Source: an uncultured Acidobacteriota bacterium | Lineage (GTDB): Bacteria; Acidobacteriota; Vicinamibacteria; Vicinamibacterales; CAVVIG01 | Reading direction: 5' to 3' | Assembly (NCBI GenBank): GCA_963724725.1 | Contig: CAVRVT010000001.1 | Location: 93,874 to 157,873, forward strand | DNA length: 64,000 nucleotides | Shown: piece after piece, positions 1 through 64,000 of the stretch | Layout: each line of letters starts with the position of its first letter | How positions within the stretch are numbered: the first letter of the stretch is position 1 | Notes under the pieces: generated by a model | The model's input: the letters and a program-made list of their open reading frames with translations, nothing else | Database searches by the model: none | What the model was told of the DNA's origin: nothing | Translations under genes and position numbers: made by a program

Positions 1-90
1 GGCAAATGGTCGAGACGTCGCTGGGATTTCCAGCCTGACGCCCAAATCAAACAGGTTCCACGATGGCAACGGGTTTGCCTTTCCCGTTTC

Positions 91-1299
91 GTGCCTCTCA
101 ACGCGTGTGAGCTTGAAATCGATCTGTTCTGCAACGGTGTGCGACTCCTCGAGGACCTGTCCACGTCCGGCGTTCGTGGACCATCGCGGATGCGTGCAGG
201 CCTGGGCTCGGGCCTCGAGGTCGCGATCCCGGCTGCCTCGTCCTTGAAAGACGAGATCTGGGTCAATGTTCCGGTTGTCGAGGCGTTCGCGTCGCGATCA
301 CCGTACGTTCTCGTGTCAAGTGGTCCCGCGGCTTACACCATCGTCGACGAGCGGACGGGCGGCAGCTATCCCGTGCGCTTGCCGCCCCCGCCCGCGTGGT
401 ACTCGAGTCTGACGTCGAACGACATCCAGATGCGGAGCGTCGGCATCCTTCAAGGGACGTATCTCGCGATCTACGTGAACCCCGTCTGCGCGTTCTGGAG
501 CGCTTCGCCTCGGTTGAACTGCCGGTTCTGCACGACGGGCCAGAACGTCGGCGTCAACGAGGCCTCCATCAAACAGTTGAGCGATGTCGTCGAGACCTGC
601 TGGGCGGCGAAGGAGGAATCGGGCATCACGTTCGTGCATCTCAACGGCGGGTTTCAGGGTTCGCACGGTCTGGAACAGATCAAGCCGTTCGTGAAGGCGA
701 TCAAGGAGGAGGTCGGACTTCTCGTGGGCGTGCAGCTGACACCCGAGCGAGATCTGTCCCGCTACGACGAGCTCGTAGATCTGGGCGTTGACCACTTCTC
801 GTTCTGCGTCGAGCTGATGGATGAGGCTTGGTTTGCGCGCATCTGTCCGGGCAAGGCGAAAGTGCACGGGCAGCAACAGTACTTTTCGGCGATGGAACAT
901 TGCGTGAATCTGATGCCACGAGGGGCTGTGTCCGGCGAGGTCATCGCCGGCATCGAGCCTGTCGAGAACACGATTGCGGCCATCGACCGGATTACCGAGC
1001 TCGGAGCGTTTCCGACGGTGTGCATCTTCCGGCCGACCGTTGGCAGCGACATGGAATTCTGGCCGCCTCCGGCGTACGAGGACATGCGGCGGGTGATGGC
1101 ACATGTGTACGACGCGTGTCGGGCGCACTGGCTGCCGATTGGCGCCGCGCCGAACATCGAAGTCAGCCTGGTGGTGAATCCGGATGATGCGGCGCTGCTC
1201 GCGGAACGCAACGTGGGATTCTACGCGTACGAGTTCTATCGACGGATGGCGCGGCTGGCGGCGCGGCCGCTTTTCAACCGGCGGATGCGTCCGTCATGA
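91..1299 (+). CDS. Putative radical-SAM-like Fe-S TIM-barrel protein with non-canonical Cys spacing (C-x10-C-x2-C); start uncertain and the ORF may continue upstream of the window
   Basis: 402-aa ORF. Cys triad in 'VCAFWSASPRLNCRFCTTGQN' and a glycine-rich 'HLNGGFQG' motif reminiscent of the SAM-binding GGE motif. No canonical CX3CX2C. Confidence 0.35.
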   Translation: MPLNACELEIDLFCNGVRLLEDLSTSGVRGPSRMRAGLGSGLEVAIPAASSLKDEIWVNVPVVEAFASRSPYVLVSSGPAAYTIVDERTGGSYPVRLPPPPAWYSSLTSNDIQMRSVGILQGTYLAIYVNPVCAFWSASPRLNCRFCTTGQNVGVNEASIKQLSDVVETCWAAKEESGITFVHLNGGFQGSHGLEQIKPFVKAIKEEVGLLVGVQLTPERDLSRYDELVDLGVDHFSFCVELMDEAWFARICPGKAKVHGQQQYFSAMEHCVNLMPRGAVSGEVIAGIEPVENTIAAIDRITELGAFPTVCIFRPTVGSDMEFWPPPAYEDMRRVMAHVYDACRAHWLPIGAAPNIEVSLVVNPDDAALLAERNVGFYAYEFYRRMARLAARPLFNRRMRPS

Positions 1300-1380
1300 G
1301 ATCGCTCGACCCCGACTGCCAGAAAGCCGTCGGAAATCCTGGCACATCGATTGCCTTGTCAAACGGCTGGAGGGTCGCTT

Positions 1381-1578
1381 ATGACACACGTTCTTTCAAT
1401 GCGGACGCTCCTCAGTTTCGCCGAGCACGCCGCCTTCGTGGTCGTCGGCCTCGTGTTGATGGTGATCGGCCTCGGGCTGGGCGTCACGATGGTCCTGTTG
1501 CCCGTAGGACTCGTCATCGGCCTCATCGGAGTGGCGATGTTCATCGGCGGGCTGGTTGTCAGGAATCTGAATCAATAG
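1381..1578 (+). CDS. Small hydrophobic membrane protein (65 aa, two TM helices)
   Basis: ATG at 1381 preceded by GGAGGG RBS. Sequence MTHVLSMRTLLSFAEHAAFVVVGLVLMVIGLGLGVTMVLLPVGLVIGLIGVAMFIGG is almost entirely hydrophobic. Confidence 0.45.
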   Translation: MTHVLSMRTLLSFAEHAAFVVVGLVLMVIGLGLGVTMVLLPVGLVIGLIGVAMFIGGLVVRNLNQ

Positions 1579-1587
1579 GGAGTGGCT

Positions 1588-1782
1588 ATGCGCGACCGTG
1601 AAAAACTCGAAACGCTGCTCGCGCGAAGATTTCCGGGATCGAGCCACCAGCAGATCGCAGCGGCGGTCAACGCGATCATGGGGCTCGGCGATGAATGGGA
1701 GGACGTGCCAGTGGATGGCGAGCTCATTCGCCGCGAAGCCGAGCACGCGGAGTTCCGGCTGCTGCGGCGCCGGACGGAGTAG
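1588..1782 (+). CDS. Small acidic hypothetical protein (about 64 aa)
   Basis: ORF directly after the membrane peptide with GGGAG RBS 7 nt upstream of ATG. No recognisable family. Confidence 0.35.
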   Translation: MRDREKLETLLARRFPGSSHQQIAAAVNAIMGLGDEWEDVPVDGELIRREAEHAEFRLLRRRTE

Positions 1783-1802
1783 CGGCGCAAGCCGCTAACC
1801 GT

Positions 1803-2984
1803 TCACTTCCGTCCGTACTTCGCCATGGCCGCTGCCAGCCGATCATAGGGGAGTCCGTGCACTCGATTGCCGTTGATCCCCGTCATCGTCTCAGCCTTTG
1901 TGAGGGCATTGAGGACCGACTCTTCCGTCGCCTCGACGACGGCCTGGAACAGCGGATTCAGAGTGGCGGTGGACTCCGGTGAAATGAATGTCGCGGAGAC
2001 CGTCGGCGACGTGTTTGATTGCGGGACGGTGTTCGCGGTCGAGAAGGCAATGAAGATATCGCCGCTGGTATTGCCTGATGTCGATCCCGTTCGCGCGAGG
2101 CCCAGCGCCGCCCGCGACGCGAGGCGTTCGAGCTGACGCGACGACAGCGGTGCGTCGGTTGCAATGACCACAATCACTGAACCTTCGTGGGCGACGTTGA
2201 TGTCCGCGGCTGGGCCGGCGTCACGGCGGATCTCCGGCACCAGGTCGGGGATTTCGCGACCAACCGGAACACCCGAAACCGTCAGCTCGGGCCGTCGCCC
2301 GAAGTTGGCCTGCACGAGCACGCCGACCGTGTAACCGCCGATGCTGGCCGCCACCTTCCGAGACGATGTGCCAATGCCGCCTTTGAAGCCGTAGCAGACC
2401 ATGCCGGTGCCGCCGCCGACGTTGCCTTCAGCGACTGGTCCACTCTTCGCATCGTCGATCGCCGCGAAGACGTGCGTTTTCTTCACGTGCTGGCCGCGCA
2501 CATCGTTCAGTGTGCCGTCCCAGGTCTCGGCAACGACCGGCAGAAACGCCCAGTCGCGAGATGGATGCCGCTCATTCATGTACGCGATCTCGGCTTCGTG
2601 GACGGTGCCCACGCTTCCCGTGTTCGTGATCAGCACGGGGTGCATGAGCGTTTCGCGATCCCGTATCCAGTGCGTGCCGGTCATCTCGCCGTCGCCGTTC
2701 AAAGTATGTGTCGCGGCGTACACTCCGCTGAACCAGATATCCTTCCGGGGCAGGACTGCCGTCACGCCGGTTCGAACGGGGCCTTCGCCAATCTTCAGCG
2801 CGCCGTTGCCTTGCACAATCGTCGCGTGCCCGACCAGGACACCTTCAACGTCGGTGATCCCATTCAGAGGACCTGGCGGCAGCGTGCCGACGGTGATTCC
2901 GAGATCGCGTGCGCGAACGCGAATTGTCTGTGCGGTGGGCTCAGTGACAAACGTGGCGAGGAGGACAATCAGAAGTCGTTTCAT
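1803..2984 (-). CDS. Peptidase S58 DmpA-family L-aminopeptidase/D-Ala-esterase-amidase, secreted
   Basis: Signal peptide MKRLLIVLLATF. 'NVGGGTGMVCYGFKGGIGTSS' autoproteolytic Gly/Ser region and overall DmpA/ArgJ-fold similarity. Confidence 0.7.
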   Translation of the reverse strand: MKRLLIVLLATFVTEPTAQTIRVRARDLGITVGTLPPGPLNGITDVEGVLVGHATIVQGNGALKIGEGPVRTGVTAVLPRKDIWFSGVYAATHTLNGDGEMTGTHWIRDRETLMHPVLITNTGSVGTVHEAEIAYMNERHPSRDWAFLPVVAETWDGTLNDVRGQHVKKTHVFAAIDDAKSGPVAEGNVGGGTGMVCYGFKGGIGTSSRKVAASIGGYTVGVLVQANFGRRPELTVSGVPVGREIPDLVPEIRRDAGPAADINVAHEGSVIVVIATDAPLSSRQLERLASRAALGLARTGSTSGNTSGDIFIAFSTANTVPQSNTSPTVSATFISPESTATLNPLFQAVVEATEESVLNALTKAETMTGINGNRVHGLPYDRLAAAMAKYGRK

Positions 2985-3013
2985 GGCGAAGTATCGTACC
3001 CCTGTCGGCCGTC

Positions 3014-3595
3014 TTGCCTCACAATACGAACATGATGAACACTCCACGGCTTCCTCGTCGTTCACAGGCCGCATACCGTTTCGCCTCTGCATTCGTCCTG
3101 GGGCTTTCAATGGTCGCCGCCGGAGTATCCGGCCCCAGAGGGGCCAACGGTACCGTCTCGGCCCAGACGGTGAACCCGTGCGCGCTGCTGACGAACGACG
3201 ACGTTCAGCCGCTCGCGGCGAAGGCGAGCGTCGCCGACGGTGTCGCGAGCTCGCTCCCCGCCTTCGGTTCCGCTACCTGTCGATATACGTGGGGTGTCGG
3301 CGCCGACCGCTTCAAACTCGACGTGATCGTCAATGAGGCGTCCCGGATGTTCCCCGGCATGAGTCCGGAGCAGATCAAGCAGCGACTCCAGGGGGCAGTC
3401 AGAGTGGGGACGGCTGATGCGATCATCTCAGATGTTGGCGAAGCCGCTGTGTTCAAGTCCGACTCGCCGCTTTACGCCAATGCGGCCTCATTCCTAAAGG
3501 GCCGGATCCTGGAGGTCCACCTCGACGGATTCGTCGCGCGCGAGAGGAAGGATCAAGTCATTGGACTGCTGAAGTCGGCTGCGTCGCGGCTCTAG
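3014..3595 (+). CDS. Secreted hypothetical protein
   Basis: 193-aa ORF with N-terminal hydrophobic signal-like segment. No family recognised. Confidence 0.4.
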   Translation: MPHNTNMMNTPRLPRRSQAAYRFASAFVLGLSMVAAGVSGPRGANGTVSAQTVNPCALLTNDDVQPLAAKASVADGVASSLPAFGSATCRYTWGVGADRFKLDVIVNEASRMFPGMSPEQIKQRLQGAVRVGTADAIISDVGEAAVFKSDSPLYANAASFLKGRILEVHLDGFVARERKDQVIGLLKSAASRL

Positions 3596-6096
3596 ACCTT
3601 GGAACACGTCGAACGGATCTCCAGGCGCCCGCCTGAGCTGATCTGGACGGCGACATCACCGATCCAGCACGCGCCAGCGGTCATCTTGCCGAGCACGGCG
3701 TACGAGCAGCCATCTTCAGCCGTGAGCGGCAGGCAGACTCTCACGCGCTCGCGGCTGCGGACCGCGACCGTCGTACTGCTTGAACAGATCACCGCGTCGG
3801 GTTCCCGCGCAGGCTTTCGATGGACGCGGAATTCGATCGCCGCGTCGCCGGAGTCGGACCAGGTTTCCAGATTCACCGTGACTGTGCGCGCCGCGCCGCC
3901 CAGCCACACGTAGCCGCTATGAAACAGCGTGCGTTCCCCGCCTCGCGCGAGCAGGCGGGGAATTCCGCGGGCAGGACGGCGCTCGCCGAACAGACCGAAC
4001 GGATCGAGATTCAGTTGCGCGTTTTCGACGAAGGCCCTCCAGAGCCGCACTCCTTGCTCGATGAACCGCCGTGCATGTTCGAGATCCGTCATTGGCAGCA
4101 CGCCGATCGAGGCAGCCGACGCAGGTTTCTTCAGAACAAGGCTCAGGGAACAGAAAGGCAGACCGCTCGTGAGTAGCTGCACGTGCGGTGCTGACCTCAG
4201 AAGCGTGTCCGTTACCGCATCCGCGGGATCGGCGCACAGATCGCCCAGGCGTTCCGGCAAAGGCCGGTTGAGGACGTGGGGCGACACCGCTCCGTCCACT
4301 GCACTGAGCGTCACGAACGAGGCGGCGCCTACCAGCTCGTGCAGAAAGGTTGACGAGAAATAGTAGTTCCCCGGTGTCGGAATGACTTCTTCGCCGAAGT
4401 GGAACTCCGTCGTCAGCACGTAGACCCCGTCATCCTTCAAGACCCGCCGGACTTCGCGAAGGTGCTCGAGAAAGTCGTCGTACTTCCCGATGTGCTCCAT
4501 CGCGCACGACGAGTAACAGAAATCGAACGATGCGTCCTCGAACTCGAGCGCGCGCATGTCCATCCTCTTGACGGTCAGGCGAGACGGATCGATCGCGAAG
4601 GGTGCCACGGCTCTGAGTGTGCAATCTGGATTGTCGGTTCGCGCGCCGTCCCAGGCGCTGCCGGATTCGTACAGGTCGGTCACCGTCAAATGCCCGACGC
4701 GACGAGCGACGGCATACAACAGCCGCTCTTCTCCTCCTCCCATGGAGAGCCCGCGAGTCTTCGCATTCAGGAATCCGAGTGCTTGCAATGCCCTGAAGAT
4801 CTGAGCGAACTCCCACTGCTTCCGATGGAAGCGGGGCTCTTCCTCGAGCTCGTACCGGATGATCCGATCGAACTCGGGATCGAACCAGTCCGTCACGTCG
4901 CACAGCTTGCTGAGGGACCTCACGAGAGCACATCGGCTTCCATTCGGCCGTCGCGTCCGCTCGCGGGAGCCGCTCGGCCCTTCAGATCGAGGCGCGCGAC
5001 GCAATCGAAGACGCGCCAGGTGCGCGCGAGCGGAGGCCTCCCAGTCAGGGCACTGATGCGAGCGCGTCCCGCGCTCGACGAGGTCACGGGCCAGATCGGG
5101 ATGCCTGAGCACGCGGAGCAGCGCATCGGCAATCAATCGCGGTTGCCGCGGGTCCACATAAACGGCAGCGTCGCCGCAGACCTCCGGCAGCGCTCCGGTG
5201 TGCGCGCTGACGACGGGGCAACCACGCGCCATTGCCTCCAGCGGAGCGAACCCGAAGCCTTCGTACAGCGATGGAGACACGAGCACCGAAGCTCGATCGA
5301 GCAGCGCGATCTTCTCGGCTTCGCTGACCGGTCCGAGGACAGTGACTCGGCCGAGCGATCCGTAATCCGCGCCGATCGTGCCCAGATCGACTTGTGACCC
5401 CTCGCCGGCAATGACCAGGCGCACGTCGATCACCCGTTCGATCGTCCGGAACGCCGCGAGCAGTGCCGGCAGATTCTTCGTGGGGTCTGCCCGGCCGATC
5501 CAGAGGATGTACCGGTCGCGATGCTTGTCGGGCTTTGCGCGCTTCGACAGCGGCACCGGGCTGCCGTGACGGATGACGTGCACGCGGGCACTCTCAATGC
5601 CGTAGTACCGGCACACGTCATCCTTGGTCGCCCGAGACGGCGTGACCACGGCGTGCGCACGCCTCAGCGCCCGTCCGAGGTAGTGCCGGTAGAAGTGGTA
5701 CTGCCGCGGGTGCGCACTTCGAAAGAGCCACGGGATCATGTCGTGCACTGTGACAATGCCGCGCCCTCCGGTGATCGGTGCCTCCAGTTGACTGAGACCG
5801 AAGACGAGCGCGTCCCGGTGTTGCCGGGCGAGGTGATTGGCAAAAAGCCATCGGCGCAGGTTTCCGGTCGTTCCACGCGTGGGAGACATCCGTGCGCTGA
5901 CCCACCGGATCGCAGCCCCGGTCGGAATCTCCGATTCCGGAAAGAACTGGCGCGCCTCTTCGTTGAGGACGACCGTCAGCGGCCGATCGACCCGGGCGCC
6001 CCATAGCGCCTTCACCAGGTTGACGCCGTACACGGCGATACCGTCCACGCGCTGGCCGATAGCCGTGGCATTCACGATGAGCGGGCGATCCAGCAT
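3592..6096 (-). CDS. Multidomain glycan-modifying enzyme: GT4 glycosyltransferase + class I SAM methyltransferase + unknown C-terminal domain (about 835 aa)
   Basis: GT4 core 'ILWIGRADPTKN...YEGFGFAPLEAMARGCPVV'. The methyltransferase core 'LSMGGGEERLLY...DASFDFCYSSCAMEHIG...LKDDGVYVLTTEF' follows. Start ATG at 6096 abuts the Wzt stop at 6098. Confidence 0.7.
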   Translation of the reverse strand: MLDRPLIVNATAIGQRVDGIAVYGVNLVKALWGARVDRPLTVVLNEEARQFFPESEIPTGAAIRWVSARMSPTRGTTGNLRRWLFANHLARQHRDALVFGLSQLEAPITGGRGIVTVHDMIPWLFRSAHPRQYHFYRHYLGRALRRAHAVVTPSRATKDDVCRYYGIESARVHVIRHGSPVPLSKRAKPDKHRDRYILWIGRADPTKNLPALLAAFRTIERVIDVRLVIAGEGSQVDLGTIGADYGSLGRVTVLGPVSEAEKIALLDRASVLVSPSLYEGFGFAPLEAMARGCPVVSAHTGALPEVCGDAAVYVDPRQPRLIADALLRVLRHPDLARDLVERGTRSHQCPDWEASARAHLARLRLRRAPRSEGPSGSRERTRRPNGSRCALVRSLSKLCDVTDWFDPEFDRIIRYELEEEPRFHRKQWEFAQIFRALQALGFLNAKTRGLSMGGGEERLLYAVARRVGHLTVTDLYESGSAWDGARTDNPDCTLRAVAPFAIDPSRLTVKRMDMRALEFEDASFDFCYSSCAMEHIGKYDDFLEHLREVRRVLKDDGVYVLTTEFHFGEEVIPTPGNYYFSSTFLHELVGAASFVTLSAVDGAVSPHVLNRPLPERLGDLCADPADAVTDTLLRSAPHVQLLTSGLPFCSLSLVLKKPASAASIGVLPMTDLEHARRFIEQGVRLWRAFVENAQLNLDPFGLFGERRPARGIPRLLARGGERTLFHSGYVWLGGAARTVTVNLETWSDSGDAAIEFRVHRKPAREPDAVICSSSTTVAVRSRERVRVCLPLTAEDGCSYAVLGKMTAGACWIGDVAVQISSGGRLEIRSTCSKV

Positions 6097-6097
6097 G

Positions 6098-6865
6098 TCA
6101 GCCACGGAAAACCCCGCGCCCCTCGCGATAGGCGCCCGCGACCTCCGCAGGGTCACCGTCCATGACGAGGCGGCCGGAATCGAGCCAGACCAGGCGGTCG
6201 CATTGTGTCTGGAGGAACTCGAGGTCGTGCGAAACGAACACCGACGTGACCCCATCAGCCACGAGCGCATGGATACGCGCGAGACATTTCTCCGTGAAGA
6301 ACTCGTCGCCGACGCCGAAAATCTCGTCGACCAGCAAAACATCGGGTTTCACATCGAAGGCGAGCGCGAAGGCGAGACGCGCATACATGCCCGATGAGTA
6401 ATGCTTCACCGGTTCGTCGATGAACCCGTCGATTTCGGCGAACCGGACGATGTCGTCGAGTCGCGCCTCGATGCGTGCGGGAGTCACGCCGAGCAGCGTA
6501 CCGGCGAGGATGCAGTTCTCGGCGCCTGACAGATCCGGCTGGAAACCAACTCCGAGTTCGAGCAAGGGAACGATGCGCCGCGCACGATCGATCGTGACCT
6601 GGCCATGCTGCGGCACGATGACCCGTGCGAGGACGCGCAGCAGCGTCGACTTGCCGGCGCCGTTCCGTCCGATGACGCCGAGTCGCTCTCCCTTCGCGAT
6701 CGACAGTGACACGCCGGAAAGCGCTGCGTGCGCCGCACCTGGATACCCGTGCAACCACGAAGCGACGGTGTACTTCAGGCTGCGCGCTTCGACCGCGTTC
6801 CTGCGGAAGCTGACGCTCACGTCTTTCAGGTCGAACACGGTGGCGCCCGGAATCGTCTGCCTCAT
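6098..6865 (-). CDS. wzt: ABC transporter ATP-binding protein, Wzt/TagH-type (short form, no C-terminal carbohydrate-binding domain)
   Basis: Walker A GRNGAGKST, signature YSSGMYARLAFA, Walker B LLVDE, H-loop SHD. Overlaps the upstream ABC-2 permease gene. Confidence 0.8.
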   Translation of the reverse strand: MRQTIPGATVFDLKDVSVSFRRNAVEARSLKYTVASWLHGYPGAAHAALSGVSLSIAKGERLGVIGRNGAGKSTLLRVLARVIVPQHGQVTIDRARRIVPLLELGVGFQPDLSGAENCILAGTLLGVTPARIEARLDDIVRFAEIDGFIDEPVKHYSSGMYARLAFALAFDVKPDVLLVDEIFGVGDEFFTEKCLARIHALVADGVTSVFVSHDLEFLQTQCDRLVWLDSGRLVMDGDPAEVAGAYREGRGVFRG

Positions 6866-7674
6866 AAATAGAAATACAGACGTGAGCGCGTCCAGCGCAC
6901 CGACGCCACGCCGAGCGCCAAGGCAACCGCGGCGGTTGCCGACGACACCGCCCAGTCCATCAGCGCGGGCCACCGGCCCGCATAGACCGGCTTCTGAAAG
7001 AGCGCCGCGAGATACGTGAGCGGATGCCATGCCAGCAACCGTGCGTGTGCCGAACCCGACGGGAACAGATCCGGATTGAACAGGATCGGCGCGGTGAAGA
7101 ACGCGAGCATGAGCGCGATCTGGACGACCGGGCGGACGTCACGGAAGAAGGTGAAGAGAGTGGCGCAGCACAGGCCCACTCCCAGGGCGGCGACCGCCCA
7201 GGGCAGCACCGCAAGCGGCAGGACGGCGACGTGCATCGTCCAGTGGTCCTTCACGAATGCCAGAATCAGCGCGACCGCCGCGAACGAGAACGCGAACTCG
7301 ACCGACGCGACGATCCATCGGGCGAGCGGGAGCGAGAAAGGTGAAGCCGGCAGCTTCTTCAGCAGCCAGTCGCCTTGCACGATCGCATCGGTGCAGCCGG
7401 ATACGACCTTCTCGAAATACCGCCAGGGCACCAGAGCACTGAACAGGAACACCGCGTAGTCGCTCATGCGCATCCGATTGACGTACGAGAACACCACGCT
7501 CAACACGCCGAGATACAAGAGCGGCTCGAGCAGGTTCCAGATCACGCCAAGTGCGGTATAGCGGTACTTCAGCCGCAGCTGACTCTTGGCGTAGACCCAT
7601 GTGAAACGCATCGATGCCCGGTCCACCCGCACCACTGGATCCGCCGTCAGCCTGCGACGCGCAGCCCGCGCCAC
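6862..7674 (-). CDS. wzm: ABC-2 type polysaccharide export permease (Wzm/TagG family); start codon uncertain
   Basis: Six predicted TM helices. ABC-2 motif region 'LRLKYRYTALGVIWNLLEPLL'. Translationally coupled to wzt. Confidence 0.75.
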   Translation of the reverse strand: MARAARRRLTADPVVRVDRASMRFTWVYAKSQLRLKYRYTALGVIWNLLEPLLYLGVLSVVFSYVNRMRMSDYAVFLFSALVPWRYFEKVVSGCTDAIVQGDWLLKKLPASPFSLPLARWIVASVEFAFSFAAVALILAFVKDHWTMHVAVLPLAVLPWAVAALGVGLCCATLFTFFRDVRPVVQIALMLAFFTAPILFNPDLFPSGSAHARLLAWHPLTYLAALFQKPVYAGRWPALMDWAVSSATAAVALALGVASVRWTRSRLYFYL

Positions 7675-9722
7675 GCGCTCGCCGCCGATGCGTGTACGCT
7701 GCGGACGACGTCTTCAGGAGCAATCTCGCCGAGACAGGCGCTCGGCCGCAGGCCCGTGAGGCCGCACGCCGTCGCCTCGTTCCGCCAGCACGGAATGCAT
7801 GCCAGCGTCTTGCGTGCATCGAGCATCCTGGCGCGCGGATAGTCCTGGCCGCGGACGCGACCGTCAGTCGGGCCGAACAGACCGACGCACGGCAGATCCA
7901 GAGCGCCTGCAAGATGAAAGAACGCCGAATCCGGCGTCACGAGCACGTCGCAGCCGCTGGCGAGTGCGAAAGACCGCCGCAGGTCCAGCCCCTGGACGGG
8001 AATCACACGGGGATTCTCGATGTCAGCCGGCCGCACGCTGCCAAACACCAGCACCGACGCGTCACGGGCGATCGCGTCGATGATCTCCTTCATGTGTGGC
8101 ACGTCGCGGTAGGCTTCGTCAGTGCGCGTCTGGACGCCGACCACGAACGCCCCGTGGAGCCCGCGATTGCCGAAGAACTGATCCCGCCACACCCGTTCCG
8201 CGTCCGAGACCGTGTAACGCGGACGCCGATCCATCGCCCTCAGCCGTGCGCCCGTGATGCCCAGCGCGCGGGCGAACAGCTCGATGCGGTTCGACCTTAC
8301 GGCGGGCGCCGTCCGGCTTTCGACGCGCGCCGCCGGACAGTCCGTCAGGTTGAGCCACTCTCTATATGCCCCCGGATCGAAGTCGCCGTCGATGTCCAAC
8401 AACCTGACGTCGTCGTTTCCTTCGAATAGCGGGAAGAAACGATGTGGGATGGCGAGGACAACCGGTCGCTCGGCTCGCATGGCTTTCAATGCGCGAAGAC
8501 CGGGCGTCATCATCAGGAAGTCGCCGACGCCGCCCATGGCCCGTGTGACCAGCGTCGCCTCGATCGGTCGCGGCACCGTCGCTCGTCCGCGGGCGGCGTG
8601 CGAGCGAAGCCCGTACTGCCGAACGTATGCGCTGCCGGCAGCGCATTTCTCGAGGAATCGCGCGATGTCCCAGCCGGCGTGCCGCGCGGCGCCCAGGCAC
8701 GTCCAGTAGCTCAGCCAGAGCATCCTGTCCGCCACTGACAGTTCGCGGCTCGCGAGCAGGCGCGGCATCCCCCGGTGCGCCCGCCGCATGAGATCCACCA
8801 CCGCCCGGCGTTCGTCGGCGTCGGTGTGGAATACGCGCAGGCGCTCGACGAGGAGGCGTTTGAAGAGCGACGCGCGCCGCGTCTGGAGCGACACTGTGCC
8901 GAGCGCATCGAAAAGCGCCGGGATGGCGTTTCGATCCGCGATCCGATCGAGGCGGCGTGACGCAGCGAGCAGCGTCGCGTACGCCGCCTCCAGGTCTCCG
9001 AGGAGCGCGTGCGCACGAGACATGCGGAGTCGAACCCAGGGCGCGATCTCGGGAAACGCGTTCACGCCCAGCGTCAGAGCCAGATTGCAGGTGTCGTTCG
9101 CATCCGTGAAACGCGAGGCACGCAGCAGTTCATCCGACCAGTCGAGTAGGGTTCGAAACAGCTCCCGCGGAAAAGCGCTCCGGCTGCGGCAATCGGACAC
9201 GAATGTCTGGACGACTGATTCGAGGAACTCGTGTTCCCGGCGCAACTCACCCGCGGCGCTGCCTGTGAGCGCGTGCGCTCGAGCGAGGCCGCCCAGCACT
9301 ACTTGACGCAAGACCTCCGGATCGGTGTGGCGCGCACGCTCGGCCGGTGTCAGCGTTTCGAAGAGGGCCCGGACGTGCTCGGCGTGACCGTGAAACGCGA
9401 GAACGTGGAGATGTTCTGCGGTCGGGCGCACACCGAACAGTTGAGACGGAAGACGGTTCGAACGAGCCGGACTGCCGATGGACGCTGGTTCGATCACGGT
9501 CGCTCCGAGACGACTCGTGAGACGACGCTCGAGCGTCGGGCCGGCGCGGCGGCAATCCGACAGAACGTAATTGTCGCCGACGATATTCGAAATACCTGGA
9601 CGTCGATATGAAGCCGCGCCAGGTCCGTGGCGGCGTAATTCAGAACAAATCGGTTCACAGACACGCTCCGGGTTCTCCAGCGCGTGCGTGCGAGGCAAGC
9701 TTCGTACCCGAGGAGTCGGCAA
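7647..9722 (-). CDS. Glycosyltransferase family 9 (heptosyltransferase-like) with about 350-aa N-terminal helical extension; start uncertain
   Basis: C-terminal half carries GT9 motifs 'TRAMGGVGDFLMMTPGLRALK', 'CDVLVTPDSAFFHLAGALDLPCVGLFGPTD' and 'ACIPCW'. Confidence 0.6.
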   Translation of the reverse strand: MPTPRVRSLPRTHALENPERVCEPICSELRRHGPGAASYRRPGISNIVGDNYVLSDCRRAGPTLERRLTSRLGATVIEPASIGSPARSNRLPSQLFGVRPTAEHLHVLAFHGHAEHVRALFETLTPAERARHTDPEVLRQVVLGGLARAHALTGSAAGELRREHEFLESVVQTFVSDCRSRSAFPRELFRTLLDWSDELLRASRFTDANDTCNLALTLGVNAFPEIAPWVRLRMSRAHALLGDLEAAYATLLAASRRLDRIADRNAIPALFDALGTVSLQTRRASLFKRLLVERLRVFHTDADERRAVVDLMRRAHRGMPRLLASRELSVADRMLWLSYWTCLGAARHAGWDIARFLEKCAAGSAYVRQYGLRSHAARGRATVPRPIEATLVTRAMGGVGDFLMMTPGLRALKAMRAERPVVLAIPHRFFPLFEGNDDVRLLDIDGDFDPGAYREWLNLTDCPAARVESRTAPAVRSNRIELFARALGITGARLRAMDRRPRYTVSDAERVWRDQFFGNRGLHGAFVVGVQTRTDEAYRDVPHMKEIIDAIARDASVLVFGSVRPADIENPRVIPVQGLDLRRSFALASGCDVLVTPDSAFFHLAGALDLPCVGLFGPTDGRVRGQDYPRARMLDARKTLACIPCWRNEATACGLTGLRPSACLGEIAPEDVVRSVHASAASAWRGLRVAG

Positions 9723-10095
9723 CGAATCGCGAGATGTTGGATCGAGGCGCCGGATTTCCGGCGCATCGTGATGGCGCAGCCGCTGCGCGAGTTCAGTATT
9801 TTGGAACAGCGCCGCTAACTGGGAAGCTGACTGGCAACCATGACGTTCACGATGAAGCGCGCGTAGCTCGCGAGCGCCCAGCTCCGGCGGCCGACGAGCA
9901 GCTCGTCACAGCTCCGGTGAGCTGCAGGCCCACAACCCGTCGGCGGCATCGCTTGGTCGCATCCCCTGCGCAGGTGGCCCTCACGAGCGTCACCGGCCAA
10001 TCCGCGTTCGCGAATGGCGCGCACCAGCCCGGCTTTGCCGCCGAACGCTACTCGGACCTTTCGCTGACTTCGCCCTCGGAAGTACTCAGACACCG

Positions 10096-10593
10096 TTACA
10101 ACCATCGTCGGACCCGCGCCCGGTATTGGTCGTAAGCCCTCCCAAACCGACGCGCGAGAAACGCTTCCTCCCTCAACACCACGCCGTAGTGCGTCAGCGC
10201 CACGACCGCCGGCAGCAACGCGAGCGACCACAGCTTGCCCAGCACCAGGGCGAGGCCCGCGTACGCGATCGAGCCGAAGAGATACATGGGATTCCTGGTG
10301 ACGCGGAACGGACCGCTGTCGACCAGGACAACCGGGGTCGCCGCGTTATGAATAGGCGTTCCGACCTTCTTCATCGTGGCCACCATCCAGGCGAACCCTG
10401 CCGCGCCAAGACAGAAAAGAATGCCGCCAAGAGCCCGCGCGCCAACGTGGAGCGGGCCGGAGATCCAGGGAGACGTCGGCCACATCGCCTCCAGTAAGAC
10501 ACCGAGGAGAAATCCGGTCAGGGGGATCAGGGGCGGGAAGACCACTACTTGAGAGTGCTCGAGTGCCGGAGGGCCCGTTTGCTGGTCCACCAT
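10096..10593 (-). CDS. Isoprenylcysteine carboxyl methyltransferase (ICMT)/phospholipid methyltransferase family membrane protein
   Basis: C-terminal 'VTRNPMYLFGSIAYAGLALVLG...EEAFLARRFGRAYDQYRARVRRWL', typical of the ICMT/PEMT family. ATG at 10593 lies within a conserved leader motif with RBS GGAGAC. Confidence 0.65.
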   Translation of the reverse strand: MVDQQTGPPALEHSQVVVFPPLIPLTGFLLGVLLEAMWPTSPWISGPLHVGARALGGILFCLGAAGFAWMVATMKKVGTPIHNAATPVVLVDSGPFRVTRNPMYLFGSIAYAGLALVLGKLWSLALLPAVVALTHYGVVLREEAFLARRFGRAYDQYRARVRRWL

Positions 10594-10642
10594 TCTGGTC
10601 TCCTGAATCATAGAGGTACTTGAGGTATGCCCGGCGCGCACT
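10584..10642 (-). promoter_or_regulatory. Conserved about 58-nt leader element, copy A, overlapping RBS and start of the ICMT-like gene
   Basis: Plus strand ggtccaccattctggtctcctgaatcatagaggtacttgaggtatgcccggcgcgcact is about 80% identical to 15128-15183. Confidence 0.5.
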
Positions 10643-10985
10643 CAGTGATGCTCGTACGGCGTCGCCCTCGGCAGTCGATCCGAGAGCTTCCAGGCAAAGA
10701 ACGCATCCGCGCTTCGTTCGCTCCACATGCGGATCACCGTCGATTCCGGCGACGATTTCGTCTTCGTCGAACCAGTCGGGCCGTCCGGCGCTGATGTCCG
10801 CGTGCGGGCAGTGCGCGTGTCATCCACGAGCGAGTACCTGCCGTATTCCGCTGGTGCAAGCCGTCGAACGGGTGCTGCCAAGGACGACCGTCGCATCGAT
10901 TGCGAAGATACCGGTGTGCTCCATGACTCCCGAGCGAGTCGAGCGAGCGCTCAAGGCGGCGCCGGATTCGTCCGCGCGCTCGCTT

Positions 10986-12137
10986 TCAACGCGCGCTTGG
11001 GTGAAGGCGCTGTCCTTGACAGCCGGGGCCTGAAAGGCCAAGGCCCGGCCCGGTCAGCATCGGGTACGCGGCCACATCGAGCACGCCGCCAGCGCCGAAC
11101 ATCAACGGAGGCTCACAGACATCGCGCGCGAGCAGAAACGTTCCAAACGCCCCTTCCTGCGCGACCAGCGCGCCGCCGGCAGCCCGGGCGACGGGTAGCG
11201 CCGCGCGTGTGAGGATGCTCGTCTCGCCCACCTGGGCGCCGACAATCACGCCAATGCCGGCGGCTCGTGCGGCATCGACGACCTCCAGCGAACGTATGAT
11301 GCCGCCCATCTTCGACACGCGCAGGTTGATCAGCCATTGGGACCGTGGGCCTGGAAGTCGTGACACCTGCTCGCGCCGCACGCAGCTCTCGTCCAGGATC
11401 ACCGGGCAGTTCAGCGCGCGCGAGAGGTCGGACAGTTCTGCGTACCGGTCCCTGCCGATCGGCTCTTCGACCGCGAAGAACTCATGGCCAAGCTGCTGCA
11501 GGGCGGTCCGGGCTTCTGCTCCGCTTCCCCAGACGTTGTTGGCATCCGCCCGAACACGGGCCGAGGCCGCCGGCCATTGCTCGCAGACGGTCAACTTCTC
11601 TCGATCGCGTTCGTGGTCTCCGGACAGCTTGACCTTGAAATCTCTGAAGCCGAACGACCAGTACCGTTCGGCCATCCCGTGGAACGCGCCCGGTGAGGCG
11701 TCCCCCAGAACAGCCGTGTAGTGAAAATTGCCGGCGAGCGCCGGCAGCGACAAGAGCGATTCAACGGTTGCACCGCTGGATCGGCCGAAGAGATCGAGCA
11801 GCGCCAGCTCGAGCGCGCACCACGCCGCCGGATGGCGATCGATTTCGCCTCGGTGCGAAATCACCCACGCGCGAAGCGATTCGACGTCGTCGATCTCTCG
11901 ACAGATCGTGGCCCGGTGCTGCTCGAGGAACGTTCGCGCCGAATCGACGGTTTCTCCGGTGACGTACGCGCGCGGGCACGATTCGCCGCGGCCCGCCGTC
12001 CCATCGGCCGCCAGGGCTTCGACCAGCACCGTCTCGGTTTCGGCCCGCTCGGCGGACGCGTGGCGGAATGCCGCTTTGAAGGGAATCCGGAGCTCGGTGA
12101 ACTGGAGCCGCTCGACGCGAACGCTAGCCGACGGCAT
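10986..12137 (-). CDS. Enolase-superfamily enzyme (mandelate racemase/muconate lactonising enzyme family; N-acyl amino acid racemase or dipeptide epimerase-like)
   Basis: 383-aa ORF with MR/MLE fold features: 'FKVKLSGD', 'VRADANNVW', 'ILDESC' and metal-ligand region 'EEPIGRDRYAELSDL'. Confidence 0.6.
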   Translation of the reverse strand: MPSASVRVERLQFTELRIPFKAAFRHASAERAETETVLVEALAADGTAGRGESCPRAYVTGETVDSARTFLEQHRATICREIDDVESLRAWVISHRGEIDRHPAAWCALELALLDLFGRSSGATVESLLSLPALAGNFHYTAVLGDASPGAFHGMAERYWSFGFRDFKVKLSGDHERDREKLTVCEQWPAASARVRADANNVWGSGAEARTALQQLGHEFFAVEEPIGRDRYAELSDLSRALNCPVILDESCVRREQVSRLPGPRSQWLINLRVSKMGGIIRSLEVVDAARAAGIGVIVGAQVGETSILTRAALPVARAAGGALVAQEGAFGTFLLARDVCEPPLMFGAGGVLDVAAYPMLTGPGLGLSGPGCQGQRLHPSAR

Positions 12138-13767
12138 ACCGCTCGAGGGGCAACGCCAGTTGCCGTTTGTACTGGAGGACGACCGGCTTGAACTGCCCCT
12201 CGCGCTGCCCGGCCCGCACGCAGGCGATCTTGTAAGCCTCTCCTGCTCCCGACTTGAGCCACGTGATCGTCAAAGGCGCGAGCCGGCCGCTCGCGCGCTT
12301 GCTGTGGTATTCGATGTTCAATTCCCCGAGGCGCTCGTCAACAGCCGCCGCGAGCTCCGCGGATGCGTGTGTCGGCGCGTCGTCTTCGAGGAAGAGGCTG
12401 TACAGCGAACGCTCCTCGTCCGCGACGAGCATGAAGAACGGAGCCGCGAGACGGTAGCGTCGAGCGGCGCCCTGAACGGCCTCGATGACCTGTGCCTCGT
12501 ACAGTTTTTCTCCTGTGAGGTTGGTGACGCCCCTGCCCTTCTGAACGAACCGAAGGAGCGGCGTCTCCCGGAAACGGCCCGTCACCTCGACGATGTCGTT
12601 CATGAAATAACGGTAGAGGCCCGCGGCAGTCGTCACGATGACGTAGTACCGCCTTCCGTCCACGAGGGCTTCGAGCCCTGCGCAGTCGCGCCGGCCGTTG
12701 TCCCAGTCATCCTGCTCGACGAACTCGAAGAAGGAATGATGAAGCGGCGGCAGGCCGGATGGCGTCTCCACGTCGAGCGCGATCGTGCCGCGGCATTCGG
12801 TGGACTGATATCCGAGCTCCATCACTTTCGTGCCCGCCGGCAGCGTCTGACGAAGCTTCTGAAGCGCGATCCCGCAGCTTCCGCCGGTCCACGTCGTGAC
12901 GAGCCTGATCTGGGGCCAGAGGTCCGCGAAAGTGAGCCTTGCGGTGCTGCGCAACTCCGACGCGCGCGAGCGGTCGGCCCTGACGTGATCCATCACGATC
13001 GTCCGCGTCTCGACGTCGAGCGCCTCGATCTCCGGGAACGATCCCGTCTCGAGGGAGCGCGCCAGGACGTCTCTCCGCTCGTTCAAGACGTCGAGCAGCC
13101 GCACGAACGTCGAGGGATTCGGAGATCCCAGATACGTGATGTTCCGGAAGGCCAGCGCGAGCCGGAGTATCACCAGGTACTTGGTGTCGTAGTCGGCGAT
13201 CGCCGACACCTTCGGCGGCAGCACGAATCGCGATCGCAGCGCCGACGGAAGCGACTCGTACAGATGCCCGGACACGGACCCGACGGTGTGCCCGGAGTCG
13301 AGGCGGCCTTCGACCGCAGACCCCATGATGCCGAGCGCCTTGCCCGAAAACGCCTCGGGACACGCGCGGTACTGCAGGTAGGTGAACAAGGCCTGCTCGG
13401 CGCGATGAATGCGCAAGGCACTTGGCGAAATGGGAATGTATTTGGGCTTGCCGGTCGAGCCGCTCGTCTGGGCGTAGAACACCGGGGCTTCCGTCGTCAG
13501 CGACGCCGCGCCGGTGCATCGCTGCCGCTCGATGTGAGCGCGCAGTGCGTCGTAGTCCTGAACCGGCACGCGCGCGCGGTAGTCGTCGGCCGATTTGATG
13601 CCGGCGAAGTTGTGCTCGGTTCCGAACTCCGTGTGCCGATTGGCACCGAGGATGTGGCGAAGGGCCTGGGCCTGGGCGACGTCAGGCCGCTCGGCGTGCC
13701 GGGCGACGGGCGCCCAGTACCGGACGGCGCACGCGAGCATCCCGCCGCGCAGCGCCCACGCCCGCAT
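12124..13767 (-). CDS. GH3-family acyl-acid amido synthetase-like adenylating enzyme
   Basis: GH3 signatures 'LRHILGANRHTEFG' and 'YAQTSGSTGKPKYIP' in a protein of about 547 aa. Start overlaps the stop of the hydroxylase gene (TAATG). Confidence 0.7.
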   Translation of the reverse strand: MRAWALRGGMLACAVRYWAPVARHAERPDVAQAQALRHILGANRHTEFGTEHNFAGIKSADDYRARVPVQDYDALRAHIERQRCTGAASLTTEAPVFYAQTSGSTGKPKYIPISPSALRIHRAEQALFTYLQYRACPEAFSGKALGIMGSAVEGRLDSGHTVGSVSGHLYESLPSALRSRFVLPPKVSAIADYDTKYLVILRLALAFRNITYLGSPNPSTFVRLLDVLNERRDVLARSLETGSFPEIEALDVETRTIVMDHVRADRSRASELRSTARLTFADLWPQIRLVTTWTGGSCGIALQKLRQTLPAGTKVMELGYQSTECRGTIALDVETPSGLPPLHHSFFEFVEQDDWDNGRRDCAGLEALVDGRRYYVIVTTAAGLYRYFMNDIVEVTGRFRETPLLRFVQKGRGVTNLTGEKLYEAQVIEAVQGAARRYRLAAPFFMLVADEERSLYSLFLEDDAPTHASAELAAAVDERLGELNIEYHSKRASGRLAPLTITWLKSGAGEAYKIACVRAGQREGQFKPVVLQYKRQLALPLERYAVG

Positions 13768-14633
13768 TACCGGCTGAAGGGAGCGCGCATCAGCGCCCAG
13801 AAGGACTTCGGATAGGCGGGGTCCTGCAGTCCGAGCGCCTGCACGGCGCGCTCCGTCGGCAGGAACCAGGTTCCGAACACGAGGTCCCAGATGATCACGG
13901 TGTTGCCGTAGTTCGCGTTGGACTCGCGAGGGACCCTCGAGTGGTGCCATCGATGGGTTTCAGCGCTTCCGACGATGTAGTTGAGAACGCCGTAGCGGAT
14001 GTCGATGTTGCAATGCTGGAAGAATCCGTTCGACGCGTACGCGATGTAGTAGAGCGAGAGCACCGTCGGATCGACCGCCATCAACACGAACGGCACGCTA
14101 TCGAGCATCATCTGCAGGACTTTTTCGAGCAGGTGAAATCGCGCCGTATTCAGCCAGTACAACTGCTCCACCGAATGGTGGACGGAATGCAGGCGCCACA
14201 GCGTGTCGCTCTCGTGCGACGCGCGATGCAGCCAGTACCGGAGGAAGTCAACGACCAGAACCATCAGCACCGCCTGGAGCCAGATGGGCCAGGCATGGGG
14301 CCACAGCGCCGCGATGGGCAGGTTGAGCGCCCGCGCCGGCTTAATTAGTGCGTACGCGAACACGAAACCCACGAGCGGCGGGAATGCGAGCTGCACGGCA
14401 GTCATGAACTCGAGATCGGTTTTGACCTCGCTGACCGGCGGACGCCAGTCGCCTCGATATGGGAACCTCCACTCGAGCGCCATCACCAGCATCGCTGCGA
14501 GGACGACCGGCACGTACGTGCTGACAACGAGCGGCACGCCGAGACCGCGCATCAGCGCGAAAACGACGAATGTCGTGATCATCACGGCGGGATAGTGCAG
14601 GAACGGTAACCACGCCGCGCGTTCCGCTGGCAT
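13767..14633 (-). CDS. Fatty acid hydroxylase/sterol desaturase superfamily membrane enzyme
   Basis: Histidine boxes 'HRASHESD', 'HSVHHS' and 'HRWHHS'. Multiple TM helices. Confidence 0.7.
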   Translation of the reverse strand: MPAERAAWLPFLHYPAVMITTFVVFALMRGLGVPLVVSTYVPVVLAAMLVMALEWRFPYRGDWRPPVSEVKTDLEFMTAVQLAFPPLVGFVFAYALIKPARALNLPIAALWPHAWPIWLQAVLMVLVVDFLRYWLHRASHESDTLWRLHSVHHSVEQLYWLNTARFHLLEKVLQMMLDSVPFVLMAVDPTVLSLYYIAYASNGFFQHCNIDIRYGVLNYIVGSAETHRWHHSRVPRESNANYGNTVIIWDLVFGTWFLPTERAVQALGLQDPAYPKSFWALMRAPFSR

Positions 14634-14641
14634 ACCGACCT

Positions 14642-15088
14642 TTATCGGACGGAGGATCGCGCGGCCCCAAGGCTCCAGTGGAAATGCCCGTACACCAGCA
14701 CCCAGCCGGCAAGAACGAGATGGAACATCGTCGGGACCGGGCTGGCAAACCAGCGCGATTGACTGAGGATAGTCAGGCCGAGGACGAGCCGCGCCAGCAT
14801 GCTCACGAAATACACGCCCCCGAAAGCCAGCGCGGCCACGCCAACCGCGTGTCGTGGCCTGACCGCTCCAATACTGAAGCGATAGTTCGTCCAGCCCATG
14901 GCGACGAGAATCATCAGCTGCAAGGCGAGCAACACACCGTAGGGAAGGGTCGCGCTGTGCCAGGACTCGAACGCCGGCAGGCCGGTGTTGACGACCAGCG
15001 AGAGCGGCTGCGCGACAACGCGAAAGGCAAAGAGACCGAACAGCAGCCATCCAGCGATGGCATGACGATCCGAAGGGACGGTTCGCAT
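14642..15088 (-). CDS. Integral membrane protein (148 aa, 4 TM), first gene of the minus-strand cluster
   Basis: Hydrophobic ORF with ATG at 15088, directly upstream of the hydroxylase gene. Confidence 0.5.
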   Translation of the reverse strand: MRTVPSDRHAIAGWLLFGLFAFRVVAQPLSLVVNTGLPAFESWHSATLPYGVLLALQLMILVAMGWTNYRFSIGAVRPRHAVGVAALAFGGVYFVSMLARLVLGLTILSQSRWFASPVPTMFHLVLAGWVLVYGHFHWSLGAARSSVR

Positions 15089-15127
15089 CCGAGATCGTTA
15101 TCGGGCGTGCCGGAGCGTCCGTTTACG

Positions 15128-15183
15128 GGTCCACCGTTCTGGTCTCCCGCATCGCAGGTGTCGAGGTGTCCCCGGCGCGCACT
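15128..15183 (-). promoter_or_regulatory. Conserved about 58-nt leader element, copy B, in the divergent intergenic region
   Basis: ggtccaccgttctggtctcccgcatcgcaggtgtcgaggtgtccccggcgcgcact lies 40-95 nt upstream of the membrane-protein start and overlaps the 5' side of the divergent creatininase-family gene. Confidence 0.5.
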
Positions 15184-15237
15184 AGAATGAGCGCGCGAAC
15201 ACATCACGGACTGGGGATCGACGTGCGTATTGCCGAC

Positions 15238-15927
15238 ATGAACTGGATGCAGGTCGAGGAATATCTGCGGCACGACGACCGGGCGGTGTTGCCGCTCGGC
15301 AGCACGGAGCAGCACAGCCATCTGCGGCTCACGGTCGATTGCATCCTCCCCGAACGTGTGGCGGCCGACGCCGCCGAGCCCCTCGGCGTGCCGGTGTTTC
15401 CAGTGATGCCGTACGGCGTCACGCCGTACTTCCGCGAGTTTCCCGGCTCGATCTCGCTGCGGGTCGAGACGCATCTGCGCGTCGTGGGCGACATCCTGGG
15501 CGGGATGGCCCACAGCGGATTTCGCCGCATCCTGATCGTCAACGGACACGGCGGCAACAGCGCCGTGCAGCAGTTCGCGCTCGAATGGGCCGCCGATCAT
15601 CCTGGTTGCCGGGTGCTCTTCCACAATTGGTGGAACGCGCCGCGCACGTGGGCCAAGGTGCAGGAGATCGATCCGGTGGCATCACACGGCTCGTGGATCG
15701 AAAACTTCCCGTGGACGCGCCTCCCCGGGGTGAGCATGCCGGGCACCGGGCGCCCGATGGTTGACATGGCGCGGGTGCGCGCCCTCGATCCGGTCGCGCT
15801 GCGTCAGTATCTCGGCGACGGCAACTTCGGTGGGATGTATCAGCGCTCGGATGATGAGATGCTCGCGCTGTGGCAGATCGCCGTGGACGAGACACGCGCG
15901 CTGCTGACGGGCTCGTGGGGCGACTGA
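15238..15927 (+). CDS. Creatininase-family amidohydrolase (creatinine amidohydrolase/MftE-like); start may be upstream at 15187 or 15166
   Basis: 'LPLGSTEQHSHLRLTVD', 'ILIVNGHGGN' and 'HGSWIEN' motifs of the creatininase family. Confidence 0.65.
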   Translation: MNWMQVEEYLRHDDRAVLPLGSTEQHSHLRLTVDCILPERVAADAAEPLGVPVFPVMPYGVTPYFREFPGSISLRVETHLRVVGDILGGMAHSGFRRILIVNGHGGNSAVQQFALEWAADHPGCRVLFHNWWNAPRTWAKVQEIDPVASHGSWIENFPWTRLPGVSMPGTGRPMVDMARVRALDPVALRQYLGDGNFGGMYQRSDDEMLALWQIAVDETRALLTGSWGD

Positions 15928-15931
15928 GGCC

Positions 15932-16954
15932 ATGCGATCGCTCATCTGGGGTGCGGGAGCGATCGGCGGGACGCTGGGCGCGTATCTCGCGCGCGCCGGC
16001 CATGACGTCACCCTGGTCGACACGGCCGGCGAGCACGTGGACGCCATCATGCGTGACGGGCTCCGCCTGACCGGGCCGATTGACGAGTTCACGGTGCGCG
16101 TGCCCGCGGTCACGCCGCAGACGGACAACGTCACCTGGGGCACGTGGGACCAGATCATCCTGGCGACGAAGGCGCATCACACCGACGTCGCTGTCCGCGC
16201 CTTGCTTCCCCACCTCACTGCAGGTGGATACGTGGTATCGGCACAAAACGGACTCAACGAGCTCGCGATCGCGGAGGTCGTTGGCGCCGAGCGCACGGTC
16301 GGCGCGTTCGTCAACTTCGGCGCTGATTACCTGGAACCCGGGGTGATTCACTACGGCGGTCACGGCGCCGTCGTCCTGGGTGAGATCGACGGCCGAATCA
16401 CGCCTCGCGTCACCGCGCTTCGCGACGCGTGGCACCGGTTCGATCCGCGCGCGATGGTCACGTCCAATATCTGGGGCTATCTGTGGGGCAAGGAAGCCTA
16501 CGGCGCCATGCTGTTCGCGACGGCGCTCACCAACGAATCCATCGCCGACGCGCTCGCCATGCGCGCCTACCGGCCTTTGTACATCGCGCTCGCGCGCGAG
16601 ATCCTGGGGGTCGCCTCGGCCCGCGCCGTTCGGCCCGAGGCGTTCGACGGGTTCGACCCCGCGGCATACTTCGCCACTGCACCCGCCGGCGCGGCGGAGC
16701 GTTCGCTCGACGCTCTGGTAGCGCACAACCGGCGCTCGGCCAAGTCGCACAGCGGCATCTGGCGGGACCTCGCGGTGCGGAAGCGGCCCACCGAAGTCGA
16801 CGCGCAGCTCGGCATCGTGGTCGCGCTGGGGGCCGAGGCCCGCGTGCCGACGCCGCTCACTGCGCGCCTCGTGACGCTGATTCACGAGATCGAGCGCGGC
16901 GAGCGGTCGCAGTCGCTCGGCACGCTGGACGCCCTTGCCGCCACTCACCCATGA
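15932..16954 (+). CDS. 2-dehydropantoate 2-reductase (ketopantoate reductase, PanE/ApbA family)
   Basis: N-terminal Rossmann 'IWGAGAIGGTLGAYLARAGHDVTLV' and ApbA C-terminal domain. Confidence 0.65.
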   Translation: MRSLIWGAGAIGGTLGAYLARAGHDVTLVDTAGEHVDAIMRDGLRLTGPIDEFTVRVPAVTPQTDNVTWGTWDQIILATKAHHTDVAVRALLPHLTAGGYVVSAQNGLNELAIAEVVGAERTVGAFVNFGADYLEPGVIHYGGHGAVVLGEIDGRITPRVTALRDAWHRFDPRAMVTSNIWGYLWGKEAYGAMLFATALTNESIADALAMRAYRPLYIALAREILGVASARAVRPEAFDGFDPAAYFATAPAGAAERSLDALVAHNRRSAKSHSGIWRDLAVRKRPTEVDAQLGIVVALGAEARVPTPLTARLVTLIHEIERGERSQSLGTLDALAATHP

Positions 16955-17718
16955 ACCTGGACTTCAGCGGAAAGACAGCCATCGTCACCGGGGCCGCGCA
17001 TGGATTCGGGCGCGCGATCAGCGTGGCGTTCGCCGAGCGCGGCGCACACGTCTGGGTGTGTGACGTGCTCGACAACGAACTCCGCGAGACGGAAACCCTG
17101 TGCCGCAGCGCCGGGGGATCGTGCCGCGCGGTGGTCGCCGACGTGCGCGACCGGTCCGCCGTCGACGCATGCGTCGCCGCGGCGTCTGCGGCCTCGGGTC
17201 GTGTGGACATCCTGGTGAACAACGCCGGTGGCGTGCTGGGACAGGTGGGACGGCCGCTCGAGCAGATTACGCCCGAGGAGTGGCGTGCGATCTTCGACGT
17301 CAACGTCACCGGCGCGTTCTACTTCTCGCAGGCGGTGGCGCCCGGCATGAAGGCCGCGCGCGGTGGACGAATCGTCAACATCTCGAGCGGCGCGGGACTC
17401 GGCATCAGCCTCACCGGTATCCAGGCGTACGCGTCAGCCAAGGCCGCGCAAATAGGACTCACACGGCAGCTCGCCCACGAACTGGGGCCGTGGGGCATCA
17501 CGGTCAACAACATCGCGCCGGGTTTTGTGCGATCGAACCCGACCACCGAGAGGCAGTGGGAGTCGTACGGCGAGGAGGGTCAGCGCGCGCTCGTCGATCG
17601 GATCGCCCTCAAGCGTCTGGGCACTCCCGACGACATCGCCTACGGCGTGCTGTTCTTCGCGTCCGACTATGCCAGCTGGATCAGCGGCCAGGTGCTCTCG
17701 ATCGACGGTGGGAAATGA
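16951..17718 (+). CDS. Short-chain dehydrogenase/reductase (SDR)
   Basis: 'KTAIVTGAAHGFGRAI', 'NNAG' and catalytic 'YASAKAA' motifs. Start ATGA overlaps the panE-like stop. Confidence 0.75.
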   Translation: MNLDFSGKTAIVTGAAHGFGRAISVAFAERGAHVWVCDVLDNELRETETLCRSAGGSCRAVVADVRDRSAVDACVAAASAASGRVDILVNNAGGVLGQVGRPLEQITPEEWRAIFDVNVTGAFYFSQAVAPGMKAARGGRIVNISSGAGLGISLTGIQAYASAKAAQIGLTRQLAHELGPWGITVNNIAPGFVRSNPTTERQWESYGEEGQRALVDRIALKRLGTPDDIAYGVLFFASDYASWISGQVLSIDGGK

Positions 17719-19100
17719 GGACGAACGAGGGCGTGCTGGCGCATCTGCGGGCGAATCACGATCGAATCTTCAGCAAGCTCGTCGAGTTCGCTTCGATTCC
17801 GAGCGTGAGCACCGATCCCGCGCACGCGGCGGACATAGACCGGGCGGCACGCTGGGTAGCCGCCACGGTGTCGGCCGCCGGACCGTTCACGCTGCGCAAC
17901 CTTCCGACCGCCGGCCATCCGGTCGTGTATGGCGAGTGGCTGGGCGCGCCGGGTAAGCGCACACTGCTGGTGTACGGTCACTACGACGTGCAGCCGCCCG
18001 ATCCGCTCGACAAGTGGCACACCGCTCCGTGGACGCCAACCGTGCGCGACGGCCGCCTCTACGCGCGCGGCGTGTCCGACGACAAGGGGCCGATGCTGAT
18101 TCCGATCGCGGTGGCCGAGGCGTTCTTCGCGACGGCCGGCTGCCTGCCCGTCAACGTGAAGTTCATGTTCGAGGGCGAGGAAGAGATCGGCAGCCGCCAC
18201 CTCGACGCCTTCGTGCAGCAGCAGAAGGAGCTCCTCGCGGCGGACGTCGTCGTATCGGCGGACGGCGCGATGTGGCGCATCGACGAGCCGTCGCTCACCG
18301 TGGCGAGCCGCGGACTGTGCGGACTCGAACTCACACTCATGGCGGCCACGAAAGATTTGCACTCGGGTCGACACGGCGGCGGCGTGGCGAATCCGCTGCA
18401 TGCGATGGCCGCGCTCATAGCCTCGCTGCACGAGTCCAACGGTCGGGTGGCGGTGGCGGGTTTCTACGACGAGGTCCGCGCGTTGTCGTCCGACGAGCGC
18501 GCGGCGCTTGCCGCATTGCCGTACGACGAGCAGGCGTACCTCGCGCAGGTCGGCGCGCCGTCCGCGTTCGGCGAGCCCGGCTACACGACCCTCGAGCGTC
18601 AGTGGACGCGGCCTACGCTCGAGGTCAACGGCATGTGGGGCGGCTACCAGGGACCTGGCCAGAAGACGGTGATCCCGTGCGAGGCGCGCGCGAAGATCAC
18701 CTGCCGGCTCGTGCCCGATCAGGATCCGGAGGCGATCGCGGCGCGAGTGGCGCGACATCTCGAGGCCCATGTGCCTCAGGGCGCCCGCCTGTCGCTGACC
18801 CTCGCGGACCACGGCTCCCGTGCGACGCACATCAGGTCGGATCACTTCGCGTTGAAGGCGGCAGATGCCGCCCTGCAGGCCACGTACGGCGTGCGGCCTC
18901 TCGTGGTGCGCATGGGCGGCACCGTGCCGATCGCGGAGCTGTTCCAGCGCCACCTCGGACTCGACACCGTCTTCTTCTCGTTCTCCACGGCGGACGAGGA
19001 CTTCCATGCGCCCAACGAGTTCTTCCGCGTGCACCGTCTGCACGAAGGACTCGAGGCCTGGGCGCGGTACTGGGACATCCTCGGCGAGGCAAACGCATGA
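17715..19100 (+). CDS. M20-family metallopeptidase (dipeptidase / ArgE-DapE-CPG2-like amidohydrolase)
   Basis: 'GHYDVQP', 'RGVSDDKGP' and 'FEGEEEIGS' metal-binding motifs. Start overlaps the SDR stop. Confidence 0.75.
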   Translation: MRTNEGVLAHLRANHDRIFSKLVEFASIPSVSTDPAHAADIDRAARWVAATVSAAGPFTLRNLPTAGHPVVYGEWLGAPGKRTLLVYGHYDVQPPDPLDKWHTAPWTPTVRDGRLYARGVSDDKGPMLIPIAVAEAFFATAGCLPVNVKFMFEGEEEIGSRHLDAFVQQQKELLAADVVVSADGAMWRIDEPSLTVASRGLCGLELTLMAATKDLHSGRHGGGVANPLHAMAALIASLHESNGRVAVAGFYDEVRALSSDERAALAALPYDEQAYLAQVGAPSAFGEPGYTTLERQWTRPTLEVNGMWGGYQGPGQKTVIPCEARAKITCRLVPDQDPEAIAARVARHLEAHVPQGARLSLTLADHGSRATHIRSDHFALKAADAALQATYGVRPLVVRMGGTVPIAELFQRHLGLDTVFFSFSTADEDFHAPNEFFRVHRLHEGLEAWARYWDILGEANA

Positions 19101-20578
19101 CCTCGGACCGCCGCGACTCACTGCCGGATCCCACGGCCGCGGGGTCCGACGGCCTCGCACAGGCCGAGGCCCGCGTCGAGGCGCACAGCGCGTCGTTGAA
19201 GAAGGAGCTCGGCGTCCGCGATCTCGCCCTCACGCAGATCCTGTTCATCGTCGGGCTCACGTGGATCGGCGTCGCTGGGAAGCTCGGACCGTCGCACGTC
19301 GTCTTCTGGCTGCTCGCGCTCGTGCTCTTCTACCTACCCTCGGCCGCAGTGGTGATTTACCTCAATGGGCTGATGCCGCTCGAAGGCGGTCTGTACCAGT
19401 GGGCGAAGCTCGGCTTCAACCAGACCGTGGGTTTCATGCTGGCGTGGAACCTGTGGCTCTACGTGATCGTGTTCACGTCAGAGATCGGCCTGCAGTGCGC
19501 CACCTACCTTTCATATGCGATCGGACCGAGCGCAGCGTGGATGACGAGCAGCAGCTGGTTCGTGGCGTTGTCGTCGGCGCTGATCCTCTCGTTGATGGTG
19601 GTCACGTCCACCATCGGCCTGTCGGTGGGCAAGTGGGTGCACAACACCGGGGGCATCTTCATGATCACGATCTTCGGCGCGGTGGTGCTGCTGCCGGTGA
19701 TTGGCCTGCTCTCCGGCACGCTGGCCGAATACCATCCCTTCCGCACTCACCTTCCCGAGCTCTCGCTCTACAACCTGAACATTCTCGGGAAGATGGGCTT
19801 CGGCGCACTGGGCGGCTTCGAGTACATGGCCATTTTGGCCGGCGAGACCAGGGCGCCCGCGCGGTCCGTCACGCGGTCGGTTTTCATCGCGGCGCCGGTC
19901 ATCGCGTTGATGTTCGTGCTCGGCACGAGCACCGTCGTTGCCTTCGTGCCGAACAATACCATCGACCTGATTGGGCCGGTGGCGCAGGTGCTGCGCGTCG
20001 GCTTCGAGCCCTTCGGCATCGCCGCGCCACTCGTGACGATGGCGATTCTGATGACGCTGGCGATGCGTATCGGGCAAGCGAGTGTGGCGTTCACCGCGGT
20101 GACGCGCCTGCCGATGGTGGCCGGGTGGGATCACCTGCTGCCCGCCTGGTTCAGCCGCCTGCACGCCACCTACAAGACCCCGGTGAACTCGATCATGCTC
20201 GTGGCCGCGGCCTCATTCGGGATCGCGTCGTTGAGCCTCATCGGCGTCGGGCAGGCCGAGGCCTTTCAACTCGTGTTCAACGCTAGCGGCATCTTCTACG
20301 CGCTGACGTATGTCGTGATGTTCGCGATCCCGTTGTTCGGGCTGCGCACCGTCTCATCTCGGCCGCCGATGTGGTTGCGGCTGGCATCGCTGTCCGGTCT
20401 GCTGATGACGGTGTTGTACATCGTGCTCTCGGTGTTCCCGATCATCAAGGTCGAGAGCGTGTCCACGTTCGCCCTCAAGATCACGATGACGGTCGTGGCG
20501 ATGAACCTGGTGGGGATCGGGATTCTGTTCTCGGCAAGTCAACGGTCGGCGGCCGCGATGAAGACACGCCTTTCGTAG
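19097..20578 (+). CDS. APC-superfamily amino acid/polyamine permease
   Basis: About 493 aa with 12 predicted TM helices. Start overlaps the M20 stop. Confidence 0.65.
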   Translation: MTSDRRDSLPDPTAAGSDGLAQAEARVEAHSASLKKELGVRDLALTQILFIVGLTWIGVAGKLGPSHVVFWLLALVLFYLPSAAVVIYLNGLMPLEGGLYQWAKLGFNQTVGFMLAWNLWLYVIVFTSEIGLQCATYLSYAIGPSAAWMTSSSWFVALSSALILSLMVVTSTIGLSVGKWVHNTGGIFMITIFGAVVLLPVIGLLSGTLAEYHPFRTHLPELSLYNLNILGKMGFGALGGFEYMAILAGETRAPARSVTRSVFIAAPVIALMFVLGTSTVVAFVPNNTIDLIGPVAQVLRVGFEPFGIAAPLVTMAILMTLAMRIGQASVAFTAVTRLPMVAGWDHLLPAWFSRLHATYKTPVNSIMLVAAASFGIASLSLIGVGQAEAFQLVFNASGIFYALTYVVMFAIPLFGLRTVSSRPPMWLRLASLSGLLMTVLYIVLSVFPIIKVESVSTFALKITMTVVAMNLVGIGILFSASQRSAAAMKTRLS

Positions 20579-20595
20579 CGGCGGGTCCGTCATCT

Positions 20596-21891
20596 TCAAG
20601 AAGCAGATCGGAGCGCTCGGACAACGAGGCCAGCGACCGGTGCGCCAGCCTCCATGCGCAAGTCGGCGGCCGCAATCTCGAACTGCAGCTGGACCTCGGC
20701 GAGCAGCCGTTCGACGTACGCGCGGGCGTGGCTGTAGCGGCCGTGCAGTTCTAAACGGTAGTTGACGCCTTCCTGGCTTCCACCCGCGTGCTCGAGCGTG
20801 AACACGAACGCGCCGCCCGCCCGCAGCGCGCCCGCGGCGGCTGTGACGACAGGTTCGAGATCGCCGAAATAGACGAGCGCGTCGGCCGACACGATCAGGT
20901 CGAAGGCGTCAGGATTGTTGCGCAGGTACTCGGTCAACTCGACCCTCAGCAGCGAGTCGTAGGCGGTCTTCGCTTTCGCATGCACCAGCATCCCTTCGGA
21001 CAGATCGACCCCGGTCAATCGACGCGCGTACGGCGCAAGCAGGGGGCCGCACAACCCGGTGCCGCAGCCGGCGTCGAGCACATCGAGGCGCTTCGACGGC
21101 TCCAATCCCAGATCCTGCACCGTCGCTGACACCAACGCCGGCGCGCGGTACGACAGCCTTTGAAGTTTCGCTTCAAAGCTCGCGGCAAAGCCGTCGAAGG
21201 TCTTTTCGACGAATCCGTCTGATGCGCGCGCTGGAACGTCGCGGCCAGTGCAGGCCGCAAGCATGTGACGCGGGATCGGATCGTCGGGCTCCTCTTCGCA
21301 CCATTTTTCAAAAATCTTGACGGCCTCGCGGACTTCGCCGAGCGCGCAGTGTGCCAGCGCTAGCAGTTTTCGTGCGTCGCGGTGCTTCGGCCTGAGCGTG
21401 ATCACCTTGCAGAAGCAGGCCGCCGCTTCCTCCGTTCGGTTTGTCCCATTCAGCAGGATGCCGAAGTTGGTGTACGCGTCGATGTGCCCGGGGTTCGCCT
21501 GAATCGCCTTGCGATACGCCTCCTCCGCCTCCGACGGCCGGCCGGTTGCCCTCAGCAGAACGCCGAGATTGCTGTAGGCGTTGGCGTGGCACGGGTCCAG
21601 GTCGATCGCGCGACGATAGGCGGCAATGGCGGCATCCCACTTGCCCTCCGACTGAAAGACGATGCCGAGGTTGCTGTAGCAGTCCGCTCGATCGGGAGCG
21701 AGCGCGAGGCTCTGCTCGATGAGTTGGACCGCTTCGTCATTTCGTCCCTGCTGATGTGCGAGTACGCCGGCATAGTGCAACGCATCGGGATGGTTGGGAA
21801 CCGTTTCCAGCACGCGACGGAACACCTCATGCGCCTCGGCCAGCTGGTCGCCCCGCTGCAGATGGATCGCGACGGCGACCGCCTCGTCCAC
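20596..21891 (-). CDS. TPR-repeat protein fused to a class I SAM-dependent methyltransferase
   Basis: Five or more TPR units (AYSNLG, AYTNFG), then 'LDAGCGTGLCG' SAM-binding motif. GTG start at 21891 is inferred. Confidence 0.6.
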   Translation of the reverse strand: MDEAVAVAIHLQRGDQLAEAHEVFRRVLETVPNHPDALHYAGVLAHQQGRNDEAVQLIEQSLALAPDRADCYSNLGIVFQSEGKWDAAIAAYRRAIDLDPCHANAYSNLGVLLRATGRPSEAEEAYRKAIQANPGHIDAYTNFGILLNGTNRTEEAAACFCKVITLRPKHRDARKLLALAHCALGEVREAVKIFEKWCEEEPDDPIPRHMLAACTGRDVPARASDGFVEKTFDGFAASFEAKLQRLSYRAPALVSATVQDLGLEPSKRLDVLDAGCGTGLCGPLLAPYARRLTGVDLSEGMLVHAKAKTAYDSLLRVELTEYLRNNPDAFDLIVSADALVYFGDLEPVVTAAAGALRAGGAFVFTLEHAGGSQEGVNYRLELHGRYSHARAYVERLLAEVQLQFEIAAADLRMEAGAPVAGLVVRALRSAS

Positions 21892-21940
21892 CGTCAGCTC
21901 GCGCGTCGACGTGTCAGACGGCAGCGGCGCCTGCAAGACG

Positions 21941-22420
21941 TCAACCGATCTTGTTGGCAAGGAGGTCGTACTTGAAGAACACGGCCGCATCCGGCGAGCC
22001 GTCCGCCTTCTGCGGGAAGTACTCGACGTCGACCTTCGCGAACGCGAGGCTCACGGTCTCGGCGTACGGCTGATCGTTGGCGCCGGCGTGCGTGACCGAC
22101 GTAATGATGATGTCGTTCATCTTGACGACAAGGAACTCGTGCGGGCTCTTGCCCGCTTTGCGGTGTGTGATGGTCGCGTCCTTCAGGTGCGTCCCGGTCG
22201 CGCACGCCTGCAGGAGAAGCGGGGATGCTCTGTCGATGGTGTGAACTATCGCGAGATCCTTGAACGTCGCCTTCCCGGCGCCTCCGCCGCCGCCGGTCGG
22301 GCTCGAGCTCGTGCTCGACACGCCCCAAGAAAACGACAGAACCTCGATCTCGTCCTTGTGTTTCGCGTCAAGCGATTCGCCCTTGATATCTCCGATCTTG
22401 GCGAAAATGTCTGTGGCCAT
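21941..22420 (-). CDS. hcp: Type VI secretion system tube protein Hcp (orphan copy)
   Basis: 'MATDIFAKIGDIKGESLDAKHKDEIEVLSFSWGVS...GGGGGAGK...VDVEYFPQKADGS' closely matches the Hcp1 family consensus. Confidence 0.85.
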   Translation of the reverse strand: MATDIFAKIGDIKGESLDAKHKDEIEVLSFSWGVSSTSSSPTGGGGGAGKATFKDLAIVHTIDRASPLLLQACATGTHLKDATITHRKAGKSPHEFLVVKMNDIIITSVTHAGANDQPYAETVSLAFAKVDVEYFPQKADGSPDAAVFFKYDLLANKIG

Positions 22421-22558
22421 CTGATCGCTCCTGCGTCGCTCACCGTCGGACAGCAATCGAAGAATAGATGCCTGGTGCCCCGGAGACTATGCGATTTCGG
22501 CACCTCGACCTGGGTGACCTGCCACCTCAGCTGCAGTGACGGGATTCTGCCGAAACCG

Positions 22559-23482
22559 CTACGGCCTGGGTTCCGTCACCACGATCGCGACCGCATCCCC
22601 CTTCGGCGATATCGCCAGTCTTGACACGGCACCAAGGTCGTGCGCCGCCGCGTCGAACACTTCGGTCCACCCCGCCGCCCCTCGCGTCCAGGAGAAGACT
22701 TTCGTGCCGGCTGACATGAGGATCGTCTGACCGTCTGGCGTCCAGGCCAAGTCGCGGTCCGTGCTCCCGTCGACAGCTTTGACGATCCGCTCAATCTTCC
22801 TCGAGGGAATCTCGATCTGTTTGACCCAGAACTCCCCCGACGTCTCGCGATGTACGAAGCTGATGGAGCCCGTGCCGGGAATGCGTTGCAGCGACCGACC
22901 GATTCCTTCCGCCACGATCTCCGCTGTGCCGGTCTTCACATTGGCGATCCGCAAAGTGGCCGGCGAGCCAAGGACGAAAAGCGCGACAGTGTCCGCATCC
23001 ACCCACGTGTGGTAGCCAACCTGCTTGATGTCGGCGAACACCAGCTGCGGGTTGCGTCCCTGCGCATCGAAGCGCCACAACCGTTGCGACCGATCCGGTT
23101 CGGTGCGCACGACGCTGAAGCCGTCCAGGTCGCCGACGCCGGCGGGAAGGTACGTCGGTGAGTTCTCGTTCTCGGCCGTCTGAGTCAGTTGCGAGACCCG
23201 GTTGCCCGCGCGCTCGTACACGAAGATGTCGATTTGTTTACCGTCGCGGTTCGCGGCGAACAGGATGCGGCTGCTGTCTGCGCTGAACATCGGCTGGTTG
23301 TCGTAGCCGGGCAAGGTTGAAACCGGCGCCGGCTTCGTGTTCTTCAGAGAAGCCAACCCACCGGTCAGTTGAAGGAGGTAGATGTCCGTCGCCGGCGGCG
23401 GCGCGGGCGGGGGCTGCTGAGCCGTCGCCGTCGCCTGCAGCATGGCGAGGCCTGCGACGACGAAGAAAGGATGGGTCCGCAT
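22559..23482 (-). CDS. Periplasmic TolB-like beta-propeller (WD40-like) protein
   Basis: Signal peptide 'MRTHPFFVVAGLAMLQATATAQ', then TolB-like propeller repeats. Confidence 0.55.
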   Translation of the reverse strand: MRTHPFFVVAGLAMLQATATAQQPPPAPPPATDIYLLQLTGGLASLKNTKPAPVSTLPGYDNQPMFSADSSRILFAANRDGKQIDIFVYERAGNRVSQLTQTAENENSPTYLPAGVGDLDGFSVVRTEPDRSQRLWRFDAQGRNPQLVFADIKQVGYHTWVDADTVALFVLGSPATLRIANVKTGTAEIVAEGIGRSLQRIPGTGSISFVHRETSGEFWVKQIEIPSRKIERIVKAVDGSTDRDLAWTPDGQTILMSAGTKVFSWTRGAAGWTEVFDAAAHDLGAVSRLAISPKGDAVAIVVTEPRP

Positions 23483-23505
23483 CGACAGAGTATCGCAGAC
23501 TGAAC

Positions 23506-24510
23506 TCATCGCACGACGAAGCGCTGCTCGTGCAAGACGGCACCGTCGGCGCTTCTGACTTCGATGCGCCAGTCCGCTCCGCCGTCGACAACCTGCCGGC
23601 TGTACGTGCGATAGCCCTCCGTCGCGCTGGCCCGAATCGTCAGTCTCGAGGATTTCACCAGCGTGTCTCCGCGAAACCAGCGATGCTCCACGACGGCATC
23701 ATGCAGGGATCTGACACGTGTATACAGCACGATCGACCCGGGCGACACCGGGTCGCCTGCCGGATCGCATCCCCAGCTGGTGCCGCTCGTCGACAACGTC
23801 CGGCACAGCTGCACCGTGGCCAGAGTCATTGAGCCCGAAGAGCGTGCCGGAGCGGGACTGTCGGCGACCCCCGGCGGTCGGGCCTGTTCGGTCGGCGCGG
23901 CCATGATGGGCTCGGCGGCGCTCGGCAGCGTACGCTCGACGGCCGGCGGCGGCGTGGGTTGCACGGCCGGTGCCGGTGTCGGCGTTTCGCGCGACGACCA
24001 CGGTCGCCTCACGAAGAACGTGACCGCCAGAAGGAGGACTACGACCACACCGATCGACGCCGTCGCTCGCGAGCGCGAGACAATCGGAGGAGCTGGCGGA
24101 TGCGGCTCAGGAGCCGTCGGAGTTCGTGGAGGCAGATCGGGCAGCGACGTGTCACGCGCCGTCGGCGTCACAAGTGCCGGCACATCGACCGGCAAGCCAC
24201 GAGCGCGGCAGAACTCTTCGAGGTTCTCGCGGCTGGTGGCGATCATCGGATGTTCCACCGGAAGCGATGCGGATGCAATTGCCACCGCCCGTCGGTAGAA
24301 CGTCTCGGCATCGCCCGGCCGTCCGGTCTTCTCGGCGACCACGGCGAGGTTGTTCAGTGTATTCGCCAGATCCGGATGGAGCGGACCCAGCTCGGCTTCC
24401 TGTATGCGCGCGGCGCCTCTCAGCAGCTCATCGGCACGCGCCAGGTCGTCAGTGGCAGCGGCTTCTTCCGCCGCCTCGAGCATGCGCCCGGCATCCTGCA
24501 GTTCCGACAT
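23506..24510 (-). CDS. TPR-containing single-pass membrane protein with C-terminal beta-rich domain
   Basis: N-terminal TPR segment, Pro-rich linker, TM helix 'IGVVVVLLLAVTFFV', C-terminal domain of unknown family. Confidence 0.45.
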   Translation of the reverse strand: MSELQDAGRMLEAAEEAAATDDLARADELLRGAARIQEAELGPLHPDLANTLNNLAVVAEKTGRPGDAETFYRRAVAIASASLPVEHPMIATSRENLEEFCRARGLPVDVPALVTPTARDTSLPDLPPRTPTAPEPHPPAPPIVSRSRATASIGVVVVLLLAVTFFVRRPWSSRETPTPAPAVQPTPPPAVERTLPSAAEPIMAAPTEQARPPGVADSPAPARSSGSMTLATVQLCRTLSTSGTSWGCDPAGDPVSPGSIVLYTRVRSLHDAVVEHRWFRGDTLVKSSRLTIRASATEGYRTYSRQVVDGGADWRIEVRSADGAVLHEQRFVVR

Positions 24511-24620
24511 CGCCTCTCCGGCGTCGCCTCGCAATCAACGCTGACGCCGATCTCATTCTAGAACGGCGTCCGGTGAAGAATGTGTCGCGCGATGGGGTGG
24601 CCCAGTTCGGGTTCGCGCTG

Positions 24621-25718
24621 TTATTGCGTCCGCCAGGTCTTGCCGCCATCGAGGGTCGAGAATGTGCGGCCGTCGGCTGCCGTCACCGTTGCGGTCTGAG
24701 CGTCGGACGCGCTGATGAACTTGAGATCGATCGCTTCGGAAATCGGGACGCGCTGCCACGTGCGGCCGTCGATCGACAACACGACCATGCCGCCAGGCCC
24801 GACGAGCCAGCAGATCGTCGGCGACGGCGCAACGCCGGACGTCAACGTCGCCGGAGCACCCGTCGATTGCGTCTGCCAGGTCGTTCCGCCGTCGATCGAG
24901 CGCTCGACGCTGCCGCCCGTCAGGAGTCGCCAGCGGATGTTCGGATTTGGTGACGCGATCTGCGTGCGCGCCAGTTCCATCTTGGCCAGCGCGTCAGGGC
25001 GCGCGACGGACGTGGCGACGTCGGCCATCGCGCGTGTGGGCGTTTGAGACTTCGCGGCCGCCGCTGATGCCCGTGCGGCGGGCTGCGGAGACGTTTCGGC
25101 GACAGCCGGCGCTGGCGCGGCCGGCGGCGCGGCTGCCGCATCGCGTGCGCCGTTCGGCGCGGTGTTCGCCAGCGCCTCCTGCGGAGCGGACCGCGCCGCG
25201 CCCTTCGCGGCAGCGCGTTCCTCGTCGGCCCCGGCCTGGCGCTGCGGCGTGCCGGCATCCTTGGACTGGGCAGGGCGATCGGCAGAGGCAGTCGGCTGCC
25301 CGCGCAGTGCTGAAAACTCGAGCGGCGGCGGTGCAGGCGCCGGCACAGACGTCTCCGAGGCGGCTGCCGCGGACGCCGGCAGCGGAGCGGATTGCTCGAG
25401 CCGCGTCGTCCTCTGGACGTTGATCCACAACACCACGCCGGCGGCAGCGGCGGCGAGCGGCACCAGCCAACCGACCCTCGACATCCGCCACCATCCGCGC
25501 GCCGGCGCGGGCGTCGTCGTTCGGGCCATCGCGGCCAGCAGCGCTTGACACCGCACGCAGCTCGACGCGTGCGATTCCACGGCCGAGCGTTCGCCCGCGC
25601 TCAGTGTGCCGTCGGACCAAGCCGCCAGCGTGTCTGCGTCGACGCAGCCAGACGATGACCCCATCGCCAGCTGGTTGCGCAACGTCTCCCGAAGCCATCG
25701 TGTGGGCACGTCACTCAT
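24621..25718 (-). CDS. Anti-sigma factor (zinc-finger type) with TM helix and C-terminal BNR/Asp-box repeat sensor domain
   Basis: N-terminal 'HASSCVRCQ' zinc-binding motif, TM segment, Ala/Pro-rich linker, and C-terminal 'DGGTTWQ'/'DGGKTWRTQ' Asp-box repeats. Overlaps the ECF sigma gene. Confidence 0.6.
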   Translation of the reverse strand: MSDVPTRWLRETLRNQLAMGSSSGCVDADTLAAWSDGTLSAGERSAVESHASSCVRCQALLAAMARTTTPAPARGWWRMSRVGWLVPLAAAAAGVVLWINVQRTTRLEQSAPLPASAAAASETSVPAPAPPPLEFSALRGQPTASADRPAQSKDAGTPQRQAGADEERAAAKGAARSAPQEALANTAPNGARDAAAAPPAAPAPAVAETSPQPAARASAAAAKSQTPTRAMADVATSVARPDALAKMELARTQIASPNPNIRWRLLTGGSVERSIDGGTTWQTQSTGAPATLTSGVAPSPTICWLVGPGGMVVLSIDGRTWQRVPISEAIDLKFISASDAQTATVTAADGRTFSTLDGGKTWRTQ

Positions 25719-26382
25719 AGATGACCTGCTTCAGATCCAGCGAGCCGGGATCGTCGGCCACGGACGCGAAACACGCGGCGATCTGATCGTCGCTCAATCG
25801 GGACTCCTCGCGCAGCTGCCGTTCGACTTCGCGCCGGATCGCGAGACGCGAGCGCGCCAGCTGGCGCGACGCGGTCGCCTCGCTTTCCTTCATCACGCGT
25901 CCGGTCTCTGCGAGCGTCAGTTCCTGCACGTAGTAACAGCCGAGACGGAGTCGGTCGCGGGCCGTCAGGCTGGCAACGGCACGCCGGAGCGCGTGCCCCA
26001 CGAGCGCGACGTAACGCGCGCGATCCGGATCCGGTTCATCGCTCCGCGCGGATGCCTCTTCGTCGGCCAGCGGCTCCGCCCTGCGCTGGACGCGCACGCG
26101 ATCGACGAAGCGCTGCGCGAGCACGGCACGCAGCCATGTGGCGAGACTGCTGCGACCCTGGTAATACCGGAGGAGCGACTGCCGCTCGCCGCCGCTGTTC
26201 TTCATGCCGTACAGGTCGGCGTACAGTGAGTCGGCGATCTCGCGCGCGCCCTGCGTGCGATCGAGCGCGTCGGCGGCGCGATACAGGAGCGGCCGGTATT
26301 CGCGGACGAACCTCTCCCACGCCGGCTCGTCTCCTTCGGCACACAGACGGGCGAGCTCGAGATCCGCGGAATGGGCGCCCAC
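25711..26382 (-). CDS. ECF-type RNA polymerase sigma factor (sigma-70 family, group 4)
   Basis: Region 2 'LLYRAADAL...DLYGM' and region 4 'LGCYYVQELTLAETGRVMKESEATASRQLARSR' HTH. Confidence 0.7.
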   Translation of the reverse strand: MGAHSADLELARLCAEGDEPAWERFVREYRPLLYRAADALDRTQGAREIADSLYADLYGMKNSGGERQSLLRYYQGRSSLATWLRAVLAQRFVDRVRVQRRAEPLADEEASARSDEPDPDRARYVALVGHALRRAVASLTARDRLRLGCYYVQELTLAETGRVMKESEATASRQLARSRLAIRREVERQLREESRLSDDQIAACFASVADDPGSLDLKQVIYE

Positions 26383-26415
26383 TTTCAGCCGGCCATCTCC
26401 GTCAGCCCCTCTTTA

Positions 26416-27738
26416 TCATTTCTTCCAGAGTTTTTCCCACCACGCCGGTTCGGGGCGAACCGGACGCTCCAGCCCCATCTTCTTCTGGATGTCCGCCATG
26501 GTCCACCCGGTGAGCCGGGCCAGTTGCTCGGCCTCCCGTGCACGTCGGTCTGGAAGCGCCTGACGATACTCGGTCGCCGCGCTGCAGGCGTCGTTGCCCT
26601 CCCAGGCATGGCGCAGCACGTACCGGCCCTGGAAATTCGCACGGTCGGCAGTTTCCTGAAACACCAGATCTTCGGGAAAGTGCGTGTTGTCGTAGCGGAT
26701 GTGCAGGCGCGAAAGGAACACGTTTGGAGGACGGCGGTCGCTTCCGTCGGACCAGAAGACGCCGAGGCGACGCAGTTCGTCGTTCGACAGCGGATCGGCG
26801 GCACACGGGTCGCACCACTTCATGTCCCACGCATATTCGAGGAACACGACGCGGCCGTCCTGGTTCTCGACCTGCCGCGTGAACATCGCCTTGTAGAAGC
26901 CGCCGAACTCGGTCGGCTGTTTCAGGTAGACGGGAAGTTCCATATCGGCCGGCAACTTCGCGGTCCGGTAGTTTGTCGTTTCGACTCGGCCGTTGCGTGT
27001 GAGCGCGTAGACGAAGAGCTCCTGGGGTCCCTTGGCGTTGACCATGCCGAGACGGATCGGCAGCATGAACTTCGGCGACTCGTAGGCGACCTGCAGCGGC
27101 CGGAGATACGAGAAGCCGAGCCGGGTCTGCTCGGCGAGGTTCACCTTCGCGACGAAGAACCGCATGTTCTGCTTCAGATACGTCCCGATCACGTCCGAGG
27201 CGCCGGGCGGAATCCGGTAGCCGTTCTGTCGCAGCCACGTTTCGAGCCCCGAACTTTGCTGCGCCGACAGGATGAGGATGTCGTACTCGCCGACGGTGTA
27301 CTGCGCCTCGATCGTGACACCCAACGCCTTCGCGCGGCTCGCCGAATCCTTCGCCACAGACGCTCGTGCTGCTGCCATGGGCATCATGCGGTCGTACTCG
27401 CGGCGCTCGCACGGATTCTGATCGAAGTACTCGACGAGCCGCGGCGCCGAGTACCCATCCAGGTGATCGACGAGCGCCTTCTCGCCGACGTGGATCTGCT
27501 CGCGCGTGAGGAATGTCGGTACTGGAATGACCACAGCGAATTCCTTCGGCTCGCCCTCGAAGTCGTTCGCCATGGTCATCACGGTGCGATCGCCATCTCG
27601 GACGAGCACGACCTGCGACGCCTTGTTGAACAGCTTCGTATCCGCCTTCGCCACGTAGAAACCGCAGAAGCCGAAAACCGTCGTCGCCGACCAGGCGACG
27701 ATCGACACCAGCGCGACACCAAACAACGTTCGTCTCAT
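26416..27738 (-). CDS. Secreted DUF2330-family protein
   Basis: Signal peptide MRRTLFGVALVSIVAW and about 440-aa conserved-domain architecture. Confidence 0.5.
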   Translation of the reverse strand: MRRTLFGVALVSIVAWSATTVFGFCGFYVAKADTKLFNKASQVVLVRDGDRTVMTMANDFEGEPKEFAVVIPVPTFLTREQIHVGEKALVDHLDGYSAPRLVEYFDQNPCERREYDRMMPMAAARASVAKDSASRAKALGVTIEAQYTVGEYDILILSAQQSSGLETWLRQNGYRIPPGASDVIGTYLKQNMRFFVAKVNLAEQTRLGFSYLRPLQVAYESPKFMLPIRLGMVNAKGPQELFVYALTRNGRVETTNYRTAKLPADMELPVYLKQPTEFGGFYKAMFTRQVENQDGRVVFLEYAWDMKWCDPCAADPLSNDELRRLGVFWSDGSDRRPPNVFLSRLHIRYDNTHFPEDLVFQETADRANFQGRYVLRHAWEGNDACSAATEYRQALPDRRAREAEQLARLTGWTMADIQKKMGLERPVRPEPAWWEKLWKK

Positions 27739-27827
27739 AACCTGCTCCTTCTTAGAGGCATTGCAAATGACGCGTGCAGGGCTGAGGTCCGAGCCTTCAG
27801 CGCTCAGCCCTCTGCCCTGACAGCCGC

Positions 27828-28674
27828 TCATCTCGCAACTCGGCTCAAGGCGACCCGCAGGGCGGGGGCTGGGATTGATGTCGATCGTGGCGAGGTCCAC
27901 GCGTAGCGCGAGCCCGGCGCGATTCGATTGATGAGCGGCACGACCGTCGAGCATGCGGCCAGGGACCAGAGGAGGCCGTTCGTTCTGAACAGCCGGAACT
28001 GCACGTACCACGCGCCGAAGGCCACGAGCGCCGCGAACAGCACCCGCCCGATCCGCGAATCGGGCGTCGTCTTCGGATCGGAAATCATGAAGAACGTGAA
28101 GAGCAGCAGCGCGCCGCTCTCGACTCGGTGCAGCGGAATCGTCAGCGGCTCACCGAGATAGAAGGAGCGACCGAAGAGGAGCGCGCAGTAGAAGACGATG
28201 AACGCATAGGTCACGTCGGATCTCGCCGCACGGTTGACGACCAGCGAGCCGGCGCATGCCATGAGGAACGCGAAGAACGCGGCCGCGCCCCATTGACCGG
28301 GCGACACCCAGACTTGATTGGTCATCAGCAGCATCGACCACGATGCCGCCGTTGGTCGGGTTGAAGACGTGCTTGCCGTCCACGCGAATCAGGAACTTAC
28401 CGGCGATCGTCACGAACGCCGCGAGAACAGCGAAATCAGTCCGGTTGGTGCGTAGCAGCAGGCACAGCGAGAGCCCGGAAATGAAGGCGCTCGGCGCGCT
28501 CAACGTGAATCGCGGCGCTGCGCCGATCAGCCGATCGCCAATCCATTGAGTCGCGAGAACCGTGGCCAGCAGGAGGACGACCCGGCCAACGGTGACGTCG
28601 AAGTCGAGCCATCCCATGCCGTAGACCAGCAGGGACGCGAGTGTGCCAATTTGATACAGGCGTGGATCGGCCAT
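27828..28674 (-). pseudogene. Multi-TM membrane protein split into two overlapping frames (apparent +1 frameshift near 28320-28340)
   Basis: ORF 28150-28674 ('...GKHVFNPTNGGIV') continues in another frame as ORF 27828-28334 ('MLLMTNQVWVSPGQ...'). Both parts are hydrophobic. Confidence 0.5.
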
Positions 28675-28749
28675 GCCAGAAGCTCCCCTGGCCGTAGAAC
28701 GATCGCGCCGTGTTTTCTTGCAGGCGAACTCACGAACGGTGACGACAGG

Positions 28750-29298
28750 TCATTCGCTGTTTACGGTCGGGTCGGTCCGATCGACCAAATTGAGGTCGAT
28801 CGCGTCATCACGTCGGGGCGAGCCGTCCGGTGCGACTGCAATCCGACGCAACTCGCCCGGATCCAGCCAGTTCAATTGGCAACGTTCGCAGCTATCGATC
28901 ACCACGTTCCCGGGCCCCCCGTAGAGATGACTGAGCATTGGCTGTCCGCACGCGGGGCAGTTGATCGCGCGATCAGCTGGATTCTGACGACGCGGCAAAG
29001 CAATCCGAAACGCGCGTGCCTCGTGGACGCGCGCGGCGTCGATGATGGTGGCGAATCGGTTCATGTCGATCAGCATGCCGAAGCAGCGTGCGCAACAGAG
29101 AAGCGGATGACCCTCCACCCGACCGGCTGAAAGAGGCATGGAACAGATCGGGCAGAGACTCGACGTCTCACCCAGCAGTTCCACGTAAGGGATCGCTGCC
29201 GGCAGCTCCTGCTGACTGCCGCAATGGTCACACACAAGGAGGCCGTCCCCCTCGATCCGCATGGGTGCTCCGCAGCTGTCGCAGTTGGTCACTCCCAC
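28750..29298 (-). CDS. Zinc-ribbon protein with three tandem CxxC...CxxC zf-TFIIB-like modules
   Basis: Cys pairs CDSCG/CDHCG, CPICS/CCARC and CPACG/CERCQ. Confidence 0.55.
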   Translation of the reverse strand: MGVTNCDSCGAPMRIEGDGLLVCDHCGSQQELPAAIPYVELLGETSSLCPICSMPLSAGRVEGHPLLCCARCFGMLIDMNRFATIIDAARVHEARAFRIALPRRQNPADRAINCPACGQPMLSHLYGGPGNVVIDSCERCQLNWLDPGELRRIAVAPDGSPRRDDAIDLNLVDRTDPTVNSE

Positions 29299-30038
29299 CG
29301 AAATACCTTAGCCGATGCCGCCACGAGAACAAAGAACATCAGCGTCAACACGGATACGTCGCCGACGTGATCGAGCCAGCCTTCACCGCGCCAGATTCCT
29401 CTCAGCAGCGAGACCGCGTAGGTGAGCGGCAGCACGCGGGCAATCGCCTGCAGCAGCGGCGGCAGCGACTCGATCGGCACGAACAGACCGGAGAGCCCGA
29501 GCATTGGATAGAGAACCAGCGTGCCAATCGGCTGCGCGAAGCGCGCCGTGGGAACCACGCTGGCGATGAGAAATCCGAAAGACAGAATGCTCACCGTGCT
29601 GAAGAGCAGGGCCACTGCGAACGACAGCAGCGGGACGCTGGCAGGCACCGGATAGTAGCGTCGCCCAGCCAGGATCATGACGAGCAGCGTGACCGCCGTA
29701 AACAGCAGCTTGACCGTCACGTGCGCTGTCAGAATCGTGTACGGTCGCAGAGGCGTAGCCCTCAGCCGTCTGAGGATCCCGCCTTCGCGGTAAATCGCGA
29801 TGATGGCGACCAGCGAGAGTACGGCGCTCAGGGCAATCAAAACGGACGTCAGGATCGGCAGATCCACCGAGACGACAGACGGTACGTCAGGCGGGACTCT
29901 TCCCGGACGAGCGCCGAGCAATCGGCCCAACCCGACGTAGATCAATACCGGGATTCCAACCGTTCCAATCAGGCCCAGCGGCTCGCGTACGAAGATCTTG
30001 ATTTCGAGCCAGGTCAGTCTCCAGAAGCCGCGCAGCAT
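29289..30038 (-). CDS. ABC-2 family transporter permease
   Basis: Six TM helices. Coupled to the upstream ABC ATPase. Confidence 0.65.
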   Translation of the reverse strand: MLRGFWRLTWLEIKIFVREPLGLIGTVGIPVLIYVGLGRLLGARPGRVPPDVPSVVSVDLPILTSVLIALSAVLSLVAIIAIYREGGILRRLRATPLRPYTILTAHVTVKLLFTAVTLLVMILAGRRYYPVPASVPLLSFAVALLFSTVSILSFGFLIASVVPTARFAQPIGTLVLYPMLGLSGLFVPIESLPPLLQAIARVLPLTYAVSLLRGIWRGEGWLDHVGDVSVLTLMFFVLVAASAKVFRWE

Positions 30039-30050
30039 GAGTTCGGGACC

Positions 30051-30972
30051 TCAGTCGCGAATCTTGTGGCCAGTGAGTTTGAGAAACACGTCTTCGAGCG
30101 TCGGGAGTTCCGTGCGGAAATCGAGGACTCGGATGCGATGCTCGGCGATGCACTGAATCACGTGCGTCACCAGATAGTCCTCCCGGCCGCGAATCGTGAA
30201 CCGCACACCCTCCGTGCTCACCGACTCGACCTGCGGCATTGCCTGAAAACGATCGAGCGCGGAGACATCCTCGGTCGCGACGATCACGCTTCGCTCGGGG
30301 CAATGTCTTCGAACCAGTTCGGCAGGGGATCCGATGTCGATGATGCGACCGTGGTCGATGATCGCCACCCGATCGCAGAGCCGCTCGGCCTCCTCCATCA
30401 GATGCGTGGTCAGAAGGACCGTCTTGCCGCGCTGACGGATGCCCCGCACCAGATCCCAGATCGCCCGGCGCGCCTGCGGGTCGAGTCCCGTCGTCAATTC
30501 GTCGAGACATACCAGTTCGGGATCGTTGATGAGCGCGAGCGCGATGAACAAGCGCTGTTTCTGACCGCCGGAGAGCGTCATGAACCAGGCGTTGCGCTTG
30601 TCGCTCAGGCCGAGCTGATCGATCAGGCGATCGCCGTCAACCGGTTTCCGGTACAGAGACGCCCAGAGGGCAACGGCTTCCCGGACCTTGATGCGCTTCT
30701 GAAGCTGCGCTTCCTGAAGCTGCACGCCGATTCGTTCCTGTAGCGTGTACAGCGTCTCGTGCGGGATTCAGTCCCAGCACCGAGATGACGCCCCGATCGG
30801 GCGTGCGCAGACCCTCGACGCATTCCATCGTGGTGGTCTTGCCGGCGCCGTTTGGACCGATCAGCCCGAAGATTTCCCCAGCGTGCACGTCGAACGAGAC
30901 GCCGTCGACCGCGACGGTCCGCCCGTAGGTCTTCTGGATTTCGGCCACGTGAATCACAGGCCCATACGTCAT
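30051..30972 (-). pseudogene. ABC transporter ATP-binding protein with apparent single-base frameshift near 30745-30765
   Basis: N-terminal part (ORF 30637-30972) carries Walker A GPNGAGKTT. C-terminal part (ORF 30051-30725) carries LSGGQKQRL and LDELTTGLD. The join is 'LGLNPARD|LYTLQERIGVQ'. Confidence 0.7.
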
Positions 30973-31091
30973 ACAGAAGCTGCCGGATCATTCTGTCATG
31001 CGTTGTCGATTGGATGACCAAGGATGATGGTCTCAAGCGCTAAGATAGCGGCACCGCCGACGGTCATTGGCGACGCCATTGGAGAACACAC

Positions 31092-32909
31092 GTGACTGAC
31101 GCGCAACTCTGGACGATGGGTCCGATCTTGATCGTGGTGTTCGTGTTTCTCGTCGCCGTCTTGTTCTATCGGGCCGTGGCCCGCCTCTTCGGCGTCGTCA
31201 TCGTGCCGGAAGACTCGGTGGGCATCGTCAACAAGAAGTACGCGCTGGTCGGGCAGCATCGCACGTTGCCGCCTGGCGCCATCATCGCGCTGAGCGGCGA
31301 GGCGGGGCTGCAGGCCGATGCGCTCGCGCCGGGCCTTCACTTCGGTCTCTGGCCGTGGCAGTACATCGTCACGCTGCAGAAGTTCATCACGATCAGTCAG
31401 GACACGATCGGCATCGTAGAAGCGCGCGACGGCCATCCGTTGAAAGATGGCCACGTCCTCGCGCGCCGCGTGAACTGCAATTCGTTTCAGGACGCACGGG
31501 CATTTCTCGAAGGCGGCGGCGAGCGCGGGCCGCAGATGACCGTGATCCCGCCGGGCACCTACCGCATCAACACCGCCCTGTTCACCGTGCAGGCCGTAAA
31601 GGTGCTCGACATCCCCGACAACATGGTGGGCATCGTGACCACGAAGGAGGGTCGTCCGCTGGCGGCCGGAGAGATTGCCAGTCAGCCGGTGGAAGGGCAC
31701 AACTCCTTTCAGGATGCGCAGGCGTTCGTCGACGCGGGTGGCGGCAAAGGTTTGCAGGAGCAGGTCATCCTGGCGGGCCGCTACTTCATCAATCCACGGT
31801 TTGCGACGGTCGAGATCAAGGAAACGACGATCGTGCCGATCGCCAACGTTGGCGTCGTCATCGCCTACATCGGCCGTGAAGGCAGGGACGTGACCGGCGA
31901 CGCCTTCAAGCACGGCAATCTGGTGAACAAGGGCGAAAAGGGCGTGTGGGTGGAGCCGATGGATCCGGGCAAGTATCCGATCAACCCGTACACGCATCGC
32001 GTGGAGATCGTCCCGACGGCCAACGTGGTGCTGAACTGGGCGACGGGCAAGACGGAGGCGCACAATCTCGACAAGAACCTCTCGACGATTACTGTCCGCT
32101 CGTCGGATGGTTTCACCTTCAATCTGGACGTCAGCCAGATCATTCACATCCCCCGCTCGGAAGCGCCGAAGGTGATCGCGCGATTCGGCAGCATGGTCAA
32201 TCTGGTGACGCAAGTGCTCGAGCCCACTATCGGCAACTACTTCAGAAACGCTGCGCAGGGATCCGACGTCATCGACTTCCTGCGGACGCGGCGCGAGCGA
32301 CAGGACGATGCGAGGAAACAGATCTCTTCGGCGCTGACCGACTACAACGTCGTGGCCGTGGACACCCTGATCGGCGACATCACGCCGCCCGAGGCGTTGA
32401 TGACGACGCTGACCGACCGGAAGCTTGCCGAGCAGGAGAAGGTCACGTACGACACGCAGCGCCTCGCCGAGGAAACGCGGAAGGAGCTCCAGCAGGCGAC
32501 GGCGATGGCTGACACGCAAGCGAGTGTTGTCGCAGCCGAGCGTCAGGTGCAGATCCAGGAGTTCCAGGCCAGCGCGGCGGTCAAGACTGCTGAAGGCCAG
32601 GCCGCCTCCCGGAAACTCGTCGCCGATGGTGAAGCGTATGCGACCCGCGCTACGGGAAACGCGGATGCGGAAAAAACGAAGGCGGTCGGCACCGCAGAGG
32701 CAGACGTGATCAAGCTGAAGATTGCCTCGATGGATTCAGGCAACTACGCTGGGATCGAGATTTCGAAGGCGCTTGCCTCGAGCGGCTTCAAGCTCGTCCC
32801 CGACGTCGTCGTGAGTGGCAGCGGTGGGAGCGGCGCTGACGCCAATTCGCTCGTCAGCGTGCTCCTGGCGAATCTCATTCAGGAAGGCCGCGGCAAGCGC
32901 CACGAATAG
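31092..32909 (+). CDS. SPFH/Band-7 domain protein (flotillin/YqiK-like)
   Basis: N-terminal TM helix, SPFH core and long C-terminal coiled-coil (Ala/Glu/Gln-rich). Confidence 0.65.
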   Translation: MTDAQLWTMGPILIVVFVFLVAVLFYRAVARLFGVVIVPEDSVGIVNKKYALVGQHRTLPPGAIIALSGEAGLQADALAPGLHFGLWPWQYIVTLQKFITISQDTIGIVEARDGHPLKDGHVLARRVNCNSFQDARAFLEGGGERGPQMTVIPPGTYRINTALFTVQAVKVLDIPDNMVGIVTTKEGRPLAAGEIASQPVEGHNSFQDAQAFVDAGGGKGLQEQVILAGRYFINPRFATVEIKETTIVPIANVGVVIAYIGREGRDVTGDAFKHGNLVNKGEKGVWVEPMDPGKYPINPYTHRVEIVPTANVVLNWATGKTEAHNLDKNLSTITVRSSDGFTFNLDVSQIIHIPRSEAPKVIARFGSMVNLVTQVLEPTIGNYFRNAAQGSDVIDFLRTRRERQDDARKQISSALTDYNVVAVDTLIGDITPPEALMTTLTDRKLAEQEKVTYDTQRLAEETRKELQQATAMADTQASVVAAERQVQIQEFQASAAVKTAEGQAASRKLVADGEAYATRATGNADAEKTKAVGTAEADVIKLKIASMDSGNYAGIEISKALASSGFKLVPDVVVSGSGGSGADANSLVSVLLANLIQEGRGKRHE

Positions 32910-32947
32910 GGCCTCAGCCTCCTGACCGACTCGCAATCACCCTCCTG

Positions 32948-32977
32948 GAGAGCCTTCAGAAACGCGATGAGATCCGA
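32948..32977. repeat. 30-bp direct repeat copy 1 (duplicate of the 3' end of the cytochrome c peroxidase gene)
   Basis: gagagccttcagaaacgcgatgagatccga matches 33927-33956 (gagtgccttcagaaacgcgatgagatccga) at 29 of 30 positions. Confidence 0.8.
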
Positions 32978-33003
32978 TGCACTCGGGCTGGCTCCATGCC
33001 AGC

Positions 33004-33867
33004 CTAGGGCAAATGGGCGGCTCGGTCTTCGGACACGGCCGCCAGCTCCAGCCGTTCGCAAAACGCCCGCAGGCGTCCGTTGAACGCGGTCGCATCATCC
33101 CAGAAGGGCGCGTGGCCCGCGCCGGGCATCATCGCGATTTCAGCGTGGGGCAGACCGGCGGCGTGCTGGTCGACCACGGCTGGTTTGAGAATCGCATCCA
33201 GCTCGCCATGCACAATCAGCACGGGCTTCCGTAGCCTCGGCAGGAGATCATCGTTGTCGAACGAGCGTGAAAGGAGCGCTCGGCGGACGTTTGGCGGGAC
33301 GGACACGTTGTACCCGAGCATGAGATACAGGTCCTCAGCCCGAGCCTCCTGAGTGAGGCACATCCGGATTAACGACCGAAGACTCCGTGTGCTTTCTTCA
33401 ACGTCCGGCGAAAAGAATCCGGGAACAAGGCCAAGAAACTCCGGGGTGAGGACTGACATGGCGTCCTCACTGCCAAGCTTCGTGATGCCGTCGACGAAAA
33501 CCATCCCGCCTGCGGCGTCCTCGCCGTATCGGCGGATGTAGTCGAGAATCACGAGCGGTCCGTACGACCAGCCACACAGGACCGGGTGATCGAGGTTCAG
33601 CCCCCGAAGGACGGCGTTGACGTCATCGGCCCACAACCCGGAGTCGGCGTAACCGTCGAGAGGCTTCTCCGACAGGCCGTGTCCCCTCATGTCCATTGCA
33701 ACCAGACGGTAGCGGTCGGCCAGGTCGGAAGTCACCTGCCGGCCCCAGGCGAGCCAGCATTGCGATAAACCGTGGATGAAAAGAATCGGACGGCCGCGAG
33801 GATTGCCCGTTTCGACGACGTGAAGTTGTGTTCCGCCACCACCTGAAATCATGTGATGCTTCATCAC
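33004..33867 (-). CDS. Alpha/beta hydrolase fold protein
   Basis: 'ILFIHGLSQ' and nucleophile elbow 'GWSYGP' with C-terminal His region. Flanked by the 30-bp direct repeats. Confidence 0.75.
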   Translation of the reverse strand: MMKHHMISGGGGTQLHVVETGNPRGRPILFIHGLSQCWLAWGRQVTSDLADRYRLVAMDMRGHGLSEKPLDGYADSGLWADDVNAVLRGLNLDHPVLCGWSYGPLVILDYIRRYGEDAAGGMVFVDGITKLGSEDAMSVLTPEFLGLVPGFFSPDVEESTRSLRSLIRMCLTQEARAEDLYLMLGYNVSVPPNVRRALLSRSFDNDDLLPRLRKPVLIVHGELDAILKPAVVDQHAAGLPHAEIAMMPGAGHAPFWDDATAFNGRLRAFCERLELAAVSEDRAAHLP

Positions 33868-33923
33868 GCTTTCCTCCTGCTGCGGCTGCTGCCCGCATTC
33901 GGGCGGTTCGCGTCCGAGGCTTG

Positions 33924-35321
33924 CTAGAGTGCCTTCAGAAACGCGATGAGATCCGACCGCTCCTGCGCCGTCAGCCCGATGTTGAACCGGCTCTCGTAAA
34001 AGTCAAGGACATCATCGAACGTGGCCGCAAAGCCGTTGTGAAAATACGGCGCCCTGGCGGCCAGGCCTCGCAGAATCGGCCCTTTGAACTTGCCGACGTC
34101 TGCCCACTTGCCGGTGACCATCGCCCGGCCTGGATCGGTCGTCTGCATCGTCTCGCCGGTGGAAATGCGCCGCAGCGTGTAGAGCGGCATGTCTGCGGTG
34201 CGGCGCGAGGCGTCGGTCAATCCGATATTGAGCGGCGCCTTGACCGAGTGATCGCCGGCGTTCGGGGTGTCGTGGCACGTCGTGCACGTGCCGGTGAACG
34301 GATCGGGGACCGTGACGCCGCTCGGGAACGTCTGGTTGTTCAATCCGGCAACCCCGGTGAGCACGATCGGCTTCGTGTTGAAGATCTCCTGGCCGCGGGC
34401 GATGGCACGGCGAGCCCGCTGGATGTCACGACGAGGGTCGGTCGCGCGGGCCCACGCACCGAACAGCGTGAACGCCCTCGGGTCGAACGCCGCGCCGGTG
34501 GGATTCAATCCGACCGGATCGTTGATACCGGTGAAAAACGGCTCGCTCGACAGCGCGACGGGCCCTCCTGTCGCTCCAGACGCCCGCAGCGAGCCCGCGT
34601 CGTCGCTCACCGCCTGCGCCGTGAACAGAGCGGTTTCGAACGCGACGATCGCCTGCTTTTCCAGATCGGTCAGGTGCCGCGCCGACTGGGCGTGGCCCAT
34701 CGTGGCGTCGTCGGCCTGCTGCGCGAGGTCCTGAAGGACGGTGGTGGTCGCGGAGGATTCGCGGCCGTCCCACATCACGGCGCTCAGGAAGCCGAGATTC
34801 GTCGAGGGCAGCGGCCGACGGTACATTGATGCGCCGGTCAGGGGCGCGTTGCATCCGTACGGGTCGTCCACGCTGTCGATGATGAACTCGGCGTTCGGCG
34901 GCACGTCGATGCCGATCCTGATGAGTCCCCGCGACAGGAGAAGACTGAACGCCTTTCGTCGCTTGGCGAGCGTGCTGATGTCAGCGTTCTCGCAATTGGA
35001 GCCGTCGTTGGCCCGGAAGATCGGATCGAGTCCGCGTGAGGCCGTGAACCGTTGTTGAACATCGTCTGGCGTAACCGTCCAGCCCTGGTCGGGCCGGTGA
35101 CAGGAAAAGCACACACGGCCGTTGGTTCCGAGGTCCTGGAAAAACGGGTTATTCAAGTCGAAGGATCCGTTGGTCGTGAAGGTGCGCAGCTGCCCGAAGG
35201 GGTCTGGCGACGCGATGAGATCATCGGCTCGGTCGGCCCGGGCCGGCCGACCGGAGAGAGACAGCGCCGCCGCCATTGTCGCGAGGGAGATGCCGAGGTA
35301 CGAGAAGCGTCGATGCAGCAT
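33924..35321 (-). CDS. Di-haem cytochrome c peroxidase family protein (CCP/MauG-like), secreted
   Basis: Signal peptide and two CxxCH haem-binding motifs (CFSCH, CTTCH). Confidence 0.75.
   Translation of the reverse strand: MLHRRFSYLGISLATMAAALSLSGRPARADRADDLIASPDPFGQLRTFTTNGSFDLNNPFFQDLGTNGRVCFSCHRPDQGWTVTPDDVQQRFTASRGLDPIFRANDGSNCENADISTLAKRRKAFSLLLSRGLIRIGIDVPPNAEFIIDSVDDPYGCNAPLTGASMYRRPLPSTNLGFLSAVMWDGRESSATTTVLQDLAQQADDATMGHAQSARHLTDLEKQAIVAFETALFTAQAVSDDAGSLRASGATGGPVALSSEPFFTGINDPVGLNPTGAAFDPRAFTLFGAWARATDPRRDIQRARRAIARGQEIFNTKPIVLTGVAGLNNQTFPSGVTVPDPFTGTCTTCHDTPNAGDHSVKAPLNIGLTDASRRTADMPLYTLRRISTGETMQTTDPGRAMVTGKWADVGKFKGPILRGLAARAPYFHNGFAATFDDVLDFYESRFNIGLTAQERSDLIAFLKAL
33927..33956. 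repeat. 30-bp direct repeat copy 2 (authentic 3' end and stop codon of the cytochrome c peroxidase gene)
   Basis: Matches 32948-32977. Confidence 0.8.
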
Positions 35322-35365
35322 GACTTCTCCTTTACTCCTTGTTGCGGAAACGCCAGGCCGGATTG

Positions 35366-35386
35366 GCTCACCAATCTTTGGTGAGC
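35366..35386. promoter_or_regulatory. Perfect 9-bp-arm palindrome GCTCACCAA-tct-TTGGTGAGC in a divergent intergenic region
   Basis: Seen directly in the sequence between the CCP gene start and the ECF sigma gene. Confidence 0.5.
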
Positions 35387-35426
35387 ACGGAGGCGTTCCC
35401 GTTACGGTCCGTGTCGTTGACTTGAC

Positions 35427-36074
35427 GTGGGCGGGGGACTATCTTCCAGCGAAATCCTCGTGGTGGGACCCGGACAAGTCGTGGCTCTGCCGTCGCAACG
35501 CGTGACCGAACTGCTGGTCCAATGGCGAGCGGGCGACGAGGACGCCCTGCAGGCACTCGTGCCCCTCGTGTACAACGAGCTCCGGGCGGTGGCGCACCGC
35601 TACCTCCGGCGCGAGCGGCGGTCGCATACGCTGCAATCCGAAGCGCTCGTTCACGAAGCGTACCTACGCCTTCTTGACGGACGACCGTTGGCTACCGAAA
35701 ATCGCGCGCACTTCGTCGCTGTCGCGGCGCGGTTGATGCGGCAGATTCTCGTCGACTACGCGAGGCGTCATCAGGCGGCCAAGCGCGGCACCGGACAGCA
35801 GGTCGAATTGACGCTCGGCATCGAGCCCGCGCAGTCGCCGCGTATGGACATCGTGGCTCTGGACGATGCGTTGAACGCGCTGTCGCGGCGTGACGCGCAA
35901 CAGGGCCGAATCGTCGAGCTGCGGTTCTTCGGCGGCCTGACGATTGAGGAAGCCGCCCTGGCGCTCGATATCTCTCCGGCTACCGTCAAACGCGACTGGG
36001 CGATGGCGCGGGCGTGGTTGTCGCGTGAAATAAAAAAAGGTCGTCATGGACGAGGCACAATGGAGCAGCGCTAA
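35427..36074 (+). CDS. ECF sigma factor of the kinase-associated type (ECF sigma-70, TIGR02999-like); start uncertain
   Basis: 'VTELLVQWRAGDEDALQALVPLVYNELRAVAHRYL' N-terminal signature and C-terminal HTH 'LRFFGGLTIEEAALALDISPATVKRDWAMARAWL'. Overlaps the kinase gene. Confidence 0.7.
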   Translation: MGGGLSSSEILVVGPGQVVALPSQRVTELLVQWRAGDEDALQALVPLVYNELRAVAHRYLRRERRSHTLQSEALVHEAYLRLLDGRPLATENRAHFVAVAARLMRQILVDYARRHQAAKRGTGQQVELTLGIEPAQSPRMDIVALDDALNALSRRDAQQGRIVELRFFGGLTIEEAALALDISPATVKRDWAMARAWLSREIKKGRHGRGTMEQR

Positions 36075-38827
36075 GGACATCTTCGCAGCAGCGCTCGAAC
36101 GCGATCCCGGCGATCGGGATGCCTTTTTGCGCAACGCCTGTGGCGAAGACGAATTCCTGCGGCTCGAAGTCCAGTCGCTCCTCTCCGCCTACCACACGTC
36201 CGACGGGCTCTCCACCCCGGCGTGGCTCGATCCGTCCGGCGCCGGCGCGACCGCCGCCGGCAGGATGATCGGTCCCTACCGGCTGATGCGGAAGCTGGGC
36301 GAAGGCGGAATGGGCCAGGTCTGGCTCGCGGAGCAAACCACGCCGGTGCGACGCCAGGTCGCGCTCAAGCTGGTCCGCGTCGGAATCTACGACGATGCGG
36401 TTCTGCAGCGCTTCCGTGCGGAATGGCAATCGCTGGCGATGATGGATCATCCGGCCATTGCCAAGGTGTTCGACGCCGGCGCCACGCCCGATGGCCAACC
36501 GTTCCTCGTGATGGACTACGTGCAAGGCGAGCCCATCACCGACTACTGCAACCGCAAGAAGCTGAAGATTCGCGAGCGGCTGGACTTGTTCCTCGCCGCG
36601 TGTGAAGGCGTCCAGCACGCGCATCAGAAGGCCGTCATCCACCGCGATTTGAAACCAGCGAATCTTCTGGTCGTCGAGGACAACGGCAGGCCCACACCGC
36701 ACATCATCGATTTCGGTCTGGCGAAGGCCGTGACTCCGGATGCCGACGACCCGAGGATGTTGACCCGCGCCGGCACCTTCGTTGGCACGCCGGGTTACAT
36801 GAGCCCCGAGCAGGCGGACCCGGGTGCCCATGACGTGGATACCCGGACCGATGTGTACTCGCTCGGGGCGATGCTCTACGAGCTGTTGACGGGGACGCTG
36901 CCGATCGCCGAAAGACGGAATCAGCCGCTCGATGAAGTCTTGCGGAAATTGCGGGAAGAAGATCCGCCCCGGCCGAGCACCAGGATCGACGCGACGTCCT
37001 CGACGACGGCCGATGAGCGTGGTACGGAACCCAGGCAGCTCGCCCGTCAGCTGCGAGGAGATCTCGATTCCATCACCATGAAGGCGCTCGAGCGGGACCG
37101 GGCGCGGCGATTCGGATCGCCCGCGGAGCTCGCAGACGATGTCAGGCGGTATTTGCTGAAGCAGCCGATTCTCGCGCGGCCGGCAAGCCGCGTCTACCGG
37201 CTGCAGCAAGTACGTCCAGCGGCACCGCCTTGGCGTCTCGGCGGCGGCGGTCATCCTGCTTCTGCTCGTCGGGTCGGCGATCGTGCAGGCGGTCGAGCTC
37301 CGGCGGATTACGCGCGAACGCGACCGCGCGAATCGAATCACGGATTTCATGAGCGGCATGTTCAGGGTCGCGGACCCGAGCGAAACGCGCGGGAACAGCG
37401 TCACGGCCCGCGAGATCCTGGACAAGGCCGCGAAGGACGTCGAGACCGGGCTCGCGAAGGATCCGTTGCTTCAGGCGCAGATGATGGATCTCATCGGCAA
37501 CGTGTATGCAAGCCTGGGCCTGTACGCGAGCGCGCAGTCGCTGCTCGAGCAGGCGGTCCAGGTCTGGACGCGCACCGCCGGCGCGGACACTCCCCCTGAA
37601 CTGACCTCGCAACACAATCTCGCCGAGACGCTCGGCCGCCGCGGCCGTTACGTCGAGGCAGAAAAGCTCGAGCGGCGGACGTGGGAAGCCTTCCGACGGA
37701 TCCTGGGGCCGGACCACCCGGACACGCTCAAATCAATGGCGAGCCTGGCGATCACGCTCGAGAATCAGAACCGGCTGCAGGAAGCCGAACAGCTCAATCG
37801 AGAGGCGGTCGAGCTTGCGCGCCGTGCACTCGGTGAGGACCATCCGGACACACTGCGTCCGATCAACAGCCTCGCGAACGTCCTTCAGCGGCAGGCTCAC
37901 TACACAGACGCCGAGAAATACCACACCGAGGTGCTCGAGCGGCGGCGGCGGGTGCTCGGCACCGAGCATCCGCAGACCATCATCACGATGCAGGGGCTCG
38001 CCGGCGATTTTCGGGGAGAGGGCAGGTTCGTCGAGGCGGAACGCATGGACCGCGAGACCCTCGAGATCCGTCGCCACATGTTCGGACTGGCCCATCAGCA
38101 CACGCTGTCGGCGATGCTGAGCCTCGCCCGCGACATCGCCCGTCAAGGCCGGTACGCCGAGGCCGAGGCGATCGACCGACAGGCGCTCGACATCGCGCGG
38201 AGCGCGCTTGGTCCTGAACACCCGGATACGGCTTCCCTCATGATCAATCTTGCGCTCTACATCCACGAACGGGGAGGGTATTCAGAGTCCGAGCAGCTCA
38301 ATCGTGCCGCGATCGAAATCAACCGCCGCGTTCTCGGACCGGAGCACGCCTACACCCTGGCGCCGATGAACAACCTCGCGCGGGACCTCGCCATGGAAGG
38401 CAAGCTCCACGAAGCGGAACTGCTGGCGAGGCAGACCTTGGACGGCTCGCGCCGCACCCTGGGCCCCGATCACCCCACCACCATCGACTTCATGCAGGCG
38501 CTACGCGGCTACTTGAAGGACGAACATCTGTACGTCGAGGCGGAAGAGCTGTCGCGGCAACTGGTCGAAATCATGCGACGTCTCCATGGCGTCGCCGACA
38601 CCAGCACCGCTGAGGCATCGTACGAGCTCGGCACGGTCCTCGCGCTGGAGGGCAAGCCGGATGACGCGGTCGCCGCTCTCAGCGATGCGGTCGAGCACGG
38701 TTTGCAGCGCGAGAAGCTCACCGCGATGCAGACCGATGCCACTCTCAAGTCGCTGCGCAACAGCGCTGGCTTCAAAGCCGTCGTCGCCGATGCCAGGCGA
38801 CGCGCCAGCGCTTCGAAGCCGGAATGA
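36046..38827 (+). CDS. Ser/Thr protein kinase-TM-TPR protein, with an apparent frameshift near 37200-37225
   Basis: Hanks kinase motifs GEGGMGQV, HRDLKPAN, DFGLAK and GTPGYMSPE are followed by a TM helix and TPR repeats. The helix ('RHRLGVSAAAVILLLLVGSAIV') and the TPRs (ORF 37283-38827) are in the +1 frame. Confidence 0.75.
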
Positions 38828-39211
38828 CGCGGCGGTCACTCGCTATGGCACCAGCATCCGGATCCAGCCGTCCTGACGTGACGTCAGCCGGAGCTCGCCG
38901 TCGCGCGTGCGGATAGAGCTGGATCTCCTCGATCGGCGCGACGGTCCGCGGAATCCCGTCGTCGGCCTTCTTCATCGCCGCGGTGTCGGTGGCAAAGACC
39001 CGGCTATGCCGTTCTCCCAGTAACCCTCGCGCTTCATTCACCACGTCGGATTTGGTGTCAGCGTTGTCGGGCTGGTCGAGATCGCGCGTGTGCGCACAAC
39101 GGCACGCCACCACTGTAATGAAAGCGCGTCAGCCATCACTACTAGTGACGTGACGTTACAAAGCTACCGGAACATCGTCTGGGGAGGAGGATAAGCGCGG
39201 CACTCACCTCG

Positions 39212-39757
39212 CTACCGGCGCTGCCTGAGTTCGTTCAGATAGGTCAGCCCGACATCGCTGTCCACGAGGCCGCGTTGCACGAATTGCTTCCACAGGTCCT
39301 CTTCCCGCAGCTGTGCCTGCCGCTCGTCGAGACCTTCCGCATGCGCCATCTCATGCCAGATGACGGCGGCCAGCATCAGTGGGTACGGCCCTCCCTCAAG
39401 CTCGGCGGCGCGCAGAGTCGGGCTTTGCCGGCGCAGGAATATGACTCGGCTTCCGACGGGTACGAAGCCGTCCAGGCCACGAGACTGCTTCTCGTGCGCC
39501 GACAGCAACGACTCGGTGTCCACGAAGACAATCGTCCCAGGCGGGTGCGGCAGTACCTCGAGAACAGCCCGCAATGTTCGGGGATCGAAGTCGCCGATGA
39601 CGACCGTTCCTGCGACGATGATCCCTGGGGGTGACGTTGGCGATTGGACGCGATTCCGCACCAGACCCTGCGCGGCCGCACTCGTTGGGCAGATCAAGTT
39701 GCTCATCAGCACGAGACACGTGCAGATCGGCAGCGGTCGCTCTCGAGCACTGATCAT
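39212..39757 (-). CDS. Secreted hypothetical protein
   Basis: Signal-like N-terminus 'MISARERPLPICTCLVLMSNLICPTSAAAQG'. No family recognised. Confidence 0.35.
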   Translation of the reverse strand: MISARERPLPICTCLVLMSNLICPTSAAAQGLVRNRVQSPTSPPGIIVAGTVVIGDFDPRTLRAVLEVLPHPPGTIVFVDTESLLSAHEKQSRGLDGFVPVGSRVIFLRRQSPTLRAAELEGGPYPLMLAAVIWHEMAHAEGLDERQAQLREEDLWKQFVQRGLVDSDVGLTYLNELRQRR

Positions 39758-40169
39758 CTTCTTAGCGACCGAGCGAGAGCGGGGTTTCCGTTGTGGAATG
39801 TCATGCCCTGCGAGATGCAGCAACCCCAGCACGGCCGCGACCGTAGCAGGTCAGCACTTTGGGCGCTGTCCAATACGGCACACTCAATCGGGATCGGGGA
39901 CCTTCATTCAATGCGAAGGGTGGCTTGCCAACCGTCGGGTCGATTTCGATGGCCGTCGCGCAGTAGTTTCGACGGATTGATTCGCGCAGAAGCCGTATGG
40001 CCGGCTTCGTGTGACCACAGTCGCGGGTTTACGCCGATACATGGGTTTCTCTCGCGGACGCGCTCGACCGGCTCGCACGAAGTCGCGGTGCGGTCTGGCC
40101 TCCCATGATTTCTTGATCCAGATCAATGGCAGTTCTCCTGCCAGCGGCGAATATGGGCCACAGGAGAAC

Positions 40170-41568
40170 ATGATGAAGATCCTCACGATGATGCTAACGG
40201 CTTGCGCGCTGTCCGCGACCGCCAGCGCGCAGGTCCCCGACTTCAGCCCTCAGACACCTCTGCTCGGTGCGCTGCTGCACAACGACAGGTCCGCCGCGAA
40301 GCAGTTGCTCGCATCGGGCGCCGATCCGAACGAAGGGCAGTTCTTCGGAATGCCCCCGGTGCTGCTCGCGATCCTGCGTCAGGACCTCGATCTCGTACGG
40401 CTGCTGAAGGCCAAAGGCGCGGACTTCACGGTTCGCGATCGTTCCGGTTCGACAGCACTAATGTGGGCGGCATTCAGCGAGACGGGCGATGCCGAGATTG
40501 TCGAGGAGCTGCTCGGACTCGGCGCTGATCCAGCTGTCGCCAATAATGCCGGGGAAACCGCGCTCGATTGGGCGCTGCGCCGCGGTGACACGCCTGCGGC
40601 AGCGGCGTTGCGAAAGGCGGGCGCCTCGGAAGCCAGAGCCATGAAGATGGCGGTCGAAAAGTCGATCCCACTGCTCCAGTCGAGCGGCTCGCAGTTCAGC
40701 CGAGCCTCGGGATGTACGTCCTGCCACCATCAGGTACCTGCCGCAGATGGCGTTCGGCATCGCTCGGGAGCGCGGGATTGCTCTCGATGAGGCCGCCGCC
40801 CGACGGCAAAGCGACGCAACGGTCACACTGCTGAACAGTGTTCGCCAAGAAGCGGTCCAGAATCGCGATCGCATTCCAGATGTGCCGGTCAGCGTGAGCT
40901 ACGCTCTGCTCTCCTTGTTCGCGGGACATCACGCGGCGGATGGAACGACCGAGGCGATGGCTCGCGTCATCGCCGCCTGGCAAAGCGATGATGGAGCGTT
41001 CTACGCGCTGCCGCCGATACGGCCGCCCATCGAGGCCGGCACCTTCACGGCAACTGCGCTCAGTCTCCGCGCGCTGCAGCTGTATGGATCGAACGAAGCG
41101 GAACGAATCGGGCGCGCGAGCCATTGGTTGCGCGCCGCCACGCCCCGCACCACCGAAGAACGTGCGATGCAGCTGCTGGGGCTCGCGTGGGCGAAGGCGC
41201 CGGCGGATGATGTTCGCAGTTCAGCCGAGGCTCTTCTCCGCGAACAACGGCCCGATGGTGGCTGGGCGCAGCTCGCGACGCTCGAGACCGATGCGTACGC
41301 GACGGGGCAGGCGCTCGTCGCTCTGCAAACGTCGGGTTGTGACGTCGCCAGCGCCGTCTACCGTCGCGGCGTCGCGTTTCTGCTCCGCACGCAGTTTTCG
41401 GATGGCTCGTGGCTCGTGCGCAGCCGAACGTTTCCCGTTCAGCCGCTGAAGGACAGTGGCTTCCCGCACGGGAAGAATCAGTGGATCTCTGCAGCGGGCA
41501 CCAGTTGGGCGACGATGGCGATCGCGCTGGCACTGCCACCACAAACATCGTCCGGAACCATTCAGTGA
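40170..41568 (+). CDS. Secreted ankyrin-repeat + c-type cytochrome (CxxCH) + prenyltransferase/squalene-oxidase-like toroid repeat protein, with an apparent frameshift near 40735-40750
   Basis: Signal peptide, four ankyrin repeats and a 'SGCTSCHHQ' haem motif. The +1 frame (ORF 40747-41568) continues with QW-like repeats 'DGAFYALP', 'DGGWAQL' and 'DGSWLVRS'. Confidence 0.55.
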
Positions 41569-41587
41569 TTGCGGAGCGTCGGCGGGT

Positions 41588-42207
41588 TTATCGTCGCGCG
41601 AGTTTCCGGCGGATCCGGCTGACCGTTTCCGGAGTGACACCGAGGTACGACGCCAGCATCCATTGCGGAACGCGCGTGGCGAGCGATGGGTAAGCCTCCA
41701 GGAATTGCAGATATCGCTCGTGCGCTGACGCACTGATCGAGCTGACGATGCGCTTGTCCTTCGCAGCGGCGTGCTTTTGCAGCCCTTTACGGTACGCCGC
41801 TGCGTAGCCTGGCACAGTCTCGACAATCGTCTCGTGCGATTTCAGATCGATGAGAAGAAGGTCCGAATCCTCGAGCGCTTGGACAAAGTACTCGGACGCC
41901 GTGCCGGTGCTGATACTGATGATATCGGTCACCCACCACGTCTCGGGCGCGAACTTGACGATGTGCTCTTTGCCTTTCGAATCGATCGTGTAGGTCCGCA
42001 GACAGCCTTTGGCCACGAAGGCCGAGTGACCTGGGCAACGGCGCCGGCACGCTGCAGGAAATCTCCGGCGGAAAGAGTCCTGGGCGTGAACATTGTCCGG
42101 ATGAACTGCAGCTCCTCGTCCGTGAACGATGCGCGCGCTTCGAGGTAGCCGCGCAAGACCGCGAATGCCGCCGCCGATTCATCAACCGCGCCGTGGTTCA
42201 CCTTCAT
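41588..42207 (-). pseudogene. Crp/Fnr-family transcriptional regulator with an apparent frameshift near 42015-42035
   Basis: N-terminal cNMP-binding part is in ORF 41929-42309. The C-terminal HTH 'RVPQWMLASYLGVTPETVSRIRRKL' is in ORF 41588-42016. Confidence 0.65.
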
Positions 42208-42379
42208 CGCTTCGAATTCTCGCAGATTCTCCTTCGGCGTCACCAAGCCATCAACTCTGCAGCCGGGCTTCATATCGAGCGGTCTACGCGTGCTACGCGA
42301 ATGGCTCAAACGCGTCGAGATGGTTCAACAGCCGGCGTCCGGCGTGCTATCGTCCAGTCCCACCACGTAGGAGGCTGCT

Positions 42380-43144
42380 GTGCCAACCAGATCGCGCGGG
42401 TCCTTCCTGCTGACGCTGCTGTTCGGTGTGACGGTCACGATTCAACCCGATGCCGCCGGCCCGGCTGGCGGGCAGGGCAGCGCCGCATCAGCGCGGGAAG
42501 CCGCGAGAGCAGCGGCAGGCTACCCGGCGGGATGCAGTACGCCCGTCAGCGAGCGAAAGACCGAGACCGGCTGCTACACGACCGCGGAGACGTCGCTCGG
42601 GGTGTTGCCATCCGGTGCGCTGTTCTGGCACCTCTACGCGTATCCGAGCCGAGCCGCAGCGGAGGCAGCTCGCGGACCGAAAGCCACGGTCGCAGAGTCG
42701 TTCGGCAAGCACTGGATCTTTACCATCGCGGCGGAAGGCTGGCATCCCGCGAGCGGTGAGAAGGTGGCGGTCATCGGACCGCTCGTGGTTGCGAGTGACA
42801 AGGCGTACACGGCTCGCTACATGGAGGCGGTGTTCCCGCCCGGCTCACAGCCCGTCGGCGGCCCAGGGCATCGTCACCCCGGCCCGGAAGCCTGGTATGT
42901 TCTGAGCGGCTCGCAATGTCTGGAAACGCCGAACGGCGTCATCACAGCGAGTGCTGGTGGGGCCGCGATGGTTCCGGAGGGCTGGCCCATGGCCGTGTCG
43001 GATGCCGGCTCGGAGACGCGCCGCACAGTCCTGCTCGTCCTGCACCCCAGCTCCGAGCCTCACTCGATGGCCATAGACGATCCTCGAAGTCCTGGGGCCC
43101 CCCATTCGCATTGGAAGCCGCGCGGACTCTGCGCTCAGCAGTGA
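42380..43144 (+). CDS. Secreted cupin-domain protein
   Basis: Signal-like N-terminus, then a 'GHRHPGPEAWYVLSGS' cupin motif. Confidence 0.45.
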   Translation: MPTRSRGSFLLTLLFGVTVTIQPDAAGPAGGQGSAASAREAARAAAGYPAGCSTPVSERKTETGCYTTAETSLGVLPSGALFWHLYAYPSRAAAEAARGPKATVAESFGKHWIFTIAAEGWHPASGEKVAVIGPLVVASDKAYTARYMEAVFPPGSQPVGGPGHRHPGPEAWYVLSGSQCLETPNGVITASAGGAAMVPEGWPMAVSDAGSETRRTVLLVLHPSSEPHSMAIDDPRSPGAPHSHWKPRGLCAQQ

Positions 43145-43641
43145 CAGGTGGACTGGACGAACAAAGGCCGCGTGCGGGTCGTGGTCGTGTTCAACCTGAC
43201 GTGTTTCGCGAGGGCAGGCACGACCAATTGGCGTCGTGCTCGCATCTGCAATCGCTGGGCAACTCGGTGCGGTCCGCGGAACCGACTGACGACACGTCCA
43301 CCGGAAAGCCGATGGAAGCGTCCTGGCGGCGTTCGACGTCCCGAGACGGTATGAGGACAGCGCCCGGCATTGTGGTCCGCCATTCGCGACGCCACATCGG
43401 ACGTGAGACCAACATAGACGTGTGGTTCGGACGCGTCGCTCTTGAGAATGTAGACGAACCGCTTGGCTCCAGACTCACGGTCGTCAACGCAGTCGGGATG
43501 CCTGCAGTGGAGTCTCGGAAATACTGGCGAGGTCTAACCGGCCGACGGCCCGCCTTCGCTAGCCGCTTCGGCGCGGCATCCTTCGCGTGGCTCGCCGAGC
43601 CGTAGCTCACGCTACGGCCGTTGACTCGTGTGAGCGAAGAA

Positions 43642-43717
43642 TGGTGGACCAGACCGGGATCGAACCGGTGACCTCATGAATGCCATTCATGCGCGCTCCC
43701 AACTGCGCTACTGGCCC
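43642..43717 (-). tRNA. tRNA-Ala (anticodon GGC) with encoded CCA
   Basis: The minus-strand sequence GGGCCAGTAGCGCAGTTGGGAGCGCGCATGAATGGCATTCATGAGGTCACCGGTTCGATCCCGGTCTGGTCCACCA has cloverleaf pairing, including the Ala identity pair G3:U70. Its anticodon loop is ATGGCAT. Confidence 0.85.
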
Positions 43718-43820
43718 ACTCTGGTGTGACCTTTTATTTTAGCATCAAAGTCCGCCGCAGGCCCCTCGTGTCGCCCGCGCGACACCGAAATCGAATAGAC
43801 TCCCGTCCTCCGGAGGTCTC

Positions 43821-44688
43821 ATGAAACGAACGTTGACGTGCCTGCTTTCGGCGGCGCTCATCCTGTTGTCGGCGTCAGCGGCCCTCGCGCAGCTCGACTC
43901 CGCGAAAGACGGACCGATCGTCTACGGCCATCACCACCTGAACACCGCGAACCTCGCGGCGCAGAAGAAATTCTTCGTCGACACGCTCGGCGGGACGGCG
44001 ATCACCATCGGCACGAACAACACGGAGATCATCAAGTTCCCGAACGTGCTGATCTTCTTCCGCACGAATCAGGCCCCGACCGGCGGCACGCGCGGCACGA
44101 CGGTGAACCACGTCGGCTTCGCGGTGCCGAACATCCGCCAGATGATCGACAAGGTCAAGGCGAACGGCTATCAGATGATCACCAGGACGGAAGTCGCGCC
44201 GGACCGGAAGGTCACCGACGACATCGCCGCTCCCGCGCAGCCCGGCGGCAGCTCGATCGCGTTCGCGCTGGGACCCGAAGACGTCAAGGTGGAATTCCTC
44301 GAGGTACTCGCAGCAGACGATTCCCATCACCCTGAACCACGTGCACTTCTTCAACCCGAAGAACACCGAGATGCAGGCGTGGTACGTCAAGACGTTCGGG
44401 GCGAAGCCACGGTCGGGCGGCGCGTTTCCCGCCGCCGACCTGCCGGGCGTCGCGCTGAACTTCTCGCCGTCACCGGATCCGGTGGTCGGCACGCAGGGAC
44501 GCGCGCTCGATCACATTGGCTTCGAAGTAAAGAATCTCGAAGAGTTTTGCAAGAAGCTCGAAGCTGACGGCGTCAAGTTCTCGATCCCGTACCGGAAAGT
44601 GCCGGCGCTCGGCATCGCCATCGCGTTCTTCACCGATCCCTGGGGCACGTATATCGAGCTCACCGAGGGGCTCGATCAGGTCAAGTAG
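43821..44688 (+). CDS. Secreted tandem glyoxalase/VOC-domain protein with an apparent frameshift near 44315-44335
   Basis: The first VOC domain (ORF 43821-44567) ends '...KVEFLEVLAADDS'. The second (ORF 44341-44688) continues in the +1 frame as 'IPITLNHVHFFNP...DHIGFEV'. Confidence 0.6.
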
Positions 44689-44694
44689 CGGCCG

Positions 44695-45850
44695 TCAAGC
44701 CGTCCGCTTGGAGTACTGACGGATCGCGAGCGCGAGAGTCACGACGGCAAAGACGGCGAGGACTGCGAGCGGCTGCGCGATCTCGGCGAGCCCGGCGCCC
44801 TTGACGAGCACCGCGCGCGAGATCGTGACGAAGTGCCGTACGGGGTTGACGAGCGACACAGTCTGCACCCACGCGGCCATGCTGTCGATCGGCGTGAACA
44901 GCCCACTCATCAGCAGGTAGATGTTCATGATGAAGAACGTCACGAACATCGCCTGCTGCTGCGTCTCGACCATCGTCGAGATCCACAGCCCGATGGCGAG
45001 CGCGACGACAAGGTAGATCGCGGCCGACCCGAACAGGAGCAGCAGGCTGCCGCGGACGGGGATGTCGAAAATCAGCCAGCCCGCGGCCAGCCCGATCGCG
45101 AGGTCCACCATCCCCAGCACCCAGAACGGCAGGAGCTTCGCCGTGATGAACTGACCGCGGGTCAGCGGCGTTACGTTCAGCTGCTCGAGCGTCCCCAGTT
45201 CCTTCTCGCGCGCGATGTTCTGCGCGCTCACGAGCGTCGCAATCAGCGTGACGAGCGCCACCAGCAGCCCCGGCACCATGTAGTGCTTGTAGTTCAGCGT
45301 CGGGTTGTAGCGGCTGCGCAGCGGGGTCTCGATGCGGCCGCCGCCTCGCACGGGTGGCGGATCGCCGACGGCTGATCGTACGCTGGCCATCGTCGGCCGG
45401 AGGGTCGTGTCCATCTCCACGGAATAGGCCGCCAGAATCCTGGCGGCGTACGATTGCACGACGCCGGCAGCCGAACCCTTCTCGGCATTGACCGCCAGTT
45501 GCACCGGCGCGGCGTGGTCGCGCACGAGCGATGACTCGAAATCGTGCGGGATCGTCACGACCAGCGTCACACGACCGCGCAGCAGCTCCTCGTTTGCCAG
45601 ATCCAGCGACGCCGTGCGTCCGACGATCGAGAAGTTACCGGACGCGACAAATCGATCGATCAGGCCCCTCGACGTCGTCGGATCGATCGAAGTCCACGAC
45701 GTAGGTCGGAATGTCGCGGATTTCGAACGTCGCCGCGTTCGACAGCACGAGCAGCTGGACGATCGGCAGCACCAGTACCTGCGCCAGCGTCGCGCGATCA
45801 CGGACGACGTGCAGCACCTCGGCCCAGGCGAGAAACCTGATGCGTCGCAT
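44695..45850 (-). pseudogene. ABC-2 family permease (YbhS/YbhR-like) with an apparent frameshift near 45650-45690
   Basis: The N-terminal 71-aa ORF (45635-45850) joins the main ORF (44695-45801) at 'TYVVD...SRGLIDRF'. Confidence 0.6.
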
Positions 45851-45853
45851 GGT

Positions 45854-46978
45854 CTACTCCAGCCGCTCCTTGAACGACTTCGTGCTCAGCGTGAGCAGGG
45901 CCAGCGCCATCACGAGCAGGACGACCGTCTCGCGCCACAGATACGAGATGCCGACGCCCTTCAGCATGATGCTCCGGGCAACGGTGACGAACCATCGGGC
46001 CGGCACGATGAGCGACAGAGACTGGAGCGGCCACGGCAGGCTCTCCAATGGAAAAATGAATCCGGACAGCAGCATGGTCGGCAGCATCGTACCCACCAGC
46101 GCGCCGAACATCGCGACGCGCTGCGAGGATGTGCGCGCCGAGATCAGGATGCCGAGCGAGAGGGACACCAGGATGAACAGCAGCCCTTCCGCAAGAAGGA
46201 GCGTCAGGCTGCCGACGAGCGGCACGTCGAAGACGAGGCGCGCCTCGATGATGACGCCGATGACCGACACGAAACCGATGACGAGATACGGCGCGACCTT
46301 GCCGACGACGATCTGCCACGGCCGGAGCGGCGACACGAGCAGCGTCTCGAGCGTGCCGGTCTCCTTCTCCCGCGTCAGCGAAATGGCGGTCATCAGCGAT
46401 GAGATGATCGTCAGCACGAACGCCATCAACCCCGGCACGAACAGGTTGGAGCTCTCGCGGGTTGGATTGAACCGCGTGCGCACCTGCGGGACGACACGCA
46501 CGGATCCCGCAGCGGCCCGAATCTCGCGCTCGTAGCCTTGAATCACCTGAAGTGCATACGCCTGGACCGAGCTCCCGGTGTTCGGCTCCGTCGCGTCGGT
46601 GATGATCTGCACTCTCGCCGGAAGCCCCTGGCCGAGCCGCGCGGCAAATCCGGGCTCGAACACGATCGCTTCCTGCGCGTCGCCCCGCTGAAACAGCCGA
46701 TCGACATCGGCGGGCCTGGCCAGCACGCCGACGATGCGAAAGACGTCCGTCGCGCCGAAGCGGGCGCGCAGCGCGAGCGTGGCGTAGTCCGGCGCGGGAT
46801 CCACGATCGCCAGCCGGACGTGGTTGACGTCGGTGCGAATCGCGTAGCCGAAGATGATCACCTGCAGGATCGGCATCAGCGTGATGACGACGAGCGTGCG
46901 GCGGTCGCGGAGGATGTGGTACGTCTCCTTCTTCAGAAGGCCAAGGAGCGCACTCGACCGCCCGCCCGCAGCTGTCAT
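45854..46978 (-). CDS. ABC-2 family permease (YbhS/YbhR-like)
   Basis: 374 aa with N-terminal TM, large periplasmic loop and five C-terminal TM helices. Confidence 0.7.
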   Translation of the reverse strand: MTAAGGRSSALLGLLKKETYHILRDRRTLVVITLMPILQVIIFGYAIRTDVNHVRLAIVDPAPDYATLALRARFGATDVFRIVGVLARPADVDRLFQRGDAQEAIVFEPGFAARLGQGLPARVQIITDATEPNTGSSVQAYALQVIQGYEREIRAAAGSVRVVPQVRTRFNPTRESSNLFVPGLMAFVLTIISSLMTAISLTREKETGTLETLLVSPLRPWQIVVGKVAPYLVIGFVSVIGVIIEARLVFDVPLVGSLTLLLAEGLLFILVSLSLGILISARTSSQRVAMFGALVGTMLPTMLLSGFIFPLESLPWPLQSLSLIVPARWFVTVARSIMLKGVGISYLWRETVVLLVMALALLTLSTKSFKERLE

Positions 46979-47740
46979 GCGCCTGCTCCCGGCGCGGCTG
47001 CAATTTCCGCCGTCGGGCGGGCCAGCTGCACGAACACCTCATCCACCGACTCGGTCCCGAACTGCTTCTTCAGCTCGGATGGTGTGCCGATCGCGCCAAT
47101 CTTCCCCGCCACCATGATCGAGATGCGGTCGCAGTACCTCGGCCTCGTCCATGTAGTGCGTCGTCACGAACACGGTCGTGCCCGAGGACGCGGCCTCGTA
47201 GATCATTTCCCAGAACTGGCGCCGTGTGATCGGGTCGACGCCGCTCGTCGGCTCGTCGAGAAACACGATGCGTGGCTCGTGCAGGAGGGCGACCGAGAAC
47301 GCGAGCTTCTGCCGCCAGCCGAGGGGAATCGAGCGCACGAGATCGCGGGCCGCATGACGAAATCCCAGACGCGACAGCATTGAGTCGGTCCGTTCGCGGA
47401 TCTGACGATCCGTGAGATCGTAGATGCCGCCGTACAGCCGGATGTTCTCCGAGACCGTCAGATCTTCGTAGAGCGAGAACCGCTGGCTCATGTAGCCGAT
47501 GTGTCGCTTGATGGATTCGCTCTCGGTGTAGACGTCGTAGCCGGCAACGGTCGCCTGGCCGCCGGACGGTGACAGCAGTCCGGTCAGCATGCGGATCGCC
47601 GTGGTCTTCCCGGCGCCGTTCGCACCGAGAAAGCCGAAGACTTCCCCTTGCCGGACGTCGAACGTGATGCGATCGCACGCGACAAAGCTCCCGAACTTTC
47701 GTGTCAGATCCCTTGCGACGATCGCGGCGTCACTGCTCAT
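46975..47740 (-). pseudogene. ABC transporter ATP-binding protein with an apparent frameshift near 47100-47115
   Basis: Walker A GANGAGKTT, signature WRQKLAFSVAL and Walker B VFLDEP. After 'HYMDEAE' the correct continuation 'YCDRISIMVAGKIGAIGTPSEL...' is in the +1 frame and ends at the permease start. Confidence 0.7.
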
Positions 47741-48684
47741 GCCGCATTCTCCGCGCTCGGCTCCCCGCCCATACGAGCCATGAACGCGTCTTCGACGGTG
47801 GGCGCCGTCGGTTCGACGGTGAGATTGCCGAAGCCCCTTGATTCCAGGAACGCGCGAAGCTCCGCCTGCTGCACTGCGGCGGACACGTCCGTGCGCTTGT
47901 CCGTGAAGTGGATCGTCTCACCGAACGGATACGCGGTGTTGGTATGCGGGTATTCGCGCAGCGCGTGCAACGTCTCGTGCCGCTTGTCCGAGCGCACCGC
48001 GACGAGCGGACGATCGAAGGAGCGCGCGACCGCGCCGGGCGTGTCGATCGCCAGCAAACGGCCGCGTTGGATCAGCGCGACCCGATCGCAGCGATCGGCT
48101 TCGTCCATGTACGGCGTCGAAACGACGGCCGTCAGACCGCCGGCCTTCAGGACGCCGAGCAGGTCCCAGAATTCACGCCGCGAGACGGCGTCGACGCCGG
48201 TGGTGGGCTCGTCGAGAAAGAGGATTTCGGGGCGATGCACCAGTGCGCAGCAGAGCGCGAGCTTCTGCTTCATGCCGCCGGAAAGCGCACCCGCGCGGCG
48301 CGTCCTGAACGGCTCGAGCTGACCGTAGATCGGCGCGATGCGATCGCGCTCGGCGCCGATCGTCGTGCCGAAGACCGAGGCAAAGAAGCGCAGGTTCTCC
48401 TCGACGCTCAGGTCGGGATACAGCGAGAAGCGGCCCGACATGTACCCGATCCGGTTGCGGAGCGACCACAGATCGCTGACGACGTCTTCGCCGAGCACTC
48501 GCGCGCTGCCGCTGTCCGGCACCAGCAACGTGGCCAGGATCCTGAACAGTGTCGTCTTGCCGGCGCCGTCGGGACCGATGAACCCGAAGAGCTCGCCCGA
48601 ACCGATCGTGCACGAGACGCCCGCAAGCGCTGTCGTCGGGCCGAATCGCTTCACCAGACTCTGGACGATGACGGCATCGGTCAT
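47737..48684 (-). CDS. ABC transporter ATP-binding protein (second ATPase of the efflux system)
   Basis: Walker A GPDGAGKTT, signature LSGGMKQKLAL and Walker B LFLDEP. Confidence 0.8.
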   Translation of the reverse strand: MTDAVIVQSLVKRFGPTTALAGVSCTIGSGELFGFIGPDGAGKTTLFRILATLLVPDSGSARVLGEDVVSDLWSLRNRIGYMSGRFSLYPDLSVEENLRFFASVFGTTIGAERDRIAPIYGQLEPFRTRRAGALSGGMKQKLALCCALVHRPEILFLDEPTTGVDAVSRREFWDLLGVLKAGGLTAVVSTPYMDEADRCDRVALIQRGRLLAIDTPGAVARSFDRPLVAVRSDKRHETLHALREYPHTNTAYPFGETIHFTDKRTDVSAAVQQAELRAFLESRGFGNLTVEPTAPTVEDAFMARMGGEPSAENAA

Positions 48685-49724
48685 GGCGCACCACTGCCGA
48701 AAAACCGAACGTCCGCCGGCATCCCGATCTTGAGAACCCCTTCATCGTTGGTCATACGAATCTTGATGGCGTACACGAGGTCCGCGCGTTCCTCGCGCGT
48801 CTGAATCGGTGTCGGCGTGAATTCCGCCTGCGACGAGATCCACGTCACCTTGCCTTTGAGCGTTCGGAGCGCGCCGTTCCCGGCATCGACGGCGACTTCC
48901 GCATCGGATCCGAGATGAACCTGCGCCAGCTGTGTCTCCGCGACGTACGCGCGGATGTCGACCGTCGCAAGATTCGCGATCTTGTAGAGCGGCTGGCCCG
49001 ACTGCACGACTTCGCCGGTCCTCGTATACGTCGCGAGGACGGTGCCCGCGACCGGATTCTTGACCTGGCTCTTGCGAATGCGCTCGTTCACGCGAGCCAC
49101 CTGCGCGTCAACCGAGTTCACCTGCTCGGTGGCCGTCTGGCGCTGCGCGCGGGTGGCGTCGATCTGCTCGCGCTGCGCGGTCACCTGGTACTCCTGCGCG
49201 GTGATCTGCTGGTCCTGTGCCTTGAGCTGCTGTTCGAGCACGCGGAAGTCGCGTTCCGCCTGGTCGAGCTGCTGCGCCGTCGCGGCCTGCTGGTCATACA
49301 GCCTGCGTGTGCGCTCGTAGGCACGCCTGGCGATGTCATGCTGCGCGTCGAGCACAGCCTTCTGTGCCTTGGCGGCCTCGCGCTGGGCGGCCGCCGCATC
49401 GCGCTGGGCCTGCAGGACGTCAATCTGCCGGGCCACCTCGTTCACCCGCGACGTGTTGGCGCCGCGCTGCGCCGTCAACTGATCCCGCTCGAGCGACAAC
49501 TCGGTCGAATCGATCGATCCCACGACCGCATCGGCGGCGAGCTTCTGGCCCTCGGTCACATCGAACGACACGAGCCGCCCCATGGCCTCGGCGCCCACCA
49601 CGACTTCGGTCGCCTCGACGTTGCCATAGGCGTCCGGTCTTGCCGGGCGGGCGCAGCCGGCCACCGTTGCCGCGATGACGAGGGACAGCGCCCGGGTTTT
49701 CAATGTGCTGCCACGCATCAACGC
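48681..49724 (-). CDS. HlyD-family membrane fusion (periplasmic adaptor) lipoprotein
   Basis: Lipobox 'AATVAGC', long coiled-coil Gln/Ala-rich region and C-terminal beta-barrel domain. Confidence 0.75.
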   Translation of the reverse strand, partial: ALMRGSTLKTRALSLVIAATVAGCARPARPDAYGNVEATEVVVGAEAMGRLVSFDVTEGQKLAADAVVGSIDSTELSLERDQLTAQRGANTSRVNEVARQIDVLQAQRDAAAAQREAAKAQKAVLDAQHDIARRAYERTRRLYDQQAATAQQLDQAERDFRVLEQQLKAQDQQITAQEYQVTAQREQIDATRAQRQTATEQVNSVDAQVARVNERIRKSQVKNPVAGTVLATYTRTGEVVQSGQPLYKIANLATVDIRAYVAETQLAQVHLGSDAEVAVDAGNGALRTLKGKVTWISSQAEFTPTPIQTREERADLVYAIKIRMTNDEGVLKIGMPADVRFFGSGAP

Positions 49725-51043
49725 ACCTCCAATCCAAGCGACGTAAGGAACCGCGCACTGGCGTCGGCCAGCTCCACGCGATGCCCCGCGCGCGCGTACC
49801 GCGCCTCGAGCAGATCCGTGCTCCGATCGACGTACTCCGATGCCGTCAGCGCCCCTTCGCGGAAGCGAGCCTCCGACGTCCGGACAATCTGCTCGCGCAG
49901 GTCGACGATGCGATCGTCGAGCGACATCGCGCGCTGAAGACGATCGATGCTCGTCGTGTCGGCATCGGTCGCGCGGACCAGAGCTTTCGTGAACGCGGCT
50001 TCGTCGGCGGTCGTGATCTGCTGCTGCAGTTCCAGCGCCTGGCTCTCGCGGCCCGCCGTCCCCCACGACCAGGCTTTCCAGTGCAGCTGCAACCCGACGA
50101 TACCGTAGGCTTCGAACTCGTCGCTGATGAAGTTGAGGCCGGGACGGCCGACGCCGCCCTTCGCGAACGCCGAGAGCCGCGGCCGATCCTGGGTGGCGGA
50201 GGCGTCCCGCTCACGCGCGAGACGATCCTGCGTGCGCGCGAACTGGATGAACTCGGGGCGGCTGCGCCCGGCGTTCCGGCGCCGGGCATCGGCCACCGCG
50301 ACGTTCAGGTCCGGCGCTGCCAGCGGGTCGTTCTCGCCAAGCTCCCTGCCCGTCAGATTCGCGAGTCGCTTCAGCGCTGCTATCCGGCTCGCGAGAAGTG
50401 CGTCGTCGTCCTGCCGGCGCTGCAGGAGCGCGGCTTCGACCGACGCGGCGTCACTGGCCAGCGCCGCGCCCTCGCGCACCCGCACGTTCGTTTCCCGGAG
50501 CCGGGCTTCGAGGTCCGCGAGGGTCGCCGCCAGCGCCCGCGAGCGTTCCTGAAGCAGCGCGGCCGCGAAGAACGCGTCGTTTACTTCCTGGCGCAACGCG
50601 AACAGTGCAGTTCTGATGCGGGCCTGCGATTCGGACAGGCGGGCCTTCTCGACCGCGAGGCGTGGTTGGATGGTTGGATCGTAGAGACGCTGATCCAGCC
50701 GAACCGACGCGTCGACCGTGCCTTTCGGCGGGAGGAACAGCGGCTGGCCGTTCGGCACGAACGGCGGCGGCGTGGGGACGTCGGACTGGTACTGCATCAG
50801 CGCGTCCACGGAAATCGCGGGCTTCATTTCGGCGCTGATGTTCGCGAGCCGGAGTTCCGCCTGCGACTGGTACAGCTGAAGTTCCCGAAAGCGCGGATCC
50901 GCCTCGACGGCCGCCTGCTGCAGCGCGCCCAGCTGGAGCGCGCCGTCCGGGCTCGCCACCGGTGGTACGGGGGACTGCGCGCGAGCCGCGCCGGGCATCG
51001 TGAGTATCCCGATGATCGCAAGAACGAGCAGATGTCGAGTCAT
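49718..51043 (-). CDS. TolC-like outer membrane efflux protein
   Basis: Signal peptide and two outer-membrane-factor repeats with coiled-coil content. Confidence 0.7.
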   Translation of the reverse strand: MTRHLLVLAIIGILTMPGAARAQSPVPPVASPDGALQLGALQQAAVEADPRFRELQLYQSQAELRLANISAEMKPAISVDALMQYQSDVPTPPPFVPNGQPLFLPPKGTVDASVRLDQRLYDPTIQPRLAVEKARLSESQARIRTALFALRQEVNDAFFAAALLQERSRALAATLADLEARLRETNVRVREGAALASDAASVEAALLQRRQDDDALLASRIAALKRLANLTGRELGENDPLAAPDLNVAVADARRRNAGRSRPEFIQFARTQDRLARERDASATQDRPRLSAFAKGGVGRPGLNFISDEFEAYGIVGLQLHWKAWSWGTAGRESQALELQQQITTADEAAFTKALVRATDADTTSIDRLQRAMSLDDRIVDLREQIVRTSEARFREGALTASEYVDRSTDLLEARYARAGHRVELADASARFLTSLGLEVR

Positions 51044-51756
51044 GCGCCTAGCGCCCTCAGAAAAAACTCCGCGACCTGGTCGCGGCGGTCCTCGATGAAC
51101 CGATTGAACTCCTGCTGATCGAGGCCGAGCAGGACCATGAGCAGCGGCCTCGCCGCAAACGGAAATACGCACAGGGACAGCAGGTTGACGAGGAACTGCT
51201 CCGGCGCAATCGGACGCAGCTTGCCGGCGCGGACGGCCGCGTCGATCTGCTGCCGGACCTTCTGCAGCACCCTGGGGCGGACGTCTTCGGGCGTCGCGCC
51301 GGTGAGCGCGGCGACGAGCTGGCGCACGCGCTCGGGATGATGGTGCAGCTCGCTGATGATGTAGCCGGGCAGGCCGGGCGTTCGGGACAGGTGGTCAATT
51401 TCGACCTCGACGACTCGGCCGACTTTCTCCTCGAGCGGCATGTCGGACGCCATCACCTGGACGACCTGCGGGAACAGCTGCCCCGCCGTGCGCCGGAACA
51501 CCGCTTCGGCCAGGCGGTCCTTCGACCGGAAGTAATAGTGCAGGAGCGCCTGGTTGACGCCGGCCTCCCGCGCGATGTCCTGCATACGCGCGCCGGCCGT
51601 CCCGTGCCGCACCAGGACGGCGTGCGCGGCGTCCAGAATCCGGCTCTCGGTGTCGCGGTCGCGTTTCGGTGCGAGCGACCGCGGCGTGCCCGGCTTGCCG
51701 GCCGCCGGCTGGCCTTTCACCGGCGTGCGTCGTACGCGCTTCAGTCCGCTTGTCAT
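51040..51756 (-). CDS. TetR/AcrR-family transcriptional regulator
   Basis: HTH 'ARMQDIAREAGVNQALLHYYFRSKDRLAEAV'. Confidence 0.8.
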   Translation of the reverse strand: MTSGLKRVRRTPVKGQPAAGKPGTPRSLAPKRDRDTESRILDAAHAVLVRHGTAGARMQDIAREAGVNQALLHYYFRSKDRLAEAVFRRTAGQLFPQVVQVMASDMPLEEKVGRVVEVEIDHLSRTPGLPGYIISELHHHPERVRQLVAALTGATPEDVRPRVLQKVRQQIDAAVRAGKLRPIAPEQFLVNLLSLCVFPFAARPLLMVLLGLDQQEFNRFIEDRRDQVAEFFLRALGA

Positions 51757-51768
51757 GTTTGCCCCGCA

Positions 51769-51797
51769 TTAACTGTCCGATTTAATCAGACAGTTAA
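51769..51797. promoter_or_regulatory. Inverted repeat TTAACTGTC-n11-GACAGTTAA, candidate TetR operator
   Basis: Perfect 9-bp arms lie 13 bp upstream of the tetR start, between tetR and the divergent ABC exporter genes. Confidence 0.6.
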
Positions 51798-51918
51798 CGG
51801 CCGGAAAGTATGCCCGAAAACGTGGTCGGCGTGCAAGCCGGGCACTCCGGAGCCCGGAACGACGGCTTCAAATACTTGCAAGACACGGCACCCGAGGTCT
51901 GAGAGATTAGGCGCCAGC

Positions 51919-53730
51919 ATGACGACCCTGGCCAGGCTCCGTGCCCGGAATGAGTTCATCCTCAGCGCCGTTTTGCCGAAGGCAGACCGGCTTCTCGCTA
52001 TCGCGTGGTGGGGGATCCTGGTCTTGCGCGGCGTCCTGCCCGCCGCCTTCGCCATCGCCATGGGCAGCCTCGTCGGCGCCGTCCAGCGAGGCGAACCCCT
52101 GGAGCTGCCGCTGGCTCTGGTGGGCGCGATCTTCGTTCCGCTTCAGGTGCTGCCGCCGATCCATCGCGCGCTTGGCGCGAACCTCGGCAGTCGAACCGCC
52201 GCGTGGTTGTACGACCAGCTGACCGCCGCATGCGTGCGGCCTCCGGGGATCGGACACCTGGAAGATCCCACGCTGACAGGCGACCTGACCGTCGCGCGCG
52301 ATTTCGACCTCGGCATCACCGGGCCGCCGATGTTCATCTCGATGGACTTCATCGCCGGCGGCCTGGTCGAGATGATCGCGGGACTGAGCTCTGCGCTTGT
52401 GCTGTTCGCATACGAGTGGTGGGCGCCGCCGATTCTCGTGATCGCGTGGCTCGCGACGCATTGGCTGCTGCGCGAGAGCGCCGTGTGGTTCGATCGCAAC
52501 ACGACTGAGGTTCGCGAGGCGCAACGCCATGCGGATTACTTTTACCGGCTCGCCGTCGATCCGCCCGCGTCCAAGGAGCTTCGCCTCTTCGGCCTCGCGG
52601 CGTGGACCGTCGAGCGCTTCCGCGCCCGCCGTCGCCAGCTGTTCGACCTGCAGTGGCACGCCACACGCCTGCGCGAGCGACCTGTTCTGTGGAGTCTCCT
52701 GATCGTCGTCACGGCCAACGTCATCGTCTTCTGGTCGATGGCGTCGAGCGCGTTCGATGGTTCGCTTGGTCTCGATCGACTCATCACGTTCGCGACCGCG
52801 GCGGTCACGACGAGCGCGGTAGCGTTCGGTGGCTTCACCTGGGCGCTCGATGGCGCGGCCGCACCCGCCGCCGCGGTCATGCGGCTCAGGAGCGCGATGG
52901 ACCCGGCGGGCGCGCTCGTGCCGGGCGCCGAGCCGGCCGGCGACCGGCCCGCGCGGGAGATCCGCTTTCGCGACGTCACCTTCGCGTATCCAGCGGGCGG
53001 CGATCCGGTCCTGAAGAACTTCGACCTGACGATTCCGGCCGGCTCCTCGCTCGCGATCGTCGGCAAGAACGGCGCCGGGAAGACGACGCTCGCGAAGCTG
53101 CTCTGTCGGCTGTACGACCCGCAGTCGGGCGCGATCGAGATCGACGGGATCGACCTCAAGCAGATCGACGTTCGGTCGTGGCGGACGCGCCTGACGGCCG
53201 TCTTTCAGGACTTCATCAAGTTCGAACTGTCGCTCCGCGACAACGTGGCGCCGGCCGGCGCGCCCGAACAGGTCGTTCGCGACGCGCTGGCGCAGGCCGG
53301 TGCGGCTGGACTGGCCGACCTCGACACCGTGCTCGCGCGCGGCTACCCTGGCGGAACCGACTTGTCCGGCGGTCAGTGGCAGCGCGTCGCGCTCGCGCGG
53401 GCGCTGTGCGCGGTCCAGCTCGGCGCCGGCGTCGTGCTCCTCGACGAGCCGACGGCGCAGCTCGACGTGCGTGGCGAGGCGGAGATCTTCGACCGCATCC
53501 TTAGCGCCACGCGACACACGACGACGATTCTGATCTCCCACCGGTTCTCGACCGTCCGTCACGCCGACAGGATCTGCGTGCTCGAGAACGGCCACGTGGT
53601 CGAGCTCGGCACGCACGAGGCGCTGATGGCCCAGGGCGGCCGCTACCGCACGATGTTCGATCTGCAGGCGTCGCGATTCACCGACGGGGCGGACCCGTCC
53701 GAGTCGGAGGGCACCGATGTCCTCGAGTGA
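51919..53730 (+). CDS. ABC exporter, fused TMD-NBD half transporter (subunit 1 of a heterodimer)
   Basis: Six TM helices, then Walker A GKNGAGKTT, signature LSGGQWQRVALARAL, Walker B LLDEPTAQLD and H-loop ISHR. Confidence 0.8.
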   Translation: MTTLARLRARNEFILSAVLPKADRLLAIAWWGILVLRGVLPAAFAIAMGSLVGAVQRGEPLELPLALVGAIFVPLQVLPPIHRALGANLGSRTAAWLYDQLTAACVRPPGIGHLEDPTLTGDLTVARDFDLGITGPPMFISMDFIAGGLVEMIAGLSSALVLFAYEWWAPPILVIAWLATHWLLRESAVWFDRNTTEVREAQRHADYFYRLAVDPPASKELRLFGLAAWTVERFRARRRQLFDLQWHATRLRERPVLWSLLIVVTANVIVFWSMASSAFDGSLGLDRLITFATAAVTTSAVAFGGFTWALDGAAAPAAAVMRLRSAMDPAGALVPGAEPAGDRPAREIRFRDVTFAYPAGGDPVLKNFDLTIPAGSSLAIVGKNGAGKTTLAKLLCRLYDPQSGAIEIDGIDLKQIDVRSWRTRLTAVFQDFIKFELSLRDNVAPAGAPEQVVRDALAQAGAAGLADLDTVLARGYPGGTDLSGGQWQRVALARALCAVQLGAGVVLLDEPTAQLDVRGEAEIFDRILSATRHTTTILISHRFSTVRHADRICVLENGHVVELGTHEALMAQGGRYRTMFDLQASRFTDGADPSESEGTDVLE

Positions 53731-55525
53731 CGATCTTCCCGGCGCGTTTCCGTCGATGTGGCGCGCGATCAAGCGTGCGTACGCCGCGGAGCCGTCCGGG
53801 CTGGTAACCGCCTTCGGGCTGGCGCTGTTCGCGGCGCTGCCCGACGCGCTCCTCGCGCTCTGGTTCAAGCTTCTTGCGAACGGGCTGATCCGGCACAACC
53901 GCACGCTCGCCCTGGCGGCGGCTCTCGGCCTCGCGGTCTCGGCGACGGCCACGTGGTTCCTTCGCCTCGTCAGCGATCGCGTGCAACGGCGTTTCCGCGA
54001 CCGCATCACCGTCGCGCTCGAATCGCTCGTCGCCCGGCTGCAGGCCACCATTCCGACACTCGAGCATCAGGAACGACCGGAGTTTCTCAACCGCCTCGCG
54101 GTTCTGCGCAACCAGATCTTCGTGCTCGATCACATGTACATGTCGTTGTTCTCGACCTGCAGCTGGATCCTTCGCCTGGGCGTGACGGTGACGCTGCTCG
54201 TGTCCATCCATCCGGCGCTGGCGCTTCTGACGGTGTTCGCGGTGCCGACGATCTTCTCGTCTGCATGGCGCCCGGGTATCGAGCGCGTCGCCGACGAGCG
54301 CGGCGCGCCGGACAATCGCCTCGCCCGTCACCTCTTCGTCACGGCGACGACCGCGCCTCCGGGGAAGGAAGTCCGCGTCACCGGCATCGGCGAGCGGCTG
54401 GTCGGAATGCGGCGTCAGGCCTGGGAACGCTGGTACCGGCCCGTCGCGGCTGCGCGCATGCGCAGTGCGTGGTGGCACGCGCTGGCATGGTCGATCTTTG
54501 CGGCCGGCTTCGTCGGCGCCGTCGTGTTCGTCAGCCGCGGGCTCAACGCGCCACCGGGCGACGTGCTGCTCGTGCTGGCGGCCGGCTCGCGTCTCTCCGC
54601 GTACATCGGCGCCACGGTCGGCGAGATTGGATTCCTTCGCGGTGTCTGGCTCGACGGGTCCCGGCGCCTCGCGTGGCTCGAGGATTACGCGACGGCGTCG
54701 ACCGTCCACGAGGATACCGACGCGCCCGCGGCGCTCGGGGAGGGCATCCGCTTCGATCACGTCTCGTTCGCGTACCCGGGAACGGATCGCCTCGTGCTCG
54801 ATGACGTGAGTCTCGAGATGAAGCCCGGATCGGTCGTCGCGATTGTCGGCGAGAACGGCGCCGGGAAGACTACGCTCGTGAAGCTGCTCTGCCGCCTGTA
54901 TCAGCCGACGCGAGGCCGCATTCTCGTGGACGGCGTCGAATTGAATCGGGTGCCGGTCGAACAGTGGCGTAGTCGCCTGGCCGGCGCGTTTCAGGATTTC
55001 TTCCGCTTCGAACTTCGCGCGCGACAGACAATCGGCGTCGGAGACATTCTGCGAGTGGACGACGAACCGGCCGTCCGGACCGCCGTCGAGCGCGCCGGCG
55101 CCGCAGACGTCGTCGACGGGCTGGCGTCAGGCTTGGCGACGCAGCTGGGCGTCACGTGGCCGGGCGGCGTCGACCTGAGCTTCGGTCAGTGGCAGAAACT
55201 CGCGCTCGCGCGCGGCTTCATGCGCGATCGCCCGCTCCTGCTCGTTCTGGACGAACCCACAGCGGCGCTCGACGCCGAGACGGAACACGCGCTGTTCGAA
55301 CGATACGCCGCTGCGAGCGGCGGCGCCAGCAGGCGATCCGACGACCCGAGGGGCAGCAGCGTCACGATTCTCGTATCACACCGTTTCAGCACGGTGCGGA
55401 TGGCCGACCAGATCGTCGTGCTCGACGGGGCACGCGTCGTGGAGGTCGGCTCGCACGACGATCTCGTCTCGCGAGGCGGCCAGTACGCGGAGCTCTACGC
55501 CATCCAGGCCGCTTCTTACCGATGA
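53717..55525 (+). CDS. ABC exporter, fused TMD-NBD half transporter (subunit 2 of a heterodimer)
   Basis: Walker A GENGAGKTT, signature FGQWQKLALARGF (degenerate), Walker B LVLDEPTAALD and H-loop VSHR. Overlaps subunit 1. Confidence 0.8.
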   Translation: MSSSDDLPGAFPSMWRAIKRAYAAEPSGLVTAFGLALFAALPDALLALWFKLLANGLIRHNRTLALAAALGLAVSATATWFLRLVSDRVQRRFRDRITVALESLVARLQATIPTLEHQERPEFLNRLAVLRNQIFVLDHMYMSLFSTCSWILRLGVTVTLLVSIHPALALLTVFAVPTIFSSAWRPGIERVADERGAPDNRLARHLFVTATTAPPGKEVRVTGIGERLVGMRRQAWERWYRPVAAARMRSAWWHALAWSIFAAGFVGAVVFVSRGLNAPPGDVLLVLAAGSRLSAYIGATVGEIGFLRGVWLDGSRRLAWLEDYATASTVHEDTDAPAALGEGIRFDHVSFAYPGTDRLVLDDVSLEMKPGSVVAIVGENGAGKTTLVKLLCRLYQPTRGRILVDGVELNRVPVEQWRSRLAGAFQDFFRFELRARQTIGVGDILRVDDEPAVRTAVERAGAADVVDGLASGLATQLGVTWPGGVDLSFGQWQKLALARGFMRDRPLLLVLDEPTAALDAETEHALFERYAAASGGASRRSDDPRGSSVTILVSHRFSTVRMADQIVVLDGARVVEVGSHDDLVSRGGQYAELYAIQAASYR

Positions 55526-55543
55526 CGCGGAACTCTCAAACCT

Positions 55544-55600
55544 GAAGTCTCAAGATTCAAGAAAGTCCCGAGACTTGAGACTTGAGACTTGAAAGTTTCG
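55544..55600. terminator. Hairpin-forming region with tandem heptamer (GAGACTT x3) complementary to upstream AAGTCTCAAG; putative bidirectional terminator between convergent genes
   Basis: Inverted repeat seen directly in the sequence. No clear U-tract. Confidence 0.4.
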
Positions 55601-55605
55601 AGTGT

Positions 55606-55983
55606 TCAGTGGGCGGGAATGTTCAGCTTCTGTCCAACTTTGATCTGATCGGGGTTGGTCAGCGTCCCGCCGTTGGCCTTGAAGATCTCCATGTAGCGGT
55701 TCGGGTCGCCGAGGTACGCTTTCGCGAGCTTCGAGAGCGTATCGCCGGACACGACGGTGTGAACGCCGAAGATGTCCGACCGTTCGGCGCGAATGTCGGC
55801 CACGATTTCGGTCTCCCAGCCCTGGTGCGTCTTGATGCTGTCCCAGAGCCGGTTGGCGTCCAGCTGGTATTCGGTCTTGCCGGAGATCTTCAGCTTGCCG
55901 TTCTCTTCCTTCACGTCCGGATTCTTCAAGCCAATCTGGTTCGCGAGCTGAAAGAGATTGGAGTACTTGTCCATCAGGGCCAT
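55606..55983 (-). CDS. LysM-domain protein
   Basis: C-terminal LysM 'HTVVSGDTLSKLAKAYLGDPNRYMEIFKANGGTLTNPDQIKVGQKLNIP'. Confidence 0.75.
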   Translation of the reverse strand: MALMDKYSNLFQLANQIGLKNPDVKEENGKLKISGKTEYQLDANRLWDSIKTHQGWETEIVADIRAERSDIFGVHTVVSGDTLSKLAKAYLGDPNRYMEIFKANGGTLTNPDQIKVGQKLNIPAH

Positions 55984-56011
55984 GTGATGCCTCCTCGATC
56001 CGAACTTCGTG

Positions 56012-56527
56012 CTAGGCGTTTCGAGCGTGATGCTCGGCGATCTTGCGCATGGCGATGACCATCGCGGTCGTGCCGAGCGTTTTGACCAGGGTCGGATGCT
56101 GGGCGTAGAACTTGCTCATCGCTTCGATGACGCCGGCGCCGCTCTGCTGCGCGCGCTGCGCCATGGTTGCGACGGTGTCCTCGGAGGGCATGGTCGCCGG
56201 CGCGGCCGACGAGCTCGTCGAGCCCGTCCCCGGCGCCGACCCGCCGAGCATCGCGGCGAGCGATCCCCGCTGGTCCGCGGGCACCGCCGACACGAGCGCC
56301 GTGATCATCGCGGACTTCTGATCGCTCGACGCATTGGCGAACAACTGGGACACGATCTGCGCGAACGGCGGCGTCTCGTCGGATCGCATGACTTCGGCGA
56401 TGCCGTGCGCCAGCGTCCCCGCGTCCGCCGACTGGGCGAGCTTGTGAAAATCGGCTTCGGCGTTCTCGGCGCCGGCGCCGCTGGTGTACTGCGCAAGCAT
56501 GTCCTTCATCGAATCGAGCAGTCCCAT
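56012..56527 (-). CDS. Hypothetical protein (DUF937-like)
   Basis: 171-aa ORF, Ala/Ser-rich, no motif recognised. Confidence 0.35.
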   Translation of the reverse strand: MGLLDSMKDMLAQYTSGAGAENAEADFHKLAQSADAGTLAHGIAEVMRSDETPPFAQIVSQLFANASSDQKSAMITALVSAVPADQRGSLAAMLGGSAPGTGSTSSSAAPATMPSEDTVATMAQRAQQSGAGVIEAMSKFYAQHPTLVKTLGTTAMVIAMRKIAEHHARNA

Positions 56528-56544
56528 GGCATCCTCCCGTTCGT

Positions 56545-56808
56545 TCAGAACGCCGTCGCGCGTCTAGGTGAAGACAAGTCGATAGATGAGAAGCAGAAAC
56601 ATCGCACCCACGACCGAGAGGGCAAATCCTGCGGGCTGACCCTCTTGTACCAGCCGAGCGCGCGGCCAATCGCTCCGCCGGCCCAGCCTCCCGCGATGCC
56701 GAGGAGGGCCGTGATGATCCATCCGCCGGGATCGCCGCCGGGCATGAGCAGCTTGGCGACGACGCCAATGACGAGTCCCACCAACGCCTGACCGAGCATG
56801 TGCATCAT
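56545..56808 (-). pseudogene. GlsB/YeaQ/YmgE-family small membrane protein with an apparent frameshift near 56600-56620
   Basis: 'MHMLGQALVGLVIGVVAKLLMPGGDPGGWIITALLGIAGGWAGGAIGRALGWY' matches the family. The expected tail 'QEGQPAGFALSVVGAMFLLLIYRLVFT' is in the +1 frame. Confidence 0.65.
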
Positions 56809-56818
56809 GAGAACTCCT

Positions 56819-58606
56819 TCACGACGCCGCCGAGACGCGCTTCAGCTGCATCTGCAGCCGCAGCATCTGGACGTCATGCTCCTGGCAGCACTGCTCCAGC
56901 TCCCGCAGTCGATCGGCGTCGAGGAGCGGCGTGTTCAGGACGACCAGGTCGAGGTCGCCGGCGCGAATAAGCGCCTGCAAATCCGAGAACGAACCGACGA
57001 CGGAGTAGCCACCGACGCGGACGTGGCGATGCATCGGGTCATCGTCGATGAAGCCGACGATCTTGAGCGAGGCGGGACCGAAGGCTTCACGAATCGTTCC
57101 CAGGCTCGCGCCGGCCGTCCCATAGATGGCGCAGCGCTGACCGACGGCGCTCCGGCGCGAGACGAACTCGCCGACGAGCCGGAACGACGCCCGCGTGCCC
57201 GCCAAAAGCAGCATCAGGAGCACGGCGTCGATGACGAAGACCGATCGTGAGTAATTCTCGAAGCGGTAGATGTAGAGGATGAAGAGCTCGGCCGCCACCG
57301 TGCCCAGCACCACGGCTTTCGCGAACACGACCGCGTCCATCATGCCGAAGTACCGCCAGATGCCACGGTAGCCGCCGACGACGAACAGCGCGAGAAGCTG
57401 GGTCGCGAGCACAACCGGCAGCGACTCGAGAAACTGCGGGTAGTTGACGCCGAACTGCGGTCCTTCGAACCGCAGCCGGTACGCGACGTAGTACGCGACG
57501 GGAATCAGGATCAGGTCGAGAAGAACCTCGGCGACCCGCCGCTTGTACATGAAGTTCGCGACGATCGGCGTGATGCTCTCGCCCTTCAACACCGTCAGAT
57601 CGGCGTCGTCGTACACACGAACGCGAGCCAGATACACCGCGAAGATCGCCATCGCGACGAGGAAGATGGCGGCGGCAACCAGGCCCAGACTCGGATCGCG
57701 GCGCTGCAGGAGGATCGACGCCACTCCGCCCGCGCCGGCAAAGACCCAGAGCGTGAAGACCGCCCGCGATTCCGACAACCCCACCGCCACGAGTCGATGC
57801 GACGTGTGGTCGCGGCCGCCCTGTGACGGGCTGCGTCCGGAGAGTATGCGGAGCGACGTCACCAGCGTCGTGTCGAAGATTGGCAGGAGCAGCGGCAGGA
57901 CCGGACCGGCAACGATCGGCAGAAGGCCGGACGCCGATCCGATCTGCGGCTTTTCGACGAGCGCCATCGCGGCGAGATTCAACCCCAGGAACAGACTGCC
58001 CGTGTCGCCCATGAAGATGGACGCGGGGTGGGCGTTGTAGACGAGAAATCCCGCGGTCGCGCCGACGAGCGTCGCGAGGTACAACGCGGCCGGCGTCACG
58101 CCGGCGCCGTTGATGACGCCCATCAGCATGAATCCACCGGCGATGATCGTCGTGCCTGCGCACAGCCCGTCCATGTTGTCGAGCAGGTTGAACGCGTTGG
58201 TCACGCCGACGATCCAGAAGACCGTCAGCATCGCGTCGCCCAGCAGAGACTGCATCCAGTGCAGGCGGAAGCCGAAGAACAGGAGGATGGACGCGACCGT
58301 GATCTGCGCAACCAGCTTCGTCGACGGCTTGAGTGACAGCATGTCGTCCACGAAGCCGAACACCGCGACGAGCGCACTGCAGGCGATGAGCGTTCTGACC
58401 TGGCCGAGGTCCGGAATCGTCAGCCCGGTCGCGATCGTGACGATGGCGATCGCGAGCCCGCCGAACAAGGCGGTCGATTGCCTGTGCCAGCGATCTTCCT
58501 TGGGACGCGCCACCTGACCGAGGCGCTGGGACAGCAGTCGAAACGCGGGTGTCAGTGCTACAGACGCGCCGAACGACACCAGAACGTAGAAGACAAGCGT
58601 CGGCAT
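56819..58606 (-). CDS. Glycosyltransferase family 4 (MraY/WecA-like undecaprenyl-phosphate sugar-phosphotransferase) fused to a CapD/WbpM-N-terminal-like membrane domain
   Basis: 'NAFNLLDNMDGL' and 'IFMGDTGSLFLG' WecA/MraY motifs in the N-terminal about 330 aa. Four extra TM helices and a Rossmann-like 'IYGTAGASLG' segment follow. Confidence 0.65.
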   Translation of the reverse strand: MPTLVFYVLVSFGASVALTPAFRLLSQRLGQVARPKEDRWHRQSTALFGGLAIAIVTIATGLTIPDLGQVRTLIACSALVAVFGFVDDMLSLKPSTKLVAQITVASILLFFGFRLHWMQSLLGDAMLTVFWIVGVTNAFNLLDNMDGLCAGTTIIAGGFMLMGVINGAGVTPAALYLATLVGATAGFLVYNAHPASIFMGDTGSLFLGLNLAAMALVEKPQIGSASGLLPIVAGPVLPLLLPIFDTTLVTSLRILSGRSPSQGGRDHTSHRLVAVGLSESRAVFTLWVFAGAGGVASILLQRRDPSLGLVAAAIFLVAMAIFAVYLARVRVYDDADLTVLKGESITPIVANFMYKRRVAEVLLDLILIPVAYYVAYRLRFEGPQFGVNYPQFLESLPVVLATQLLALFVVGGYRGIWRYFGMMDAVVFAKAVVLGTVAAELFILYIYRFENYSRSVFVIDAVLLMLLLAGTRASFRLVGEFVSRRSAVGQRCAIYGTAGASLGTIREAFGPASLKIVGFIDDDPMHRHVRVGGYSVVGSFSDLQALIRAGDLDLVVLNTPLLDADRLRELEQCCQEHDVQMLRLQMQLKRVSAAS

Positions 58607-58722
58607 CGAAGACCGGAAATTGTACTGCGCTTTTCGAGCGCGGCGGAGAATCTCACGCCAGCTCGACCAGTCGCCCGCCAGCCCAAACGGAGTATCGGAC
58701 CTGACGATTTTGTCAGGTCCGG

Positions 58723-59331
58723 CTAAGGCCTTCTCGCTCCAATCAGCTGCTGGTACTCGTCGATGGTGTCGATATCGACGAACGCGCCTTCGTCGTCGAC
58801 GGTGACGTCGCCAGCGGCGGACGCATGCGCCCTCACGATCGGTTTCAAGCCATGCTCGTCGTCACTTGAACGGACGAGATCGAACAGCGAGCGAGCGATG
58901 AGAACCGGATGCCCGTGTCGGCCGCCGTTGACCGGGCGAACGACCGGGGCTCCGGTTTCGCGAAACCGCGCGACGATGGATCTCACCGTCCATTCCGAGA
59001 CGAGCGGCACGTCGACAAGGGTCAGTAACAGTGCCGTCACACCGGGCCGGTCGATGACCGCAAGACCCGTCCGAATCGACGACAGCTGACCCCGGTCGTA
59101 GTCGCGATTGAGCGCGAACCGGGCGGGAAGACAGGAATTCGTCAAGGAACCGGCAATCGATTCCGCATCGTGGCCCAGAACGACCACCACATCAGCGATG
59201 TCGGCCGCGAGGAATGTACGGACAATTCGTGACAGAAAGGTGTCACGCTCGTCGACGGGCAGCGTGGCCTTTGCTCGACCCATGCGGCTCGAGCGTCCCG
59301 CAGCCAGCACGAGGGCGGGGATCATCATCAT
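58723..59331 (-). CDS. MobA-like NTP transferase (molybdenum cofactor guanylyl/cytidylyl-transferase family)
   Basis: 'MMMIPALVLAAGRSSRMGRAKATLP' nucleotide-binding motif. Confidence 0.6.
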   Translation of the reverse strand: MMMIPALVLAAGRSSRMGRAKATLPVDERDTFLSRIVRTFLAADIADVVVVLGHDAESIAGSLTNSCLPARFALNRDYDRGQLSSIRTGLAVIDRPGVTALLLTLVDVPLVSEWTVRSIVARFRETGAPVVRPVNGGRHGHPVLIARSLFDLVRSSDDEHGLKPIVRAHASAAGDVTVDDEGAFVDIDTIDEYQQLIGARRP

Positions 59332-59352
59332 CCATGTTATAGAATCGCGCAC

Positions 59353-59541
59353 ATGAGCGAGGGCGATCTGCATATCCGCTGCATGCGATGCGGCGCACAG
59401 ATGGAAATGCGCGATCCGGCGCCCGATCGGCCGTGGGCTCCGGATCAGTTCTGGGTCTGCCCGCGCTGCGGTCGCCATTTCTGGACAACGTATCCACCGC
59501 CGAATCGAGAAAAGCCCAAGCCTGCCGAAACCGGTTCGTGA
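59353..59541 (+). CDS. Small zinc-ribbon protein (62 aa)
   Basis: CMRCG...CPRCG Cys pairs. Divergent from the mobA-like gene. Confidence 0.4.
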   Translation: MSEGDLHIRCMRCGAQMEMRDPAPDRPWAPDQFWVCPRCGRHFWTTYPPPNREKPKPAETGS

Positions 59542-59756
59542 CATTTCGTGATGGTTCCGCTAAATCTTGGCCCTGCTTGACTTCGGGGTACGAACTGCCT
59601 AGACTGGCCCCGATTTTCCGGCTCAGCTAAAGGCCGGAAAGACTCGGCCGGCTCGCGTTCGACGGCGGCTTCAACAAGCGATCGTCCGCAGGCGCCCGTT
59701 ACCGGCTGAGTTCCCTTGGGATACCCCTGGGGGTTTCGGAACGGAGGCTTCGGGTC

Positions 59757-59963
59757 ATGCCAACGGGAACAATCGCTAGGCTCCTGATTGATAAGGGGTT
59801 CGGCTTCATCCGCGACGAAGGTGGGATTGAGCACTTCTTCCACCGGAGCTCGGTCCGCGGAGCCGTGTTCGAGCTGCTGCGCGAAGGTCAGCGCGTCGAG
59901 TTCACGCCTGAAGAGTCACAGAAGGGACCTCGAGCGGGGGACGTGCGGTTAATCGAAGGCTGA
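59757..59963 (+). CDS. Cold-shock domain protein (CspA family)
   Basis: 'GTIARLLIDKGFGFIRDEGGIEHFFHRSSV...GQRVEFTPEESQKGPRAGDV' with RNP-like KGFGFI motif. About 170-nt structured leader upstream. Confidence 0.8.
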   Translation: MPTGTIARLLIDKGFGFIRDEGGIEHFFHRSSVRGAVFELLREGQRVEFTPEESQKGPRAGDVRLIEG

Positions 59964-60130
59964 CGGACCCTCTTCCGAATAGAATCTGGACGCTGGACGC
60001 CGTTCCAACGGAAGCGAACGGGGCCCGGTGGTCCTCCCGGTCTTCAAAATCGGTTGCTCCCCGTAATTGCGGGGAGGCTCGGTTCGACTCCGAGGCGCTT
60101 CCGCCAACTTCGACGGCTCGGTGCCTGGCA

Positions 60131-60844
60131 CTAGGTCAGTGCCAGGTACCGCAGCACGGCTCTCGTATCACTCAAGTCCTCGAACACGACGTCGGCGCCG
60201 GCTTCGCGTAGCTCGCTGGCAGGGTGCCGGCCCGTCGCCACCGCAATCGACCGCGCGCCCCCGCGCCGCGCGACTTCGACGTCGAACGGCGTGTCGCCGA
60301 CGACGATCACGTCTTCGACACCGACGGCGGGACCACCGCTCGCCGCGATGCGCGACATGGCGCGGTCCAGTAATTCGTTTCGATCCGGCGCTTCGTCACC
60401 GAACGCGCCGCCCGAAAAGTCCTTCCACAGATCGAAGTGTTCCAGCTTCACACGTGCGGCGCGTTCGTAGTTACCGGTCAGGAGACCGAGATGCATCGCC
60501 GGGATGACGGCGAGCGCGTCGAGCAGCGCACGGACGCCGGGCAGGATTTCCTTGCGCGCTCCGCGTAGTGGCTCGCGCCGGATTTCCTGTTCGAGATGAC
60601 GCAGGTAGACCTCCGGAAAATTGCGGACGCGGCCGTCGTCGCGTGGAATGCCGAGCGCATCGAGGGCGGCGAAGAGCAGCCACGTGTCGGTACGTCCGGA
60701 CAACTGGATCGCATCGAACGCGCCGGCGTGTCCGAACAGTTCTTCGAAGGCACGCGACATCGAGCGCCCACCAGCACCGCCGGTGAGCACAAGAGTGCCA
60801 TCGATGTCGAAAAGGATAAGGGTGCGCGCGGCGTTCAGGCGGTG
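60131..60844 (-). CDS. HAD-superfamily hydrolase (phosphoglycolate phosphatase-like); start codon not resolved (no ATG/GTG in frame upstream of motif I)
   Basis: Motif I 'LILFDIDGTLV', motif II region and motif III 'VVGDTPFDVEVARRGGA'. Confidence 0.6.
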   Translation of the reverse strand, partial: HRLNAARTLILFDIDGTLVLTGGAGGRSMSRAFEELFGHAGAFDAIQLSGRTDTWLLFAALDALGIPRDDGRVRNFPEVYLRHLEQEIRREPLRGARKEILPGVRALLDALAVIPAMHLGLLTGNYERAARVKLEHFDLWKDFSGGAFGDEAPDRNELLDRAMSRIAASGGPAVGVEDVIVVGDTPFDVEVARRGGARSIAVATGRHPASELREAGADVVFEDLSDTRAVLRYLALT

Positions 60845-60849
60845 ACGCC

Positions 60850-61047
60850 TTACTCGCTGCGCACGTTGCCGGCGCGAGGACCTTTGGCCGACGGCTCTTC
60901 GTCGAAGCTGACGCGCTGGCCTTCGTTCAGCTGATCGAAGCTGCCCTGGACCGAGCTGCGATGAAAAAACCACTCCTGGCCGCCGTCGTCGCGAATGAAC
61001 CCGAAGCCTCGGTCACGTACGAGTCGCTTGATAGTCCCGCTCGCCAT
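60850..61047 (-). CDS. Cold-shock domain protein (CspA family), second copy
   Basis: 'MASGTIKRLVRDRGFGFIRDDGGQEWFFHRSSVQGSFDQLNEGQRVSFDEEPSAKGPRAGNV'. Confidence 0.8.
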   Translation of the reverse strand: MASGTIKRLVRDRGFGFIRDDGGQEWFFHRSSVQGSFDQLNEGQRVSFDEEPSAKGPRAGNVRSE

Positions 61048-61200
61048 CGTCGAACGTCTCCTTGGAGGCGCGTTGCCCAAGAATGACGGTATCAAGTTCC
61101 GTTCCAGTAAGACAAGGCTGGTTTCCTGGAGAATTACTGCAGAGTCATCCAGCTCATCCACTTTGCAGGTCGAAAACTGATACAGCGCTGTACTGAACTT

Positions 61201-61271
61201 GGTTGTCGGTTGCGGGTTATTGGTTGACGACCCACAACCGACAACTAACAACCAACAACCAACAACCAACC
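61201..61271. repeat. Hairpin (GGTTGTCGGTTG...CAACCGACAAC) followed by tandem AACAACC x3, in the leader of the second csp gene / terminator region of the upstream gene
   Basis: Seen directly: 12-nt arms at 61201-61212 and 61234-61245, heptamer repeats at 61247-61267. Confidence 0.6.
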
Positions 61272-61281
61272 ACTACATCGC

Positions 61282-61719
61282 TTACTTCACGTTCACCGTA
61301 ATGACCTGGCAGGCGCCGGGCATCGTGTTGTGCAGATCGTCACCCAGCTGTAAGGCCAGCTTGTGCTTTCCGGGTGTCAGCTGCGAATCGAACACGTCCT
61401 TGCCGTCGCCGAAATGGACCCAGGACGGCGTGCCCTTCACGATGTTCTTGCCGGGTGGGAGGCAATTCTGATCGATGCCGACGTGATAGTGCGCCTTGCC
61501 GGGGCGCGTGGTCGTGATGTCACCAGGAGGCACGGCGGCGATTTCGATGCCCTCGGATCCGAACTTCATGTGAACGGGACTCGTGACCGACGCGTTGTTC
61601 TTCGGCTCGATGAAGAACACGCGGATTTTCTTCGCGGCGGCCTTCTGTGCGCCGGCCATCGCTCCCAGACACGCGACGAGCATGAGTACCAGCAGTCCCA
61701 GCTCCTTCGTATGTTTCAT
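61282..61719 (-). CDS. Secreted DUF4399-like protein
   Basis: Signal peptide MKHTKELGLLVLMLVACLGAMAGA, 146 aa. Confidence 0.45.
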   Translation of the reverse strand: MKHTKELGLLVLMLVACLGAMAGAQKAAAKKIRVFFIEPKNNASVTSPVHMKFGSEGIEIAAVPPGDITTTRPGKAHYHVGIDQNCLPPGKNIVKGTPSWVHFGDGKDVFDSQLTPGKHKLALQLGDDLHNTMPGACQVITVNVK

Positions 61720-61745
61720 GTCGAACTCCTTTTCTGTTGCCAATT

Positions 61746-62472
61746 CTAGCCGAGACGACCGCCGAACCATCTGCGACGTTCCCGAAGCTTCCCCGTGGCG
61801 GGTTCCCACCTGAAGACACGTGACGCCACAGCCCGGGCAAAGGGCTCGTCGACGCCAAGCGAGAGAACGGCCGTTCCGCGCGCCGCGGCGCCGGCGCGCA
61901 CGGAGTGCGCGAGGCTCGCCGCGCCACTCGCATCGAGGCCCGCGCTGGCATGCTCCAGCAGGACGACGGTGGGGTCGAGGGCGAGCGCGCGGCCAAGACG
62001 GATCCGCATCTGCGCGTTGGCATCCAGCATTCCCACCGGGCGATTCCACATGGATGCCGGCAGGCCGGATTCCCGGGCCAGCGCTTCCGCGCGCACGCGA
62101 ACGTCCTCGCGGAGCGGCTCCACGTCCAGCGTGAACGGCATGGCCAGGTTCTGCAGCGGGGTCAGGGCGTCGAGAAGGACGGCTCGTGCGCTGACGATCC
62201 CGAAACGGTCGACGACAGTCAGCCACTCGGCGGCATCGCTCACGTCGGCCGTTCGGCGGCCAAAAATCCACACCGCTCCGCTGTCGGGCAGCGACGCGCC
62301 GGTCAGCAGATTGACGAAGACTTCGGCAGACACCTGGTCGAATCCGAGCAGGCCGACGAGATCGCCGGCGAAGACGTCGAGGCGCTCGACACGCAGCGGT
62401 CGAAGTCCGCGGTAATCCTTGGCGATCCCGGCCACCCGCACGAGCGCGGGCGCCTCCTGACCGACGGTCACG
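61746..62472 (-). CDS. ABC-ATPase-fold protein with degenerate catalytic motifs (likely non-catalytic)
   Basis: Walker-A position reads GLLGFDQVSAE, signature position LDANAQMRIRLGRALA, Walker-B position VVLLEHASAGLD. Q-loop TPLQN is retained. GTG start overlaps the stop of the upstream membrane protein. Confidence 0.5.
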
Positions 62473-62932
62473 CGCCGATCAGCCGGTTGACTTCGTCGAC
62501 GATGCGACTGGAAACGGAGAGGACGTCGACTTCGATCTTGAGCGCGGCGAGATTGCAGGCCACGGCGCCGTACGCAATCGTACCGTGCACGATTGGCGGC
62601 AGCACTCCCGTGTCGACGCTCGCGCCGAGGATGGCGGTAATCATGGTCATCGCCATGGCCAGCGTGCCGATCGAAAACACCGGCTTGCGAGCCGCCGCGA
62701 TTCGACGATAGTGATCGCCGACGAGGCTGTGTTCCGCCATGGCATCCTTGACGGCTTTGCCCTTGCCGATGAGATAGAACATCATCATCGAGTGCGCGAG
62801 CAACGTGACGAGCGTCGAGAAAATGCCGAATGAGATGTGGCGGGCGACGTCGGTTGCGCGCCAACCGACAACGATCGTCGTCACGAGTCCGCCAAGACCG
62901 AGAATCACTGCAGTGAGGAGCGCCTGAGCCAA
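62468..62932 (-). CDS. Small integral membrane protein (4 TM), coupled to the degenerate ABC-ATPase-like gene
   Basis: Hydrophobic 154-aa ORF with stop overlapping the downstream GTG start. Confidence 0.45.
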   Translation of the reverse strand: MAQALLTAVILGLGGLVTTIVVGWRATDVARHISFGIFSTLVTLLAHSMMMFYLIGKGKAVKDAMAEHSLVGDHYRRIAAARKPVFSIGTLAMAMTMITAILGASVDTGVLPPIVHGTIAYGAVACNLAALKIEVDVLSVSSRIVDEVNRLIGA

Positions 62933-62944
62933 GGTTCGCCGATT

Positions 62945-63460
62945 ATGTCACCTTCGCCGTTTATCCTGGAATGGCTGCGCCGCCTCGGCGAGCAACGATC
63001 CGGTGGACGCGCGCTCGACGTCGCGATCGGACGTGGACGTCATGCGTCGGCGATCGCCGACGCCGGCTTTCGAACTTTCGGTGTCGACCGAGATTTCGAC
63101 GCGCTTCGGGCCGCGGTGACAGCGGCAGGCGGGCACGGCGTGACCATCAACGTCTGGTGCGCCGACCTCGCCAGCTACCCGCTTCCCCGCAGCCGATTCG
63201 ACGTCATCGTCGTCGCTCGGTACTTGCAGCGCGACTTGTTTACGTCGCTGGTGAACGCCCTGACGCCTTCGGGCGTTCTCCTCTATGAGACGTTCACGAC
63301 GAAGCAGCGCGCGCACGGGATCGGACCGACATCGGCGGACCATCTGCTCGAGCCGGGCGAGCTCAGGCGCGTACTGAGCCTGCTCGACGTGTTGTTCTAC
63401 GAAGAAGTGTCCGACCCCGAAGCGGTCGCACGGCTGGTCGGCCGGCGCGCCTCGAGCTGA
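62945..63460 (+). CDS. Class I SAM-dependent methyltransferase (TehB-like small methyltransferase)
   Basis: 'ALDVAIGRGRHASAIADAGFRTFGVDRD' SAM-binding motif I and 'FDVIVV' motif II. Confidence 0.6.
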   Translation: MSPSPFILEWLRRLGEQRSGGRALDVAIGRGRHASAIADAGFRTFGVDRDFDALRAAVTAAGGHGVTINVWCADLASYPLPRSRFDVIVVARYLQRDLFTSLVNALTPSGVLLYETFTTKQRAHGIGPTSADHLLEPGELRRVLSLLDVLFYEEVSDPEAVARLVGRRASS

Positions 63461-64000
63461 TCGTAATGTTTCTTCGGCAGGCAGATGGTGCCGAGCTCTT
63501 CGGGGCCGTGCGATTCGTCCGCGTGGTAGTCGGAGCCGCCCGACACCGCGAGGTTCAGTCGCGCCGCGAGCGCGAGGTAGCGGGCGGTTGCCGTCTCGTC
63601 ATGTTTGCTGTGGAACGCCTCGAGCGCGTCGACGCCGCTTCGCGCGAATTCCTCCAGCCATTCGTCACGTTCGAGTAAGACCGGATGCGCGATCGACGCG
63701 ACGCCGCCGGCGTCGTGGATGCACGAGGCGACCACCGCCGGTGACGGCCCGATCCGGGCGACAAACGCCGGCCGTCCAGGCGACAACCAGCGATCGAACG
63801 CGTCGCTGGTCGTCGCGACATGTCCGGCCGCGACGAGCGCGCGCGCAATCCACGGCCGCCCCACTGCCCGCGATTCGTCGGCGATGGCCGGACGCAGGAT
63901 CTCGTCCTGATCGAGCGACACACCGTGCTGCGCCAGCCTGACCATCATCTGACGCGCACGCGAAACTCTTTGACGGCGCTGCTCGACAAGGAGCTCGAGG
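63397..64000 (-). CDS. PHP-domain phosphoesterase (TrpH/YciV-like), C-terminal part; N-terminus beyond window end
   Basis: 'AIDLAVSGGSDYHA' PHP C-terminal metal-binding motif. ORF runs to the window edge. Confidence 0.5.
   Translation of the reverse strand, partial: LELLVEQRRQRVSRARQMMVRLAQHGVSLDQDEILRPAIADESRAVGRPWIARALVAAGHVATTSDAFDRWLSPGRPAFVARIGPSPAVVASCIHDAGGVASIAHPVLLERDEWLEEFARSGVDALEAFHSKHDETATARYLALAARLNLAVSGGSDYHADESHGPEELGTICLPKKHYDQLEARRPTSRATASGSDTSS

What the first reader, a model, noticed from the sequence alone, without database searches (positions are those of the whole stretch)
3592..9722. ABC-transporter-dependent glycan locus with an unusual GT4-methyltransferase-unknown-domain fusion
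Wzm/Wzt genes are flanked by a GT9 (heptosyltransferase-like) protein carrying a 350-aa N-terminal extension and by an 835-aa fusion of a GT4 glycosyltransferase, a class I SAM methyltransferase and a 300-aa C-terminal domain of unknown family. In characterised ABC-dependent O-antigen systems, chain length is set by terminal modification (for example the WbdD kinase-methyltransferase). Here the terminating methyltransferase appears fused to a glycosyltransferase, and the Wzt lacks the carbohydrate-binding domain that normally recognises the cap. This suggests a different coupling of termination to export.
Basis: partly seen in the sequence, partly recalled or inferred. Interest (0 to 1): 0.6.

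Follow-up and report, generated by a model that had tools for sequence, protein, structure and literature searches.

The report
Conserved glycan-export cassette; fusion is an artefact
The "unusual fused enzyme" comes from three single-base insertions/deletions and is two separate genes in a 99.6%-identical contig, but the locus itself is a five-gene sugar-polymer export cassette, uncharacterised in what I searched and conserved across several bacterial phyla.

Summary

The headline GT4-MT fusion is not a real architecture. The single ORF 3592-6096 exists only because of three 1-nt indels at window 5071, 5045 and 5014, inside a 65-nt patch of the GT4 3' end. A 99.6%-identical contig (L044) and the other Acidobacteriota relatives with intact genes encode a separate GT4 (~391 aa) and MT (~443 aa), with a GTGA stop/start overlap. 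The window still carries that stop and start.

Five modules are conserved: GT9L (TPR-like N-domain plus GT9), MT, Wzm, NBD-only Wzt and GT4. All five occur in 26 of 33 genome loci recovered with the MT protein; three more are cut by contig ends. They span Acidobacteriota, Ignavibacteriota/Bacteroidota, Calditrichota and Nitrospirota, with unrelated flanking genes.

Most likely this is an ABC-transporter-dependent pathway for a methylated glycan. It lacks both hallmarks of capped systems, a Wzt-CBM and a coiled-coil terminator. Interest is moderate to low.

The parts
7647..9497 (-). GT9L: 616-aa glycosyltransferase. N-terminal ~300-aa helical, weakly TPR-like domain (about 8583-9497) plus a GT9 catalytic domain with a C-terminal four-Cys motif (about 7647-8582).
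   Evidence: Pfam PF01075 at 33.6 bits, gathering cut-off 22. At least 218 homologous clusters of ~618 aa, aligned full length. The GD and DSxxH...GP motifs align to WaaF 1psw and to 3tov. Weak TPR hits in 3 of 26 members. Start set by alignment to P0243.
6862..7611 (-). Wzm, ABC-2 permease, 249 aa
   Evidence: Pfam ABC2_membrane at 28 bits, cut-off 26.9. NCBIfam galactan Wzm/RfbD and KpsM hits are below cut-off. 50-89% identical to the cassette Wzm in all related loci. The exact sequence is found on L044.
6098..6865 (-). Wzt, nucleotide-binding domain only, 255 aa, no C-terminal carbohydrate-binding module. ATGA overlap with the wzm stop.
   Evidence: Pfam ABC_tran. Best NCBIfam hits are galactan Wzt/RfbE and TagH, below cut-off. 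Homologues are 247-255 aa. Coordinates.
4920..6096 (-). GT4 glycosyltransferase gene. It would encode 391 aa if the three indels are removed. Its native TGA stop is at 4920-4922.
   Evidence: Pfam Glycos_transf_1 and Glyco_transf_4. Reconstruction gives 391 aa ending ...MEADVLS*, the same ending as the 391-aa GT4 of L044. Homologues are 374-409 aa.
5014..5077 (-). Noisy patch that creates the fused ORF: +1 nt at 5071, -1 nt at 5045, +1 nt at 5014, plus four substitutions relative to L044.
   Evidence: Alignments to L039 and L040 and to the 99.6%-identical L044. These are the only indels not a multiple of three in the 2.5-kb gene pair.
3592..4923 (-). MT-CBM gene, 443 aa from GTG 4923 (GTGA overlap with the GT4 stop). 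Class I SAM methyltransferase (about 4150-4923), connecting helix (about 4021-4083), jelly-roll CBM-like domain (about 3634-4014).
3592..6096 (-).
   Evidence: the ORF listing and translation. Its residues ~362-392 are GT4 3'-end DNA read in the MT frame.

Best explanation
The region holds a compact operon-like cassette of five genes, not four: GT9L, wzm, wzt, a GT4 gene and a separate MT-CBM gene.

The single GT4::MT ORF in this window is a sequence-level artefact, or at most a very recent strain-level frameshift. It comes from three single-base indels in the last ~90 nt of the GT4 gene.

Inferred function: the cassette is a self-contained ABC-transporter-dependent pathway for a methylated glycan.
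- The two cytoplasmic GT-B enzymes, inverting GT9L and retaining GT4, build the glycan on a lipid carrier at the inner face of the membrane. The carrier would be primed by an enzyme encoded elsewhere.
- The methyltransferase is held on the nascent chain by its own jelly-roll CBM-like domain and O-methylates it.
- The NBD-only Wzm/Wzt pump exports the product without cap recognition by the transporter itself.

Shown here: gene structure, domain identities, SAM and GT9 motifs, the fold of the C-terminal domain, and conservation of the cassette.

Inferred only: the lipid carrier, the sugar donors, polymer versus oligosaccharide, and whether methylation is terminal or internal.
For: Artefact:
- The indels at gene positions 1029, 1057 and 1087 are the only frame-changing differences from L039 and L040.
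- L044, 99.6% identical over 6.75 kb, lacks all three. It encodes GT4 (391 aa) and MT (443 aa) with a GTGA overlap.
- L044 in turn has a 1-nt insertion that breaks GT9L, which is intact in the window. This pattern fits assembly indel errors.
- The genes are separate in L006, L007, L030, L039 and L040/41.
- The native stop and start are retained in the window.
- No fused homologue appeared among the hits scored from a 5.8-billion-protein database, apart from a fragment from the frameshift-ridden L001.

Cassette:
- All five modules are present in 26 of 33 genome loci found with the MT-CBM profile. Three more are cut by contig ends.
- The same cassette is in L003-L005 and L039-L044.
- Flanking genes differ between loci.

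Domains.
Against: - No read data were available. A real strain-specific frameshift that yields a fused protein cannot be excluded.
- L001 also reads as fused, through a different indel.
- No initiating phosphoglycosyltransferase, sugar-nucleotide genes or ligase lie in or next to the cassette. The nearest PF00953 protein is 47 kb away.
- Only two GTs are encoded, so a polymer is not proven.
- GT9 enzymes characterised so far act on lipid A-Kdo/heptose or on proteins, not on polyprenol-linked polymers (my own background knowledge).
Confidence: 0.7

Rival explanations
1. The fusion is genuine in this strain. A compensated frameshift plus a third indel produced a functional bifunctional GT4-methyltransferase, a Rosetta-stone fusion of two translationally coupled partners.
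For: The ORF is uninterrupted in the window. L001 also reads through, via an independent indel 10 nt before the stop. GT4-MT fusions exist in distant members of this MT family, P0195, P0237 and P0238, and in P. syringae (PMC7820976).
Against: A 99.6%-identical contig has two genes. The three indels and four substitutions sit in one 65-nt patch, while the rest of the 6.75 kb differs by ~1 substitution per 350 nt. The fused frame replaces the conserved GT4 C-terminus and disrupts the conserved RGRAR..(L/F)(T/S)WE motif. L001 is riddled with frameshifts in every cassette gene. An open alternative frame of 39 codons is expected by chance about 37% of the time at this GC content (my estimate).
Confidence: 0.12
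2. The MT-CBM is a true chain terminator of a new type. It caps the non-reducing end with a methyl group, and its own CBM, instead of a Wzt-CBM, recognises or hands over the capped chain. Termination is thus coupled to export in trans.
For: Wzt has no CBM, while the MT carries a conserved CBM-like jelly roll in all cassette loci. The MT gene is translationally coupled to GT4 in Acidobacteriota and to GT9L in the Ignavibacteriota/Bacteroidota-type loci. A CBM-like Ig domain was noted in the Klebsiella O7 terminator ORF6 (PMC11231755).
Confidence: 0.2
3. The cassette does not make a polymer. It builds and flips a short methylated oligosaccharide or glycolipid, for example a core-like or lipid-anchored glycan started by the GT9 enzyme on a membrane lipid acceptor.
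For: Only two GTs are encoded and no initiating enzyme. GT9 enzymes normally glycosylate membrane-embedded lipid A-Kdo (background knowledge; motifs). Sequence conservation across phyla is very high (Wzm 50-60%, Wzt 52-65%), unlike hypervariable O-antigen loci.
Against: By my background knowledge, the characterised Wzm/Wzt-type ABC-2 exporters handle polyprenol-linked polymers or lipid-linked capsules. The best NCBIfam matches here are to the galactan, teichoic-acid and KpsM exporters. A CBM-like domain fits better with a polymeric ligand.
Confidence: 0.2
4. GT9L is a protein glycosyltransferase, of the TibC/BAHT or TPR-GT type, and the cassette modifies a protein rather than a lipid-linked glycan.
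For: GT9L has a TPR-like N-domain. A separate TPR gene lies upstream in the Ignavibacteriota/Bacteroidota-type loci. The four-Cys motif is shared with GT9-like autotransporter heptosyltransferases (background knowledge).
Against: The cassette always contains an ABC-2 Wzm/Wzt exporter and no candidate protein substrate. The Cys motif is also typical of LPS heptosyltransferases.
Confidence: 0.05

Closest known systems
Pseudomonas syringae CPA 'TET operon' (wzm, wzt, WbdD-like O-methyltransferase, WbdA GT4; PMC7820976)
   Same: Adjacent wzm/wzt, a SAM methyltransferase and a GT4 enzyme in one operon. The GT and MT genes are reported fused in some isolates.
   Different: There Wzt carries a C-terminal CBM-type domain and the GT has two GT4 modules. 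There is no GT9L, no jelly roll on the MT is described, and the operon sits inside a rhamnose-synthesis locus and is hypervariable.
E. coli O8/O9a and Klebsiella O3/O5/O7/O12/O4 capped O-antigen systems (WbdD, WbbB, ORF6-O7; PMC3482155, PMC11231755)
   Same: ABC-transporter-dependent assembly with a SAM methyltransferase as a possible non-reducing-end modifier. ORF6-O7 also contains a predicted CBM-like domain and is fused to GT modules.
   Different: Both hallmarks are missing here: no CBM on Wzt and no coiled-coil ruler. There is no kinase domain. At sequence level the MT matches only generic class I MTs in the PDB, and no WbdD structure appears among the listed hits.
Klebsiella pneumoniae O2a-type uncapped systems (NBD-only Wzt; described in PMC3560663)
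   Same: Wzt consists of the NBD only, so export itself may end chain growth.
   Different: Those systems have no dedicated modifying methyltransferase with a CBM-like domain and no GT9-family enzyme.
LPS heptosyltransferases WaaC/WaaF (CAZy GT9; PDB 1psw, 2h1h, 3tov)
   Same: The catalytic half of GT9L matches PF01075. It keeps the N-terminal G-D motif, the DSxxH...GP nucleotide-binding motif and the C-terminal Cys cluster.
   Different: GT9L has a conserved ~300-aa TPR-like N-domain and is always encoded with Wzm/Wzt, GT4 and MT-CBM rather than with LPS-core genes. Similarity is limited: 33.6 bits to Pfam, and below all NCBIfam heptosyltransferase cut-offs.

Membership tests
ABC-transporter-dependent (Wzm/Wzt) glycan assembly pathway | ABC-2 permease plus cognate ATPase encoded together with cytoplasmic glycosyltransferases | tested here: met
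   Pfam ABC2_membrane (28 bits, cut-off 26.9), ABC_tran, GT4 and GT9 in one co-directional cluster with overlapping stops and starts. Conserved in 26 complete genome loci.
ABC-transporter-dependent (Wzm/Wzt) glycan assembly pathway | Polyprenol-phosphate initiating transferase and a downstream ligase or acceptor | tested here: inconclusive
   None lies in or next to the cassette. A PF00953 + CoA_binding_3 protein lies at 56822-58861, 47 kb away. The ligase was not searched for.
Capped-glycan systems (WbdD/WbbB type) | Carbohydrate-binding module fused to the C-terminus of Wzt | tested here: not met
   Wzt is 255 aa, NBD only. Homologues are 247-255 aa.
Capped-glycan systems (WbdD/WbbB type) | Terminator protein with an extended coiled-coil molecular ruler | tested here: not met
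   The AF2 model of MT-CBM shows only one helix of ~21 residues between the MT and the jelly roll.
Capped-glycan systems (WbdD/WbbB type) | Enzyme that modifies the non-reducing terminus (methyl, phosphate, Kdo) | not testable with these tools
   An apparently active SAM MT is present. Its substrate position can only be found by glycan analysis.
Class I SAM-dependent methyltransferase | Rossmann fold with glycine-rich motif I, acidic residue after strand 2, and D/M motif for adenine | tested here: met
   Invariant G55, G57, E59, T75-D76, M114-D115-M116 and D127-F128 in 23 homologues. Pfam Methyltransf_11 E = 6e-11. Foldseek probability 1.0 to MitM, TleD and AtmM.
CAZy GT9 (heptosyltransferase family) | PF01075 match above gathering score, with the N-terminal GD and C-terminal DSxxH...GP motifs | tested here: met
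   33.6 bits against cut-off 22. All 26 aligned homologues match PF01075. The motifs align to WaaF 1psw and to 3tov.
CAZy GT9 (heptosyltransferase family) | ADP-heptose donor and lipid A-Kdo/heptose acceptor | not testable with these tools
   All NCBIfam heptosyltransferase I/II/III models score far below their cut-offs. Donor and acceptor are unknown.
Carbohydrate-binding module (jelly-roll CBMs such as CBM22, CBM4, CBM6) | Beta-sandwich/jelly-roll fold with demonstrated glycan binding | tested here: inconclusive
Bifunctional GT4-methyltransferase fusion proteins | GT4 and MT domains encoded in one conserved reading frame | tested here: not met
   The frame is joined only by three 1-nt indels that are absent from a 99.6%-identical contig and from the other relatives with intact genes.

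The most novel reading that the evidence does not exclude
The cassette GT9L / MT-CBM / Wzm / NBD-only Wzt / GT4, plus a small TPR protein in the Ignavibacteriota/Bacteroidota-type loci, defines a third organisation of ABC-transporter-dependent glycan assembly. It is phylogenetically widespread. A GT9-family enzyme takes part in chain synthesis. The glycan-recognition module sits on the modifying methyltransferase instead of on the transporter, so that chain completion is sensed by the enzyme and not by Wzt.
Probability: 0.2. Interest if true: 0.6.

Novelty: new variant of a known kind. Interest (0 to 1): 0.33.

Why it matters
As submitted, the finding should not be pursued. The fusion is a frameshift artefact, and GT-MT fusions beside wzm/wzt are already described.

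What remains useful is a compact five- to six-gene module conserved across phyla in uncultured soil and sediment bacteria. It departs from both textbook models of O-antigen ABC export. Unlike the capped model, it has no CBM on Wzt and no coiled-coil ruler. Unlike the uncapped model, it has a dedicated methyltransferase that carries its own CBM-like domain.

Because it is small and self-contained, it could be expressed heterologously. That would test whether substrate recognition can reside on the modifying enzyme, and whether GT9 enzymes can work on exported glycans.

The case is also a warning: indel errors in metagenome assemblies can create apparent domain fusions.

Tried and rejected
- Anti-phage defence or 'conflict' system: PADLOC gave only generic MT and ABC-ATPase similarity. 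The Pfam GT4-conflict hit overlaps the generic GT4 models.
- MSMEG_0565/0568-type cluster: the GT4 and the upstream radical SAM protein score far below the NCBIfam cut-offs, and the radical SAM gene is not conserved next to the cassette.
- WbdD homology: sequence and profile searches of the PDB, and Foldseek, returned only generic class I MTs. No WbdD entry appears among the hits listed.
- Codon-position GC content of the 111-nt linker was too short to discriminate between frames.
- The exact window Wzt is not on record. The exact Wzm look-up succeeded.
- Mann et al. 2019 (Glycobiology) is not held in the library.
- Two literature searches for the cassette itself found nothing.
- Promoter scan: none found in 3000-10800. 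Terminator-like sites did not exceed the shuffled controls.
Full report
**1. What is at the coordinates**

The minus strand of 3592-9722 carries a run of co-directional ORFs.

- Pfam assigns the long ORF GT4 domains (aa 19-355) and a Methyltransf_11 domain (aa 451-561).
- The next ORF matches ABC_tran and the next ABC2_membrane.
- The last ORF matches Glyco_transf_9, in its C-terminal part only.
- NCBIfam places the ATPase and permease nearest to the galactan Wzt/Wzm, TagH and KpsM exporters, all below the curated cut-offs.

Alignment with relatives gives these gene limits:

| Gene | Window coordinates | Length | Notes |
|---|---|---|---|
| GT9L | 7647-9497 | 616 aa | GTG start |
| Wzm | 6862-7611 | 249 aa | |
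| Wzt | 6098-6865 | 255 aa | ATGA overlap with the wzm stop |
| Long ORF | 3592-6096 | 834 aa | ATG one base after the wzt stop |

Its lengths are somewhat off: 616 aa rather than 691 for GT9, and about 175 aa rather than 300 for the unknown C-terminal region.

**2. The fusion is not real**

A search with the full ORF found no fused homologue. It found only 460-aa stand-alone proteins that cover the MT plus the C-terminal domain, and a 590-aa fragment. An exhaustive HMMER search with the MT plus C-terminal part found about 25 full-length relatives, all 407-489 aa.

The closest relatives carry the same cassette with GT4 (390-397 aa) and MT (431-437 aa) as separate genes. Their stop and start overlap as GTGA. 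These relatives are:
- L039, with GT9L 80% and MT 81% identical to the window;
- L040/L041, from Vicinamibacterales.

L006, L007 and L030 also have two genes.

A nucleotide alignment of the window gene pair with L039 and L040 shows exactly three indels that are not multiples of three. They lie at gene positions 1029 (+1), 1057 (-1) and 1087 (+1), which are window 5071, 5045 and 5014.

Read in the native frame, the window still encodes the conserved GT4 C-terminus ...VFDCVARLDLKGRAAPASGRDGRMEADVLS. It also keeps the TGA stop (4920-4922) and the overlapping GTG start of the MT at 4923.

The exact Wzm protein of the window occurs on ENA contig ERZ25039520:contig_19616 (L044). L044 is 99.6% identical to window 3861-10611.
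- L044 has GT4 (391 aa) and MT (443 aa) as two genes.
- In this gene pair it differs from the window by those same three indels, plus four substitutions in the same 65-nt patch.
- Conversely, L044 has a 1-nt insertion that breaks GT9L at window 8614, where the window is intact.

Mutually exclusive frameshifts in conserved genes between near-identical sequences point to assembly indel errors. At most they are strain-level lesions.

L001 also reads as fused. It does so through a different indel, and every cassette gene in L001 is frameshifted.

I put about 85-90% on 'two genes in the organism'.

**3. A conserved cassette**

A scan of one genome per species with the MT-CBM profile returned 33 loci. 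tblastn of the window modules against them gave:
- 26 loci with all five modules: GT9L N-domain and catalytic domain, MT, C-terminal domain, Wzm, Wzt and GT4;
- three more loci that are cut by contig ends;
- four alphaproteobacterial loci that share only the MT domain.

There are two gene orders.
- GT9L-MT-Wzm-Wzt-GT4 is found in Ignavibacteriota, 'Bacteroidota', Calditrichota, Nitrospirota and 'Chlorobi' MAGs. It is usually preceded by a ~230-aa TPR gene.
- GT9L-Wzm-Wzt-GT4-MT is found in Acidobacteriota, including this window.

The MT gene overlaps its upstream neighbour in both orders. Genes flanking the cassette are unrelated between loci.

Identity to the window across phyla is high:

| Module | Identity to the window |
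|---|---|
| Wzm | 50-60% |
| Wzt | 52-65% |
| GT9 catalytic half | 44-55% |
| MT | 45-55% |
| GT4 | 31-42% |
| C-terminal domain | 21-32% |

The window itself is most likely from a Vicinamibacterales-like acidobacterium.

**4. The parts**

*Methyltransferase.* Motif I (G55, G57, E59), the post-I acidic residue (T75-D76), M114-D115-M116 and D127-F128 are invariant in 23 sequences. The AF2 model (pLDDT 86) is a class I MT. It is followed by one ~21-residue helix and a seven- to eight-strand sandwich. Foldseek finds only generic small-molecule and sugar O- and C-methyltransferases.

*GT9L.* There are at least 218 clusters of ~618 aa. The alignment shows an invariant TRAMGGxGD motif, PDSxFxHLAxAL..P...LFGPxDG, and a C..PCWRN...C..T..R.S.C cysteine cluster. 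The first two align to the WaaF and 3tov motifs. The N-terminal ~300 aa are helical, with weak TPR hits in a few members.

*Wzt.* It is NBD-only.

*Elsewhere in the window.* No initiating transferase or sugar-nucleotide genes lie nearby. A PF00953 protein lies 47 kb away.

**5. Mechanism**

The best-supported reading is an ABC-transporter-dependent pathway for a methylated glycan.
- GT9L (inverting) and GT4 (retaining) are the only glycosyltransferases.
- The MT is tethered to the chain by its own CBM-like domain.
- The exporter lacks cap recognition.

Kelly et al. 2024 (PMC11231755) state that every characterised terminated O-polysaccharide has a CBM on Wzt. They also describe a coiled-coil ruler in each terminator characterised there. 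Both features were tested here and are absent. The cassette is therefore not a member of the capped class.

It resembles the NBD-only Klebsiella O2a class (summarised in PMC3560663) but has an added dedicated methyltransferase.

The following remain untested:
- whether the methyl group is a cap handed over in trans, or a decoration;
- whether the product is a polymer or a short glycolipid.

**6. Comparison and novelty**

GT-MT fusions beside wzm/wzt are already reported:
- Klebsiella O7 ORF6 (PMC11231755);
- distant members of this same MT family that are true GT4-MT multidomain proteins.

So even a real fusion would not be new.

[quoted passage not shown] That makes the conserved MT-jelly-roll pairing mildly notable.

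Two literature searches found no description of this cassette. All carriers found are uncultured MAGs.

I rate the locus a new variant of a known kind and the headline feature an artefact. Overall interest is about 0.33.

Noticed in passing
window 3861-10611 versus L044 (ENA ERZ25039520:contig_19616): The two sequences are 99.6% identical and differ by 5 single-base indels in my MAFFT alignment (BLAST counts 7 gaps). Four of the five break conserved ORFs in one sequence or the other: window 5071, 5045 and 5014, and L044 at window 8614. This suggests an indel-prone assembly, so other ORF structures in this window may be affected too.
   Followed up: partly
window 56822-58861 (-): 680-aa protein with Glycos_transf_4 (PF00953, WecA/MraY-type polyprenol-phosphate transferase) plus CoA_binding_3. 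It is a candidate initiating enzyme for lipid-linked glycans, 47 kb from the cassette.
   Followed up: no
window 60010-60106 (+) and 43642-43717 (-): A tRNA-Sec (anticodon TCA; Rfam 60.2 bits) and a tRNA-Ala(GGC). The tRNA-Sec implies selenoprotein synthesis in this organism.
   Followed up: no
window 10986-15050 (-): Three adjacent genes: an enolase-superfamily MR_MLE protein (10986-12137), a GH3-family acyl-acid amido synthetase-like protein (12124-13950) and a membrane fatty-acid-hydroxylase-family protein (13767-15050). This is an unusual trio for a bacterium.
   Followed up: no
window 10096-10641 (-) and 1803-3110 (-): A PEMT/ICMT-family membrane methyltransferase lies about 600 nt upstream of GT9L, and an S58 (DmpA-type) peptidase lies downstream of the cassette. 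In L039 the same two genes are adjacent to each other and upstream of the cassette, so the neighbourhood has been rearranged.
   Followed up: partly
window 20599-22050 (-): 484-aa protein that combines a multi-repeat TPR domain with a class I methyltransferase domain.
   Followed up: no
L003, L009-L033, L042/L043, just upstream of GT9L: A ~230-aa TPR protein is a sixth conserved gene in 20 of the Ignavibacteriota/Bacteroidota/Calditrichota/Nitrospirota loci. It is absent from the Acidobacteriota loci and from the window.
   Followed up: partly
window 91-1299 (+): 402-aa radical SAM protein that matches NCBIfam 'variant_rSAM' (187 bits, cut-off 125). It also matches the MSMEG_0568 family weakly. 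It is not conserved next to the cassette in relatives.
   Followed up: no

Follow-up and report, generated by a model that had tools for sequence, protein, structure and literature searches.

The window, by which we mean the whole stretch of 64,000 nucleotides analysed here, from an uncultured Acidobacteriota bacterium, carries a four-gene cassette in which a GH3-family amido synthetase (GH3) lies between a membrane di-iron hydroxylase (FAH) and an enolase-superfamily enzyme (ENO) and is accompanied by a small membrane protein (TM4). From the sequence features described below, the cassette would make a hydroxylated and possibly C-alpha-epimerised N-acyl amino acid (lipoamino acid) in association with the membrane, a reading in which we place roughly even confidence. 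The route is probably a relative of the GH3-dependent ornithine-lipid pathway that was reported in 2025, but not the same one. We found no description in the literature of a cassette combining GH3, enolase and hydroxylase, and neither the enolase partner nor TM4 figures in any described aminolipid pathway.

Layout of the locus

The genes and the intergenic region considered here are as follows:
14642-15088, minus strand: TM4, 148 aa, orphan four-helix membrane protein; cassette gene 1
13767-14633, minus strand: FAH, 288 aa, OlsE-like membrane di-iron hydroxylase of the FA_hydroxylase superfamily
12124-13767, minus strand: GH3, 547 aa, putative GH3-family ATP-dependent acyl-acid amido synthetase, assigned by domains and motifs
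10986-12137, minus strand: ENO, 383 aa, enolase superfamily, MLE subgroup; predicted N-acyl-amino-acid C-alpha epimerase
10096-10593, minus strand: PEMT/ICMT-fold membrane methyltransferase; adjoins the cassette here, membership doubtful
15089-15237, no strand: divergent intergenic region, 149 bp; presumed from its position to be the cassette promoter region

All five co-oriented minus-strand genes of the initial annotation are present in the ORF list of the window, and profile-HMM searches of Pfam and NCBIfam upheld their family assignments (PF04116, GH3 domains, MR_MLE_C and PEMT). The 608-aa GH3 ORF (12124-13950) and a 427-aa hydroxylase ORF (13767-15050) are maximal ORFs rather than true gene lengths. 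GH3 starts at the ATG at 13767, which gives a protein of 547 aa identical to database protein P0001, and FAH starts at the ATG at 14633, 8 nt past the TM4 stop. The stop/start overlap described earlier for the hydroxylase and GH3 genes was confirmed as TAATG, a 1-nt overlap, and the 3' end of GH3 overlaps ENO by 14 nt. The methyltransferase ORF (10096-10641) has a probable start at the ATG at 10593, preceded by AGGAG, and is separated from ENO by 392 nt. No gene or RNA was detected in this gap, where the small ORFs have no Pfam match, and in blastn and tblastx comparisons with all related loci neither the gap nor the 149-bp divergent intergenic region gave a match. Scanning positions 9700-15400 for sigma-70 consensus sequences and intrinsic terminators yielded nothing relevant to operon structure that exceeded the expectation from shuffled sequence, and the only Rfam hit within 9500-15500 was to gyrA RNA, at chance level (E=0.68).

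Conservation and natural fusions of the cassette

We compared the window with 80 related loci (40-76% GH3 identity) from about 10 phyla. The taxa represented are Acidobacteriota, Gamma- and Betaproteobacteria, Gemmatimonadota, Bacteroidota/Balneolales, Verrucomicrobiota, Latescibacterota, Fibrobacteria, Chloroflexota and Bdellovibrionota. FAH, GH3 and ENO are colinear in 70 of the 80, and contig ends interrupt the cassette in 8 others; one locus (L082) lacks FAH and another (L054) has a partial ENO. FAH and GH3 form a single ORF in 33 of the 80 loci and GH3 is fused to ENO in L017, L033 and P0227. The last, a database protein of 1207 aa, is by Pfam architecture a triple FAH-GH3-ENO fusion, and another database protein, P0262, joins TM4, FAH and GH3. 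Sequence divergence of the three enzymes is also correlated across loci (r = 0.91-0.97). Because they are colinear, diverge together and are naturally fused, we regard GH3, the hydroxylase and ENO as one functional unit; the fusions and strict synteny tie the GH3 enzymes of the window's clade to a membrane hydroxylase and to ENO.

TM4 was searched for with an HMM built from trimmed sequences that excluded read-through ORFs, and it was not found within 8 kb in 24 of the 80 loci. The protein has no Pfam match and its AF2 model consists of four long helices. That the small 4-TM protein has a conserved role had gone unrecognised in the initial annotation, as had the gene fusions. The flanks of the cassette differ even between relatives with 72-83% GH3 identity, and TM4-FAH-GH3-ENO is best explained as a four-gene module that stands on its own and has been shuffled horizontally. 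The functional unit is smaller than the five genes initially proposed: its core of GH3, hydroxylase and enolase-superfamily enzyme stands, but membership of the methyltransferase is doubtful.

Domain and motif analyses of the cassette enzymes

The predicted catalytic residues of FAH, GH3 and ENO are intact. The GH3, GH3_M and GH3_C domains of Pfam match at 182.2, 62.7 and 46.4 bits, all above the GA of 23.6. Against the NCBIfam OlsH equivalog (NF052613) the window GH3 scores 99.5 bits, under the cut-off of 620, in an alignment limited to the N-terminal ~200 residues; fused homologues score 73-111 bits. The closest PDB structures are those of plant GH3.8 and GH3.15 (about 1e-19). Three nucleotide-binding motifs (T101SGSTGKPK109, G319YQSTE324 and G383LYRYFMND391) are kept in 76 orthologues; those of AtGH3.11 are SSGTSxGxxK, YGSSE and GLYRYRLGD (PMC12493201). 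The window exemplifies a large clade, to which a part of the 1221 50%-identity clusters with matches at E<=1e-30 belongs; fusion-length proteins account for about a fifth of the best 150. The view in the initial annotation that bacterial GH3 proteins lack a characterised role is outdated, since OlsH of Singulisphaera acidiphila is a bacterial GH3 that makes N-acyl-ornithine in an OlsH-OlsG-OlsI pathway (PMC12493201, JBC 2025).

FAH matches Pfam PF04116 (FA_hydroxylase) at 101.9 bits (GA 31; 4.7e-29) and carries the histidine boxes HX3H, HX2HH and HX2HH of the superfamily. Its eight-His motif (H136x3H140, H149x2H152H153, H207, H227x2H230H231) is kept in 70 orthologues. The sole NCBIfam model that it matches is the OlsE equivalog (NF052566), full-length (280 of 293 model positions), at 181.6 bits against a cut-off of 475. 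A sequence search of the PDB with FAH returned no match.

ENO has both the barrel and capping domains of the enolase superfamily and matches Pfam MR_MLE_C at 95.5 bits (5e-27). Residues K168-x-K170, D198, E224/E225, D249-E250 and K276 are invariant across 19-70 orthologues and supply the MLE-subgroup signature (KxK on strand 2, Lys on strand 6 and D/E/D metal ligands on strands 3-5); K168/K170, K276, D198, E224 and D249 align with their equivalents in 3rit, 2p88 and 1jpm. Searched against the PDB, the ENO family profile is led by 2p88 (3.6e-42, 148 bits), a Bacillus cereus N-succinyl-Arg/Lys racemase, followed by 3jva (3e-40) and 1jpm (3e-36). Entries for OSBS and NAAAR reach only 55-67 bits with the same profile, and the window ENO alone gives weak matches (E-values of 2.5e-26 or weaker). 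The best NCBIfam match is DgcA, N-acetyl-D-Glu racemase (100.7 bits), and both it and menC score far under cut-off. Three further motifs (CPRxYVTGE, GAQVGETSxLTRA and AQEGAFG) are invariant in the subfamily. The LDLDG of 3rit and the DFD of 3q45 align, with moderate alignment confidence, to the invariant AQEGAFGT of ENO, which has no Asp pair. In dipeptide epimerases, the DxD at the end of strand 8 reportedly binds the alpha-ammonium group of the substrate. To judge from these sequence comparisons, ENO is a subfamily of its own, nearest to the N-succinyl-amino-acid racemase and the dipeptide epimerases.

Predicted pathway

We infer the chemistry of GH3 from OlsH (PMC12493201) and that of ENO from its nearest structures (by profile, 2p88 and the dipeptide epimerases). 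A lipid substrate is to be expected because FAH belongs to the FA_hydroxylase superfamily and is fused to GH3. Synthesis would take place on the cytoplasmic side of the inner membrane. Like OlsH acting on ornithine, GH3 would there adenylate a lipophilic carboxylic acid in its free form, most probably a fatty acid, and pass the acyl group on to an amino acid at its alpha-amino group. ENO would then take the C-alpha proton of the N-acyl amino acid, beside the free carboxylate, and its two conserved lysines would invert the centre to yield the D-epimer or a D/L mixture. FAH, coupled or fused to GH3, would hydroxylate the head group or the acyl chain, although the order of steps is not fixed and FAH could precede GH3. 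TM4 may serve as a membrane partner, with scaffolding, electron delivery and lipid handling as possible functions. The OlsE and OlsH affinities weakly point to ornithine or lysine as the amino acid. No O-acyltransferase (OlsI- or OlsA-like) is conserved around the related loci and the product may therefore be an N-acyl amino acid with one chain and not a membrane lipid of the acyloxyacyl type. The initial annotation had already proposed an acyl-amino acid that is epimerised and O-methylated. Given the OlsH/OlsE and racemase affinities, a lipoamino acid is indeed the most economical product. In this genome the neighbouring PEMT/ICMT-fold methyltransferase might methylate it, although adjacency is all that links this gene to the cassette.

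Carried further, and more tentatively, the cassette could represent a new lipid class of hydroxylated N-acyl-D-amino acids, made by a hydroxylase-tethered GH3 and the first lipid-acting epimerase of the enolase superfamily together with an obligate TM4 (for example as electron donor or scaffold for the hydroxylase), and spread horizontally among soil, groundwater and marine bacteria of at least ten phyla, most of them uncultured. We consider this extended version possible but on balance doubtful. Bacterial lipid biochemistry has known GH3 enzymes only since OlsH was described in 2025, and the cassette offers a concrete and testable three-enzyme hypothesis for one group of orphan bacterial GH3s. 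If ENO does epimerise a lipoamino acid, it would add a new substrate class to the heavily studied enolase superfamily and indicate that environmental bacteria have D-amino-acid lipids. ATP-dependent synthesis of functionalised N-acyl amino acids, independent of CoA and ACP, would also be of interest for biosurfactants.

Alternative explanations

The three enzymes could be connected in other ways. GH3 could acylate the amino acid, FAH hydroxylate its beta-carbon and ENO dehydrate the product by alpha-proton abstraction and beta-elimination, to give an N-acyl alpha,beta-dehydroamino acid (an enamide lipid). We judge this unlikely, even though it provides a linear dependency for all three strictly co-conserved enzymes and the MLE subgroup includes dehydratases; the NCBIfam models of OSBS and cis-3-hydroxy-L-proline dehydratase match ENO at 60-76 bits. 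The KxK/K/D-E-D residue set is common to both chemistries, and the MLE-subgroup residues do not separate a racemase from a dehydratase or cycloisomerase. However, profile comparison places ENO nearest to characterised racemases and epimerases rather than to dehydratases, and OlsE, the closest hydroxylase model, hydroxylates C4 of ornithine and not C3 (Holzl 2018, as cited in PMC12971839). A rather unlikely variant has FAH acting first, as an ERG25-like oxidase that creates the carboxylate, after which GH3 would conjugate the fatty, isoprenoid- or hopanoid-derived acid to an amino acid for ENO to epimerise. The ERG25-type methyl oxidases, which oxidise a methyl group of a lipid to the carboxylic acid, belong to PF04116; in 33 loci and in P0227 the domains are arranged as FAH-GH3(-ENO), the sequence in which these reactions would run, and fusion to a membrane oxidase fits the channelling of a membrane-bound acid. 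Against it, domain order is an unreliable guide to reaction order, OlsE, the one curated bacterial model with a full-length match, is a simple hydroxylase, and no isoprenoid or hopanoid genes are conserved near the related loci. Plain ornithine-lipid synthesis, with GH3 and FAH isofunctional with OlsH and OlsE and a 4-hydroxy-ornithine lipid as product, appears improbable. OlsH and OlsE are the sole NCBIfam models matched by GH3 and FAH, in the window and in the fused homologues, but scores of only 16-38% of the equivalog cut-offs are too low for substrate identity to be transferred from either. Nor is an OlsI-type alpha/beta hydrolase, the operon partner of OlsH, conserved in the related loci, and described ornithine-lipid pathways have no place for ENO, which is invariably present; the word 'racemase' does not occur in a 2026 review (PMC12971839).

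The neighbours of the cassette bear on two further explanations. The divergent operon does contain the creatininase, M20 and permease genes noted previously and additionally encodes an ApbA/PanE-like reductase and an SDR. None of the 80 related loci has a homologue of PEMT, creatininase, ApbA, SDR, M20 or permease beside the cassette, and these genes are likewise missing where the flanks of the four close relatives (GH3 72-83% identical) are annotated. For this reason, what links the methyltransferase, creatininase, M20 and permease to the cassette is their adjacency in this one genome, and the neighbourhood comparison proposed in the initial annotation bears out FAH-GH3-ENO but neither the methyltransferase nor the divergent operon. 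The original scheme, a single pathway of five minus-strand genes and the divergent amidase/M20/permease operon with O-methylation and amide turnover, is on these grounds quite improbable, despite the adjacency and co-orientation of the genes in the window. The 392-nt gap before the methyltransferase also argues against it. The methyltransferase itself matches PEMT PF04191 at 63 bits (GA 25) and ICMT only weakly, and might methylate the product; it may instead belong to a glycan-export cluster, because GT9-like, ABC-2 permease, ABC ATPase, and GT4 and methyltransferase genes follow downstream. A different methyltransferase of the carboxyl-O-methylating LCM family (PF04072) adjoins the cassette in five distant loci, which favours the original scheme and makes product methylation plausible in some lineages. 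Clustering of the neighbours of the related loci revealed no further partner in >10 loci except a CocE/NonD hydrolase, which accompanies the cassette in 14 of 80 and is missing from the window; the ABC-transporter clusters around these loci are probably generic. This hydrolase, the window's M20 dipeptidase and permease, and the leading matches of ENO to DgcA and 2p88 would suit stereoinversion or salvage of amino acids by acylation, racemisation and deacylation, as in N-succinyl-amino-acid racemase operons and DgcN/DgcA, with GH3 as the acylating enzyme. We regard this as very improbable: no deacylase is conserved across the family, the M20, creatininase and permease of the window are missing from all 80 loci, and amino-acid salvage would have no use for a membrane lipid hydroxylase fused to GH3.

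Comparison with known systems

Several known systems come closest to the proposed lipoamino-acid pathway. The window GH3 shares the three-domain Pfam architecture of the plant enzymes (JAR1, GH3.8, GH3.15 and PBS3), and its motif III, GLYRYFMND, is nearer to the plant GLYRYRLGD than is motif III of OlsH. Unlike the plant proteins, it is bacterial, operonic and coupled to a membrane enzyme, and its matches to PDB structures reach only about 1e-19. OlsH also is a bacterial GH3 encoded in an operon with lipid-modifying enzymes, and its three nucleotide-binding motifs are present in the window GH3. It condenses a free fatty acid and an amino acid to an N-acyl amino acid with ATP/Mg2+, and its authors describe the substrates of thousands of bacterial GH3 homologues outside planctomycetes as unknown (PMC12493201). 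The partners differ: OlsH works with OlsG and with OlsI, an alpha/beta-hydrolase O-acyltransferase of a planctomycete clade, whereas those in the window are an OlsE-like hydroxylase, ENO and an orphan 4-TM protein, and hydroxylase-GH3 fusions are frequent in the window's family.

OlsE of Rhizobium tropici and FAH belong to the same di-iron superfamily, with a full-length match and the His boxes kept. OlsE acts on ornithine lipids that OlsBA has already completed; FAH, in contrast, is translationally coupled or fused to an amide-forming GH3 and falls well short of the OlsE score. ENO retains the KxK, D, E, D and K residues of the N-succinyl/N-acyl-amino-acid racemases and dipeptide epimerases (2p88, 1sja, 2zc8, 1jpm and 3jva), enzymes that invert the C-alpha of an N-acylated amino acid with a free carboxylate. 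It lacks the DxD of the dipeptide epimerases, and a new specificity would be needed for a long-chain N-acyl substrate, yet an N-acyl amino acid with a free carboxylate is both the type of substrate on which these racemases act and the type of product that GH3 enzymes release.

Gene organization of the cassette

The minus strand of the window carries a four-gene cassette (10986-15088) encoding a small four-helix membrane protein (TM4), a di-iron hydroxylase of the FA_hydroxylase family (FAH), a GH3-family protein (GH3) and an MR/MLE enolase-superfamily enzyme (ENO). With the methyltransferase gene that lies beyond ENO, these are the five co-oriented minus-strand ORFs of the initial annotation. 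All five are present, and a profile-HMM check returned Pfam/NCBIfam domain matches that bear out their family assignments.

14642-15088, minus strand: TM4, 148 aa, no family match
13767-15050, minus strand: FAH ORF, FA_hydroxylase
12124-13950, minus strand: GH3 ORF, three GH3 domains, each above the gathering threshold
10986-12137, minus strand: ENO, MR/MLE enolase-superfamily protein by family search
10096-10641, minus strand: PEMT-fold methyltransferase (PF04191, 63 bits), weak ICMT match
3592-9722, minus strand: glycan-assembly/export-like cluster (GT4, ABC ATPase, ABC-2 permease, GT9 segment)
Divergent genes, plus strand: creatininase-family protein, ApbA/PanE-like reductase, SDR, M20 dipeptidase, amino-acid permease

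Read from the sequence, the 288-aa FAH starts at ATG 14633, 8 nt beyond the TM4 stop, and the 547-aa GH3 at ATG 13767, inside a TAATG that overlaps the FAH stop by 1 base. The start of the ENO gene overlaps the 3' end of GH3 by 14 nt. Database proteins identical to the window GH3 (547 aa) and TM4 (148 aa) provide independent gene calls that agree with these models. The likely start of the methyltransferase is ATG 10593, preceded by AGGAG, at a spacing of 392 nt from ENO (10594-10985); this gap contained no convincing ORF, Rfam match or terminator and showed no conservation in related loci.

Conservation and fusion of the cassette proteins

Scanning species-representative genomes with a GH3 alignment yielded 80 loci, all from MAGs and with 40-76% GH3 identity, in the Acidobacteriota (Vicinamibacterales, Bryobacterales), Gamma- and Betaproteobacteria, Gemmatimonadota, Bacteroidota/Balneolales, Verrucomicrobiota, Latescibacterota, Fibrobacteria, Chloroflexota and Bdellovibrionota. 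FAH, GH3 and ENO kept identical order and strand in 70 of them, and contig ends truncated this order in another 8. The sole real exceptions were a Pseudobdellovibrionaceae MAG (L082) with GH3-ENO and no upstream hydroxylase, and a Bryobacterales MAG (L054) whose ENO match was partial (residues 81-344). Identity to the window proteins co-varied over the loci (r = 0.97 for GH3-FAH, 0.91 for GH3-ENO and 0.92 for FAH-ENO). The position of TM4 was more variable: 40 loci had it directly upstream and 6 directly after ENO, a further 5 had it at another place within 8 kb, and 24 lacked it.

The cassette proteins also occur fused. FAH and GH3 form one stop-free ORF of approximately 860-870 aa, with a linker of 16-42 residues, in 33 loci within the range L036-L081 (e.g., L042:7038-9623); GH3 and ENO are joined in two loci, as are TM4, FAH and GH3 in two. 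Candidate cultivable carriers of the cassette are Gracilimonas sediminicola (L078), which likewise has a natural FAH-GH3 fusion, and strains of Methylotenera or Thiobacillus. When 50%-identity cluster representatives were searched exhaustively, 6016 clusters matched at E<=1e-3, of which 1221 reached E<=1e-30; among the best 150, some 31 were 810-905 aa long, their GH3 part beginning at residue ~300-330. Pfam analysis of called proteins confirmed the FA_hydroxylase+GH3 architecture in the database homologues P0213 and P0253 and identified FA_hydroxylase+GH3+MR_MLE in P0227 (1207 aa), whose ENO part is 52% identical to the window ENO. A fourth, P0262 (1017 aa), carries FA_hydroxylase+GH3 behind an N-terminal extension 39% identical to TM4 and is a TM4-FA_hydroxylase-GH3 fusion. 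These fusions are what most strongly indicates that the four products act together on one substrate. They came to light through a TM4 HMM that they had contaminated.

Flanking genes and recurring neighbors

The initial annotation had extended the pathway to the methyltransferase and the divergent operon. The same survey that upheld the FAH-GH3-ENO core argues against this part of the proposal: none of the 80 loci held a homologue of the window methyltransferase, creatininase, ApbA, SDR, M20 (PRK08201 match, 539 bits), permease or GT9-like genes, and relatives with 72-83% identical GH3 have annotated flanks with different genes. The methyltransferase and divergent operon should be dropped from the pathway model unless transcripts tie them to the cassette. 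Downstream of the methyltransferase lie GT9-like, ABC-2, ABC ATPase and GT4 genes that resemble a glycan-export cluster. In this cluster (3592-9722), the GT4 glycosyltransferase is 916 aa long and has a methyltransferase domain as well, and the GT9 (heptosyltransferase-like) segment forms the C-terminal part of a 691-aa protein.

Elsewhere in the window, a Peptidase_S58 (DmpA-type aminopeptidase) gene had a very strong match (1803-3110, minus strand; 387 bits). An apparently isolated gene for the type VI secretion tube protein Hcp (PF05638, 8e-39; 21941-22456, minus strand) adjoins one for a TPR and SAM-methyltransferase protein (20596-21990). Overlapping ORFs at 36046-38827 (plus strand) combine a Ser/Thr protein kinase domain with a long TPR_10/TPR_12 array behind it and may represent a single large kinase-TPR gene with frame ambiguity.

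Clustering of all neighboring ORFs revealed no additional partner in more than 10 loci. A CocE/NonD hydrolase (Peptidase_S15 + PepX_C, ~580 aa), absent from the window, lies beside the cassette in 14/80 loci (including L002:7167-8915, L022, L023, L042-L044, L060, L061, L063, L065, L072, L075 and L076); its N-terminus is signal- or lipobox-like and it frequently adjoins TM4. An LCM-family SAM methyltransferase (PF04072/TIGR00027), unrelated to that of the window, recurs at five of the 80 loci (L046:6085-7005, L069:6158-7060, L070, L057:9241-10167 and L015), which are in different phyla and all without TM4, making product methylation plausible in some lineages. One relative, whose GH3 is 75% identical, has TetR, the membrane O-acyltransferase MBOAT_2, a 142-aa protein and FA_desaturase after the cassette (L084:11088-13769, L085:5448-8234), a stretch that could be a lineage-specific lipid-tailoring extension.

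Predicted activities and proposed pathway

The ENO protein retains the complete MLE-subgroup residue set (K168-x-K170, D198, E224, D249, K276). The best structures by family profile were 2p88, the Bacillus cereus N-succinyl-Arg/Lys racemase, and the dipeptide epimerases 3jva and 1jpm; all three act on an N-acylated amino acid whose carboxylate is free and invert its C-alpha. The position of the ammonium-binding DxD of dipeptide epimerases is occupied in ENO by an invariant AQEGAFG, an arrangement compatible with a predicted substrate lacking a free amine at its N-terminus. TM4 belongs to an orphan family of 90 homologues, all annotated as hypothetical, and had no match in Pfam. A four-helix bundle is predicted for it with confidence (pLDDT 87.4), and the model retrieved no informative neighbor in a structure search; H44, H123 and H137 are among the conserved polar residues.

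GH3 keeps all three nucleotide-binding motifs (TSGSTGKPK, GYQSTE and GLYRYFMND), as defined in PMC12493201. Its nearest solved structures are plant GH3.8 and GH3.15 (~1e-19), and its sole NCBIfam match is the N-acyl-ornithine synthetase OlsH, which scored 99.5 bits where the cut-off is 620. FAH keeps the eight-histidine di-iron motif, and its sole NCBIfam match, over the full length, is the ornithine-lipid hydroxylase OlsE (181.6 bits; cut-off, 475). OlsH (L0DAW6) joins ornithine to free fatty acids in an ATP/Mg2+-dependent reaction that uses neither CoA nor ACP (PMC12493201); OlsE hydroxylates ornithine at C4 (cited in PMC12971839). The most economical reading of these family memberships is that GH3, like OlsH, would attach a lipophilic acid to an amino acid at its alpha-amine, that ENO would then epimerize the C-alpha of this N-acyl amino acid, and that FAH would hydroxylate the head group, on the OlsE pattern, or the acyl chain.

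Other assignments of the same enzymes appear unlikely to differing degrees. ENO could be a dehydratase acting on a beta-hydroxylated FAH product, an unlikely option that we nonetheless rank first among the alternatives; slightly less probable is that FAH serves as a methyl oxidase making the acid that GH3 ligates. Plain ornithine-lipid synthesis of the OlsH/OlsE type is more doubtful still, and acylation-dependent stereoinversion of an amino acid is very improbable. These last two proposals are weakened by the sub-threshold OlsH and OlsE scores, by the unexplained presence of ENO, by the fusion of a membrane hydroxylase to GH3 and because neither a deacylase nor an O-acyltransferase is conserved.

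Comparison with known GH3 systems

The view in the initial annotation that bacterial GH3 proteins have no known role is superseded by the work on OlsH (Rivera-Najera et al., 2025; PMC12493201), which explicitly left GH3 homologues beyond planctomycetes unassigned. The operon in that study is GH3-OlsG-OlsI, whereas the window cassette has other partners. A 2026 aminolipid review (PMC12971839) makes no mention of a racemase, and in our full-text literature search a GH3/enolase/hydroxylase cassette was nowhere described. Thus, with OlsH as the known precedent, we file the cassette as a putative GH3-dependent lipoamino-acid pathway whose partners are different and tightly coupled.

Follow-up and report, generated by a model that had tools for sequence, protein, structure and literature searches.

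The locus studied here raised the question of what an hcp gene does where no other T6SS gene lies around it, and what is contributed by the methyltransferase encoded directly behind it. We analyzed a 64-kb stretch of DNA, referred to below as the window, and the features under discussion are collected in Table 1. The hcp product was compared with Pfam, NCBIfam, and PDB. It matched PF05638 (T6SS_HCP) with an E-value of 6.6e-39 and 133.6 bits (cut-off 23.5), and the match covered profile positions 1-129 of 129. The score against TIGR03344 (Hcp1/TssD) was 68.4 bits, which was above the threshold of 58.9. In phmmer searches of PDB, end-to-end matches were obtained with 8yun (6.4e-43), 4tv4 (1.1e-42), and Hcp1 of P. 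aeruginosa, 1y12 (8.4e-40). NCBI/ENA holds a 159-aa protein identical to the window Hcp (P0001), and the nearest homologues carry the label Vicinamibacterales (Acidobacteriota). The DNA was attributed to a Vicinamibacterales-like member of the Acidobacteriota from soil. By its sequence, the gene is a full-length canonical hcp/tssD, which agreed with a preliminary description of this DNA that had placed a canonical Hcp1-type tube gene here.

Table 1. Position and character of the features of the hcp-MT locus within the window.
Feature	Position	Strand	Remarks
hcp (tssD)	21941..22420	-	ATG at 22420, TGA at 21941-21943; 159 aa; canonical Hcp1-family T6SS tube protein
Shine-Dalgarno-like AGGAG	22428..22432	-	read from the sequence; 7 nt 5' of hcp ATG
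TPR-repeat class I SAM-dependent methyltransferase (MT)	20596..21936	-	446 aa; TTG start 21934-21936; JGI "predicted TPR repeat methyltransferase"
hcp-MT spacer	21937..21940	-	4 nt between hcp TGA and MT TTG
MT TPR superhelix	21247..21891	-	approximately residues 16-230; 6-7 repeats; presumed protein-binding module
MT Rossmann-fold SAM methyltransferase domain	20599..21144	-	approximately residues 265-446; motif I VLDAGCGTG
Secreted PD40 beta-propeller gene	22559..23509	-	upstream neighbour of hcp; signal peptide; PF07676, 1.7e-8
Amino-acid permease gene	19100..20578	+	downstream, convergent; PF13520 AA_permease_2, 3.4e-24; ends 17 nt from MT stop

The T6SS content of the window was examined in two ways. 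Open reading frames were called by codon-position GC, and about 60 of them, which made up essentially all coding space, were run against Pfam. Among these ORFs of the 64-kb window, no T6SS family other than Hcp was found. A six-frame tblastn was performed with TssK, TssL, TssM, TssA, TssB, TssC, TssE, TssF, TssG, ClpV, TagF, TagJ, Hcp1/2, and VgrG of Luteitalea as queries, and one PAAR and one VgrG were added from Thiodictyon. The only matches of this T6SS set in the whole window were hcp and the methyltransferase. The earlier statement that vgrG, PAAR, tssB/C, and other T6SS genes are absent from the 64 kb was confirmed by both searches. A search for TssC homologues was also carried out, and among the best 120 matches listed none came from the source contig; thousands of TssC sequences from soil share 85-95% identity.

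The products recognized by Pfam included sugar and lipid enzymes, ABC and efflux transporters, ECF sigma factors, kinases, and a cold-shock protein. GC was about 65% with an even composition, and there was no island signature in base composition over the 64-kb window. Genes for TolC-like OEP and HlyD-like proteins were present, which places the window in a diderm. The immediate neighbours had been described as a TolB-like gene and a TPR-methyltransferase gene. The methyltransferase downstream of hcp was correctly named, but the upstream gene encodes a PD40 propeller, and TolB identity was rejected because the TolB model gave 32 bits where 343 were needed. The gene upstream of hcp differs in all other hcp-MT loci, and the PD40 gene is context outside the conserved module.

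The hcp gene had also been thought to be encoded alone. This could not be maintained, since MT starts 4 nt after the hcp stop codon. The 4-nt spacer implied co-transcription, and translation may be coupled. No terminator-like site was found between the two genes in the scan, and the promoter and terminator scans gave nothing informative. With the short spacer, the lack of a terminator-like site, and a ribosome-binding site of its own for hcp, the arrangement is that of a two-gene operon. The start of MT, previously set at 21891, had to be moved. The N-terminal motif 'TRELT(L/V)(D/E)EAV', conserved in 30 homologues, sits upstream of that position, so that the start must lie further 5'. The NCBI-annotated protein P0248, which is 446 aa long and 100% identical to the window MT, puts it at the TTG.

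The MT protein consisted of two parts. In Pfam, matches were obtained to TPR_1/2/11/16 and related families and to Methyltransf_11/12/25/23, where the Methyltransf_11 match spanned residues 305-397 of the 464-aa ORF. Motif I (V286-G294) was invariant in 30 homologues. In the AF2 model, which had a mean pLDDT of 78, 13 TPR helices preceded an alpha/beta domain; the pLDDT values were 84-97 in the TPR part and low around the SAM site. The best PDB matches of the TPR part were the TPR domains of OGT/SPINDLY, both by sequence and by Foldseek. The PDB sequence matches of the catalytic domain were only generic class I methyltransferases, of which 3g5l was the best (1.2e-10), followed by 3bkw, PmtA, NodS, and METTL27. 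The enzymes behind these nearest structures are generic or have not been characterised, and class I methyltransferases of this generic kind often act on small molecules. The Foldseek search of the model against PDB was dominated by TPR proteins and assigned the catalytic domain to neither a protein-specific nor a small-molecule-specific class. No toxin family was found in MT with Pfam, NCBIfam, and PADLOC. A reading as a defence system was rejected, as the only PADLOC match of the pair was a generic one between the methyltransferase domain and mad2, and Hcp had none.

The conservation of the pair was investigated across genomes. One genome per GTDB species was scanned with six sequence patterns, which yielded 80 hcp loci. 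Taxon labels were used as deposited, trees were calculated by NJ and carry no support values, and genes in related loci were called heuristically. An MT orthologue with 60-79% identity was located at most 165 nt 3' of hcp in 42 of the 80 species-representative loci. In five others, hcp lay inside a T6SS cluster with MT 7.7-9.5 kb downstream, and the remaining 33 were without MT. Contigs bearing the pair include the long CAWJYM010000004 (3.66 Mb) and CAWGBU010000001 (2.74 Mb) and, with the label Actinomycetota, CAVTKI010000005, CAWEII010000028, and CAVSXC010000011. Independent long contigs from ENA/JGI with close Hcp homologues all showed hcp and then the TPR-MT, while the remaining neighbours were unrelated. 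When the flanking genes were clustered all against all, the Hcp family was present in 69 loci and the MT family in 50, and the next families reached nine loci or fewer. These smaller families were mostly T6SS genes of the cluster loci. No conserved third gene, such as an immunity or adaptor gene, was detected around hcp-MT in the 42 pair loci by this clustering, and no T6SS core gene lay within 10 kb on either side of any of them. A similar result was obtained from the MT side. Among close MT homologues in JGI metagenomes (at least 60% identity) with readable upstream sequence, hcp was directly 5' in 14 of 16, and the other two showed clpV-MT(-vgrG).

The median dN/dS was 0.16-0.21 for both genes in the Acidobacteriota-, Alphaproteobacteria-, and Actinomycetota-labelled groups, and about 0.17-0.19 for MT alone. 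Since the adjacency was kept amid changing flanks and dN/dS was low, we concluded that the pair is maintained by selection rather than being a relic or a coincidence. An orphan hcp can be a relic, and TPR-methyltransferases of this broad type are also found in non-T6SS contexts, as in a flagellar island of Azospirillum and in Legionella. The pair could in principle be what is left, in decay, of a T6SS cluster that was lost, or hcp might stand beside a housekeeping methyltransferase by chance, in either case without joint function. This is very improbable, because both ORFs are intact, purifying selection was seen in three groups, the two genes stay together in 42 species with different flanks and in nearly all close metagenome homologues, and the composition of the window is ordinary.

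The MT family was also found inside T6SS clusters. In a 4.0-Mb Acidobacteriota contig (L039) annotated with Pfam, the order was tssL-tssM-tagF-PP2C-tssA-tssB-tssC-hcp-hcp-tagJ-tssE-tssF-tssG-clpV-MT-vgrG. Luteitalea pratensis, which is cultured and has a complete genome (CP015136.1; L099), showed the same gene order. Its MT, at approximately 1,555,763-1,557,106, was 52% identical to the window MT and overlapped the vgrG start by 8 nt. The clpV-MT-vgrG order was present in these two loci and in L112, L120, L127, L134, L136, and L147, and in L136 it was part of tssG-clpV-MT-vgrG-PAAR-tssK. On plasmid pTs485 of Thiodictyon syntrophicum, a PAAR-MT2-TPR-MT operon was divergent from vgrG, and its last gene was 46% identical to the window MT. 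MT was linked with PAAR in L125 as well, and with vgrG in L119 and L121. In the NJ tree, the window MT grouped with the pair enzymes labelled Acidobacteriota; the in-cluster enzymes were basal, and Thiodictyon and Ralstonia were placed outside.

The trend observed in JGI metagenomes was similar. Starting from MT homologues with at least 39% identity, T6SS genes (hcp, vgrG, PAAR, clpV, and others) were adjacent in 33 of 41 loci, and the eight loci without them were mostly on truncated contigs. Almost all homologues with 39-55% identity adjoined T6SS genes. Their contexts were clpV-MT-vgrG in four clusters, one of which extended to vgrG-PAAR-tssK-tssL, as well as MT-vgrG, PAAR-MT, and a divergent hcp. 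At 38% identity or below, T6SS context was seen in none of six. These results show that the MT family is T6SS-associated and holds a fixed clpV/vgrG slot in the core clusters of several lineages, Vicinamibacterales among them. The recurrent and positionally conserved co-location with core genes in several lineages qualifies the family as a predicted T6SS accessory (Tag-type) gene. It is like the known Tag proteins (TagJ/ImpE, TagF, PpkA/PppA/Fha) in being a non-core gene at a fixed place in core clusters. The link between MT and Hcp put forward in the preliminary description was thus upheld: instead of a housekeeping enzyme unrelated to Hcp in other genomes, MT accompanies hcp in 42 of 80 loci and belongs to a family embedded in T6SS clusters.

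A second pairing of hcp with a methyltransferase was observed. In 10 loci labelled Chloroflexota or Actinomycetes and without T6SS genes, hcp stood beside an unrelated methyltransferase in two arrangements. This protein was PrmA/HemK-like, with DUF7059 and MTS domains and an NPPY motif. Because Hcp and methyl transfer are the common denominator of both pairings, methylation of Hcp or another T6SS part by MT was favoured. That MT modifies a protein was suggested by the likeness of its TPR part to OGT/SPINDLY, by FlmG, which shares its layout, and by homologues in Azospirillum that adjoin flagellin. The Azospirillum homologues (about 42% identity) were located in flagellin islands, between flagellin, flbT, and large TPR genes. 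In FlmG of Caulobacter crescentus, the TPR domain binds flagellins, which are then modified by the glycosyltransferase domain (PMC7591256). MT resembles FlmG and eukaryotic OGT/SPINDLY in having an N-terminal TPR superhelix and a C-terminal transferase, and it resembles FlmG in that its gene lies beside that of a secreted filament or tube subunit. It differs from FlmG in that its catalytic domain is a class I SAM methyltransferase instead of a glycosyltransferase, and its putative client is Hcp instead of flagellin.

Based on the above, we regard hcp-MT, with moderate confidence, as a conserved satellite T6SS module whose MT, guided by its TPR part, methylates Hcp or a different component of the T6SS. 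MT would act in the cytoplasm of the producer, like FlmG or OGT. The N-terminal TPR superhelix would dock a protein client, most plausibly Hcp, with whose gene MT travels. The C-terminal SAM-dependent domain might then methylate this client, or a bound T6SS component, before the tube is assembled or exported, and methylation might tune the stability, assembly, or recognition of the tube. The orphan hcp would provide subunits for the tube of a T6SS whose core genes probably lie in another part of the genome.

The Hcp proteins with and without a linked MT were compared for a possible acceptor residue, and no clear signal was obtained in this comparison. Lys88, Lys91, and Lys157 were nearly invariant when MT was linked and relaxed in five close MT-less relatives. 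These positions gave no usable signal, because they were retained in eight more distant MT-less Hcp proteins. Two observations count against the modifying role. The catalytic domain resembles generic class I methyltransferases and the AF2 model is weak near the SAM site, and linkage to hcp, vgrG, and PAAR is also the classic signature of a T6SS effector.

The family adjoins all three expelled parts of the T6SS, namely hcp in the 42 pair loci, vgrG in L119, L121, and the clpV-MT-vgrG clusters, and PAAR in Thiodictyon and L125. Cargo effectors are carried by Hcp, VgrG, or PAAR, and adjacency is their usual genomic signature (PMC4832377). Because MT associates with hcp, vgrG, and PAAR alike, a reading is kept alive in which it is a cargo effector, loaded through its TPR part onto one of these proteins, that methylates a host factor in target cells. 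The targets would most likely be eukaryotic, such as protists or fungi, where an immunity gene is not needed. Methyltransferase effectors exist in other secretion systems, for example NleE/OspZ of the T3SS. We consider this reading the main rival, though an unlikely one. With 446 aa, MT is too large for the Hcp lumen, as the effectors known to travel inside the Hcp ring are small and MT is far larger. Typical effectors are variable, whereas MT kept its high identity across phylum-level labels with dN/dS of about 0.18. None of the pair loci has a conserved adaptor or immunity gene nearby, and in the window itself there is no room for an immunity gene, because the convergent permease gene ends just behind the MT stop. 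In L136, MT stands upstream of vgrG among core genes. The pair also persists in genomes labelled Actinomycetota, a group not known to have a T6SS, and the second methyltransferase family pairs with hcp where T6SS genes are lacking.

The preliminary description had put the methyltransferase forward as a candidate Hcp-chaperoned cargo of an effector island, and these properties did not support that form of the effector reading: the length of the protein, its identity across phyla, the missing conserved immunity gene, the position in core clusters, and the pair in Actinomycetota. Effectors of the Tse2 type bind inside the Hcp1 ring (Silverman et al. 2013, as summarised in PMC4832377). MT is like them in being encoded directly 3' of hcp and presumably coupled to it in function. 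In contrast, Tse2-type cargo consists of small, single-domain, strain-variable toxins, while MT has two domains, is strongly conserved, is without an immunity gene, and belongs to a family that also holds a slot between clpV and vgrG.

The loci with the label Actinomycetota led to a different reading. About 12 pair loci were labelled Actinomycetota or Mycobacterium, and they formed one clade in both NJ trees. In one of them (L012), a neighbouring kinase had the PknF-type kinase of M. tuberculosis, 7naa, as its best solved match (6e-120), and the label is credible because such a kinase adjoins the pair. Two isolates, Pedococcus bigeumensis S9.3A and Mycolicibacterium frederiksbergense AC80, also carried a lone hcp. 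To our knowledge, no T6SS has been described in Actinomycetota or Mycobacteriales-like groups. Since hcp nevertheless occurs there, Hcp seems to have a T6SS-independent use in Actinomycetota, and possibly such a use in the genome of the window as well. The window genome would then lack a T6SS, and Hcp and MT would form a self-contained system, derived from a T6SS by exaptation and passed on horizontally between soil bacteria; its modified Hcp ring or tube could, for example, be a structural element, act as a chaperone, or take part in export. We regard this as rather unlikely. A more elaborate version is equally doubtful. In that version, a portable Hcp-methyltransferase system would have been exapted from an Acidobacteriota T6SS and transferred to Alphaproteobacteria, Verrucomicrobiota, and Mycobacteriales-like Actinomycetota, a HemK-like counterpart would have been reinvented in Chloroflexota/Actinomycetes, and the window copy would be such a unit, making methylated Hcp rings with a new cellular role.

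Several results are in line with independence from a T6SS. T6SS genes other than hcp were absent from the 64 kb here and within 10 kb at the 42 pair loci. In the MAGs labelled Actinomycetota, one of them with the PknF-type kinase alongside, both genes of the pair are intact and show purifying selection. The lone hcp genes of the two isolates and the hcp genes beside the HemK-like methyltransferase in Chloroflexota/Actinomycetes-labelled loci also fit. In addition, the pattern scan revealed no second hcp in the pair-bearing genomes, but this is weak evidence against a T6SS, as Hcp genes of the cluster type escape the scan. Not one of the six patterns is present in Luteitalea Hcp1, and the absence of a second hcp was rejected as an argument against a T6SS. 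On the other side, the window is from a diderm in a lineage where complete T6SS clusters are common, and an hcp gene distant from the core cluster is normal in T6SS-positive bacteria. Furthermore, tssC was located directly upstream of the pair-type hcp on one short contig (L003). Its hcp and 41-nt downstream spacer were 98.5-99% identical to those of an orphan pair. Either the order tssC-hcp-MT on L003 is genuine, or the contig is a chimera of the assembly.

The pair as a satellite module can be compared with auxiliary hcp or hcp-vgrG clusters, such as hcp-1/hcp-2 of Vibrio cholerae and hcp2/vgrG of the P. aeruginosa H2-T6SS. They have in common a canonical hcp far from the core, with its own RBS and a co-transcribed partner. 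The window differs in that the partner is a conserved TPR-SAM methyltransferase instead of a vgrG, adaptor, toxin, or immunity gene, that the pair is fixed across phyla, and that the core in the genome is putative. Orphan hcp2/vgrG islands are mentioned in a T6SS review of accessory factors from August 2026, in which the words 'methyl', 'TPR', and 'tetratricopeptide' have no occurrence (PMC13584744). In the literature searched, no paper was found that links Hcp or the T6SS with a TPR methyltransferase. An orphan hcp is ordinary; the conserved hcp-MT operon and the T6SS association of the MT family are new, as far as the literature searched shows. MT is a so far undescribed, widespread companion of T6SS genes in soil bacteria.

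The post-translational control of T6SS known so far is threonine phosphorylation. Methylation of the tube protein by MT would add a new layer to such control in a contractile injection system, parallel to the modification of flagellin. In the flagellin lysine methylase FliB, the product of a neighbouring gene methylates a secreted structural subunit. FliB and NleE/OspZ are precedents for the two roles, subunit methylation and secreted enzyme, respectively, although they belong to different secretion systems and MT has no sequence relationship to them. If MT is an effector, it would represent a new class of T6SS effectors. If the pair functions independently of a T6SS, which the Actinomycetota and Chloroflexota loci hint at, Hcp would have a further role apart from secretion. 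These readings can be tested directly; Luteitalea pratensis and Thiodictyon syntrophicum Cad16T are carriers of MT in culture.

Hcp homologues were found in cultured Actinomycetota. Pedococcus bigeumensis S9.3A and Mycolicibacterium frederiksbergense AC80 encoded intact Hcp proteins that were 61% and 58% identical to that of the window, respectively. Within 10 kb of hcp, both strains lacked methyltransferase genes as well as T6SS genes. No T6SS is known from the phylum Actinobacteria. The pair of hcp and the TPR-methyltransferase gene was also present in MAGs labelled Actinomycetota or Mycobacterium, where the pairs formed a single clade under purifying selection. At one of these loci (L012), the neighbour of the pair was a PknF-type kinase (PDB 7naa, 6e-120). 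In L044, which shared the syntenic locus, hcp was retained and the methyltransferase was lost.

A second type of methyltransferase adjoined hcp in 10 loci labelled Chloroflexota or Actinomycetes. It was PrmA/HemK-like, with DUF7059 and MTS domains and an NPPY motif. Its gene was located directly downstream of hcp in seven loci and approximately 600 nt upstream in the other three, and no T6SS genes were found within 10 kb of any of the 10. In three Chloroflexota-labelled loci (L062, L065 and L066), the first hcp was followed by a second one, whose product carried a C-terminal extension of approximately 230 residues after the Hcp domain. The extension had no Pfam match. The second Hcp was like an 'evolved Hcp', encoded at a locus without T6SS genes.

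On a 2.1-kb metagenome contig (L003), tssC was located immediately upstream of hcp. This hcp and its downstream spacer were 98.5-99% identical to those of an orphan pair on a 414-kb contig (compared with L002 10001-10521 and L004), and the homology began precisely at the hcp ATG. Either L003 truly reflects the order tssC-hcp-methyltransferase, or the assembly joined two nearly identical copies of hcp into a chimera. In MAG MFD00392.bin.2.84, one pair was present on each of two contigs, with near-identical Hcp proteins. This meant that the module can occur duplicated in one genome.

Homologues of the TPR-methyltransferase were also carried on plasmids. The homologue on the Azospirillum ramasamyi plasmid (NZ_CP029830.1) was 42% identical and was located inside a flagellar island, between the flagellin gene, flbT and several genes for very large TPR proteins. 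The setting suggested that related enzymes function in flagellin modification. On Thiodictyon syntrophicum pTs485, a PAAR gene was followed by genes for a 377-aa methyltransferase-domain protein and a TPR-methyltransferase homologue. All three were co-directional and divergent from vgrG; therefore, a single T6SS spike locus contained two methyltransferases.

Coordinates of the hcp-associated loci and of the window genes
Feature	Locus	Position	Strand	Remark
ECF sigma factor	window	25711-26382	-	upstream of hcp
zf-HC2 anti-sigma/BNR protein	window	24621-25718	-	upstream of hcp
TPR-DUF2914 protein	window	23506-24534	-	upstream of hcp
PD40 propeller	window	22559-23509	-	upstream of hcp
ECF sigma gene	window	35427-36074		precedes putative kinase-TM-TPR gene
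Ser/Thr kinase ORF	window	36046-37599	+	
TPR ORF	window	37283-38827	+	overlaps kinase ORF, different frame
Hcp, P. bigeumensis	L059	10001-10483		
Hcp, M. frederiksbergense	L070	10001-10471		
Actinomycetota-/Mycobacterium-labelled pair	L012	10001-11802		flank 4530-6323
Actinomycetota-/Mycobacterium-labelled pairs	L014, L016, L027, L028, L031, L042, L043, L045-L047, L087			
hcp + DUF7059/MTS methyltransferase	L062	1788-3341		
hcp + DUF7059/MTS methyltransferase	L080	10502-11920		
hcp + DUF7059/MTS methyltransferase	L065, L066, L074, L075, L079, L083, L085, L088			
Second hcp	L062	4465-5562		
tssC-hcp contig	L003	81-2149		
Duplicated pair	L029	10001-11878		
Duplicated pair	L030	3429-5278		
TPR-methyltransferase homologue, A. 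ramasamyi	L103	11878-13131		
PAAR and two methyltransferases, pTs485	L101	10370-13332		

In the window, the four genes from the ECF sigma factor to the PD40 propeller (22559-26382) were closely packed on the strand of hcp. The order of this block was identical on a Logan contig. In other genomes, the block was not kept beside the pair, so transcription of the pair by read-through from an ECF-controlled operon may occur in the lineage of the window alone.

Another ECF sigma gene of the window preceded two overlapping plus-strand ORFs. At approximately 37195-37205, the kinase frame became Arg-rich nonsense, and the other frame started a transmembrane segment followed by TPRs. The region 36046-38827 looked like one kinase-TM-TPR gene with a +1 frameshift, caused by a sequencing error or marking a pseudogene.
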